From the NCBI GenBank assembly GCA_051362555.1, contig CM120640.1, positions 68,736,788 through 68,800,787 on the forward strand: a DNA stretch of 64,000 nucleotides, written 5' to 3'. The position numbers and the translations under genes were made by a program. Within the stretch, counting starts at the first letter, position 1. Each line of letters begins with the position of its first letter. The stretch is from Lingula anatina. Its lineage: Eukaryota; Animalia; Brachiopoda. This document shows positions 1 to 64,000 of the stretch, piece after piece. The notes below the pieces were generated by a model that was given only the letters and a program-made list of their open reading frames with translations, ran no database searches and had not been told where the DNA came from.

Positions 1-2407
1 CCTGGCTTGTGGCGGTGGATGTGGAATCTAAGCTTGGAGCCAGGGACTCTGCAGAGGTCCGCGTGCTGCAGCTAATCCTGGACATGTCACTGAGGTCATC
101 TCCAAGGAGGCTGGTCACGTCAGGCTCCTACAGGGAATGAATGGGGGGGGGGGGGGGGGAGGTCAAACAGTGAAACCAGCCACTAACAACTGAGCATTCA
201 TATTTGTAAAAAATGTTCATGAAATCAATTATAATCCACTTGTACTACCCAAAATCATAATTCATGTTTATTTCTCTGCACTGATTATTGTAACCACTAT
301 GAAAGTGGTATATTTATATCTATAATTTATTTGACATTATCACTGCTTATCACTACACTTTGCTCAAAATATTTGTCGTACCTCCGGAGTGGCAAGGCTC
401 ATGACGTTCTCCTTGTTTTTCTTTTCTAGTTCTACTTGTTTATCCGAGAGCTTGACGACGTCAGTGAACATCCTTGGTTTCAGACTCATGCTCTCCCACT
501 GCTGGCCCTCTATACTGTTGAACAGCACGTCCAAGGCTCTGGGGAGGATTCCGCCATCTTTAGGGTTACCTGGAACGCAGGAGCATCAAAATGATTACTT
601 TTCATACACTTTCTGAGTTGAAAAATTGGTGTACTGACATTTCAATGGCAATGTCCGAGACTAACCTTAGGGGTGTTTTACAAGCATTTAAAAACATCTT
701 AGTTGTTTTTAAATGCACAGCAAAAAAGGCAGTAAAAAAGGGGCCTTATCTTTCCCAATTCAGTCCCCAAACAAAAAAATCCTCTTATTCAAGTTTACCT
801 GAAGTTTACCTGTTGCTGAGCTTTAGAATTTCAATTAACCACGATTCCTTCAGAACCATCCATATTTTTTAATTAGAAATTTTGTAGAACTATAATTAGT
901 GCATAGCAGAACATGCTTTTTCCTTGAGGGAAATTAGACTTGGAGTAAAAAATGTTGTACAGAACACCTTTCAAATAAAGTGTATTACAATGTAAACACC
1001 CCACCATTAGTCATAGCACGATTTAAGAAATCACCTTGAATAGTGTAAGTCTTTCCAGAGTTTGTAACTCCATAGGTAAAAACAAGGCAGTTCTGCCCAT
1101 CAATAAAGTCTTTCACAGTGCCAAGCATGGTCTCATCAAAGAACTGTTTCTGTTCCGTTCCCTCTGAGAAGATCTTGGAAAATGTGAACTTGTGAGTCAT
1201 TTTTCCACAGCCATGTGTGCTGTTCTTGAAGGTAACAGACTCCTTTGGTGCATGCATGACCAGGTTGTTGATATTCTCAAGTTCCATACAGCCCTGAAAA
1301 TGAAGAGAGAGATCAATATTACCACTAAATTTAAAGTCATAATAACTCTTCGTTTTGGCCAAAAATTGGATTTTCCTGGAGTAAACGGCAATTTTCCCGT
1401 ACTCACCAATGGTCAGCGACCCCATTCCTGCATTCAAAGTTAATCCAGGGTTTTTTTCCTAAACGTACGGTTTTTTGTTAAAATCTCTTAAGTGATTTTA
1501 ACTGACGGAGCCCTCTCTAACATAGCATATCGAGCGGGGTTTCTGATGACCTACTTAAAACCGCGGGAAAAGCAGACAACAACAACACTTTATTGCAATA
1601 AAATAAGATTCATACGATATAATCGTCTTAATTGCTCATATTCACAAGTGTGCAGTTCTGGGCTTTTCGTTATCCGACACACTGCACAAAAACTCGCAAC
1701 TTACGTCTGAGGATTGTGTCATGCGCCTGTGTTATTTTGGTCTCGACTGCACGCGAGAATCCGCGTGATGCGCCAAAATCCTTGGCAACGAATGCCTTGA
1801 TGACCGGGAAAAAAGGCACCGAAAGCCCTATTGACAAGCACAGTTTTTAGTTTTACTACAATAAGAGCCGTTTTAGTGGTGAAATGCAATATAATATATT
1901 TCCGTGTGTTGTTTCGAATGTATTTCTTGCGGAATTTTGAATCTCAAAGGAAGAGTTATTATTGCTTTAAAATATTGTCATACAGTGGAACTTATGAAAT
2001 TTCAAAAATCTGAAATAGCATTTATAAAATTTCCAAACCATTTCAACTCTAAGTTGAAAATAGGATATCTTTCCCTTCATCTGATTCATCAAAATTCTAG
2101 TTCATAACAAAACAAACAAACAAAGAAAAATAATAATTAAAAATAAAGATCACCATGTTACCTGATTTTCATTGTTTTCCTGTTCCTCTTGAGTAAATGG
2201 TCTAATACGGAGGAAAACCCTCATGTGTTCACTTCCGGGATCAACATTTGTACTAGAGTTGGCCTTCATGGGGGTTGGGGCTAGATCATCAAACAAATTC
2301 TTGCGAGCACCCTTATTTAATGTGGCATCCATATCGCTAGTCTCTCCAATGCCCAACTCCTCCTCCGTTTCCATGATTTCTATATACTTTTTTGTTTCAG
2401 ACTCCAT
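1..2407 (-). CDS. KIF20A: Kinesin-6 family motor (KIF20A/B-like), 5' part; coding exons 2162-2407, 1035-1293, 382-569, <1-127; probable 5'UTR exon ending at 2940
   Basis: Spliced translation has kinesin motifs MRVFLRIRP, FTFSKIF, P-loop FTYGVTNSGKTYTIQG and GILPRALDVLFNSI. GVTNSGKT and the insert after it are typical of kinesin-6. GT-AG sites are phase-consistent. A versus B paralog not resolvable. Confidence 0.9.
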
Positions 2408-3072
2408 GCTCTAATCCAAATATGTCACTAAACGGCAGCTTCTGCTAAAAAGAAATTTGATGCAATCAAAATGTGTGTTTTTAGGATTCATCAACAAATC
2501 AATGCAAAAAGTCTCTTGCACTTTTATTTATTCTTTCTTAAAATCCCTAGTGAGTGCAAAGGTTTCAAAGAATACTTTTACGTGTTTGCAAAATATTGGT
2601 TATATACTGCTAGGACTTACGATACTAAATTATTTCAGTTTTTATTATCATAAAACAGATACAAAGATTGAGGTTCAACTAGGGTCATAAACAGGTGATT
2701 TTAAACACAATTTCTCTCAATCTGAGACAAAAATCTGGCTTTCAGCTTTTAGCTTACTTAGATCTAAATAAAGAGTACTGAAAGTTCCAATTACTTTTAC
2801 CAAAATCTTCCAATATTTTGCAAGCATAATGAATACAAATAAAAAGTATGAATCGTACTTAGTGACTACTGAAAATATCGGAATCATTTTACAAGCAAGT
2901 TTCCAAGGGAATGATACATTAGCAAATGGTTTAACTTACCGTCACAAAATGTAAAACTGTTTTTCTTGTTTCTCTCTCTTCCTGAAGGAAGATACGTGGA
3001 CAAACTATGCGTCCTTTTTTAACAATTCATTTAGACAGCACCTTCATACTTGCCGCTATCACAGAGAAATGG

Positions 3073-3180
3073 TTTGAAATTTGAAAGCAGCCAATCAGCC
3101 TTGGGCTTTTTTGCTTGCCTAGGCAAGGCCTAAGATTCTGAACTAACTCCCAATTGGTTAGAATTTGATGTCACGTGACA
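3073..3180. promoter_or_regulatory. Compact bidirectional promoter between the KIF20-like gene and PBDC1
   Basis: TTTGAA (CHR-like) at 3073 and 3080, CCAAT at 3091, CCAATTGG at 3150 and palindromic TGTCACGTGACA E-box at 3169-3180, all between the two divergent first exons. Confidence 0.6.
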
Positions 3181-3199
3181 CGCAGGTAAATAGGTCAAA

Positions 3200-4338
3200 A
3201 TGGCAGAATTCGCAGGATTGGTAAGTCGGTTTGTTATCTCAGATATTCAACAATTTGAAGTTGTTAAGAGAACATATTGTAAAGTAAAATTTCCATTTGA
3301 TAATCTGCATAACTCCTGTAGTCAGGGATTAAAGCCAGCTGTAACCATGTTAATTCTTATAGGGATTGTACACCTTGTTTTACATGGTTACTGTGTGATT
3401 AAAGCCGAAGGTCCACGTGTGATAGGTGAATCATATGTATGTGAAGACTATGTACAGTCTGTATTTTCCACTGTAGCACTGTACTGTACGTTGCCAGACG
3501 ATTTTGAACTTGAAAATATGTAGGAATATTGAGTCGAAGCAGTGGGAAATGTTATGTTGAAAATGAGTCGGAGAGGCTAGGGTTAATAGGAGATATTTTC
3601 TTCAGTTTTTTTTACGTTTGTATGTAATCATTAACAAGTAAATGATATACAAACTGCAAGTTAACGTTATAACTCGAGGTTAGTACTGTAATGATAGAAT
3701 TAGACCAGTTGGATGGTTCTAATATCTTTTCTGAAATTTGGCTCAGAATTAAGTACCAGTAAGCATTCAGGCTACTATTCAAGCTTGATATAATATTGAA
3801 TTTAACATACACATTTGATATGTTCTTTTTTTTACTTTAGAATCAAATTATGTGAAACACATTACCTTTGAATGCAAAATGATTTCTATACTCTTCAAAT
3901 TAACACTGCAAAGTCCCATGCTGCTCGTGCTCACACGGCCAATTTTTTCTGATTTAATGAAGTCTTAATTGGCTGTAAAATATATTTGTAATTTATGCTC
4001 AAAAGTAATTTTGTCACCCAGGCCTAATAAATTAAATAGCCATTCATGATCTCTAGCCTTGAGATTGTGATTGCAAATGCAGGATTAATTTCTCAAACTG
4101 AGTTTCATGGCACAAATGTAAAAATAGTGGTGTTTATGATTCATCTGCTTGCTTCTTGTTAAGAACCCTAGAAACTCAATCATGCAATTTAGTTTTTATT
4201 TCATTTTGATACATATTTGTGTTACACCTTATATGTGAGTTTACTGACTTGTCATTTCAGAATGCATCTCAAGTTCAGGCAGTTGGGTCAACATTGGGAC
4301 AACCAGCCTCAAATTTTCAAAATAATGTAAGTTTCTAG

Positions 4339-4422
<84 letters not shown>

Positions 4423-6275
4423 TAAAAGCAATATTAGAAAAAGCTGGACTTTTTTATTTATGTAGTTTTTCTTAAATTTTAAAGGAATTTAAAATGAAAT
4501 CAGAAAAAATACTTTTTGATTTTAGCACGTTTATCTTTTCAATGTCTTTTTCAGGAAGAAGTAGAGATTCAGTGGGCTATGAAAGCTTACAGACATGCTG
4601 AGATTTATTTCAATGTAAGTTCTGTCTACAACTTTTGTCATCAGTTCCAGTTACACATAATATAAGATTTTGTTGCCCAATCAAAGATGAATAGTGCAAT
4701 GTTATACGTCAAAAAAAAAAAAAAAAAATTCCCTGGAATAGTTGGCATATATTTTTCAGACTAATCTTTCATCCTCCTTTCCTGGCACTTGTCATAGCTC
4801 TGTAACAATCTCAGAAAAAAACCTTAATCCACACTTCATAACTCTGCCTGGGTGGCAGACAGCTGACAGGTTTGCCAGGAGATGGTAAATTAGATAATTT
4901 TTGTCAATGCAGCTTCATGGCATTTTTTTTCGTTAAATTACTTGACAGATTATTTAAACAAGAAGTGTTTTTTTCCTCTAATTTGTGTTTAAATTCTTAA
5001 ATTTCATCCTTTTAAGTTTTATTTTGTATAATGACCTCTCATGTTCACTGTTGTGTACTGATTGTATCTCAATTGGTTTCAGCTGCTGTGTTCAGTTGCA
5101 GAACCAAAAAACTTGAAGCTGACAAAAATAGATGATGTAATTTACCAAATGTTCAGAGAAACATTTCCAGACATGAATATTGCAGTAGTTGACGTTGAAG
5201 CTATGAAAGCACCTGCTGCCAAAGAGGTATGTACAAAAATCTTCCCTTGCTATTAGATCTTCTAATTCCCCCATCTCAACTAATTTCTCTGAGAAATTAG
5301 TTGAGATGGGGGAAATATTTGATCATTTTCAAATTAAAAAAAGTCACAGATTTATTTATTGATATTTAATTGATCGTGTAATAGTTAAAATAATATGGAG
5401 TTGGCTATATACATGCCAATTTTTCATGCATTTAGTTTCAAGATGAAAGAAAAAATGAATTGGTGCTTTGTATTTTATTATTATGGAATATTTATGTATA
5501 AACCAACAAATATTGCACTTTGTTGTGATAAAAGTTATAATAAGTTCCCCATGCTGTTAAGCTTCATGAATTAATGATTTTCTCTGAGAAATTTGAAATG
5601 GTATATTTTTTAAATATTTTTCTTTTTTAGAAATGGAGACCATTCTGTGAGGAATTTCGAGACAGGGTAGAGGACTATAACTTTGGTACTTTAGTCAGAG
5701 TAAATGCTGATGATGAGTATACAGAAAAAAATACGGAAATTGGTAAGGTTCTGTTCCTCTTTGATTGTGTTTAGCAGTCTCAGCTACTGCAATATTTTTT
5801 TCTTTTTGTAGATAGGGAAATTGTATTGGTTTGATAAATTGTAAGGACGTTTAGTGTAGAACTAAATATTTTTTTATAAAAAAATTATTAAAAATTAGAA
5901 TGAAATATTGGGTGGTAAGATCAGACAAATATAAGTAGCTATAGACAAAAGAATCTTCACAAGTGTAAGGACGTTACTTTGAGCAACATTTTATATTTAA
6001 TTCATTATGGGAATTTGGCTTGTTAAATGTATTTAGCATTATTCAGAGTGATTGTAAATTGAATCTCTTTTTTTTTTCCAGTTCCGAGGGTGCAGTTTTT
6101 TGCATTAGAAATAGCAAGAAATAGGGAGGGATGCAATGATGGATTGAGAGAAAAATATGCTGTCAAAGATGACAAACCACCTTGTTTACCTGAGAAAGAC
6201 GATCAAATGGATCTTAAATACTTTCCTGTTTTGAACACTATTGGACAATTAGTTGAAAAACAATATAAGGAATAA
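3200..6275 (+). CDS. PBDC1: Polysaccharide biosynthesis domain-containing protein 1; exons 3200-3220, 4261-4326, 4555-4614, 5083-5226, 5631-5742, 6082-6275
   Basis: Spliced product contains EIQWAMKAYRHAEIYFNLL, LKLTKIDDVIYQMFRETFP, KEKWRPFCEEF...EDYNFGTLVR and VPRVQFFALEIARNREG, which are PBDC1 signatures. All introns GT-AG and in phase. Confidence 0.93.
4344..4421. repeat. (AT)n microsatellite in PBDC1 intron 2
   Basis: Directly visible uninterrupted AT run. Confidence 0.98.
5266..5314. repeat. Perfect 24-bp inverted repeat with 1-nt spacer
   Basis: TTCCCCCATCTCAACTAATTTCTC-t-GAGAAATTAGTTGAGATGGGGGAA. Confidence 0.95.
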
Positions 6276-7512
6276 CTTTCCTCCAAAACATTTCAATAGT
6301 TTGAAGGAATTTCCTCATTAAAAGTTTCTTGGAGTCATTTGAAAGGTCTTCCAGCTCTGTTTATAAATTGGGCACGTTTACAGTTACCACTTGTCAGTGA
6401 ATACAGTCAGTCATTCAAGATATTTTCTAAAGTGGTGCTGGCAGATCATTTTTGACAGCTTAACTTAGTACCATAATATCTCATCAAGTCATGTAATAAT
6501 GAGTTCCAGCTACCGTTTACCAGGGCCATAGAGAGCTTTTGTCTAATGGCTAATTCTGTACACATTTCTGCACTGGGTGAAACTGCAAAAATGGTGTCGT
6601 CACCCAGTTCACCTCTGGTAGAGAGGAAGTTTCAGCTGTCCCCAAGCGACCTACGTTGGTAAAAATTGTTGGTTCGTGGACAACAGATGGATGAGATGGG
6701 CTTTTTGTGGTTAGAGATCGTAATTGGACAATCTACCAAGATGGTGCATAAATCACGCTGTCCTAGCTAGAAGCTAGACTGGAAATCTGTCTTAATGTGC
6801 CTCCTTTCATAAATATATGAAATAGTATCTTGATTTCAGGTCTCTAACATTTACAAGTAAATAAAATATTTGAATAACTTATATTTGGATGTATATTTTA
6901 TTGGAAAACTGTCAAGCACTGCAGCTTACGTTAACAGTTGTGCATCAAAAATCAAACAGTGACTTGTAAAATATCAGACATGCGTATTCGCAAATTGAGT
7001 CCTTTTTTTGGCAGGCCTTTGCTGTAATCATCCCCCCCCCCCCCCCCCCCATGTGTGGTGTATGAATACAGGAGAAAAATACTGTTTAAGAGAATTTGGA
7101 TTATAGAAGCTAGCTAGTTAACAACTTGGATAAATGCCATTTCCCACTTCACTCTGCTATAAAAGGTGTACTCGGTGTATCTGATATAGTACAGATAAAT
7201 GTTTCCAAAGCAAGTTTTAATTTTCTAGACTGGACGTTTACCGAAACAGTTTCGGCTCTCTTGTCAATTAATTATTCAAGACTTGTTTTGTCCTTTAATG
7301 TGGAATGAAATGTTGAACAAAGATCATTGTTACAAATCGATACAGTCTCGAATAAAAATCAATGCTCTAAACTTCAACGTGCAGAACCTAATCAATATTA
7401 GGTTTCCAATCATACGCTGTTCACGGCTGCAATGAAGTGAGCGGCTACTTTATGAATGTCGAAATTAAAACGACTAAATACTTGAGGGAAACGCTGGTTT
7501 ACGTTCTAACCA

Positions 7513-9735
7513 ATGTCGGACCAAAGGACGGCATCTGCATCTGGCACAGATGTGATCGCAAACGAAAATTCTCAAGAAAAGAGGCGCACTTCAAGGGGAA
7601 GACGGTCGTCCAACCCGGACGGCGTGGATGGGGACAAAAGTACCAATCGAAGACGAAGAACATCAAGACCAAGAGAAAGTGCAAAGCCGGGAGATCCTAA
7701 AAACTCGGACAAAAATCCAGACGACAAGGCAGCAGCTGATGGAGAACCAAACAACAATGTTGTAGACGCTAAGGATGAGAAGAAGAAAGGGGGTGGGCTT
7801 GCAGTCTGTGTTAAGATTCTCAAGTTGTCTTTTTCTTACGTTGGTCTTTTTCTTATCGTGGTAGCTTATAGTATCGCAGGAGGGTTCGTGTTCCAGCTGC
7901 TAGAAGAACCCAATGAAGTTTCTGAGTGTGAAGAATACAGGGCGGCATATATTGAAGCAGAAACTAACACTGTGGACCTTGTCTACGACCTTGCTTTATT
8001 AAAAGACACGGAAACCCAAGATTACGTCATTGAAAAATTCAGAGAAAAATTGAAATCTTTTGGTGATGCTTCAGTTAATACGGGATACTCATGGGGGACG
8101 AATTGTACATTGATTGGAAAACCAGACGAAGGAGGGGACGTCAGCGTGTGGAATTTTGCTAATTCTTTCCTGTTTGCTTTGACCATTGTGACCACAATAG
8201 GTACGTACTGCAGCCCATCTGAAAGGCCGCATTTAATCAAATAAGTTCAGAAATAAAGCTGAAGCTGAGCGATTTCATGTTCTTTTGACACCAACGATCA
8301 CTTCTGTTTCATAAGAAGCACGTAAAATCTATCAAAAGAGTGCAGTTCATAATTTTTGTTATCACCACCACTCAAAAATGTCCATAAATTATATTTCATT
8401 TTAATGACTTTTTGAATGAAAGGCTCGGTAAAACTTCTGAAAAGCAACATATCAGACATGCAGGTATATTTTCCAATGTCCTGGGGTTTTTTCAGGCTAT
8501 GGCCACATTGCCCCTCACACCAACTGGGGGAAGATCGTCTGCATGGCCTACTCGCTGCTGGGGGTCCCTCTGATGCTGATGAATCTGACCAACATCGGGG
8601 ACGTCATGGCAGACATATTCCGCTACGTCTATGCCAAAGTTTGCTGCTGTGGCTGTTGCAAAGGCTGCTGTAAAAAGAATAAGGCAAGACGCAGTGAATA
8701 GGAATAAGCTCTTTGGCACTTGTTCACGTGTCAAAAACGAAGTTAATGTCCCTTGAATAACAAGTTTAAATAAAATAAAATAAAAAGTAATGAGACTCTG
8801 AGTTTGGTGAATAATGCTCATGTCAAAATTCAAGTAAATCTGGAATATCCTCATATGACAATCTTCTAATGGGAGCAGAAGCAAATTCATATTGTTTCAT
8901 TCTTATTTAAAAAAGACTAGGAATATTTATCAGTTATATCTTGCACAAAATATGTTTTGACACAGATCCATATGAATTAAAATGTGAACAAGTGCGTCAT
9001 ATTTTCTGCTGTAGGTTCGCGCCATCAAACCCGCACCAAACGCGGCGTTTCAGTTAGACTCCAAAGGAAAACCAATGCCAGTGGTAATCGTCGCAGACGA
9101 CAGTGATGATGATGACGAAGAAGAAGAGTTCGATATCGAATCCGTTACTGTCCCCCTGAGTATTACTTTACTCACTGTTACCCTGTGGCTCGTATGTGGA
9201 GCGGTGATCTTTGGTAAGGTTGACTGGCGTGTCAGGACTTCACGTATAACATGAATTCCTGGCGTGTCAGGAATTCATGTTATACGTCTGGCAAAAAGTA
9301 GGGGGGTATCGAAATAAAAAAATGAATTAAAAAATGAAATTGAGTAAAATAACACAAGTTAACATAAAGATTGTCTTCCCCATATTTTAAATGATGAAAA
9401 AGCATAAACTCTGCTCACACGATGTTGCATTCAATAAAGAAAAAAATTCGTTTTTTTCAGGCGTTTGGTACGATTGGACATTTGTGGAAGGATTATATTT
9501 CTGTTTCATCACCCTTACTACAATAGGCTTCGGTGACTACGTCCCCAGTGTGAATGACTTAAGCACGGACGAGAGCCGGCTTCGTATGTGTATAGCATGG
9601 ATGTACATTATCTTTGGACTGGCCCTAGTACCCATGGGAATCACTGTGATGCAGGAAGAGATCGTGAACAAAGTGACCTGGCTTACTTCTAAATGTGGTT
9701 TTGGGGGCGACGACGAGGAAGAAGATAAAAAATAG
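7513..9735 (+). CDS. Two-pore-domain (K2P/TWK-like) potassium channel, paralog A; exons 7513-8200, 8496-8683 (GC donor), 9015-9213, 9461-9735
   Basis: M1 (VGLFLIVVAYSIAGGFVFQLLE), P1 (WNFANSFLFALTIVTTIG|YG), M2, M3, P2 (YFCFITLTTIGFGDYVP) and M4 are all present. Confidence 0.93.
9242..9287. repeat. Perfect 20-bp hairpin (6-nt loop) in K2P-A intron 3
   Basis: ACGTATAACATGAATTCCTG-gcgtgt-CAGGAATTCATGTTATACGT. Confidence 0.93.
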
Positions 9736-11131
9736 GCCTAACGTGCAAGTGAATCTCCATGACGTGACGTTTACAGGTTGCTGATATAGGCCAACGAACT
9801 CCTCAGTCTTTAACTACATGTGTGTGTGTGTGAATTACCGAACTGTACACATCGACTGCTTCTGACCTATCTATCGATTTCCAAAGCCCTTGCGATAAAT
9901 AGAAAACGATACTATTCAATCCGCGTATACAGAAAAAAATCGATGGTTAAGCAATCGTTTCAGTTCATATATACACGTGTTTCATTTTATTTTCGATTTA
10001 ATTACTTTCTATATTCAGCCATTAAAACTTTTTGTGTCAGTGTCTGAACAAAATTACTAGCCTGAGCGTTTCATTCGTAACATAAAGTGGAGAAAAGAGA
10101 TCAACAAAATAATCAGTGCTGGCGAAGCATTGCGATAGAGGAGTCGAGAAAAGGGCATTACATTGTATCTCCTTGCAGTATGCTTATGTTTAGGTGAAGC
10201 AAGAATAAAGATTCTTCATGATATTTAGACAGCTTGCATTTTTTTTACTGGACGGAACAGACATCACAAGAACTTGTCGTTATGTGAATAAGTATTGTAT
10301 TTATATGTATATATATTTAACACTTGCGAGAAAACCATTCATTTGTATTTGCATTGTCCATTTTGTAATCTACAACACAGTGTGACAAGGATAATATAAA
10401 GTCATCTGGGACATTTGTATTTTTTCCTCAGTTATATTTGAAATTGATTGGATTGTATTTTCAGTTCTGTTTAACCACAATGCATATCTTACATTTTCCA
10501 CCTTATTGTAAACCAGTGGCCTTTCAATTTTTTCTCATGTAAAAAGAAATTAAATCATGGACTACCACAAAGTCTATCACCAATTTGTTATTTGTTCCTT
10601 CGCGGCCAATTTACTGTCCCTATATATTTTGCATTGTCATTGATGGTATGGTATTGATTTCGTTAACAAGTTAAATATTTGGCTTCAATGATTTTTCCAA
10701 TTGATGTCTCCTTCGCGACAGCATTATATCGTCTCTTGGGGCTATACACCTGTAGTTGGAACGTCGATATGGCCTCCGCTAAAAGCTCGTCTCACAAAAC
10801 AGTAGATGGATTTGACAATCGATAGGAGTGTGCAGGACATAAAATATTAAAGCTGCGCTCTTTAGGAAGAAATGCAAACGATCAATCAAAACTGTTAGCT
10901 CTTTATCATTTCAAAACGCGACCTGTTAGCGTAACCGGCCCGTGACACGCAGTTGTTGTCGTGTTTCAGAGCACTGGTATGACTTACTCTGGAATTGTAA
11001 AGCATTGTTAATTTTTGCCATGTAGCTGCACACTAAAACAGCCATTGAGATTATTCATGAAGTGACATCGATATTAGACGCTTTGAGTTTTACCGGAATT
11101 TCCTCCCCGCAACTTTCTATTAACATTCACG

Positions 11132-13492
11132 ATGAAAACGTTGTCGGACGAAAATCTAAAGGACAACATGGAACTGAGTGACGAGGAGGAGGGGGACGCT
11201 CTAGAGAGAAAAGACACCCCCAGACCAGAAACACCCAGAGATGAAGAGGAAGCCGAGCAAGACAAAAAGAAAAAGAAGAAGAAAAAGAAGGGGAAATGTG
11301 GAAAATTTTGTCGAAAATTCATCAAGTTTATGTTCTCCCACGTCGGACTAGGCGTTTTAGTAATCGCGTACAGCATTGGCGGTGGGTTTATCTTCGAACA
11401 CCTGGAGGTACCGAACGAGGAGGACGAATGCAAGAAGGCGGCGACCGACTATTATAAAGCAGAAAACAACACTTTGAGCCTTATTTGGGACATTGCGTCT
11501 CAAGCAGGCGATGCTCAAGACCAGGATATCAAGGACAAGTTCAAGAAAAAGTTACAGGAGTTTGGGGTGGCTGCCGTGTCTTACAACTACGTGCCACAAA
11601 CCAACTGCAGTCTTATCGGCCAGCCGGGAGGACCAAAACTTATCTGGAACTGGGCAAACGCCTTTCTCTTTGCCTTGACTGTCGTCACAACTATAGGTAA
11701 GAAAATTTTATCAGCTGCATGTTTATCCGTATAAAATCTCAACTAGTGCTTAGTTCAAATGCCTAATATAAGATATAAGTTGACATATATAGTATACGAT
11801 AATATAAACTTTGCATCACAAAACAAAAAAGTGGTGAGGACGGATCTCTTAACGAATCCTTAACGAATTTTCCGTCTGGAGGCTGAATGGAAGTGGCTGA
11901 TCACAGAGTAAGATAATCGCGTAAAGTCAAAAAGACGGTTGAAAAAAAATTATTTTTCTTTTTTTTAGGTTATGGGCATATTGCCCCTCGTACTATGTGG
12001 GGGAAATTGGTGTGTATCGCCTACGCCGTGTTAGGGATCCCGCTCACTCTTCTCTTCTTGACAAACATCGGTGACGTCATGGCAGATATATTCCGCTATA
12101 TCTACGCCAAAGTCTGCTGCTGCGGTTGTATTAGAAAGAAGAATAAAGATAAGGTATATTCAGAAAGTACTGAAACCCACCTAGTAATTCATTATGTTTT
12201 CAATTACGGGATCATGTGGGCACGTATTTTAATTTGATTTCTGGTGTTGGATAGATGGGGATAAAAAAAGAATTATGAACTATTTTATATTTGCATAAGT
12301 TAGACAAACGCATTAATTCATTTTAAACCTTCCATGTCAATGTTTTTTTTTATCTTGTATTTTCATAGCCCACCAAACGGTCAGTCGGTATCCCATTGTT
12401 CCGTATATCAACTCTATTTTTAGAATAAAAGGTGAAACAGCATGTTAACGTCAATAATCAATAATTTCTAAATTTCAACAATTGATCTTTACCATTATTT
12501 ATTTGCATTATTGGACTTTAATAATGATGTTTTATCTTATATATCAAATATACGCCTTCTGTTAACAGGTACAAGAAATTCGAACCCCGTCACCAACCAA
12601 GGGTTGGAAACTCGACGAAACCGGTAAACCTCTTCCTCCGTCCAGAGAGCCGACCATCATAGATAATGATGATGACGATGATGACGAAGAGGAAGAAAAG
12701 ATTACCGTGCCCCTTACTGTTACCATGTTAGTGATCATAGGGTGGCTTCTAGGAGGATCTGTCTTGTATAGTAAGTGGCCATACCTTAGATTTCTGTAGT
12801 ATTTCAATTTTTATTTTTATAGAAATGCTTTGAAATTTAAAAGGATGATTAAGAAGATGTAAACATGATATTCTGCAGTGAAAATAATCGCTTTTATTTC
12901 CAAACATCTATAAATCATATAGCAATTTGGCATTTCTCGTCTTCTTTCCATATATTAAGTCAGTCGTCGTAAATATCCCTCGCCAAACAAAAAGCTTCTC
13001 TCTTCCTGAGCTTAACTGGGTAATGACGTCATTTTTGAATTTCTGTACAAAAATTCTCAGAGTAGGCCTACAGAAATGTGAACAGAATTAGACAGAATAA
13101 TATCTGTGAATATTTAGCGAAATATTCTCTATGTGACACTGGTTGTGGGTTATAATAGTCTATGGTTAAAATTTTATAATCTTTACTTTATTCGTTTTCC
13201 AGCCGTGTGGTATAAAGATTGGAAGTGGTACTCTTCCTTCTACTTTTGTTTCATCACCATGTCCACCATCGGTTTCGGTGACTATTATCCCTCTGTGGAT
13301 AACGGCCTTGGAACCGTGGAGGACATCATGATCATGGTGTCAGCCTGGACCTACACCATCGTTGGCATGGCGTTTCTGGCCATGGGATTTAACTTGATGC
13401 AGGACGAGATCGTCGACAAGTTTAAGTGGATTGGAGAGAAACTTGGTTTTTACAAAAAGGAGGAAGAGGAAGGGGAGGAGGCAGAGGAGTAA
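11132..13492 (+). CDS. K2P potassium channel, paralog B; exons 11132-11696, 11969-12153, 12569-12770, 13203-13492
   Basis: FSHVGL...YSIGGGFIFEHLE, TVVTTIG|YGHIAP and YFCFITMSTIGFGDYYP; intron positions and phases match paralog A. Confidence 0.94.
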
Positions 13493-13600
13493 AGGCGATG
13501 GAGGAGGAGGAGGAGGAGGAGTAAATGCGAGAGAGGGAGGAGGAGGTGCAAGGGCGAGAAAAGGAGGAGGAGGAGTAAAGACGAGAGGAGGAAAAAGGTT
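13460..13600 (+). repeat. Degenerate (GGA)n-TAAA purine-rich repeat spanning the K2P-B stop codon and proximal 3'UTR
   Basis: Recurrent GAGGAGGAGTAAA-like units starting at the poly-Glu C-terminus. Confidence 0.8.
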
Positions 13601-15693
13601 AAATTGCACGTTTGAAATCAAACCAATAAACAGTGAGCAATGATTATGCCCTGTCATAATCCGTCCATCACTACATAGACACTTCATGTTAATTTTCAGT
13701 GATTTTGTGATATCCGTGTAGTTCTAATAATTGTTAACTTATTAAAAGTATATTTACAAACGGAATAAACAGGTTGCCAGGTTATGTCTCAATCAATCGC
13801 CAAGGAACGAAGAGAATTTTCATAATTCTTTACACGTCAATAATATACAGTACATTTATATGAAGTCCGCCAGAAAACCGTAAATATTTAAATTTGGTTC
13901 TGTAAATTCCTTAAGGTTAAGCACTGGATAATGATGAAAATTACTCGGGATGGAGGAGATATGAAATAGCGTTTATTCAGCTGTAATTCAAGGTTTAGTG
14001 AAAGCTACTGTTGCTTGAAGTAAATTCTCAATATACCCCTTTTTGCCATCAGCCGTGTATTTTATATAAAAAACTATGCACATATTTTTTCCTTGTTTTA
14101 TGCCCTTGAAGCATCCGTCCAGTGTCAACTTTGAGGTTCGTTGTGCGTTTTATCTTAAAACCATGGTAATAATACAAAGTGTTTACGATAATATCACGTC
14201 CATGAATTAATTAAAAATTCAATATTCAGACCAAATGTGGACTGTACATTAGATTGTTCGCTGTGCCTGTTTTGTTTACTCCGCCCATGGATATACCTTT
14301 ATACTGGAAGACAATGTTCTGTTTAAGAAGAATCTCAACCCGAAGCATTGTCAACAATCATTCTCATAGTATGTTTGAAAAATTGACTGTTTTTGCTGAA
14401 CCAACCAATCAATGTGTGATATTTGAGATTGATATAAAAAGTGACTACAATGGCATCATAATGTATTTGATGAATGGTAAACTGTGAAGACGCATGCATA
14501 TGTATGTTGTTATACCAATGCCAGTTTTATGTTGCTCTTTACATATTTTATAATGAATGTTACTGAATATAATAAATGTGTATTTTTATTGAAATAATCT
14601 TTTATTTTTAATACTTATCTCTTCTCTCGAATTGTCTTTTTTTAACGAATTATAAAAAAATGACATGCATTAAGATTAGAGTAGAAAACTCCAAGCACAA
14701 ATAAAATTGAAGATTTGAGAACTGTAATATAATTACGCAGAGTTAGGGGCAAATGTAAATGTAAACCATATATCAAATAATTTCGAGATAACATGCAATT
14801 TGAAAAAAAAAATCATTATCATTAGGCCTATTATGTTGTAGATTTTTTACCTATCAATTACTCATCATTTTTTTTTTGTCAAAATCTTAAATTCTGCTAT
14901 TTCATCACTTTTCGCAATTAAGTCATTATTGAAAATATCTTCAAAAAATTTTAACTCCGCATTGTTTGATGGACTGTTTAATGCCATTCAATTTTAAAAT
15001 TATCAAATGGTTTGGAGCCAAAGGTCCGAAAAAAGTTTCTTTTCAATATGCTATTTTGTGATGCGCTGAAAATAAAATACATTATCCCCATTTGTTGGTT
15101 GACATTTGTTCAGTTCTTTTTTTGTGTGTGTAACTGATGAGTTGACGTTAATGTTTAGTTTCCTGTCAGACACGGTGTGCGCCGCCATGTATCTTATGTT
15201 ACACAGCACTTGTATTCACGGAATTGCACAGGTAAGTGTAATGGATACTAAACGCAAAGTCGATCACGCTTCTCTGCGTTTAGTTCATCGGATCGATGAG
15301 TGGGGTTTTCATTTCGATTAACTGACATTAAACATTGATGGAGTTGCCTTGGCGTCCTGTCAGGGGTGTTTACACGACACACTGAAAGCCTTGATGACTG
15401 CTTTTGTTTAAGGATGGGGACGGGACAATCGATAACATCTAAATGACAATTGGTGTAGGTTATGAAATATTTAATTTTCTGACACTGTGACAATACTTCG
15501 GTTCGATATTCACTTTCACTGCGGGATATTTGCGTCGACTCCATCAAACGGAACGCCATTACGAAGATGCTGACGCTGTCAGCGGCGATGACAGATGAAA
15601 TCGGCCAGTGAGTTCTGTATATGAATTTAGTAAGTGCAGACTGTTAAAATAATTGGACGATAAGTCGTGCTGTTTAGTTGAAGTGGAAAAAAA

Positions 15694-16368
15694 ATGTCTG
15701 AAAAGCCCCACACTGCCGAGTCCAAACTTCTGGAGGAGGAAGATGACAAGAAGCAAAAGAAGGGAAGCGCCGCCGCTAGATACTGCAAGTTAGTGGTTAA
15801 ATACACTTTCTCCCACGTCGGGCTGATCATCATGGTGATTCTGTACAGCGTGGCTGGCGGATTTCTCTTTCAAAGCCTCGAGGAACCAAACGAACTGGAC
15901 GAATGCAAAGTCTCAGAGGCCTCGTACCAAGTCATCGAGAATGCCACTTTGAACAAAATGTGGGAAATCACCAATACAATAACCAATGACAATAAAGACC
16001 AAATCGTAGAACTTTTCACAGAGCTAATGAGGAACTACAGCGTAGATACCATAGACAATGGCCACGAACCGACTAAAGTGTGTAATATGTTGGGGAAGGA
16101 AGACCCTGTGTCGGGGCAGGTGGATTACCAGTACAACTGGAACTGGCCCAACGCTTTCCTCTTTGCTCTGACAATTGTATCAACCATTGGTAAGTGGCTA
16201 CCACACATATCTAGCCATACCCCTATTCTGAATGCATTTCACTTGCTTGATATCATAATTGTTTCTTGCTGCAGGTTTGTTTTACTAATTTAGATCCCAC
16301 ACTGTTAAATCGTGTTGTTATCGTTGTCTCGTTTACGTGTTTTAATGGTAAAAGTAATCTTTTTTTCT

Positions 16369-16405
<37 letters not shown>

Positions 16406-17605
16406 AAGCATTCTTTTTTACCAATTCCCTCTCAGGTTACGGTCACATATCCCCAAACACGATGTGGGGCCAGCTAGCCACCATAGCGTATGCTCTGCTA
16501 GGCATTCCCCTCATGTTGATCTGCCTTGCCAACATCGGGGACGTCATGGCCGACATCTTCAGGTGGATCTACTCTAACGTCTGCTGCTGTGGATGCTGTA
16601 AAAAGAAACAAGAAAAGGTGAGAAGCTCAATTTTTATTTTTAGACATGATGTCCAATTTCACACATACAGAATATTGAACGTGTTTTTGATGCAGCGATG
16701 CTACGTTTTATATTGCGGTTGGCCAAGTGACCGTAAAGTAGTTTTGAGATTTAAGCCCATTTTTAACATTTAAAACCTGACATAAATCTTAACATCAATC
16801 AATTAAACGCATAAATCAGACTACAAAAGCAAAGGCTTTTCTAGGAACCCGAAGATGAGAAATTGGCTAAGAATGGAGCGTGGCGGACGGACGCCTCGGG
16901 GAAGCCAATACCCCCGGGCTCGGCCGATAATGAAGAGAGTGATGACGAAGATGAAGAAGATGAAGATGAGAAGATCACCGTCCCCCTGACCATTACAATG
17001 ATAGTGATTGCAGTCTGGATTGTGTTCGGAGCCGCACTTTTTGGTAGGACATATACATATTCATTATTTTCTGGAAAGCTTGTATTTTCTTTAAAAAATA
17101 GAAAAAAAAACTGATTCTGTGTAATATTAAGAATTTAACACATCTGTTCGTTCAGGTTGAAGAAAATCGTTTGTGTTGTGTTATACGGTGTGAACCCCAC
17201 GTGCACTGGAAATATTCTTTTTAAAGCGTTTCCTGCTGTGTAAATAGGCTCCACTTCTTGTTCTTTATACGACACGAGAACAACATTTGCACATAACCGG
17301 TGTGATTCGTTATTTCAGATGCATGGGAGAAAGACTGGTCATTTCTGGAAGCCAGCTATTTCTGCTTCATCACCCTGACGACCATTGGGTTCGGGGACTA
17401 CGTGCCCGGAGTGGAAAACCTGGGGACGTCTGAAGGCCAGATTCAGATGATAATCGCCTGGCTGTACATCGTGTTCGGGATGGCTCTCGTCGCCATGTGT
17501 TTCACTTTGATGCAGGATGAAATTGTGGCGAAATTTGCGTGGATTGCAGAGAAGATTGGCCTGGCCGGCGAGGATGAAGATGCCGACGGAAAAAAAGAGA
17601 ACTGA
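15694..17605 (+). CDS. K2P potassium channel, paralog C; exons 15694-16189, 16436-16617, 16845-17043, 17319-17605
   Basis: FSHVGLIIMVILYSVAGGFLFQSLE, TIVSTIG|YGHISP and YFCFITLTTIGFGDYVP; same four-exon layout. Confidence 0.94.
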
Positions 17606-20216
17606 GAGAATATTGAGTAAGACGGGACAATGCTGGCAGCATATTTTTGCTTGACTATTGTATTATAAATATATCATAATCTCGTACGCCAAACTGGAAG
17701 GCGGGATGGTTCCAGTTTTGTACATTAGAAACACGCGTCAGGGACATTTCTTTCGGACAGACTTAACCGAATGTTTTGACGTGTGTTTTAATTTAGAAAC
17801 ATTATTCTAAAACAAAAACACCATTACCGACGCAAAGGTGTGAAATTTGCCTGGCCAAATGAATTAATTCATAGCCACAGTTTGTCACTATCCGTGTTCA
17901 GTGAGAGTCCAGTTACTCTTAATTGATATTTGAAATCCACCTCTCTGTGATTCAAGTCTGATAACATGGCATGTTACTAGCCGTTGGTAACCGAATCAGA
18001 AACTCTGCAGAACTGTGATAACAGAAAGCATTCTTATGCAAATAACTGTGCCTCTTGTGTGGCGTATTAATCAGTCACGGTCTGGTTGTGGACCAGTTTT
18101 CTGTCACGTTTTAAGTTCGTTTTAGTTGGTTTTAGGTCCCCTTCAAAAAAACCTATCTGAATAACTATCAAACAAACGGGAAACGCGATTGTTTCCTTTT
18201 TCAATGGGAGGCGCCCAACTTGTTTTGTCTGAATAAATATATCAGGAAAGTGGCGATCAATATCCACTGTAGGAAAAGATTGATGAGGAATTGCTGGTTT
18301 TGTTTCCAAATGTAGCGATAGTCTTTCTTGCCTCTTTATGCTGAATATTCTTAAGATTTTAAATGCATGTTCATTTCAAGTAACAATACGTGTATAGATA
18401 TTAAATGGAATTGATGTTTGAGTTGATACGTAAATATAATAATTAATTCATCACTCCTGAATAGGAATTTTCGTTGTGTATCAAATTATCATTGGTTTTT
18501 ATTATTTTTAATTCTGGAGGGAAAATAATAGCTTTGATCTGTAAGATTATACGTCGCACTGCAGTTTCAAGTGTGTGAGTGTGTGTGTGTGTGTTTTGTA
18601 TTAGAGAAAAATCAAACATTCATATTCTGATAAACAAGTTGCATCAATCAAAAATTATCCCCGACAGACAAAACCTCCGCCGTAGAGAATAGCACTTGGA
18701 GTCGTTACACTAAACAACAGAAGTCGGAATAGAAGTTTTTTGAAACTTTTTAAGACCGAAATTTTCTGTAAGTATTAGTGGTATTACACGTAGTGGTCCT
18801 TAAAACTAAGGGGTTTTTGTTTGACATTTACATTTTAAATTGTCTTCTTCTTTTAAAAGAGTGAAGACAGACTGGTCTGAAGTTGCTTTGTGAAACGGGG
18901 TTCAGCGCCTATCTATATTATATTTGAAATAGTGCTTAAGTGCAATCTACATGTTGACCAAATTGTAATAATAAAAAATTTTCACATAGGCCTACTTTTT
19001 AAAACTTCAATTGACAAAAACGGTGACAGCCACTTTGTGCGATATTTTCTCTGCTCGGAAGACGCCCATTGATTAGTGCAATGAAGGATCGATGGCGGCT
19101 ATTGTTGCCGCGACATTTCGTGCAATCGTAGATGCTTTGTTTACTGCGTTGTACAATTTCCGAGTCAATAAAGTCAGCCTCAGCGTCAAAAGGAAAAAAT
19201 CGTTCAGTTAAAAACAAAGACATCGCATAGTAACTGTGTGAACGATCATTTTCAGCTTTCGAAACATTTTCCGTACAACATCCATACAACATCCGTGTCC
19301 CAAATTAAAGCTAGAGGGTTCTAAGAGCTTTTTTGTTTGAATATAGTCATATATATATACGCCTTTTTTATAATTTGGGTTATGGTTCATGAGGCATTAG
19401 CACTCCAAAACTAAAACAACATTACTTCCGAGTCAAAAGATCCTAGTCTGAACTAATGGCAATTTTTTAAGAAAGAAAATCCGGATTCTGAATAAAATGT
19501 CGTGTGTAACTACTCTATTTCGACATAATACGTGGTATACCCCAACATGTGCACCCACACACCAAACACATCTCTTGATCTAATTCCACGATTATAAAAA
19601 TGTTAATGTTGACTCGGTCACGCATCAAAAATATCGTTGAACAATATTCATTTATTATATTTTCGTCACGTTTCTTTATAAAAGTGAACTTTAATACAAA
19701 ACGAAACTAAAATACAGTATTGCCTTTGTCGCCGCATCTAGGAGTTAAAAAACGCGCACACGCACACTACTAAAAATAGTCTAAAAGAGACTCCTGCGAG
19801 TTTCTATAAAATGCATGACATATAGCCTAATTCGCGTCATATATAAAGTAGTGCATAGCACCGACATATTTGTGAGTAATGTGGCTTTGTTTCTCTTCAA
19901 GTGCCTGCTAGTCTCTCTGTATACATAAATTACTTCATAAATACTGAACCAGTTCAACAACTACAGGACGAAGAGTACATTTCCGTGAGCAATTCTGAAA
20001 AACTTGGAAACATTGCTGTAGGGGTTGCGACAGAAAGGGCGGACCCATTCCGTCTTCAAAATGTTCATGAAAATGATTTTGTTCTGCGTATTCAAGACTT
20101 CTGAGTGGAAGAGGACGATTGACCTTCATAACTGGCCTCCTTCGTCTTAATATACTTCAATGGTCGCAAAATAAATATAAACATACATATTCTTGAATAA
20201 ATTACTGAACAATGGT

Positions 20217-23200
20217 TTATAAAAGTAAAACCACCACTGCAATCGCAGATACCAATGTCCAATGGGCACATATTTGGTTGCCGTTTCCGACATATTCGCT
20301 TCCTACGTATACGGTCCTGTTGAAGAGTTCTATGACATTGCCCAGCGTACTCAGACTGCACATATAATTTCCCTTGTCTGAGGAGCCTGAAAGGCGAAAC
20401 AAACAAACAAAAAATCATGTAGTTATCTGTACTAATAAGTGCTTACCCACTGTTTACAGCTAGAGCAATAAAAATGCTTCATTTAAAGAAATACAGTGAG
20501 GTAAGACAAATGTCGTCATATAAAAAAGTAAATAGAAGGAAAATAAATGAAACTGATGTTATAACGTTTAAAACCATTAAAAGCGATCTTTCTAACAGTT
20601 AAAAATTCAATTAAAAAAAAACAACCACCTTAGAAGTGACCCCACACAACGAAGTCTCAACTAACACAATTCTAATTAAACCTACTTGGATCATATATAG
20701 TTATATAATTTTCATTGCCGCTCATTTCCAGTTTTCCCTTTTCGTCGCTGCTGGAAATCTCTCTGCCATCTTTGAACCAGCGCAGCATAGCGTAGGCCCA
20801 GTTTGGAATGCCGTACACATTGCACCGAATTTTCAAAGCCACTGTACCGTCAGGAATGGGAGACCCTACTTTCATGACTTCAGGTTTTACTGAAACAGGC
20901 AATTTTGCAATTATGATCTTGGGGCACCAATTAGTTAACAATTAACTTATCATCTATTTCCATATATTCAGACAACTGCTATTAGAAGTAATCTTTTCTG
21001 CTCACTCTTACCAGTGCGTAGATAAAACTGAATTTGATTTTACACATGTGTGACGAAGTTGTCTTTATCTTTTGCTGTTACACGGGATAGTAAATGCAAC
21101 TCTTTTATATTTTTATTGTTAGTAATTGACAGCCATGAGTGAATAAGGAGCGGAGAGTGTTTTGTAAAGGAACTGAGATGGTTGACATGCTCTTGTAATA
21201 CTTATGACTGTCAATTACCAACATTACACATCTAAGAAATAAATGAAGTAATAAAGAAATGCAATCAATATTACGTTTTATCTTATTTCAGAGAAGTAAT
21301 ACGTATATCGTTCTAGATATGCTACTTACTATCAATCACAGTCACTTTTCTAATAAACATATCTTCATATATATCTTTACATGAGTAACTCCCGGTTTGG
21401 TTGAGGTCGACATTTCTCCACTCCAGCTGGAGTTTCGTCCTGCCTTTGGGGTGGGTCGCGGGATACCCTTGGGTTGAAAGGACGGAAGGGTTTTCTTGTC
21501 CTACCCTGATGACCTCATTATCATGTAACCACTAGAATAATTGAAAAATATGCTAGCAAAACTATTACAGTCTACATTTCAGCAATTAAGTACAGAGGTC
21601 TCGATTTACACAATCGCAATACATAAGAGATTATTTAAACTTAAAAGACTTTCGGAGAATAAGCAAAAAAAAAAAAAAAAAGAGTCAAAATGTTTATATT
21701 TAAAATGACACTTAGATCTCCTTACCTCCAGAGTAAAATCGTTTTCTCTCCGGCTCCAGCACTCTAAGTCAAGGGTGTCCCCAGCCAGCAGATACCGTCT
21801 CCCAGACCCCGGGTTATTGCTCACACCTGTTATTGTGACTGAAATTTGAAATATAATCATGACATATCGAAACAGTTTTAATTTTAGAAGTACTGTGCAG
21901 GGGTCGTGGTCGCAATTTTTTTAATTAATCTGCGACAAAGTGTATATTAATCATCAACCCATTCTCTCGCGGCTTAAAAAAGATAAAAAAGTTGCGATTT
22001 TGCGAATAGACCCTTTTGTATAGGACTGTTTCAAACCCACTGGTTAGTTGTTTACTCCAACTTTATATAAAACTTTCATACGACTTTATCTGTAGCATTT
22101 TACATTTTTCTGGATTTAATTTTTCGTGGTTTTCTATGATAATTTCACTGTTCAGTGCTGCTGTTACAGTTGAAAAAAATATTGTTAGCATTGTACACTC
22201 TGTGAATCATAATGCAGTATCAGAATAATGTTTTAATCATTCTTTTAAAATTAGCAATTTGCAGTCAGGTAACCTCTGTGACTGAAGGTGGTTGATGGGA
22301 ATTCAGATAACAAGGCTATAATTTGCTGATAAGAGGGGAAACAGACAGAATTTCCTTAGTCATTTATTCGAGTGTACGAGGTGTTGACTTCGGGAACGCT
22401 TTGAAATAGGTGTCGCATGATGCTTCTTTGTATTTTAAGACCTCAATACCTTAAATGTAAAGTGGGAAGGTATATTTATAATGGCACATATCAAACAATC
22501 GCACCACTGTGTGAAACTGGGTGTCATGAATTATCATAAATCTTCTACTACACGCATACATATCGTCTGTTGATTATTTAACACTCATCCAGATGTGGGA
22601 AATGAAAAGGTTGACCCCGGCATGAAAATCAGTGTAAAGTCAACAATGCACCGTCCTTGAATCTGTATATCTGCCTTTATTCACATTCCAGTGGAATTAC
22701 AGAAGAAAGTCTATATATAATACATATAAAAACAAGCACTGGACAAAGAAAATCGATACATATCAGTTTTAGTTTCATGCTACTAGTAGGTCTGGTCAAG
22801 GAGTTATATACTAGTACTACCGGTAGCACAACTCTTTGGTCTGGTGCACCATCATGCTTTATTTTGTAAGAGAACCATCTCATAAAATAAACACAAGGGA
22901 TGAATTAAATTTGTCAAGCTTTCATTTCCCACATCTTATAAACCAGGGACTAGTTTGGGCAATTTGGCGACAACCAAAGGTGTTAAAGTCTTCTCTGGTG
23001 GGACGCAGTGCACTGTCTTAATTTAAAAAAATTCTCACCACACAATGAAGGACAGCAAGGACCACATACTAAACTTCCTCTGAAAACACAGGCATATCAA
23101 ACCTCTATATTTCTACCTCTCTATACTTCTAAAGTACTATACGGAACACTCACCTGTTGTCGTTAACGATAATTGGGTCACCAGTATAACAACTACGTGT

Positions 23201-23256
23201 AATAGAAGCACACACTTTTTACAAAGATCCTGATTCAAAATGCGTTGGTCCGCCAT
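20217..23256 (-). CDS. Secreted two-Ig-domain protein with C-terminal hydrophobic tail (putative GPI anchor); exons 23154-23256, 21726-21838, 21330-21531, 20686-20889, 20217-20386
   Basis: Signal-like VLLLHVVVILVTQLSLT. Ig1 has LDLEC-W, LEW and QTGSYSC; Ig2 has LKIRC, LRWFKDG and DKGNYMC. Ends WTLVSAIAVVVLLL-stop. Exon phases consistent. Confidence 0.85.
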
Positions 23257-23869
23257 TACTGGTATTTGCCGCTTATATTATCCGAAAACATCACCGATTT
23301 AGGGAAAAGTCCCTTTAAGGTAACAACAACCTCGAGTACAATGTAAGACTGGCCCAGAATCAAAACAATAGACACAGGTAACAAGCAGGTGAGAAATATC
23401 AAATATAGGTCACGACTCAATTTACATGACAAACACACGCAGCAGTTGAGTGAGTCTGCGGCGCGACGACAAAACGAACATTTGAAAAATTTTACACCCT
23501 TTTTATTTTTATTTATAAATTTACCACTGCAAGGTAGTATTTAAAGTATACATGTTGCGCCCATCAATCACATCTGGTGATCAATCGCAAAAGTCCAGGA
23601 AGAAGAATAGAAACAAAATCTTAAGGTAACAAGTATGTGGGTCAATTGGGCCAGGGTATACCTTTGTCACAATAAAAAAAACAATATTTCACCAGGTACT
23701 TAACGCAGGTAAATCCTCATAACACCTAGTGCCGAGACTTTACTGTATATGTCCATATCATTGGGAAAACTGTGCGTGTCCTTCCTTGCATCTTGCAGTA
23801 TGTCGTTAAAGGCATTCCGCCCGCGTTTGGTTTTCCCAACATGTAATGTTTTATTATTTCTGTTGGGTT

Positions 23870-23945
23870 TTTCATTAAATTCACTGTTATTTCTTTCGTC
23901 TTCTTAAGATTAAGTTCAAAGTGGTTTTCCAAGCACCATGAAACT
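23870..23945 (-). mobile_element. Short fragment of a non-LTR retrotransposon (LINE) reverse-transcriptase C-terminal region
   Basis: Translates WCLENHFELNLKKTKEITVN, matching the W-C-x-x-N-x-L-x-L-N-x-x-K-T-K motif after the RT core of CR1/L2/Rex-type LINEs. Flanks are not coding. Confidence 0.55.
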
Positions 23946-25217
23946 TGATTCTGTTAATCAGACCCAGAAGTACTTCAGGGTAGCGCAGGTAGCACAATGT
24001 ATCCTCTACCAGGGCCGCAGCTATTATTGTGGACATTTCTGGCTGAAGCGTCAGTTACAACTTGAGCATCAAAGTTAGGGTTGTACTGTGCATCTGCGGA
24101 AGGAGCCAGTAGTTCTTCGTCATCGGGAACTTTAAATTTAATACCATGGACATAAGTAAAATTCAGAATTGTGGCTCATTTTTTGATGTAATAAATTTTT
24201 CGTTTCCACATACATTTTAGTCAATTTGGCCGATATATTGGTATCAACTACACCACGCGGTCGTAGGTTATTTGGTCTTTGTACCAAAATTGGGCAATGG
24301 ACGGCTTAAAATTTGTAAAGATTATCAATTAATTTTAGCCCAAGTTCGTTTCAGTTAGAATTGGTGAATTATTTTATAATTTTTGTAAAACCACTTTTCC
24401 CAAAACTCAAATGTATCTGTCGGAGATACATTTTACACAGAATAAAAAAGGCTTTGCACTTGGAATTACATTTTCCCCATATGAAACATTAAGATATGGT
24501 ACACTGGACATGGTATCAATAGTCAGATATAACAAATGTCATCATATACGTACATCTCTCCTTTAATATATGAAAGAAAAAGCAGTTGTAAAAATCAAGA
24601 TATAAATAAATTGACCCATTTATTCACAACTGACAAAAGAAGATACATAAATGTCATAAATTTAAACTAAGGGAAATTTAGAATTCTAGTTTCTTCTGTT
24701 TAAATTAACTACATAGGACACATCTGTTACAAAATACAATGGAACAGAGATCACGTCATAGACGGCACTTAATATCGCAAATTCTTTTTTATAGATAGGA
24801 GACCCATTTAACATCATGGAAACAATTATACAAAGTTCAAGATGGTGCAAATCAAAGTATTTTCATTTGTGTCCCGTTCTCTTGTTATGTACCCCTCTCC
24901 GGGTAGGCCTATATAATGTACACGCCCTCTTCCCTACTGCCCATTCAATTGAAACAATCGATCGGGTGTTCTTGCTGTCTACTTCTTGTCATTCTGTTTA
25001 TCTAAAATAGACAATTACAAAACAAGCACATTTACCCTAAGTCAAAAGTACCAGAAAGGTCCTTTTCAATCATTTATGCAGTTTCAAAAAAAGTAAGTCG
25101 AAAAATAAAAATATTTTAATTTTTTTTTGGAACAATTAAAAAAATTTCATGATTTAGTTCTTTTCGCTTCGATTTCTATCCACTGAACTTATATCCCACT
25201 CATCTGTTGACCATTAA

Positions 25218-25385
25218 CAGGCCCGTAGCCAGCAATTTCAAAGGGGGGGTTCTTTTTCTGAAAAAGTGGACCTTTTACCATATAATCCCCATGTACCTAG
25301 GTCAAATTTTACCCAGAGTGGACCTTTTTCCAGCAAAAAGGGGGGTTCTTTCGAACCCCCCGAACCCCCCCTGGCTACGGGCCTG
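25218..25385. mobile_element. 168-bp MITE (hAT-like CAGG termini) in the 3'UTR intron of saposin gene 1
   Basis: 15-bp TIRs CAGGCCCGTAGCCAG / CTGGCTACGGGCCTG, with ATTAA directly repeated on both flanks (25213-25217, 25386-25390). Confidence 0.85.
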
Positions 25386-25644
25386 ATTAAGGAATCAAAT
25401 CGACCAAATCGGCTGTGCTGATGTATGGAGAACATACTAAACACTTAAAACCTACACACGAATACAACAGAGGGCCGTAAGATGGGCCATTTCAGCACAC
25501 TTCGGCACAATCGGGTCTGCTTTTTCACAGACAACAGTCGGAGCAAAATTACTTACAGAAAATACCCTTGCCCCTTTCGAGACACTGTCCTTAACAAAGT
25601 TATTGAAGGTGAAGTTAATACTTACAAGAAATCACTAAATGATA

Positions 25645-25675
<31 letters not shown>

Positions 25676-25738
25676 AACCCAACCTTTATAAAGATTTCCA
25701 TTATATATTTAATTGAACCATACCTAATCTGTTTTACC

Positions 25739-26835
25739 TTAGCAAAGCCCCAACTCAGAGCAAAGATTCTGTGGGCTAACTTGACTATTAAGGAGATCGA
25801 TAATTGAGTCACCATACTGTGTCACAAGGGTGTTACACTCCGACCTATATAAGCTTGGCACCACATTACAGACTTTATCCACAGCAGCGATAATTTCTGC
25901 CTGTATAAAAGTTATTTAAAGAAATTAAAGTAAACGAAAAGATGATTAAATAACAATTTATCAAAAACGTAAATACCACTATTCTAATGGAGGAGAATAC
26001 AAAAACGCAAAATTATAAATGAATGAATACAAACTTGCCTCAGAGGAATTAACATCAAGCATATCATCCAATGCTTCTGCAGCAAATTCACACACTACGC
26101 ACGAAACCTGACGCTTCAGTTTCTTTGCGTGTTGCACCTCAGAGAGCTGATGAAGGAGATCATCGTCTAAAGATTTAGCTGCAAAACAAAATGTATCAAA
26201 CTGCAAGTCCATGAAGATAAGAGTGAAGAAGTTTGGCTAATTTATTGCAAAAAAAAAAAAAAAATGAAATTTGGAAAAAGTTTAAGTAAATTAAGGAATC
26301 GTCAGAAGACGCTGTTTTTGATAAGTACTGTCTGGGGAGTCAGATGAGAGCCGTTTTATGCGACCAATAACCAGGTTGGTGCAAGGATAAATGTCTGATA
26401 AGCATGGTAGTTAAGTATGTTATCTGAAAACTTTCGGTGTAAGGTCTCAAAGTAACCCCACCTCCATACTATTTCTATCTGTATAGTTCTTCAAACAGTT
26501 TCGGTGACTTGAATAAATGACAGGTTGCAAAATGCGTTGCAGTAACAACTCTAATAACAGCTGCAAAACTAAGTTTATTGCACACCAATCACGAGTCGAA
26601 GAATTAACTCAATAAACAGGCCCTATATTCCCTAACATGCTACGAAAATTCATGCATTAGCACGCCCACACAATGTATACCTGCAGTATGTACGGTTTCA
26701 GATACCCACAGTTTTTCCTTCTAAGTACGTGTAGGCCTACTCTCCTTTGGTTCAGTAAAAGATAAGTCCAAATGCTTACTTACCATACACGACAAAGAAG
26801 AACGCAGCTAACAACACTACTAGTTTCTGCATCAT
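25739..26835 (-). CDS. Small secreted single saposin-B-domain protein (saposin gene 1); exons 26784-26835, 26039-26178 (GC donor), 25739-25900; non-coding last exon from about 25001
   Basis: MMQKLVVLLAAFFFVVYA-KSLDDDLLHQLSEVQHAKKLKR-QVSCVVCEF...VDKVCNVVPSLYRSECNTLVTQYGDSIIDLL...PQNLCSELGLC*: signal peptide, dibasic site and six Cys in saposin spacing with the conserved YG. Confidence 0.9.
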
Positions 26836-28364
26836 GCTGTTGGAACTGAAGTGAATTTCGCCTTGCCTTTCCTTTAAATCTGGCACGGCTTGAATCACAC
26901 GTTATGACACAAGCTTAATAGTTTTGTTTTCTCGTGCAGCTGATTGGCCAGCACACAGAGGCTCCGTGCAATTATGTTTCCCGCGATTTGAATAGTATTG
27001 CGGGTTTACAAATGTTCTACTGATGACACGGTTCAGTGAAAAGGAGAACAAATGTTCAAATGCGTGCAGTCATTTGATTGGCTGATTGTGCTGCATAGTT
27101 TTAAAGGAATGTGTCACTTTCTAGCTTGTGACCAAACTAAACTTTCAAACAATTTCACGTCAAAGTAGACAAAACTCAAAAAGCGTGGAACTTGACAATT
27201 TGAAAAGATGTACGTCCAACCCAGGACAGTTAATTAAAGATTTAACTGTCATCAGTCTGTAAATGTCATCATTGTAACATAAGAAAGGTGTGTATTTTGG
27301 ACACTGTCTACAATCCGCACACAAAAAACACTGCCCAAGGCACAGCCATATTGTCCGCACACAGACAGTGTCTGTCACGCATGCACAAGCCTCTCTATAG
27401 AGTTCAGCTGTATTTATTGCTTTAAGTACAACTTTCAGATACTGTGAGCATGTAAGCAGTGTTTACATCTTGTTTAACTGAGCCAACGCTGACAGCGAGG
27501 ATGACACTGACTGGACCCTTCGCCACAGGAGTTGTACTGTAAGGCAGGTTTTTTTTAATTACTTGTTTCCCAAACAATTTTTATTTTTGTCACAGGTCGG
27601 AGTGGGAAAAATATTTTTCAAAATGATGACTTTTTGGTCACTCATTTTCAAAACTACATTAGGCAATGGTAAATATTGGTTTTAACACAGTATAGCAATT
27701 TTCTAATAAAAACAGCAATTCCTTTTGAATGTTTTATTTGTCCAAATGAATGTCAATTCTACGAATCATTCTTGTAAATTAAAAATCAATAAAAACAGTT
27801 TGCCGTTCCATGCACAAAACAGTTTTTTGTCAATCTTGATGCACTATTATGTATGATTTAATGATTAAGTGGAAAATCATCACCAAAATTTAATTATCTA
27901 CTTCATGTAACATGGCAATCCAGAAACAATATGGCTTCATGCCCATGTGAGTTCCAAGTCCCACAAAGAAAACATCAATACATGTACAGCATGTGTATGT
28001 GAAAAATGAACATTTCGCAAAAACAGTATTACTTCCATAAAAAGAATCCAATCAGGCTATATTTCAGACCTTTGAATCTTTCAGTAAGTTAGAGAGTCGT
28101 CTTGTTACATGCCCTTCCTTAAATGGTCATTATGGCAGCTGCACCAAGCCAGCCAGTCTCTCTCTGCATATGGGCTTCTATACCATAGCTCCTCTGTCAG
28201 TGTTTCTGCTATACGTTTTCCAAGATTTTTGGCCTGTCCAGCACAAAAACCAACATTGAAGTCTTCTACTACTTTCGAGTTGGAATTATGCATTGTCTGC
28301 CTTGCATTAATTGGGGATTCACTAAATAAATTATTTCAGACAAGTTAAGATGTGTGCCTTCTGT

Positions 28365-28860
28365 TATACCCCCGTCACATTAGAGGCGGAATGGGCAAGA
28401 ATGCCGTCGGAAAGACAATTCTTTGTGCGTTCCTGGATATTCGAAGAGCATTCTAAAAATTCCGAGTGCATTCCAAATATTTTTACCCATTCTTGTTGCC
28501 GGACCGAATGTTGCCGGCCCCATGTTAAAAACTTTCGAAGTGCATTCCAAGTGGAAAATTATCGAATGGCATTTGAATAGTATTCTAACTGCACTATAAC
28601 TGCATTCTAAATATTCTCATGGCATCCCGACAGCATTCGAAACATTCTTATCACATTCGACCGAGAACCGAAATGGCTAGACACTTCAAATCCTGCTAGA
28701 ATGAGCCAGAATGCAACTCGAATGCATCTCGATCCTATTTCAACCAGCAATCGAACTACGCTCGTACGGCATTCGAAGTGTATTCTAAATATTCGGTGCG
28801 AAAATTGAGCGGAATGAAATTTGCGTGGTTTCCCGGCCCCATTCGAAAGAGCCAGCTCAT
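28365..28860. repeat. Probable non-autonomous DNA-transposon remnant with many CATTCGAA/CGAATG subrepeats
   Basis: Sharp compositional change at TACCCCCGTCACATTAG and recurrent (C)ATTC(G)/(C)GAATG motifs in both orientations. No matching second terminus seen. Confidence 0.5.
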
Positions 28861-30568
28861 TGCCCAAAGAATCCTAATATATAGCAAATTCGGTTTCACT
28901 TATTATTATTGTTCCTTAACCTTCAAAATCACTTATTTTATTGAAAGTAATATTGTTAGTTGATACATAGATTTTGGCGATTTGTGTCCTCTTTGTATTT
29001 AAGTAATTACAAATTGAAAATTGATAACATGGCTAAAGTGTCCATTTTGCGAATTTCAGCGACCGGCACATTGGTTTAATAATCAGTTATGCATTGGTTT
29101 TTCCTTACTAAGTGTAAACTGAATATAGATTGCCGAGGATATAAAAGTTATGTTATTGACCGTCCAATTTTCAGGAACAGCCCTTGTCTAATGTATATGT
29201 TGTCTATCAAGTACTAGAATCTCTGATGCGATTTGTGGAGTTTGGTTTCGTGCTGTTATACTTCTACTTCTTTAATGAAATTCTTAATTATAAGTATTGT
29301 TTGTCATGTGGCACAATTAATAAAGAATTTCTCTCTTTTGATTTTGTAAATTGCAGATCAGAATATTTTCTCTTTAGTCATTTACCAGTGAATAGACTAT
29401 TTAACCTAGGTTTTACTTGCATGTAAAATACTATCCCTGTATGCACAAAAGTTTGGTTCATTTTCCGATGTCACATTTTTTTTATTTATTTTTTTTTTTT
29501 TTTTGCGTGGCTACATACACTTAAGGCAATTTAGCCGAAATATGTCAATGTCACCCGATGGCTCACGCGGTACAGGTTTGGCATTTGGAATTACATTTTC
29601 CCGTGTGAAGCATAGGCTGTGGTAACAATTGTCAAATGAAACTAATCTGATCATTTTATTTAATCTCCTTTAATATTGAAAAAGCTGTTGTTACAGTCAA
29701 GAAATAAATGCACTGATCAAGTCACGAATAACTGATACAACAGAAGAGGTATAAATGTCATTTAGTCAATCTTGATGAGAATTCTAGTTTCTTCTTTTTA
29801 CTACATAAAAAACCATGCGGTTACAACATGTAAGGACACATAAAGATCACTTGTCATAAACCGTGCTTCACATCGCATCCCTTTTGATATATTGGAAACA
29901 CTTTGGACATCATGGTAACAAATATACAGATATTGGTGCAAAACAAAGCATTTGTATTTGTGTCCCACTTTCTTGTTGTTGTGTAACCCTTCTCCTATTT
30001 GTAGGCCTATGTGACGTACACGTCCTCTTCCCTCCTACATTTGAAACAATCAAGCAGGTCATTTTGCAGTCTACTTTTTCTATCTTATAAGTTGAAAACA
30101 GTTCAGTTGGGTCCAAGATACATGTATATATATATCACTGAAGATATTAGCGCGTCATTTCTTTGTTCCCTGTAGTGTCGATGCAGAGTCAGAGGCTGGT
30201 GTAGAAAAACCGTTACATCTAAAATAGACAAGGACACAAAATAAACATAAATACACAGTATATAATGTGCTTTTTACTATTTCAACGATGATATATACTT
30301 AATATTTCTTCTATAATTTTGAAATTTCAATAAAACCTAGCCAGATTTTAATTTTGCCTAGTCAGAATCTAAATAAGCCTTGGCAGAATTGAAATTTTAA
30401 TTTGGCCTAGACCGATTTCAAATCTGTTAAAGCCAAATTGAAATTTAAATCCTGCCTAGGGCAAATCTGAATGGATTTCATTATCTAGCCTGCGACATAT
30501 AATTTACACAACCTTTATTTAGATAATACTGTACATACAAAATTGAACCATACCTAATCTATCTTCAC

Positions 30569-33388
30569 TTAGCAAAGTAGCATTGTACTGCATAATACCC
30601 CTGGTTCCCCTTGATTCAGAAGAAAGTCGACAAGGTCTCCACCATACATGCCCAGAAATATTTCACACTCCACGTTATAATTGCTTGGCAGCTCAGAACA
30701 GACTGTGTCCACAGCATCGACAACCCCTTGCTGTATGAAAATAATTGAAAGAAATAATTAAAATGAAATTAAAGTGGACAAAAAGAAAGGAAATAAAATA
30801 ACAACATATGAAAAACGTAAATGTCACTAAATTTTCTGATGAAAGAGCGTTCCATATCCAAAGACGCAGAAAAATAAATGAATAAATTTAAGAAAATGAA
30901 TAAAGAAAACTTACCTCAGTAGGATTATCCTCAAGCATTTGATTCACTTGGTTTGTAACTATTCTACACGTTGCACATGGAATTGGAGTACGCAGTTTTG
31001 GGGGTTCCATATCACCACTGCCCTCTCTAGGACTTCTGTGACTGGGTCTTCTCCGCCTGGGAGGACGCATTTCACTGGGCCTTCTGCCTCCTGCAAATGT
31101 TAACAAATTTTACAACTGTGTCCCCAATGAATTCCATGTTCAGCTTGAAAAAACTCACTTTAAACAATAGGCTATATAAACAAGTTTAATACAATTCTGA
31201 ATTAAAAAGAACCTTTGTTTCTACAGATTTTATCAATAACTCACTGTGACTGGGTCTAGTCGGTCTAGGTCTTTCTGTATCATCACCACTTCCCTCTTCA
31301 TGACTCCTATGACTAGGATTTCTCCGCCTTGAGGGACGTCTTCTGCCCCCTGGAAATGTTAGAAATGTTTACAAGATTAGTCGTTATGTCCTGTGCCAAG
31401 GTGAATTTTAATTAAAATTAATGTTGAAAAATTGAGTGGTCGTATTTAAAAACCATTCAAAACTGTACGAAATTGATCTAAATATTACTTCCAATTATGA
31501 GAGCCTTTCCTTCAACAGAATTTATCAATAACTTACCGCGACTGGGTCTAGTTGGTCTAGGTCTTTCCATGTCATCACCACTACCCTCTTGAAGACTCTT
31601 ACGACCGGGAGGACGCAATGCACTGGGTCTTCTACCCCCTAGAGATGTTAAAAAATTTTAATCCATAAGACCTAAACCTAAGTGAATTAACTTTTGTTAA
31701 AAATTTGACACTTCACTTTTCAAAAATACTACCACTACCAAGGCTAACTTTAAAGATTTTGGTGGAGATCGGGATCCTCATCTGCATCCATTAATTTTTT
31801 AAGGATTCTTCACTAAATTGAGAGAACAGGCCAATTTGGTCGTTTTTGCTTATAATTTCACAAATAATATTTAGTCTTTAAATTATGAGAATTTAGTAAA
31901 TCAAATGGCTGATAAATAAAGAGTTACAATAATTAGAAAATAGGTGCTTTGGCGGAAGCCAGTTTGCTTTTCCTGTATATGACTCTACGAAATAGGTTTA
32001 AACATAGCTTTGAATTAATGAGAGTCTTTGCTTCAACATGATTTATTTTAATAAATTAATTTATTTCATTAAAAGTTTATTTTTTTTAAATAAATTAATT
32101 TTTTATTAAATTTTCAATAGATTTATTATATCTTATTAAAATAACTTACTGTGACTATGTCTAGTCGGTCTAGGTGTTTCTATATCATCACCACTACCCT
32201 CCTCAGGACTCCTATGACTGGGATTTCTCCGCCTGGGAGATCGCTGTCCACTGCGTATTCTGCCGCCTGCTGGATACCATGAGAAACAAACAATATATTT
32301 GTAAAATAAATCCTGCGCTGTCTAAGAATAGAATGAGTAAATTGAATAGAAAAAAGTATTGTTTTTTAAATGGATTTCATACTATTCCCTTGCTTGTTTC
32401 GCATTTTTTATTCAAATTACTGTTAACCTGAATGTTAATTAAAAATGGGCGGTATGTTTTCTGCATTTTTCATATTTCACTTCATAGACAAAGTAAATGG
32501 GTTGCGAAATATGTATAAACACTAGCATAATATATCTAGGGGACTGACATTTTGTCTCCTTCACCTACAGAACAGTTAAAATAATATGTGAACCGAGTAA
32601 CTTCAGTTAGTAAGCTTAGCACCTGTTCTACGTGTATATTTCATGGTCTCATTTGTTACGAAGAAAGCCAAGGTACCCCTGTATGTATTTACTTGGTTCA
32701 CATATTATTTGAAGTGTACTCTGCATAAAAGAGACAAAATGTCAGGGTTATCAATGAACTCAACGTTCTTCCGTCTTGGAAGCTCAACCTCCTTGAATCT
32801 TGTCATTTTAAAAAGTTATCTGCGGAATGGTATGATACATGTACCTTTAGGACAGAGATGCCAGATTCATACTCAAATTCGAGAAAAAAAACTTACCCGG
32901 AGCGGGCGCAGGACTGGCGGGTGGTGATCTTCCTCGGGGACTCCTGGGTGGGTCATATTGGCGCAAATAAGCGATTGATACCAAATCTGTAAAACAAGTC
33001 AAATTTTAAGAAGATCGGAAATGCACCAGTGCCTTGGACTACCATTTCTTTTTCTTAGACGCATCAGTACGGCTCTGCATCAATTAGGTTTTCCCTATTA
33101 TCTTCGCATTCAAAGAAATTATTTAAAACCTAGATTTTTTCTTAGCGTTTTTAAGCAAAAATGGTCTGTTTCAGAAGAATCCGCATTTAACTTTAACCTT
33201 AGACTGTAAGTCTAGAAGTGCTGAATGCGTCCACAAAACAAGACAAGAACGATTAAATTATAACAACCAAAATGCCTACCTTTAGAAGGATCTTTGTTGC
33301 CGGTCTTGTCTTTGTCTTCGATGTACAAGGCAATCCCAACGCTTATAAGAGCGAGCGCAAGAGCGCAACGTAGACCTTCCCTTCCCAT
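30569..33388 (-). CDS. Secreted saposin-B protein with N-terminal Arg/Pro/Ser-rich, EGSGD-containing repeats (saposin gene 2); exons 33280-33388, 32897-32986, 32150-32269, 31537-31638, 31245-31349, 30915-31090, 30569-30730
   Basis: Signal MGREGLRCALALALISVGIA, then symmetric phase-1 exons of 90, 120, 102 and 105 nt, all open, then PCATCRIV...VDTVCSELPSNYNVECEIFLGMYGGDLVDFLL...PGVLCSTMLLC*. The intron within the saposin domain and the 3'UTR intron match gene 1. Confidence 0.85.
32544..32744. repeat. Degenerate foldback/MITE remnant in an intron of saposin gene 2
   Basis: CTGACATTTTGTCTC...AAATAATATGTGAACC (about 32544-32600) is inverted at about 32690-32744 (GGTTCACATATTATTT...GAGACAAAATGTCAG). 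Confidence 0.65.
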
Positions 33389-34008
33389 CCTCTTGTCGCT
33401 TTCGGAATGTGGACTAGGACATTTTCAGCGTATTTAATACCATCCCAGTCGTTAATTGGCTGTTTTAATTGTTTGTGGGGTTCTGGGCCGGTGGTTGATG
33501 AATGCGATTATTTTAGCAGTTTGTCAATAAGTTCTTCCACCATTTCAATACTCCTCTACCATATAATTATATTGGCAACAATTTCGCTGGTAGATGACAC
33601 CTATGAATTGGCAGCACGTGGTTTTAAAAACTTACCCACAGAACCTAATACATGTAATTAACCTCCGCATTTCCGACATCTAGAGCATCATTTCTGATAA
33701 CAATCGGGAAGTTGAGATGCCATCGCAAGTCGCAAGTTCCTTTCAAGTTTTACAAGTTTCCAGGTTTATTCATTTCTTAATTACTGTAATACAGTTTAAA
33801 GAACAAATAATTGCATGTACATACAAATGTTAACCTGAAGGCTTTGGGACCCTTATTTCGCGGTAGGTGCTTAGCATACATGATTTTGCGTCATAAGAGA
33901 GACAGCACATTTTTTTAAATTTACGAATAGAGAACACACGAACACACTACATACTGCACCAATATATAGCAAATAAATACATAAAATAAAATAAAATATA
34001 AAAATTAT

Positions 34009-34010
<2 letters not shown>

Positions 34011-34097
<87 letters not shown>

Positions 34098-34118
34098 AGA
34101 GAGAGAGAGAGAGAGAGA
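34011..34118. repeat. Compound (GT)n(GA)n microsatellite
   Basis: Directly visible. Confidence 0.98.
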
Positions 34119-36216
34119 CAGAGGGAGAGAAGTTGAAAATGCAGGCCTATATAAATGTGCAACCAAAGTAAACTTATGTCCGGTTGATTCTTGATGAATT
34201 TTCCCTTTAGGAAGCCTTTTAAGTTAGGACCAAGTTTCTACTTGAGTTCTTATGTGAAACCAGATTTTGACAGAACAAAGGATGCTTGCATCCTTATCAT
34301 GTACACTGAAAACTAGCCTCTTATATTTTAAATTTAAGTGTCAGCAATAATTCTGTAACAGACTACTAGCCGCCCTGTGGTCAGTAGACTAGTGCGTTAG
34401 TACCTGATTCTTGTGTATTGTGTGTGTATGTGTGTGTGTGGGGGAGGGGGGGGGAGGGGGGAGGGGTCAAGCCCCTTTCATCATATCATTATATCTAGCG
34501 TCCTAGATCATATCAAGCTGCCACATTTTAGACCCAAGGCAAGCTGGAGTGTTTTTGAGATTGGTGGCCTAGTTTAAAGACATGACGTAAATACAACAAG
34601 GGGTCAATTTTAACTTATTATGTTCATAGTTCATAGTTTATTTCACTGTAACATATGCATCCACTTGTGTGGATGAAAATGACAATATGAATACAATTTT
34701 TGTGAATATGCTATTAAACAATCACAATGATTAGGACTATTTACTTATTTACTAAAAAAAAAAAAAAAAACGAGTTTCTCTCTATTACTACTATTACTCG
34801 ATGAGTGCAGCACTGTCTTCTAGATCCCTCAAACGTTTTGAAAAAAAAAAAAAAAGATTCTCGGTTTAAAAATACTCCCCGATGTATAACAAATGTAACA
34901 AATTAACCAGATCATAGATTGCATTATCTTTTACAACCAAAACAAAATGTCAAATATTCATTAAGGGAGACATTCAAAAAGTCTAAAATTAAAACCAAAC
35001 GATCATTGAGTTATGCGATATACAAGTTCCAAAATGGATCGATAGACTTTTATTTCATCTTTGACCTTGCATTTTAGTTATTTTACTTTAAGTTTGTTCA
35101 CATATACAGACCGTAGGCCTATTTTTGTTTTACTTGAAATTTACTGTGTTGTTTTGTTTGGTAAAGAGTCAGGTTGCTTTCGAAAATCCGCATGATCTTT
35201 TATTAGTGAATTTTTTTTTCACACATTAGCATATTTTCAGTTGCTTTTATATCCCATGGAACTAATTTACTTGTGTTTTTCAATGTCCATGTTACTTGTG
35301 GTGCTTGATATAAGAAGGTAAAATTGATTATGCTGTTTTAAAGCATTATGTAACAGTGCATCAAAATTGGCCAAAACATTTTTGTAAACTTTTAATTTTT
35401 TCTGCGTAATGTCTCAACATCTGACAGCTTTCTTGCCTTGTTTCCTGTGTATATTTCCCAGCTGTCTAGTTTAACTCTTCTGCGCCAGGAGTACAGAAGC
35501 TACAATGGTAGACCGCTGTAAACAAAACCAGGCAGCAGGCAGTATGTAACACAGGCAGTACAACACAGGTAAGACGGGGGATTAAAGTATTTTAATGTTT
35601 GGTATGCCCAGTGGGTGTGATAAAGAGTATGTGTACACCAGTATGTTGTTAATTTTATTTATTTAATGCCCATGGAAAAACAAAAAATAAGGTAGACTAA
35701 TTTGCTAATCCAAATTCATTCATTAACACATTCATTAATTTTCGATATGTTCTGTTTGAGCTAAAATAGTACAATTCAGAAATAGTACTTATCAGAGACA
35801 GTGAGTTAGTAGGATTGCTATGGCCTGAATGTTCGTGCTACCAATTTCCATGAATTGAAGTCTTTAAGTTAACTTGTCTTCACTTTCACTTTTTTTCAGA
35901 ATCAAGTTGTATGTAAATAATAAGTACACTGTACTATTTGTCGTTAAGCATGTACAAGTCCAAATAATCAGCCTCGAGCACACGTTTGAATTCCTTTTCT
36001 CATTTCATGTAATTACCTTTCCTCTTTATTACAAGGCTGCTAAGTGTATTGGTGCATGTATCATTTCCACAACTTCTACTGGGTAAATTTATGTCCAGGA
36101 AAATTTCAAAAGCGAAATTGTGGCTTTACGTATTTTAACATTTAATTTTATTCTTTTGCTTTAGGTGCCACCTAAACATTATGTAATTACTGAAGTAACC
36201 AAGCTATGAAATAGAA

Positions 36217-37131
36217 ATGAATGGATATGCCGAAGACGGGGACTACATTGTAGATACTTGGTTATTGGACACAGATTTCAGTTTTGAATTTGGAGAGCAC
36301 CAGGATTTGCCAAAATTAAACAAGGAACAACTTAGATTTATTCTTGCAGTTAAAGCAGGAAAAATAAAATATGTAGCTGCCAAGATAGCAGAGGGGTTTG
36401 ACGTAAATTTTTGTACAGCCTGGAGGGGAAACCCCCTGTGCACTGCAATAGAAAACAGTAGGCTGGATATTGCCAAGTTGTTACTAGACAGTGGAGCACA
36501 TACAGAGAATGCCCTGCATTTAGCATGCTTGAGGAGTAACATTGATTTGGTGTCAATGCTGCTGTCATATGGAGCTGATCCCAATGCTGTTGGACACGGA
36601 GTGGGAGAGGACATTCCAACCTGTTTTATATTTGCACTACACGTGGCTCAGCCCTTGACAATAGTGTTGAAATTGATAGAAGCTGGTGCTGATGTAAATG
36701 CGATGTGTTGTCAAACGCTGTGGACACCACTGCATCTGGTGTGTAACAGTCCTGCTCACAGTGCTGACATAGTCCAGGCCATTCTCAGAGCTGGAGGTAT
36801 GGCACATCACAGAGACAAACACACGGGATGGACTCCTCTACAACACGCAGCAATGCGGTCTGACAGAAAAATAATTCAACTTCTCATCGCAGCTGGTTAC
36901 CCTATACACAGGGAAGTGATGCCTTTAAAAGACCTGCACCCCAGTTTGCTGTGTGATCTTGAGTTGATGAATTTTTTGAAACAGGCTTGGAGCAATCCAT
37001 ACTCATTGAAGAAGCTCTGTGCAGCATTGATAAGAAAATGTCTTGGGGGCTGTAAAATGCAAGATAAGGTCCTTCAGTTACCTCTCCCAAAATACTTGAT
37101 GAAATATGTAGCTCTTGAAGTCTTACTTTGA
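36217..37131 (+). CDS. Ankyrin repeat and SOCS box-containing (ASB-type) protein, single coding exon
   Basis: Ankyrin motifs (GNPLCTA, ALHLAC, GADPN, GADVN, WTPLHLVC, GWTPLQHAA) and a C-terminal SOCS box PYSLKKLCAALIRKCL...LPLPKYLMKYV. Confidence 0.92.
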   Translation: MNGYAEDGDYIVDTWLLDTDFSFEFGEHQDLPKLNKEQLRFILAVKAGKIKYVAAKIAEGFDVNFCTAWRGNPLCTAIENSRLDIAKLLLDSGAHTENALHLACLRSNIDLVSMLLSYGADPNAVGHGVGEDIPTCFIFALHVAQPLTIVLKLIEAGADVNAMCCQTLWTPLHLVCNSPAHSADIVQAILRAGGMAHHRDKHTGWTPLQHAAMRSDRKIIQLLIAAGYPIHREVMPLKDLHPSLLCDLELMNFLKQAWSNPYSLKKLCAALIRKCLGGCKMQDKVLQLPLPKYLMKYVALEVLL

Positions 37132-38119
37132 GTTTTGATGCCAAGTATAATTTTGTGCAATAATTCCTATAATTTACAATCTTTTAGAACACACAAGTGC
37201 AATTATTGGTACTATTTAGTGTGGTTGTAATGTTGGTGTCATGTATTTTGTAACTTGAAGTTGTTATTTTGTTGAATTGTAGAATCAAGCCTTTTGTAAA
37301 AAAGATTCAGGTCCAATCTCTGTTTTTTACATTTTAAATGGTTTTTATACTATCTGCCAAGCTGTTGTATTTCCTGTATACTGCTTAATTTTATTGGCAT
37401 TTTTAAATAACATTTGAATCTCTCTTCTTTATAAATATTTACAACATTACCTCTCTCCATCGTGCAGCAGTGTGTAGTTGAATTTGGCGTGCAATATTTT
37501 TGCCAATATGTAAAATCGTTCTTAAATACATGTACGTGTAGAAACGATTTATATTGACCGTTGAAACTCTGGTGGTAAGCCACCGTAAAAACTGAAAATT
37601 TTGGAGTTGATACAGACCAATAAAGCAGCAAACCGTCATTTCTTTTAAATTTATTAAAAAGTTCATTTTAAGGTGTTACAAGAAGATGAATGAACCAGTG
37701 ACGCGAAAAAAGCAACTGAAGCAAAATACATTCAAAACTTACGACTCGCAAATTACCTTCAGCCGTACGAAAGTAATATTTTAAGATGCTAGATTAGAAA
37801 ATAAAAGATCGACAAGAATCAGTTTTAATTTTTAGTGTTCGTGTATTTAAATCCTAAAAAGTCGCACTCAATGCATCACATGATACCGTATTTAAGCTAT
37901 GAAATACTTATAATAAAAAACTGTAAATGAATTGAGAGCATGAACACAAACGGTGAATCGTGCACACTTTATGTGCATGGACAAGCAGTAGGCTCTTAAG
38001 CATTACTTGAACAAAAGCGTCCCACGTGACTTAAACAGGTAAGTACCCCTGTATAAACCTTTCCGTTGACCTCTTTACACGAAGCTTTGGCAGGTGACAG
38101 CGAAGGAAAGATTTAAGAA

Positions 38120-41100
38120 ATGGCAGTTGTGCAGACTGAAGAGGTGAGAAGGTGTGTGTGTGTGTGGTGGGGGGGGGGGGGGGTACAGCGATTCATATCT
38201 ATTTTTAGACAGAAGTGGACGATATTTTCACGAACCAACGACACCACTAAGAAATTGTCACAGCCACTGGAAGCTTGGGGTAGCAGAATACGTTACAACT
38301 CCTATTTTGTGTAATATCACGGGATCATACAGCGTATTTTAAAAGGTCTAGAATGTCTTTAAGACAGAGGGAATTGGGTTCACTAGTTTATTACTTAATT
38401 TTAATATTAAAAACTCAATGAAGCAACGCACCTGTTTTTAGATATAAGAGTTGACTGTGACAATTCTCAGGTGGTTATGCAGCTGACAGCCTGTGCCTTA
38501 GTACAGTGTATATATAGCTTTCAGCACATACCTGGGGCGCCCGGCATATACAAGTACATGCTTGAAAGAACAGGCCTGTGGGTCCCCCACATATATCTTT
38601 CCCATGACCATCCAGGTTTATTCATGTTGTATCGTACTGTGACGTTATTGGTAAAATTTGCCAATTTTCCAGCCTAAGTCTTATTTCCCAGTGCGACTCA
38701 AAGTAGTATATATTCAAACTGCATGCAGGGCCCACCAAACAATTGTGTTGTGGGTCCTAGATTTAAATAAAACATTTCTGTTTATCTCGAGTAACTTAAT
38801 ATGCCATATAAAGAAATCTGAAGCATAGACAGAACAAGTACATAGCTACCTGTAGGAGTAAAGTCACGCACTGCTTTTTTTTTTTTTTACTTTATGCAGT
38901 GTAGGCTCCGTCTCATTTGTAAAACTTTAGTGCTTTTTTTACAGTGACATAGTCTGTAACATTTTTATATTTCCTAACTTTCCGTTCACAGACCGAGGCA
39001 GAGGATGGACGTGCCACGTGGGGTGGAAAGTTTGAGTTTATATTGACATGTGTGGGGTATGCCGTGGGCCTTGGGAACGTATGGAGGTTTCCTTACCTGA
39101 CGTTCAGGAACGGGGGAGGTAAGTTCATGTAAAAAATTTTAATCTTGACGCCTTTTCCTTTTTCTTTCTTCTTTTTCTTGTTTCTGTATTTATTCATTTT
39201 TCTTGTTCCTTTTTCCTTTTCGCTTTCCGTTCCGTCAAATTTTAATGCACGTGGCAAAGGGACGTATTAAAAAACTGAAGATGATGACATCATTTAAAGT
39301 AACTGCAAAAAAACAATGAATGATAAATAAGTCTCGTCATACCATGGGTAGGTCATCTTTCTTTCTTAGAATAGAATTCGATCACATGTTACACCCCAAA
39401 ACCTAGATTTCACCTTTATTGCTGAAGTAATAGTTTTCACTTGTAGCCATCTTGACATTGTTATCAGTGTTACCAGGGTGTAAATTGCAATGTCAAAGAC
39501 TTAAGTCCATTAAACTAGCTGATTAATGCACATAAAGTGACGCGGTAATAAAAAACAAACAAACTCTTAAGGATGTCCTTTTAAAACCAAGGTATAGGGT
39601 ATTTAATATTATTGTGTGTTTACATTAGAATTAAATTTATTACAATCATTATACTGGGTTATTTGCACCATTTTTCTTAATTGCAAAAAGCAAATCTAAA
39701 ATTTCAGGAGCGTTCCTTCTGCCTTACATCATAATGCTGGTGTTTGTTGGCCTTCCCCTGTTCTTTCTGGAGCTGGCTTTCGGTCAGTTTGCCAGCTTGG
39801 GACCAATAACTATATGGAGAATTAACATTTTGTTCAAGGGTAAGTATCTGCCTTTTCAAAAAAATGTATTCTAAAAAATCTTCTCATGGCATGCACATAG
39901 ACCGGTAGATCTCTACAACATTTATATTGTAGACTGTTCTTTAGCCTGTACGTCCGTTGTGATAGAATGATTGGCAGCTGCGTTAAATATAGCGAGAGAA
40001 ACAAGACAAGACCAAGCAATCTTTCCATCCAGGGAAAAACACCTCTGCGCCCCTTCCCAATAATACAAAGTAGGATGGATTTAATATTATTGTGATGGGC
40101 CACGTTTGAATAAAAGACCCCCCTCTTGTATATTCTTCTCATTGCATTAAATCGCTACATATATATTACACTGAATGGGTTTATCACTGTGACATTAGGC
40201 CTGGGCTTTGCGATGGTGTCCGTGTCTTGGATGATTGGTCTCTACTACAATGTGGTCATCTCTCACGTGCTGGTTTTCCTCATCTCCTCCATGACCGCTG
40301 AGCTCCCCTGGACCACCTGCCAGAAGTACTGGAACACGCCCTCTTGTGTCGAGGACCCCAAAAATAAAACAGGTATTAACTTTGAGCAAATGTAAGCAAA
40401 ATCATATTTCAAAAACATATTTGAAATGGTGACTGTTGTCTTTGCCAACACAGAGGAATGTAGGGTTGTGAGAACAGAGCCTTAAAGACTGGCGCTCAGT
40501 CGATCGTCTCCATCTGAACGAAAATGTCCTTGTATCGCTTAATCGTGACCAAATTATCTTTTTTTAAATCAAATAAAAATAAAAACCTATTAAAATCCAT
40601 ATTGGAATACAGTTATAATAATTTGACTTCAATTATTCAGTCTGTGTGTAATCATTGTTTTATTTCAGCTCTAGCCATCGCTGTGAACTTTACTGGGCGC
40701 AGCACCACGCCAAGTGAAGAATATTACGAGTGAGTACCTTTTTATTCTTCATTTTATGCATGAAAACCAACCGATGCTACACACAAGTTGTCATTAGTGA
40801 CATTTATAAACAATCTTTAGATATTGAAAATCCCAAATATTCCTTTGACTCAAATCAAAATGTTTTTTTTTTAAATCAGTTATATGGATTTTATCTGACA
40901 TAATCTATTTTACTGACACAAGGCCATTTAGATAAGCTTTATTACAGATGAATATTGATTTTATTAAATTGACATTTTTATTAATGCAACAACTTCTATT
41001 TTTCTTTATAATACATCTATTTCAGTAACTTTGTGCTGGAAGTCACCTCCGGTATTGACGAGCCCGGGGGTATGAACTGGCGTGTACCGGTGGCGCTCTT

Positions 41101-44100
41101 TGTAGCCTGGGTCATTGTGTTATTATGTCTACTGAAGGGCATACAAACCCTAGGGAAGGTACATGTTTTAATTACAATTTAGGTTTTTACCTAGTATATA
41201 TGCAATGATCTATCACGCGCACAGTAAAACAATTTTCAAAACAACATCGAAATATGTCCAATTTCTCAGCATAATGCTTTTATACATTTGGGTTTACTAA
41301 AATCGCTGGTTGCTTTGTCTGTTAGTAGTACATCTTGATACTGACAACATTTTCCACAGGTTGCCTACTTTACCGCGATCTTCCCCTACATAATGCTGAC
41401 CATACTTTTGGTACGCGGGCTTACACTAGATGGCGCTGTGGACGGAATTACATTTTACCTCAAACCAGACTTCTCCAAACTGGCAGATTCTAGGGTAAGA
41501 AAGACATTTCCAAATCAGTTTTTAATAAAGTGACATTTTTATTGTAGAAAAGCGTACAAAGGCAACTTCAGGACCACTTACATTTTTATTCAAGTTCCAA
41601 CCAATACAGCACAAAAAAACTTATTCACATTTTACTTTTTTTTTTAGGTGTGGAGTGACGCAGCTACGCAGATCTTCTTTTCTCTCAGTGCCTGTTCTGG
41701 CGGGCTGATAGCCATGTCCAGTTACAACGACTTTAAAAACAACTGTCTCAGGTGCGTGGTAAGGGGGCGGGGTGTTCATTCTGTAAACTCGTTTTTCTCC
41801 CATCTCAGCTGCCACTGTTTTTGCTACGTTTACTAATCAATTTTAGTTTTGTGTTGATTTAGAGGTATCTATCTATTTGTCATCTGTCTAAAGTAGATTA
41901 TTCAGCAACATTTGAAAAAAGACACCAACAGTCCAAGTTTATATAAATGCTGCCTATTTCCCTTATTAACCAGTTTTGAAATAAAACGATAAACTTCATT
42001 ACAGGGATTCTATAATTGTTGCGACTATTAACTGCGCCACGAGTGTTTACGCTGGTTTTGTCATTTTCTCCGTCCTTGGTAATATAGCTTATAACAAAGG
42101 TGTGCTAGTTGAAGACGTTGTAGCTGGAGGTGAGTACTGATTCATTACAAGTCTCAACAGATACTTTAAAAATTGCCTGGCACCTGTGTAATACGCACCT
42201 TAGAGTTTGGATGAAAAAAAAAAAACACCACTTGGTATTGAAGCTTAAACATAGCGTATGTATTTATTTCAAATATTAAAAATCCTAATATGAGTAAACG
42301 TTACCCAAAACCAAGAGACTTAAATTTTAGGCTTTGTAAGTTAGATCAATAACTATAAGTAGCTACCCCAGAGGGCTGAAAGTGCTTCCCCTCATCTTCT
42401 CTGCTTCAGTGTGTATGTTCATGCATCGCCAGTTATTTGAAGTGGCGTTTATACAAAAGAGAGAAGAAAGGATGGCGGGGAAATATATCTTATTGATCTG
42501 TTTTTATCTGTTCTTAGGTCCAGGCTTAGCATTTGTAGCATACCCAGAGGCCATAGCAAGAATGCCTCTGTCACCACTGTGGGCAATCCTTTTCTTTATC
42601 ATGATGGCGACATTGGGTTTCGGCTCCCAGGTAGGTTGCTGACCGTTTGTTTCTTACCATACTGCTCAAAACAGAGTCGATCTGTGATTTTTGTAGACGA
42701 TATACGTTTTGTTCTTTTTGTTACAGTTAATATTTATTTGGTTTCAAATTTGATTATTGTAAATTGCGCTGTCATGTTAAAAAGGAGTAGATTTGAATTT
42801 TTAACTTGAAATACGTCATAACCTGTAGGTTTTGTTTTAGCTGTCCACAGTCGAATGTGTCCTCAGCGCGTTAACTGACGAGTATGCAGACTGGCTTCGT
42901 CCACGAAAGAATAACATCATCTTCCGAGCTGTGTTTTGTTTCGTGTGCTTTTTACTGGGACTTCCAATGGCTACAAGGGTATGGTCAGTGAATATGTAAA
43001 TGGAAGAGAGGAATTTTTTGGATGTTAAAAAAATATGGTTTATGTCTACTGGGTAGGGCCAAATATAAGCCCTCCACACAAAGTTAACAAAATGCACCAG
43101 TTAATGCTCCTTTTAAAATTTTCTACCCCCTATAATAAAAAGTGTGGTTAACATTACAGAATATTTAAGCTGTCATTTTTTGTTAGATTCGATATTTATA
43201 TTATTTAGGGTGGCATATACATGCTGAATTTATTGGACTACAGTGTCAGTGGATTTCCGTTGTTGGTGGTCGGTTTTACTGAAGTGGTAGTGCTTAATTG
43301 GATATATGGTAAGGGTAACTTGTACGAGTTTACATGCAGTACCACTTGTAAACCCACTAGATGATTTTTTTACTCTGTTCGCTATTCCTGTGTAATAACT
43401 TCCGAATAATTCCAACATTCAAATCAAGACCAATGTCCATTTTTTTTTCTTTTTCCGATTGAATTTGTGTTCCTATAATGGATGAAAATTCACAGTAGAC
43501 AAGGAATGGCATACACAGCCTAAAGTTGTCCGTCCGCCGTCCGGGAAAATTGACTTTTATCTTTTCGATACTTCTTCACAGCTTCAACAGATAAGTCGTT
43601 ATTGGAATAATTGACAGTTTTGTACTCATCACGTGTGTTCATTTGTGTACGTTTATTTTTCAGGCTACGATCAGTTTTCCACGGACATTGAAATGATGTT
43701 AGGAAGAAAGCCAAATATTTACTGGAAAGTCTGCTGGATCGTGTTAACACCTGTGATCATTTTCGTATGTATTTAAAAATGAAAAATAGACAGCGCCACA
43801 GACTCGTATAGACCTAAATCAGTTTAGATAAAAAGGCACGCCTCAGAACGACACAATAGAATTTACTAATTGGATATATGTTTGACGTTGCCAACAACAT
43901 GAAACAACAAAAAGTTTGTAACTAGGACTACTGTTACCAAGACTTTCAGCTTGCATCAAAACCACGGAATTCCATATTAATGTATTTTTATGTGGTCGCT
44001 CATATGTAGTTAAGTAAACATACAGAAATCTTTGTCGATTAATTAACACATTTGGCCGCCCATACACCACACTCGAATAATGAATGATATTATCCATAAT

Positions 44101-45051
44101 TTTTTCCTGATTTTTTTTCCCAATTGTAATCCGTGATTTGTTTTGATGCTTGACTTCTTTTTACATTAATTCAATATTGGGTGTTTTTGTTTTCAGGTAA
44201 CCATTATTTTCAACTTTGTTCTGTACAAAAACCCCACGTATAACACGTACCAGTACCCTGGGTGGGCGGTGGCCCTGGGCTGGTTGATATCCCTGTGGCC
44301 GACACTCATGATCCCTGTTTGGTGGATGTATAGGTTTTGTAAAGATGGTGGATGGGAAGTAAGTAAAACTTTAGCCACAGGTGTGATAATTCTGTATGTT
44401 TACGAGTATTTTAAGGCTTTATTAAACATCGTTAAGTGTTATTCAGTTATTGTTTCTTAAGTAAAATATAACCCGAAAAAGCAGAAAGCAAAAACTATGA
44501 AAGTCATTTTGAAAATATTAGACACCTTTCTTTAGGTGAAATTATAATCACTTTTTTCCGTCCTGAAAATTTCACCAACATTTGTGAAGATCTTTTTGAG
44601 ATATTTTACCCACCACCTAACACACAAGCTTTCGCCAACGAAAGCATAAAAACTTCGTTAACATATGTCATGATGTGGTAATCATAGATTTACGTACTGT
44701 GTGTTCAGTTCAGTTCAGTTCATAAATAAAAGTAAAAAGCGTACGTGTCAATTCTTGATAAAATGATAAAACCTATGCTGCTGGTAAAACGTTCTATTGG
44801 GTATATTTCAGTTTACAAAAGAGGTGATGCGCCCGTTACCGGACTGGGGGCCGGCTAGCGAGGGGTTACGGAAAGAGTACTATGGCCAGATGGAGGCAGG
44901 GGAGGAGAATTTAGGGTATTCATCGTCCTCTCTTTGGAGCAGACCACAGACAGGCGGCTCCATAAGCACGCTGGGTCAGGGTTCTACTGCGGCACCCAGT
45001 ACAGCAGCCAGCACGCTGTCGGACATGAAGAGATCAGAAACGTCCGTTTAA
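38120..45051 (+). CDS. SLC6 Na+/Cl--dependent amino-acid transporter; approximate exons 38120-38143, 38992-39118, 39708-39839, 40199-40372, 40670-40729, 41026-41158, 41360-41494, 41648-41751, 42005-42129, 42518-42630, 42841-42978, 43209-43308, 43664-43764, 44197-44358, 44812-45051
   Basis: [57 protein letters not shown] and [14 protein letters not shown]1 has Gly rather than Asp, so it is amino-acid rather than monoamine type. Confidence 0.95.
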
Positions 45052-45392
45052 ATATATAAAATGTAGATGTTTCTGTAGAATCTTAATAAACCAGTGTTGA
45101 GGTCCACATGTATTATAAATTGTGATTCAGATTCATTACATTTGCTTAATAGTGGATGGAAACCACCGCATTGCCCTACCCCAACTGCACGATTTTCTTT
45201 TTAACATTATTTTTACTAACATGATATACGTATAACATACCATTTTTTAAAAACTTTATACTTCATCAAAATATGTGAAACACATACAGATAAGCAATTC
45301 GAACTTTCAACATAATTGGTACATGTAGGCATATGTTTCTTCTTAATCGCCTCCTCCTGTCTCATATCCATTGTACACTTCTACATGTAAAA

Positions 45393-45661
45393 GCGCATTC
45401 AGCACAGATGATCCGCGGACAAACTGATCTGCCGACTAAATATGGCCGACCCCGCTTAAAAGCAAGCCGCTAAATTCCCTGATGCTCTCCCCGCCTCCAC
45501 ACGTGCCATTAAACGGATTAAATCTCGGTTCCGAGGTTTAGTTGCTACGCCTTTACAGCGACAGCGCGTGTGGAGGAGGGGAGACCATCAGGGGATTAGC
45601 GTTATCGCTTTGCGTTGGTCAGCCATATTTAGTCCGCGGATCAACTTGTTCTGAATGCTCT
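45393..45661. mobile_element. About 270-bp foldback MITE between the convergent SLC6 and NC-domain genes
   Basis: Imperfect inverted arms GCATTCAG..TGATCCGCGGAC..ACTAAATATGGC / GCCATATTTAGTCCGCGGATCA..CTGAATGC, plus inner pairs CCCTGATG/CATCAGGG and CTCCACACG/CGTGTGGAG. Confidence 0.75.
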
Positions 45662-46012
45662 CTAAGATAATGTAGACAGACAGACGGACAGACAGACAGC
45701 CAATGGCTTGCAAATGTGATAAGCATGATACAGCTGTAAACTAGTTTATTATTTTTATTGTTAATACATTAAACAGTTTTATATCGTTTTCACTCATGTT
45801 TATTTCTCATTTGTCACATACATGTGTTGCTCAGCCTTAAAACCATCTCTGTTCTCTGAAAAATCAAAATATTTACTGTTCTCTCACTTGGTCATTACGT
45901 ATTGAACTTCAAACTTAGTAATGTTTACAAATTTTGACATCTTCAATAATAAATTTAACCCCGTGAAATTAAATCCTATCATCATGACAAATGTATCTTT
46001 TCCCAATGTCTT

Positions 46013-47444
46013 TTACTCTACAACGTATATTTTCTCGTCATTTCGCATGCCCGGGCGGTTATTGGTGAAAACTGGTGTATGTCCGTCTTCGCTCGGGGTC
46101 ACCCACTCCTCTACCGCAGTCCACAGCCCCTGCAGCCAGCGGTTTACCAACCTACTGAACGTAGTCTCGTGAGATTTACAATCAGCGCTTCGCAACAGTC
46201 GCGCTAGGCGAGTGGCAAATAAATGGCAATTGTTGGTAATCAAGTGATATTCTCCGAATTTCGACTTGTAGGATGCTGCGAAGTCTTTGGCGACGTCACT
46301 GCTACAGTTGCTCCTTCCTGACGGCTTAGCCTCCCACTGAACGGCGCAGTCCGGAGACGCAGGAGACTTGCCATGCGAGTGCCCGTCTTCACTAACTCCC
46401 CATTCGAAGACTAGGCCTCGGTAGTAGAGCAAGCGGTGTGCATACCGTATGGGAACACGGAACTCGGGGTCCGGCTTCACCACGGAGCGTTTGGTCTTTA
46501 AGTCCAAGACGCAATTCAACGACTGAACTCCAAACCAGAATCCGTCTGGGTATTCTAGGATTAATGATAACATTGCGTACATGAAACGCTATGAATAAAA
46601 TCCATGTGTACTTATCTGTGTTTGTGCATGTGCGTGCGTGTGTGTGTGTGCGTGTGTGTGAGAGAGAGGGAGTATTTATGTGAGGAAGCATAAGATGTTG
46701 TTTTATACGTGAATATCGATTTTTTTAATGAAATGTGATCAAAGATACTTTACCACGTGCACCAAGCATCAATGCAACATCTAGCTAACATCACTAAAGC
46801 ATGTCTTGTTTGGTGTGGTTCATAACTTATTAAGAAAAAAAAAACAATGAGTGGAAGCAAGTGGATACATCCTTGTTTACCAAAAAGCAAATCTTTTTTT
46901 TTTTTTTTTCAATGTTTACTGTTCACAAATACAATTATTTTTATCTTGCTATCATTTTGTATTTCAAATATCGCTAGAATCCATTATATTATAATTATCA
47001 TTATTAAAATTTGTGATTTAGTCTTTTTAATTATATGTTGTTCAACAAAACTGAGACGCAGAAGAACATGCCAAAATACGTTTCTGACCTTGGCTGTTAC
47101 TTGGAATCGTTTCACTCTGAATGGTATTCACAGTGACCAGTAAAACGAAGACCTACAAAGGGAATATCAATTGAACGTAATATAGTTTTCATTAACTCCG
47201 TGAAACAATTCAATTTTCACCAAATTTCTAAAAACCATATGCTAAAAATCAAGTAAAATAAGACGATAAGATAAGAACATGTCTCAGACTTTGTGACACC
47301 TCTTATTTACTTCCTCGGTTTGGGCTTCGACTGCGATTCTATGAACTACTTTGGAGATAGATCTAGAGGTTTCAGGCTTAGTCGCACGACAATTAGTAAA
47401 AGGACATGCCTTTTTAAATTGCTTACCGTAATAACGATTTCCAT
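46013..47444 (-). CDS. Putatively secreted permuted papain-like (LRAT/PPPDE-type NlpC/P60) protein; exons 47427-47444, 47089-47152, 46013-46554
   Basis: Spliced MEIVITVFVLLVTVNTIQSET...; YAHRLLYYRGLVFEWG (His strand) precedes YHLITNNCHLFA, the Y-x-L-x-x-x-N-C-x-x-F motif of LRAT/DeSI families. Splice phases 0 and 1 fit. Confidence 0.78.
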
Positions 47445-48207
47445 TTTGGCTTACTCCTACTGTGTAACTTTGAAAATTGCTTGAGACACTGAGCGTCTTA
47501 CTTTACACAGCGCACTGGAAATTCACAAGGCAGAAGTTGAACCGGCAAATCTTTCTTTTCTTTTGTTTTCATTGGCTCACTTCAAAATTTGAAGAAAAAC
47601 ATCCTTATTTTGTTTATTAGTAAGTATGGGCATATGTACGTGTCAGCGTATCGGATTGCCAAAACCGTTCCTGAATGCTGTCGAGTTGGAGAAGAGTGCA
47701 GTTTTGGGATGGGCGGGAGTGTATCCTGAACGAAAAACACTGCAGGCATGTGTTTTAGTAAAAATACCAAAACATATAATAATGGAATGATTTAAAAATT
47801 GATTCTTAGCGGTACAGGTGTTGTTCTTTTTGTGTTTAGTTTCTAGGCACAACACGTATTTCTACAGCTATATGTGTGGAAATACATATTAAATATAAAT
47901 GAATGGTACGTAAGGGGTTGCAGTGGAATTTTTTAAAATATATTTTGACAACACTGTCGTTTTTTAAAATAAGTAAAACAATGTTTTGAAATAAATATGC
48001 CTAACAGGAATAATTAAGAATAATTCAAGCATCATAAGCTATCTTTCTACAGCCCTGGTCCTCGATTGACGGGGAAATAAAATCAATTTTAAGCTCTAAT
48101 ATAAAGCCTTTATCATCAGTGTCTTTTTGGTGGTTGTTTGTGGAGTTTACCTACTTGCGTAAACTGGGGTGTAGATACTATTATAGCAGACAAGACTATC
48201 CAATTGT

Positions 48208-50250
48208 AAACTAGAGGATCAGAGAGGCGATACCGCCTCCAGATATTGTACCACCAGCTGGAGTAAGCGCATTCGTATGGACCCCCCCCCCCCTCCTAAA
48301 AGGGACACCATCACCAGTCTGGTGTTTGACAAGCTCTATAAGATGCAATCAACAAGAGTTCTCAAAATATGCAAAAAATATAACTAAAAATGATACAATC
48401 AAGCAGATTTTCAAATTGACTTGCATTTTCCTACCCTTGCTCACTACTGTATTCTCTAGACAAAAGGCCTATTGGTTTTCCTTGAAATGTGTTGTCAATG
48501 GTGCATATATGCTGACAAAAGAGAAAACCTAGGGGAAACAATGGGCACATCTCTGCTAGATTTAAAGATATGAGAGGCAAGAAAATATGCAAAGCTCAGT
48601 TCATGGTGAAAAAGTAGGTCAAAGGTCAATTTCAATATCATAGTATATGAATTTCTATTCAAGTTCAATAGCAACCATGGACATTTCTTTGCCAATTTTG
48701 CAGATTTAAAGGCCAGAAAACATGCAAAAAGCAGTTCATCATAAAAAGTAGGTCAAAGGTCAATTTCAAGGTCACAGATTGCTAGTGTATTACTTCCTAT
48801 TCAAGTTCAATAGTAACTATGGACCTATCTGTCAGTTTTGAAGATAAAGGTGAACGAAAATTTGCTAAGTTCAGTTCATAGTAAAAGGAAGGTCAAAGGT
48901 CAATTTAAAGGTCACAGTAAATTGCCAGTTCATGACTTCCTATTTAAGTTCAATAGTAACTATGGACCTATCTCTGCCAGTTTTGGAGATTAAAGGGAAC
49001 AAAAATTGGCAAAGTTCAATTCATGGTGAAAAGTAGGTCAAAGGTCAATTTTAAGGTCACTGATTAATTGCCAGTATGTGACTTCCTATTCAAGTTTAAT
49101 AGTGACTATGGACCTATCTCTGCCAGTTTTGGAGATTAAAGGGAACAAAAATTGGCAAAGTTCAATTCATGGTGAAAAGTAGGTCAAAGGTCAATTTTAA
49201 GGTCACTGTTAAATTGCCAGTATGTGACTTCCTATTCAAGTTCAATAGTAACTATTGACCTATCTCTGCCAGTTTTGGAGATAAAAGGGAACAAAAATTT
49301 GCAAAGTTCAGTTCATGGTGAAAAGTAGGTCAAAGGTCAATTTCAAGCTCACATCTAGATTGCAAGTAAATGACTTCCTATTCAACTTAAATAATAACTA
49401 TTGACCTATCTCTGCCAGTTTTGGAGATATAAGGGACTAAATGTTACAATTCTGAGTTACAAAAATGTGCCACCACAAAGTACTTTTTAATACAGCATAA
49501 CACGAAAACCGTATGAAATACAAAAAAACGGAGACCACTCTCAGTGTTGGGCTTTACATGCTCTACAAAATGCAAAAAAGAACGGGTCGCTAGCATTAAC
49601 GGTTCCCGAATTAGAGACAGTTTTCATTTTCGGTATTTTATGGCCGCTACTCCTGTGAAAATGCACCGATTGACCCCAAATTCACAGAGATGAAAGATGA
49701 CCCAAAGGGTAACACTTTCCAATATAATTATTGGTTAAGTCTGTGTAGTGTCTGAATAACAGTGCAAATAATATTTTTTTTCGAAAAAAATTTCATTTTT
49801 TTGAAAATTTTGGCCCGTTTGACCTTGAAATAAAGGTCAAAGGTCAAATCCAAGGGCATATTTGAAATCTACACATATGACTTTTGGAAAGCCGTCTGTA
49901 GAAAATTTTCCCATAATTCCTTCCGTAGGGTAGATAATTGGCATTGAATTTTCAAAAATTTTGACAAGGGTGCATTTCAAGGAGCGTCACGCCCAGGTCA
50001 ATGTACCGACTGAGACAAAAAAACCTGGGGGTTCAAGTTGAGGTTATATGTGACCTAAATCCAAGAGATGGGGACAGGGGTCCTTGCGGTCTAGGAGGAG
50101 AAGCGGTAACGGTGACTTGTATCCGGCGCCAGTACGCGGAGCCGGCGGAGCTTACGGAGCCGGCGGAGCCAACGGAGCCGGCGGAGCCGGACGAGACGGG
50201 TCGGGACTAAAACCATGAGTACCGCCAGCGTACACGCTGGTGGTACTAAT
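48208..50250 (-). mobile_element. Non-autonomous Helitron/Helentron-like element, copy 1, with internal 134-146-bp tandem units
   Basis: On the minus strand it ends hairpin GAGGCG-gtat-CGCCTC + 9 nt + CTAG|T. The other end has hairpin AGTACCGCCAGCGT-ac-ACGCTGGTGGTACT. No TSD. Near-identical second copy at 53742-55735. Confidence 0.8.
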
Positions 50251-51782
50251 TACTGGTATACTTCTTTTGAAAATAAAAACGTAAAAATAAACACTGTGAA
50301 TGCAGTCAATGAATCTACCAATTGTTTAAAGTAACAAAAACGTTCGCATTACTGTATAATGCATACACACTTTTATTAAAAGAATTTGAAACATGACAAA
50401 ATAATGGTTTGTAAATACTGAATCAGTTTAATAAAGGTACAATGTATCTTTCAACTACAATGGAATTTAACATTTTCAAATAGGTATACACACACAAACA
50501 CTCTCACTGTATATATATAAATTGAAAAGTATGAATCTATTATAATTTATCAGGAATATCCCCCTACCTCCTGTGATGGATAACATACTGAGAATGAACA
50601 AAGACAGTGATTTTGAGAAAATTTATAAATGCCTGCCTTCAATAAAAATTTATCCCCTTGTAGATGTTGGGTATACGGATACTCTCATTCTTCCATGTAT
50701 CCCATTAAGGAATGAATTATCACTTTTAATTGTTTCACCACTACCCCCTGACATTAATAAGCATCTGAATCTGAATCATCGAATCTGGCTTTCTTTTCTA
50801 GTTCATTAATTATTATTTACTTAACCTGATATTCACGAAACTTACTAATAAAATCAAATGAAATGCAGATTAATTGACTTAAAGAAAAAAATTAATAAAT
50901 TGTAGTATTTGTTTGATTAAAAACTGACATTTAAAGGCAAATTTATATCTATGGCATCTAATAATTGAAGGTTTCCTCTAAGGTCTGTTTAAGGGCATAA
51001 GTGAGCTTCCGAATTCTTGTAATTGTTAACCAATACTTTTCGTTTTCTTTTTCATATTTAGTAAATTTTCAAGAAATATATAAATGTCTCAAATAGATGA
51101 CTCAAAAGCAAGGTATTTTCTTTTCTGGAAAGCGGGGAGTTGTCTTGGGGGGAACTGTGGAAATGTCTTAGAATCAACAATATCCCCATATTAACTTCTA
51201 AATGTTCATTTACATCATGTTCCTAGAACTATATGTAAATCATACATAAAACATAATTCTCTGCAAAATAAACCACTTCAAAACAGGTACATATACTGGT
51301 GCAAAAAAAAGGTCTAATTTACAGAATGAGCAGAATGAATGAGCAGAATGTTAACTTAATAAAGAATATAAAATGTGTAAAATATTAAAGCTACTATCAA
51401 GTAAATCAAAAATTAATAAGAATATACAAGTGACATTCTTTATATTCAATGATAAATATAGTATTTAACTTTTTAATGTATCATCTGTAAGGACATCAAC
51501 ATATCAAGCTTTCATCAAAATTGTCTTACTAGGATGCAACCAGTGACTGAAAATCATAATATAAAATGTAAGTTGTCCAAAATAAAATTATAATAATAAC
51601 TTGTTCTCAATAAAACAAGAAAGGCTGCATTTATCCATTGAAAGGTGAAGTCTCTTGGTCTAATCAGAATCAAATGAATTGATGCACGTGCATCTGTTCA
51701 TCTGTTAAATTTAGTTTCAGTGGTGATCACTGATTGTCTTGTGTCTCTCACAAAAATTCACCTAAATATTCCAAACTCCTCA

Positions 51783-54700
51783 TTATTGTTTTGCCAAGCT
51801 GCAGAGGAACAACCTCTCCAAAACCTCAAGCTCGTTGTCCAAGTTGAAGAAAGACTTCATGGTTTCATTTTTGGACTCAGAGAAAATTTTGGAAGCACCC
51901 CTCATGTGACTAAGTGCAATTTCATACCTGAACAAAAACAGACATAAAGAAAATATGGTTATACACATGACGGCATCTCTTAAATATGAAAAAATTAATG
52001 ACTCAATTTAAAAAAAAATTAATTAGGCTCATCAAAATATTTTCATGTGTTATAATAAATACAATTGTAAAATACAAACCACTTTTTCTGAAAAAAATCC
52101 TTTACTAGTGCATTACTGTTGGTAAAGTTTCAGACATAATGAAAAATACAAACCTTTGTTCAAATAATGCTTCTTGAATTTCATCTACACATTTCTTGAA
52201 GTGATCAACAGAATCTGGATCAAGTCCTGAAAAGACAAAACTGTGTAAAAAAAACAGAGAAGTTACATAGGGCGCATTCCCATAGATTTTAGATCGATCT
52301 ATCCCCGTGGGGACTCTCACTAGATTACTGTCAGATAATCCGACTTAAATGTCCGTCCCTCCTACTACAAGCTGTAAGGGGGTAATTAACTTCAGTGCAC
52401 AGTCGGCTGACTGCAATTTAGCGTGAACCCCCAGGGAGTTAGGTCGATCTAATAAGATCGATCTAAATCTCTGGAAATGCCCTCATAGTCCCAATTATGT
52501 TACAAATGGTTCCAGTATAAAAAAAATCACTATTTATTTGGAGGCCCATTATTATTATAGTTTTATGGTTGGAACAAGACATTTCTGATTTAAAATCTTT
52601 AAAAACAGCCCTACAAACATGCATTATGCACATACTTCTACATTTGAACAAATAAAACTGACCCAACCATAATGGCATGTATTAGATAACAATATTTAGG
52701 TTTTCAAACACACACATCTTGAAAAAAATCACAATCTTTCCAAGTTTCACACTTGAAGAATAAACAAGTAATATCAATCTTATCCCACCTCCGCTGATGA
52801 TTGAAGATCCAGGTACCAGGCCCTTGGCTATCATATCTTCCATCTCGGACTTCGCCATGACCCACATCATTTGCAGGTTTTCATCGAGATCCTGCACCGT
52901 CTGCTGCGGCGTGAGCTGGGCTGTAACACACGAATAACCTGTTAATGTCATCGGGCTAGATACAGGGGCAGACCCACAGATATTTGCTGACCATCTTCTA
53001 AATTATCTATATTAATGCACCTTCCTTTTTTGACAGTTTTCTGATAGAGAAAATAATATGCCCATCAATTTAAACTTAAACATTTTGATCGTCTTCTGGA
53101 AGACCCTCCCTGAGATCAGTACAAACCTTTTACTTCTATCAAACCTTTTCAATTGTTTTACATATATGTGGTACTGACTGGATCTTTTCAATGGGGAAAA
53201 TTGTAAATTTTACAAACATTGTATTTTTCTAAGTAAGAAATTCTGAACATTAGAAAATTCCTACTGAGTAGGAGCAACAAAATCGAAAAGCAAACTACTT
53301 TATGGTTCCATTCTATACAGTAAAAACATCACAACTGCTAAATAGAAATATATTTTCAATGATTCCAAAATCATGTATCCGAAAGATTGAAAAGGAAAAG
53401 TCATAATGTTCCTTTTGTCACTGTAACTTACCTTGTAAGGATTCCAGTAAGACATTTTCTATCTCCCTCTCATTACCTTCCTCATCACGGCGTGGACGTG
53501 GTAGTGGATTTCGGGTTGCAGTGAGAGGATTTGCTTCAGCCCCTTGATGGAACAGCTGCTTCATATAGGCATCAGGATCTAAAAATAATTGGGCACTTCA
53601 ATATTCCTGTAAGTCAACGATGTTTACAAAAACTCCGACAAGAAATATACCTACAGAAGAATGAAGTATAACTATATATATTAAAGTTTTGTTGTTCAGT
53701 TACATCAAAACGTCAGTTTATGTTTTATTATTGCCGTTGAAAAACTAGAGGATCAGAGAGGCGATACCGCCTCCAGATATTGTACCACCAGCTGGAGTAA
53801 GCGCATTCGTATGGACCCCCCCCTCCTAAAAGGGACACCATCACCAGTCTGGTGTTTGACAAGCTCTATAAGATGCAATCAACAAGAGTTCTCAAAATAT
53901 GCAAAAAATATAACTAAAAATGATACAATCAAGCAGATTTTCAAATTGACTTGCATTTTCCTACCCTTGCTCACTACTGTATTCTCTAGACAAAAGGCCT
54001 ATTGGTTTTCCTTGAAATGTGTTGTCAATGGTGCATATATGCTGACAAAAGAGAAAACCTAGGGGAAACAATGGGCACATCTCTGCTAGATTTAAAGATA
54101 TGAGAGGCAAGAAAATATGCAAAGCTCAGTTCATGGTGAAAAAGTAGGTCAAAGGTCAATTTCAATATCATAGTATATGAATTTCTATTCAAGTTCAATA
54201 GCAACCATGGACATTTCTTTGCCAATTTTGCAGATTTAAAGGCCAGAAAACATGCAAAAAGCAGTTCATCATAAAAAGTAGGTCAAAGGTCAATTTCAAG
54301 GTCACAGATTGCTAGTGTATTACTTCCTATTCAAGTTCAATAGTAACTATGGACCTATCTGTCAGTTTTGAAGATAAAGGTGAACGAAAATTTGCTAAGT
54401 TCAGTTCATAGTAAAAGGAAGGTCAAAGGTCAATTTAAAGGTCACAGTAAATTGCCAGTTCATGACTTCCTATTTAAGTTCAATAGTAACTATGGACCTA
54501 TCTCTGCCAGTTTTGGAGATTAAAGGGAACAAAAATTGGCAAAGTTCAATTCATGGTGAAAAGTAGGTCAAAGGTCAATTTTAAGGTCACTGATTAATTG
54601 CCAGTATGTGACTTCCTATTCAAGTTTAATAGTGACTATGGACCTATCTCTGCCAGTTTTGGAGATTAAAGGGAACAAAAATTGGCAAAGTTCAATTCAT

Positions 54701-57700
54701 GGTGAAAAGTAGGTCAAAGGTCAATTTTAAGGTCACTGTTAAATTGCCAGTATGTGACTTCCTATTCAAGTTCAATAGTAACTATTGACCTATCTCTGCC
54801 AGTTTTGGAGATAAAAGGGAACAAAAATTTGCAAAGTTCAGTTCATGGTGAAAAGTAAGTCAAAGGTCAATTTCAAGCTCACATCTAGATTGCAAGTAAA
54901 TGACTTCCTATTCAACTTAAATAATAACTATTGACCTATCTCTGCCAGTTTTGGAGATATAAGGGACTAAATGTTACAATTCTGAGTTACAAAAATGTGC
55001 CACCACAAAGTACTTTTTAATACAGCATAACACGAAAACCGTATGAAATACAAAAAAACGGAGACCACTCTCAGTGTTGGGCTTTACATGCTCTACAAAA
55101 TGCAAAAAAGAACGGGTCGCTAGCATTAACGGTTCCCGAATTAGAGACAGTTTTCATTTTCGGTATTTTATGGCCGCTACTCCTGTGAAAATGCACCGAT
55201 TGACCCCAAATTCACAGAGATGAAAGATGACCCAAAGGGTAACACTTTCCAATATAATTATTGGTTAAGTCTGTGTAGTGTCTGAATAACAGTGCAAATA
55301 ATATTTTTTTTCGTAAAAAATTTCATTTTTTTGAAAATTTTGGCCCGTTTGACCTTGAAATAAAGGTCAAAGGTCAAATCCAAGGGCATATTTGAAATCT
55401 ACACATATGACTTTTGGAAAGCCGTCTGTAGAAAATTTTCCCATAATTCCTTCCGTAGGGTAGATAATTGGCATTGAATTTTCAAAAATTTTGACAAGGG
55501 TGCATTTCAAGGAGCGTCACGCCCAGGTCAATGTACCGACTGAGACAAAAAAACCTGGGGGTTCAAGTTGAGGTTATATGTGACCTAAATCCAAGAGATG
55601 GGGACAGGGGTCCTTGCGGTCTAGGAGGAGAAGCGGTAACGGTGACTTGTATCCGGCGCCAGTACGCGGAGCCGGACGAGACGGGTCGGGACTAAAACCA
55701 TGAGTACCGCCAGCGTACACGCTGGTGGTACTAATAAGAGGGGCTGCTCTTAACAAGTAAAAGCAAGCAAAAAGTGTCATATTCAAGCTCACCTCTAAAT
55801 AACCCTTTTGATTTTGGTGTAAGTTTCCTTAACACTGCAGTCAATGGAGTTTCGTCCCCAGCCTAGGCAGTAAATGTTAATTTCATTTAATGATTTACCC
55901 TTTAAAGGAGCACACACCTCTTTGGGCAAAAAACATACCTTTCTGGTATAATTTTCAAGTTATGCTTACAATTTAATAAAACTTAACAGTCAATTTAATT
56001 TCACCAACACAGATAAGAATAATGAAATATTATTACAAATAATTGTCTTCTACCTTAAAACTGCCAGCAAGAAGCATTATACAGAGTTAAAACAGACTCT
56101 TGTACACCAAAAAATATTATTACAAGTTTACCCCTAATTCAAAGCCAGTAAGAGAAAATTTAAAGCCAATAATAAATTATAGTTACTTTTTTTTGACCAT
56201 CTACTTACCAAAAATCTTCCCTCTGGTTTTTCTTCAACTGGATTCCCAATTACAATTTTTCTTGCCTGGGATTCAAACACAACCAACCATGGGTTCACTA
56301 ATTTGCTTAAAATCACCTTATCTACACAATTTACCCCTGAAAAACAAATGACTTTGTCTTATTGTGAGTATTCCACTGGTTGCTTGACAAGCGGTTATGT
56401 TTTACATACAATGTTTGAAAAATAACCAAACTGGGGTGAGATAACTTACTATAACAGCTTTTCAGTGAAAGAAATGGGATACTACATTTACACGTAGTAG
56501 CATTCTTATTCTATGTTCATGCTAACATATAAAAAATAACAATCCATTTCTTTGGCAAGAAGAATTTAAATGACCATCAACTAATTATAATAAGAAGACT
56601 TGGAACAAGAGTTATGATAATCTGCAGGTCGCCACAGTTATAACATTGTCACAACAGATAAAGCTTTTATATCACTCATTTTGGTAAAAGGAAATGAAAT
56701 ACTATCCCATAATTATGCCTCTTCATCACTTTTTTTTTTTAGTTTTAATAAGGTATTTTCTGAGCCATTTGGCTCTAACAAAATGAAATTATGTTGGAGT
56801 GAGGTCTGAATTAATGAAGTGCAGGCACATCTGTTCTTCCGCAAAATGATGTCCACAAAGACTTTAAAATCATACATTATAGATCTCCATACACATAATT
56901 TAAATACTACTTGCTGAAACTTACCTGATTCTGTATAGAAGAACATTGGGTCCACTTTTGGTTTACTGTCGAGGATATCAGCATAAATGGCAACAAGTTC
57001 TTCATCTAACACTAACCAGGAATAAGGTGAATCAGCAGGAGGGTTTTCATCAAGTCCAATTTGGAAGAGACCCACTTTCACAGGTGCAAAAGTTGATACA
57101 AATCTTTCAGCAGATTCACTTTTGGCCTCATAGCTCAACACCTGCACATATCTGAGAGCACAGAGAAGCTGAAACGCCACTTCAATTTTATCTGTCTGAA
57201 AAACCACTTTTTCAAGTTGTCTCTTCTCTTCATCTGCCCCCCAGAAAGAAACGGCCAAGAGATTGTTACCAATAAACCAGGAGTAACGAATTTGGGCGCC
57301 TTGAATGGAGTTCTTCAGGAATCTACACACACAAGAGTCATAGTCAAACTGTATGTTGCAATCAGGGTGTGATCCTGGCTCAGCTCCCTCATCAGAGACA
57401 ATTTTCACTGCAAGCTCTGCTGGTTTATTTGGCAAGTTCTCAGAATTTACTGAACTTACGTAGTCTGCTACCTAAATTTTTAAAAAAGTGAAAATTTCTA
57501 GAACTTTTATACAGAGTCCATATACATGTATATCATTAAGTGAAAGCCATGGGAACAGGAACTTTATTGATATTATTGAAATATATACATATTGACTAAG
57601 CAAACCCCAAGAGTGTGTTTTGTTCAAAAGAAATCATATTTTAGTGATAGTTCTGGAAATTTCATTAAAATATCACTTACCAGTGCAGGTAGAGCCTCCT

Positions 57701-57740
57701 TGTTATCTAGAGCACACCTTACTACATTTTCCCAAGACAT
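51783..57740 (-). CDS. Uncharacterised protein of about 430 aa; exons 57681-57740 (exon starts 57772), 56925-57471, 56209-56336, 55793-55862, 53432-53578, 52789-52920, 52154-52226, 51783-51927; upstream exons 59472-59509 and 60151-60211 probably 5'UTR
   Basis: Eight GT-AG-bounded segments join into one open frame with matching phases (MSWENVVRCAL...LERLFLCSLAKQ*). No family recognised. Start codon uncertain. Confidence 0.78.
52268..52487. mobile_element. About 220-bp MITE (possibly PIF/Harbinger-like) in an intron of the uncharacterised gene
   Basis: Imperfect TIRs GGGCGCATTCCCATAGATTTTAGATCGATCT / AGATCGATCTAAATCTCTGGAAATGCCC. Confidence 0.65.
53742..55735 (-). mobile_element. Non-autonomous Helitron/Helentron-like element, copy 2, intronic
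   Basis: Nearly identical to 48208-50250, with unrelated flanks. Visible differences are poly-C length, fewer GGAGCCGGC-type units and a few substitutions. Confidence 0.8.
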
Positions 57741-60677
57741 GATGGAGACAGGAATGCTTTCTTCTTCAGTTTCTAAGATATGGAAAAAATCCATTATAAA
57801 TATTATGCTATAAAATGTTTAAATGAACAACTACATTCTATGGGCTATCATCAGTGTAATCTACCAGTATATATGTGCCATTTAATGAATAAAAATAGAT
57901 GGTGTTGATGGGTAACCATTGCATAACCTATACGTCGTCGATGCATTGCCAAGAATAGCTCACCCCAGGGACCCGTTCCCTAAATATCTATGCTGTGTAT
58001 CATGCTTTGTGAAAAAAGTATTACCATCAAATGACCCATATACAGACACATTGTTAGGTTACCAGATGTTATGAAAGGTCTTTGGAGATCCACCTTCATT
58101 GGGCTGCTGCTTGTATGTTATTCTCTGAATAACCAAGGCACTATGGGCTTATTTCCAATGAAACTGTGGTTCTATGCAGATCAACCCAACTCTGCAAGGA
58201 ATCTCGCTGAATGCAATCAGATTAACATGCTTCCTCCTGGCATTGAGTAGAATACAGAGAAGCTGATGATTATGTTATACCAGTATGTTGGAAACAAGAG
58301 AAGGGATGTTAATCTATTAATCTGACTGCACTCAGCAAGAGTTCCCATGGAGTTGGATCCATTTTTATTGACATTTTCACTGGGATAACTCAGAGAAATA
58401 CAATAAATTCTATTTTACCCCCAAAATGTCGGTTAACACAAATATTTTGGAATTTGTGCCTGCCATCACATCCCGTGACCTCCATATCACGTGACCTCCA
58501 TTATTACAAAAAACAAACTTTTTAGAAAAAAAAACAGGGACTAATTTTGAATGTGGGAATGGATTCATATACCATTGGTAAGTACGGGGAAATTGTCCTT
58601 TACCCCAGGAAAATTCATTTTTTGGCCAAAATGAACAGTTGTTATCCCTTTAACTAAGGAAGCATTCTATATTCATTCTTGCAGTGTTTCTTCACTTACT
58701 AAGCCTCTCACCTTTCTACTCCCTACACTGTCAATGTAGACATGTGAATATCATCCTAGTACATGTAACAAAACATAACTTATAAATAATTCAAACTTAT
58801 CCCACGCATGGAAATCACTATTCAGGAGTCCCAACTGTAATTTAATGTGATGCTTTTAGTTAATAGTGTTGCACCTGAATTACTGTAGTAACAAATGGGT
58901 ATACACTTGCATGAAGTGGTGTCACGAGCAGGTCTACAAGCCAGCTAGTCAGTTCAGCACAGCTTTACTAAGGCTAGACCCTCCTCTAGTGCTGCTGGGT
59001 TATATACAAATTTTGTAAAATGATGTAAGACATGAAATGAAGGTATGGACGAGTTAGTATAGTTCACAATGATTATTTAATTTAATGGCGGAGGGGCCAT
59101 CTAAAGCCATCCACAGCAGAAGGGATTAAATTGTACCACCTGTGTGAGCGCTAGCTTTACTCATGGCTTTAGCCTCGAACTATCTTGTTGACCATGCAAT
59201 AATTCTTGCGTTTTATCATGCAAGTAAATTTTGGACTATGTCAGTGGTAATTTTACAGGTATTTTACTCCAAGGGATAATTCTGAATTGTTCAAAACTTT
59301 TTATATTCCATAAAAGATACAAGTTTACATATTACCCTATGGGCTCATTATACAAAGTGACAGGTTGATAGATCATTAATACACTTAAAGCATTCTAAGC
59401 TAGGATTTTCCTACCAAAACCTTATACTTAACAAATTTTCCAAAGGTAAAGGGCATTTTCCTCGAACTTACCAGCCTTTAATCTTCCTTTTCTAACACTC
59501 AATATAACTCTGAAGCAATTTTGGAAAAAGCAAAAGACCAAAACATTCACTTAAGCTAAGGTTTTCTAGATACACCATTCATTCCATGACTAGACTTCTC
59601 AATATCCCAAGACCCTCTGGATCTTACACAAGAACCCGCATTATTTTCAAACTGTGTCAAGATGACTGACCACCGAGGTTCACCAGGGGGTGGTGAATAT
59701 GATTATTTTTTGTAATATTGATTTAGGCTATATATCTGTCAATATATGTTTTAAAAGTTTTAATTGTTTTAATTCAACAAGAAGCCATTCATGCACTTGG
59801 AATGTATTCAAAACCCTGTCTTGGATTGCTTCAAACACCACCAGACATAGTTATTGTAGCTTTGTGACATAGAACAAACAGATTCACCTCAATCATTTAA
59901 AAAGAATGTAGTACATGTACTAGTACACATTTCCCTTTTTCGTGACTTACAAGTTACAGATACTTGATGCATACCTCAACTCAATAACAGAATATAAAGG
60001 TTAGATTTGAAGTGAGGGTATTATCATGGTGGGTTTGGGAGATATGATCCACCATGACATGGTCCAAGAATAAACAAACAAGACTTAGTAAGTACTTCCA
60101 CACAGTCAGGTTTATTCCTGGTTGAGAGCTGAGACCACAAGACAGCTTACTCAACTATCTGATGTGGTCACGTCCAGTTATCTTTTACAGTAAATGTAAA
60201 CAGCTTATATACTGTACAAAAAAAAAAAAAAAATCTAATTTCAAGGTGGAACAAGACCCAACATGGCATGCAATCCTGTACATAAATATAAATAGAAAAG
60301 TTACAAGTTTGACAGGGCATGCTAACACCTGTCTGGCCAGTACTCAGCTGTCTGCCTTGATACTGGCTTTAATTAACTGACCAAATCACTTTTCATAAAA
60401 ATTAGGTTGTTATAGCATATATATCTCCTGTAACACATTATGTGACTCAAATAAAGTCAACATACCAAAAGATAAACCAATTAATCACTGTATCTTCTAA
60501 CTGTATCTTCTTAATATTTTTGTACATACATTTGATTTATCTATCTTTCCCTCCAGTTCATAAAAGTCTGCCAAATGACACAGTGATTACTATGCATAAC
60601 TGCTGCAAAAACAATAGATGAAACCACGCTCGTCTGTCACCTTGATTGGATAGTAAACGATTGTCATAAAATCGCTA

Positions 60678-61308
60678 AATGATATTAAAACCGGGTGCAT
60701 AAACTTGGAAGCCACCTAGGACAACCTTGGACTGCCACATTAATGCAATACAATGCAAAAATAAACTATAACAAGTGGTTAAAGCCTTCAAACCGAATGT
60801 CGTAAAGTCCCCATATACCTCCATAGAGACAATAAAATAGAGTAAGCTTGTGAAACAAGAAGCCACCAACTTAAACATAATAATCGAAATAAAATACTGC
60901 CGGGCATCGGAGCGGCCTAAAACTTGGCATGCTTACCGCAAATACTGCAGGCTACATCATCCCGTTGCTCGTTTGTAAATTCTGTGCATGGCAATGATAT
61001 TAAAACCGGGTGCATAAACTTGGAAACCACCTAGGACAACCTTGGACTGCCACATTAATCCAATACAATGCAAAAATAAACTATAACAAGTGGTTAAAGC
61101 CTTCAAACCGAATGTCGTAAAGTCTCCATATACCTCCATAGAGACAATAAAATAGAGTAAGCTTGTGAAACAAGAAGCCACCAACTTAAACATAATAATC
61201 GAAATAAAATACTGCCGGGCAGCGGAGCGGCCTAAAACTTGGCACGCTTACTGCAAATACTGCAGGCTACATCATCCCGTCGCTCGTTTGTAAATTCCGT
61301 GCATGGCA
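60678..61308. repeat. Tandem duplication, 2 x 315 bp
   Basis: AATGATATTAAAACCGGGTGC...GTGCATGGCA occurs at 60678 and 60993 with only scattered mismatches. Confidence 0.95.
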
Positions 61309-61748
61309 TACGCACAATCAAACCGTAAATCAAAATTCCACCTCTGATGTTTATTTCGGTCCACTCTAACCTAAAAATTAAGAAAAAGAAGCCATGCCAT
61401 TGGACAATACGACCTCTGCGGTTAGGTCCCCAGATAGCAAGAAGACGTTGGGCCAACATTGGCACGGTTGGCATTTGGTTGGCATTGGCATGCCACCATT
61501 GGGCCAATGTTGGGCCAACGTTGGCACTTTGACGTTGGCCTGCCGCTGTTAAGCCAACATTGGGCCAACGTTGGCACTTTGACGTTGGCCTGCCGCCTTT
61601 GGGCCAATGTTGGACCAACATCATTTTTTTGACGTTGAATCAACGTGCATAGGGCCAATTAATTTTTGTCATTTTTAACCTTTAAACTTATGTTGAGCCA
61701 GATTCTTTTTTATGTTAACCAGCCATTAGGCCAATATTTGGTGATGTC

Positions 61749-61798
<50 letters not shown>

Positions 61799-62159
61799 AG
61801 TGAGCATTAATTGCTGTCATTTGGTCAATTTTGATTTAATTTATCACTAGAGTGATTCAGTTCTCTCACTCTCTCTCTCTCTTATCTTCAAAGTCCCTCA
61901 TTAGTGCACTATTTGTTTAATTTATATGTTGTGTTTTGACTTTGACTTTTAATTTGAATGAACTGTTGTTAACTTGGTACAGCTACTCGTTCCGGCGGCC
62001 GCTGTTTTAAAATTCCGTTTTTTATGATAAGCCGGTCAAGGACCCGGATATAGCGTTCCTTAGAGTTATGGATATGAAAAAGGCACAAGCGTATCAAACT
62101 GATACAATTCGTTGAGTGATTTGATTCGTCATGTGTTTTGATTCGAAGGAATCAACAAC

Positions 62160-62930
62160 GGCGACGAGGATAAACTCTAGTGCAAGACTGTAAGCCAACT
62201 TTCTTTGAGAAAATGGAGGAAAAATGCGAAATTCTGAAAATCGAGCCGTACAGAAGTCGGAGAGGCGCCTGCTAGACGAGCGCGTTGGCTAGAAAGTTTG
62301 AAACTCTTCGCTGACGGATTCGGGAAAAGGATTGATTTTTTCAGAACCAACGGACGGAATGAATAATTAGCAAAGACGGAAAATTAAAAATACTTGTCAG
62401 AGGAGACGCACGCTTATGTTGCAGGAACAGGTGTACACGATATTTTCAGAACTCTCTCAAACACAGGTGAGAAACATGAATATACATCGTCAGTTAAATA
62501 TTTAAATGAAAAGGAACACCAGAAACTGTGAGTATGGTGAAACCGAAGTCATTTGACAAACCACCTCAGTCTAAACGCCAGGAGGTCAGACATAAAAAAC
62601 GAAGTAGAAACCCCCTGACTGAGAAAACATGTTACAGATGTGGAGGTAAGGGACACTTTGGTCGTGACCTTTAATGCCCTGCTAGAGGAAAATCTCGCAA
62701 CAAGTGTAAGAAGTTGGATCACTTTGCAAAAGTCTGCAAAACTGAAACTATTACCCATGTAAATCACAGTTATGAACATGATAATCCAGGAGTGCATGTA
62801 CATTTGGTGTGGAAACTGATGCAAAATGGTGGAAATAGAGATCTATAAGCAGTGTTAATCTCAGTGTTTTACCAGACTCTGGTGAATATTGTAATATCAT
62901 TGATGAAAATACGTGGGAAATGCTGAAATC
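62160..62930 (+). pseudogene. Decayed Ty3/Gypsy (Mag-like) gag-protease fragment inside the CACTA-like element
   Basis: PBS-like GGCGACGAGG at 62161; WLESLKLFADG; paired zinc knuckles KTCYRCGGKGHFGRDL*CPARGKSRNKCKKLDHFAKVCK (62624-62740); retropepsin motif DSGEYCNIIDENTW (62875). Stops and frameshifts present. Confidence 0.75.
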
Positions 62931-63176
62931 CAAGAAAAATAAATGTGGCTCTAGTGCAGGACCATGAAACAAAATATTATTCATACATGTTTGAGAAACC
63001 TTCAGAAGTATAGTGACATAAAGGATCATTAAGGCAGGCAAAGGAAGAGATCATGCGGAATTTGAAGTGAAAGGACATTTAATGTAAGATAGAAGTGTTG
63101 TTGTTAAATGTTAATGAGTTGATTAGATTTCAGAATTTTCAATGTGGTTAAAAGAATTATAGTTGGAGTTCATATG

Positions 63177-63177
<1 letters not shown>

Positions 63178-63232
<55 letters not shown>
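63178..63232. repeat. (TA)n microsatellite
   Basis: Directly visible. Confidence 0.98.
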
Positions 63233-63234
<2 letters not shown>

Positions 63235-64000
63235 GCCATTTCTTAGTATTTGACATGCAATTGCAACAAACATCTGGATATTACAAGAATCCAAATGCAT
63301 CTAGCATGCTTAGGTTTTCAAAATGATTCAAGCATGAATTGTTTCTATAAACTTAGGTTAAGATCAGCCATCTGTGTTTTAAAAAATAAGTTTCACATAC
63401 TCTTTTAGAATATTATAATAAACGTTAATGTTTTAACATTTACTTTTTATTATACCTTTTATTATTACCTTATGTATATACATGCACTCGAATAAAATCA
63501 GTTGTAGAATTGATAATCACTTTTTTGTGGTGAATATAAATATTAAAGCTTAAATTTAATATATTGCCTTTAAATTCATTTGAAAAATAAATAATTGAAA
63601 GCAATAATTAACGTTGGATGAATGTTGGCACTTTAAAATCCCCAACGTTGGGCCAACATTGGCCCAATGAAGGTTTGTTAGGGGTATGACATTGGGCCAA
63701 CGATGGCAGCCCAACCGTCAGAATTCCAACATTGGCATGACGTTGGCCCAATGCCTTTGGTTGGCCTAATGACGTTGGGCCAACGTTGGCAGGTTGGCAA
63801 AATGACGTTGGGCCAATGCCTGTACAACGTTGTGCCAATGAGCAACCATACATTGGGCCAACGTTGGCCCAACGTCGGTGGTTGGCTTGCCAACGTTGGG
63901 CCAATATTGGCAGTACAACCAACCATGCGTTGGGCCAACGTTGGCCCAATGCCATCCTGCTATCTGGGTCATTTCCTGAATTGGATTGTGGATTGTGGGT

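What the first reader, a model, noticed from the sequence alone, without database searches (positions are those of the whole stretch)
30569..33388. Saposin fused to an exon-amplified array of EGSGD (glycosaminoglycan-site-like) modules: candidate saposin proteoglycan
Seen: four paralogous segments (32150-32269, 31537-31638, 31245-31349 and the 5' part of 30915-31090) encode EEGSGDD, QEGSGDD, EEGSGDD and REGSGDM between a signal peptide and an intact six-Cys saposin domain. The motif is kept while flanking residues drift. Established: Ser-Gly in an acidic context (bikunin EEEGSG) is the xylosyltransferase acceptor consensus for chondroitin/heparan sulfate. Inference: a secreted lipid-binding saposin carrying up to four GAG chains, for example a mucus, matrix, adhesive or egg-coat component. 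I do not recognise this architecture from described saposin-like proteins. The ORF track misses almost all of it.
Basis: partly seen in the sequence, partly recalled or inferred. Interest (0 to 1): 0.8.

Follow-up and report, generated by a model that had tools for sequence, protein, structure and literature searches.

The report
Brachiopod saposin with proteoglycan-like repeats
A spliced and expressed gene of the brachiopod Lingula joins a saposin domain (predicted to bind lipid) to four duplicated arginine-rich repeats, each holding a likely attachment site for a sulfated sugar chain, so it would be a secreted saposin-proteoglycan hybrid, although the sugar chains themselves are untested.

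Summary
The window is Lingula anatina DNA. All six coding joints of the seven-exon model appear in RNA run X1 (113-307 reads each). RefSeq holds the protein under a misleading name (XP_013402221-3).

The 287-aa product has a probable signal peptide, four exon-duplicated units each with EGSGD, and an acidic saposin C-like domain (E 2.5e-12). EGSGD fits the xylosyltransferase acceptor pattern. It shows 0 replacement differences against pN 0.27 just upstream; the neutral chance is 0.016-0.034 for four copies and not significant for three.

No relative outside Lingula turned up, and the protein is in neither Lingula shell-proteome list. This scan had not noted it before. Best reading: a secreted saposin proteoglycan (about 0.5). 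Verdict: new variant of a known kind, glycosylation untested.

The parts
33280..33388 (-). Exon 1: ATG, hydrophobic stretch (probable signal peptide, about aa 1-20), short charged tail. An alternative donor at 33268 adds 4 aa (RefSeq isoform X1). Read ends at 33390-33405 mark the likely 5' end; a TATA-like stretch lies about 30 nt upstream.
32897..32986 (-). Exon 2 (phase 1-1): Pro/Ser/Arg-rich linker without EGSGD; no significant DNA likeness to the repeat exons
32150..32269 (-). Exon 3, repeat unit 1 (EEGSGDD, Ser92). It also holds a fifth SG (Ser73) in a basic context that is a poor acceptor candidate. NAGNAG acceptor (RefSeq isoform X2 lacks one Ala).
31537..31638 (-). Exon 4, repeat unit 2 (QEGSGDD, Ser126); an RGRR furin-type site spans the exon 3/4 joint (aa 107-110)
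31245..31349 (-). Exon 5, repeat unit 3 (EEGSGDD, Ser161)
30915..31090 (-). Exon 6: repeat unit 4 (REGSGDM, Ser200; RGRR at aa 176-179, RRRR at 187-190) fused to the first part of the saposin domain (SapB_1, E 0.003, below cut-off); N-P-T stands where saposin C has its glycosylation sequon
30569..30730 (-). Exon 7: second part of the saposin domain and stop (SapB_2, 25.2 bits, above the cut-off of 21)
30219..30553 (-). Intron in the 3' UTR, 15 nt after the stop; the tandem paralogue has a look-alike donor just after its stop
29665..30218 (-). 3' UTR exon (approximate 3' end from read starts); about 69% alike over 554 nt to the DNA downstream of the paralogue
25739..26835 (-). Tandem paralogue without repeats (predicted exons 26784-26835, 26039-26178, 25739-25900): 117-aa signal peptide, short pro-piece ending KLKR, saposin domain 27/76 identical, no SG, keeps an N-S-S sequon; its second intron is predicted GC-AG; weakly expressed in X1
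   Evidence: no joint rows for it were shown

Best explanation
This expressed, spliced Lingula gene encodes a likely secreted saposin-like protein whose pro-region was expanded by exon duplication into four Arg/Pro-rich units, each predicted to carry a chondroitin- or heparan-sulfate chain on the serine of EGSGD. Shown: the exon chain, expression, the saposin C-like domain, the repeat anatomy and a repeat-free tandem paralogue that marks the starting state. Inferred: a signal peptide sends it into the secretory pathway, and Golgi xylosyltransferase starts chains at Ser92, 126, 161 and 200, which sit in acidic islands of an unfolded region. Inferred, weaker: the polyanionic chains and the Arg clusters of the same or neighbouring molecules bind each other, so the protein would pack densely in secretory granules and set into a gel or coat on release. 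The acidic saposin end would tie that gel to lipid or membranes. Furin-type cuts at RGRR or RRRR could free a saposin with a single chain.
For: Splicing. Saposin C match E 2.5e-12; the top Foldseek rows are saposins C and D. Acceptor rules and the syndecan-1 EGSGE site: PMC5992326 passages. Known CS sites lie in disordered or low-complexity regions and GSG ranks first: PMC10424144 passages. The -5..+5 windows hold 3-5 acids and 0-1 basic residues, while the fifth SG has 0 acids and 3 basic. EGSGD: 0 replacement and 5 silent pair-differences, with the Gly codon in three forms; upstream pN 0.27. Neutral simulation, any 5-codon block invariant: 0.016-0.034. Read joints of a related transcript, translated by hand, show 42-nt units that are little more than the EGSGDD core (68 and 44 reads in X2 and X3, 13 in X1) and an EGSGDE unit (93 and 88 reads). 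Lingula has 30 CHST3-like sulfotransferases and GAG-rich shells (PMC4595640 supplement passages; PMC13425148 passage).
Against: There is no biochemical evidence of xylose or GAG. XT1 is lax, so many SG sites fit. The three-copy test is not significant (any-block P 0.47), and the block was chosen after seeing it; few substitutions are involved and gene conversion is not excluded. One unit of the related transcript reads EGQP without Ser-Gly (125, 83 and 30 reads). Units 2 and 4 have only one acid upstream, and unit 4 has Arg at -3. Strict Cardin-Weintraub regexes found no heparin-binding motif. The protein is absent from both Lingula shell-proteome lists; this is weak, because the saposin part gives one 69-aa tryptic peptide. 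No orthologue outside Lingula was found to test conservation. The signal peptide rests on hydropathy only and could be an uncleaved anchor. A Lingula xylosyltransferase was not checked directly (0 hits for the term in the 2015 supplement).
Confidence: 0.5

Rival explanations
1. A precursor of cationic Arg/Pro-rich peptides (host defence or granule packing). Convertases cut at the Arg clusters, and the acidic islands only neutralise charge during storage, without any sugar chain.
For: 39 Arg and 24 Pro in 145 aa, pI about 12; three R-x-[KR]-R sites and 12 dibasic positions. The paralogue has a KLKR site just before its saposin domain. Expression is strong and restricted.
Against: The acidic core falls in the middle of the pieces that the furin-type sites would release, not at their ends. 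Plain neutralisation would not need invariant G-S-G. The related transcript has units that keep the core and lose the Arg clusters. The saposin domain is acidic (net -10, 0 Lys), unlike cationic NK-lysin or granulysin (their charge is recalled).
Confidence: 0.2
2. An ordinary lysosomal or digestive saposin C-like lipid-handling protein. The pro-region grew by neutral exon duplication and is cut off; the motif is kept by recent origin or gene conversion.
For: Symmetric phase-1 exons duplicate easily, and flanking intron DNA was copied with them. Flank pN/pS is 0.6-0.9, near neutral, and the three-copy test is not significant. The repeats are found only in Lingula. One unit of the related transcript lost the core.
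Against: Four-copy test P 0.016-0.034. The core was re-amplified as a 14-codon unit in the related transcript. The repeat-bearing gene has far higher depth in X1 than the plain paralogue (hundreds at exons against bin means of about 1-3). The N-glycan sequon usually used for lysosomal sorting (recalled) is N-P-T here.
Confidence: 0.2
3. A secreted phosphoprotein. The serines of the acidic islands are phosphorylated and bind calcium or apatite, like the acidic bone and dentin proteins.
For: Lingula mineralises fluorapatite (PMC13425148 passage). Two S-x-E sites (aa 87, 156) and an invariant Ser five residues before each SG. DMP1 shows that such proteins can also be proteoglycans (PMC4669440, abstract start only).
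Against: Only 2 of 4 units have S-x-E. The region is net strongly basic. The protein is not in either shell-proteome list, and PMC4595640 reports no secreted acidic proteins among the shell proteins.
Confidence: 0.1

Closest known systems
Human saposin C (PDB 2GTG, 1M12) and single-domain saposin-like proteins (SAPLIPs)
   Same: A six-Cys domain of about 76 aa that aligns without gaps (E 2.5e-12, 32% identity); acidic; signal peptide plus pro-region plus one domain, as in the tandem paralogue.
   Different: No lysines in the domain (saposin C has 7 in the aligned stretch); N-P-T in place of N-K-T; about 190 aa of Arg/Pro/Ser pro-region with four EGSGD islands. Of 149 other saposin-family representatives, 0 have a window with 7 or more Arg in 20 aa and 1 has one acidic SG motif; that set is biased to multi-domain proteins.
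Ser-Gly proteoglycan core proteins: syndecan-1 (Ser206 site) and bikunin (Ser215 site)
   Same: E-G-S-G-acid acceptor context in an unfolded region (PMC5992326, PMC10424144 passages).
   Different: No sequence homology. The sites are embedded in strongly basic spacers and joined to a saposin domain, and GAG attachment is not shown.
RefSeq models XP_013402221-3 ('serine/arginine repetitive matrix protein 1' / 'translation initiation factor IF-2') and XP_013380999 ('prosaposin-like')
   Same: The same gene: the window differs at 3 of 287 aa from XP_013402223 and at 5 of 208 aa from XP_013380999.
   Different: The names look like low-complexity mis-transfers. The only precomputed Pfam family is SapB_1. 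The protein is not a multi-domain prosaposin.
Saposin-domain proteins in brachiopod shell proteomes (696-aa Lingula prosaposin; Laqueus isotig 00213)
   Same: Saposin domains have been recovered from brachiopod shell matrix.
   Different: The Lingula entry is a 696-aa protein, not this one. The Laqueus sequence was not seen; its authors call it lysosomal.

Membership tests
Saposin-like proteins (SAPLIP) | Six cysteines in the saposin spacing | tested here: met
   6 Cys in aa 212-287, aligned without gaps to saposin C
Saposin-like proteins (SAPLIP) | Pfam SapB profiles | tested here: met
   SapB_2 25.2 bits against a cut-off of 21; SapB_1 18 bits against 25.2 on the exon-6 piece alone, below cut-off; PF05184 precomputed on the full protein
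Saposin-like proteins (SAPLIP) | Helical saposin fold | tested here: inconclusive
   The single-sequence model is low confidence (mean pLDDT 51.9, domain 46-74) with four helices; best Foldseek row is saposin C, E 1.0e-3, TMt 0.65
Saposin-like proteins (SAPLIP) | Lipid or membrane binding | not testable with these tools
   needs an assay
Proteoglycan core proteins (CS/HS) | Entry into the secretory pathway | tested here: inconclusive
   One hydrophobic stretch, best 19-aa Kyte-Doolittle window 2.05 starting at aa 5; no signal-peptide predictor available
Proteoglycan core proteins (CS/HS) | Ser-Gly with flanking acids in an unfolded region | tested here: met
   4 of 5 SG sites; no secondary structure at aa 44-213 in the model; rules
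Proteoglycan core proteins (CS/HS) | Covalent xylose-linked GAG chain | not testable with these tools
   needs lyase shift or glycopeptide MS
Prosaposin | Several SapB domains in one precursor | tested here: not met
   one domain followed by a stop, confirmed by reads
NK-lysin/granulysin-type cationic SAPLIPs | Cationic saposin domain (recalled) | tested here: not met
   domain net -10, 0 Lys, 1 Arg
Pro/Arg-rich antimicrobial peptide precursors | Cationic peptides bounded by convertase sites with acidic spacers outside the peptide (recalled) | tested here: inconclusive
   sites are present, but the acidic cores lie inside the predicted pieces; activity untested
SRRM1 (RefSeq label) | Nuclear splicing factor with PWI domain (recalled) | tested here: not met
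   only PF05184 is listed; hydrophobic N-terminus and a saposin domain

The most novel reading that the evidence does not exclude
A Lingula gene family of self-condensing saposin proteoglycans. Each chain carries both sulfated GAG chains and the Arg clusters that bind them, plus a lipid-anchoring saposin. It is one of the unidentified core proteins behind the GAG gel of the lingulid shell, mucus or a secreted coat, and the number of GAG sites is being tuned by exon and micro-repeat duplication.
Probability: 0.2. Interest if true: 0.75.

Novelty: new variant of a known kind. Interest (0 to 1): 0.45.

Why it matters
If the serines carry GAG chains, this is a saposin-domain proteoglycan. My paper searches found no such pairing described (open-licence library only). 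The plain tandem paralogue, the four-unit gene and the micro-repeat transcript give a rare stepwise view of how a proteoglycan core could arise from an ordinary pro-peptide by symmetric exon duplication. Lingula shells are GAG-rich and the genome has an expanded sulfotransferase set, so the gene is a concrete, easily tested core-protein candidate. If there are no chains, it is a lineage-specific saposin with an odd pro-region and a wrong database name.

Tried and rejected
No whole genome is held, so the locus of the related transcript could not be found, and a Lingula xylosyltransferase was not searched.

No RNA holder was listed by the index. The runs came by species label; 8 of 9 were laid and X6 was not.

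Homologue searches: last exon against longer proteins, 2 hits of 10 candidates, both Lingula; full protein against 160-510 aa, the same 2 of 7993 scored; repeat region against 30-159 aa, 0 of 1319. The repeat region was not searched against proteins over 510 aa. The HMMER search of cluster representatives with the last exon gave 440 hits, of which the 150 shown are mostly multi-saposin proteins, so single-domain relatives are under-sampled. Atlas: only weak saposin clusters (0.80) for the whole protein and no usable hit for the repeats; blanks show no absence.

Other reading frames of exons 4 and 5 are open, but exon 3 has a stop in that frame and only the EGSGD frame joins the ATG to the saposin. 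An exon-2 origin from the repeat unit was not supported (no match over 8 nt). Strict heparin-binding regexes gave 0 matches.

Paper searches with 0 papers: Lingula+saposin; saposin-like+proteoglycan+chondroitin sulfate+attachment site; saposin+core proteins+chondroitin+glycoproteomic; saposin+glycosaminoglycan attachment. One search gave 2 unrelated papers. Shell role: not supported by the two proteome lists. Earlier scan notes: nothing by sequence or by place.

Full report
Identity. The last coding exon matches two Lingula anatina proteins at 98% and 96%. They are RefSeq XP_013402221-3, named 'serine/arginine repetitive matrix protein 1' or 'translation initiation factor IF-2', and XP_013380999, 'prosaposin-like'. 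The window's product differs from XP_013402223 at 3 of 287 residues and from XP_013380999 at 5 of 208. So the gene model is public but badly named. XP_013380999 may be a second haplotype, given the 1.6% heterozygosity reported in PMC4595640; that is inference.

Gene structure. RNA run X1 shows all six coding joints with 113-307 reads each, an alternative first donor (30 against 307 reads) and a 3' UTR intron at 30219-30553. X2 and X3, from the same study, list five of the six joints; 12 rows were cut from view. X4, X7, X9 and X5 show no joint reads. X8 shows 3 and 1 reads at two joints. Expression is thus strong in 3 of 8 runs laid and near zero in 5. The runs are coded, so the tissue is unknown, and the other studies could also be diverged populations.

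Anatomy. A hydrophobic N-terminal stretch is followed by a Pro/Ser linker, four repeat units and a 76-aa domain with six cysteines. The domain aligns without gaps to human saposin C (E 2.5e-12) and passes the SapB_2 cut-off. A low-confidence single-sequence model has four helices there and no structure at aa 44-213; its best fold matches are saposins C and D. The domain is acidic (net -10, no Lys) and has N-P-T where saposin C has N-K-T. The 145-aa repeat region has 39 Arg, 24 Pro, 19 Ser, no aromatic residue and net charge +23, broken by four acidic EGSGD islands. It holds three R-x-[KR]-R sites.

Origin. A tandem paralogue at 25739-26835 has the same layout without repeats: a signal exon, a phase-1 intron, a short pro-piece ending KLKR, and a saposin split at the same point. 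It is 27/76 identical in the domain and has no SG. The repeat exons share flanking intron DNA, so they arose by tandem duplication of a symmetric exon. The paralogue's exons are predicted; no joint rows for it were shown and its depth is low.

Is the motif selected? Across four copies EGSGD has 0 replacement and 5 silent pair-differences, against pN 0.27 and pS 0.47 in the eight codons upstream. In neutral simulations with the same number of substitutions, some 5-codon block stays invariant in 1.6% of runs, or 2.6-3.4% with the doubtful end columns dropped. With only exons 3-5 and both flanks the same test gives 47%, because the downstream stretch is also kept. The evidence is modest and the block was chosen after the fact.

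A second transcript. At 85% likeness, about 60-95% of reads at several exon sites in X2 and X3 carry other letters, including four silent changes in codons 6-9. This points to a related, more abundant transcript; whether it is a paralogue or a very diverged allele I could not settle. I translated its joint letters and loose ends by hand. They show 42-nt units that hold little more than the EGSGDD core (68, 44 and 13 reads in X2, X3, X1; a further 90 and 70 reads show the same 14-codon spacing), and a unit with EGSGDE (93 and 88 reads). They also show one unit where the core is replaced by EGQP (125, 83 and 30 reads). Shrinking the unit around the core suggests the core is what matters; the loss shows that not every unit needs it. 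This transcript was not found in the protein collection.

Fit to GAG sites. From passages of PMC5992326: XT1 needs Ser with a small residue at +1, tolerates uncharged residues at -1, and prefers acids at -2 to -4; its syndecan-1 peptide has EGSGE and its bikunin peptide EEEGSG; the enzyme is 'surprisingly unspecific'. From passages of PMC10424144: GSG ranks first, all the sites shown there lie in disordered or low-complexity regions, and acidity tracks sulfation. The four sites here have 3-5 acids within five residues; the fifth SG has none. This is a fit to a pattern, not a test of glycosylation.

Context in Lingula. The shell's primary layer is described as mostly GAG (PMC13425148 passage), and the 2015 genome supplement lists 30 CHST3-like copies. 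The gene is not in the 2026 shell list (table S1 read whole, 54 proteins; accession search 0). The only saposin row in the 2015 list is a 696-aa protein. That absence is weak, since the saposin part yields one 69-aa tryptic peptide and glycanated peptides would be missed. A saposin was also reported in the Laqueus shell (PMC4536745 passages). I therefore do not assign a tissue.

Mechanism and rivals. Best reading (0.5): a secreted saposin proteoglycan with up to four chains. The further idea that the Arg spacers bind those chains and condense the protein is inference, and strict heparin-binding regexes did not match. Rivals are a cationic-peptide precursor (0.2), an ordinary saposin with a neutrally expanded pro-region (0.2), and a phosphoprotein (0.1).

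Novelty. No relative with this layout was found outside Lingula, within the limits listed under Tried and rejected. Among 149 other saposin-family representatives none has an Arg-rich window and one has a single acidic SG motif. Four paper searches for the pairing gave 0 papers; subscription papers are not covered. An earlier scan note describes a parallel design on an ependymin domain in a sea urchin, which I did not test. Papers seen: PMC5992326, PMC10424144 and PMC4536745 as passages; PMC4595640 as abstract, passages and supplement passages; PMC13425148 as passages, supplement part 1 and term searches; the DMP1 papers as search listing and abstract starts only. Verdict: real, a new variant of a known kind, apparently lineage-specific, glycosylation untested; interest 0.45.

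Noticed in passing
window 25739-26835 (-): Repeat-free tandem saposin paralogue with a predicted GC-AG intron at the position where the main gene has GT-AG.
   Followed up: partly
reads laid on window 31011-32217 (runs X1-X3): A second, abundant transcript with related but different repeat units, including 14-codon micro-units and one unit without Ser-Gly; not found in the protein collection, locus unknown.
   Followed up: partly
window 7510-17605 (+): Three tandem genes that look like two-pore-domain potassium channels, judged from ORF translations only.
   Followed up: no
window 32544-32745: 62-nt inverted arms (81%) in intron 2, with reads from other transcripts laid on it; looks like a small non-autonomous transposon.
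   Followed up: no
window 25213-25389: Dispersed repeat with high read depth and many unlike loose ends in all four runs.
   Followed up: no
window 36199-37131 (+): Single long ORF with ankyrin repeats and a SOCS box.
   Followed up: partly
window 56713-57471 (-): 252-aa stop-to-stop ORF with no Pfam match at E 0.1.
   Followed up: partly
window 46013-46588 (-): 191-aa ORF with a weak PPPDE peptidase (Peptidase_C97) match below cut-off.
   Followed up: partly
window about 48270-48750 and 53800-54280; also 60675-61247: Identical ORF text at two places about 5.5 kb apart, and a 282-bp tandem duplication; likely repeats or local duplications.
   Followed up: no
window 985-2410 (-), 20092-21920 (-), 40114-45051 (+): Exon-like ORFs resembling a kinesin, an Ig-domain protein (weak I-set match) and an SLC6-type transporter; the kinesin and SLC6 labels are recalled from the translations.
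   Followed up: no
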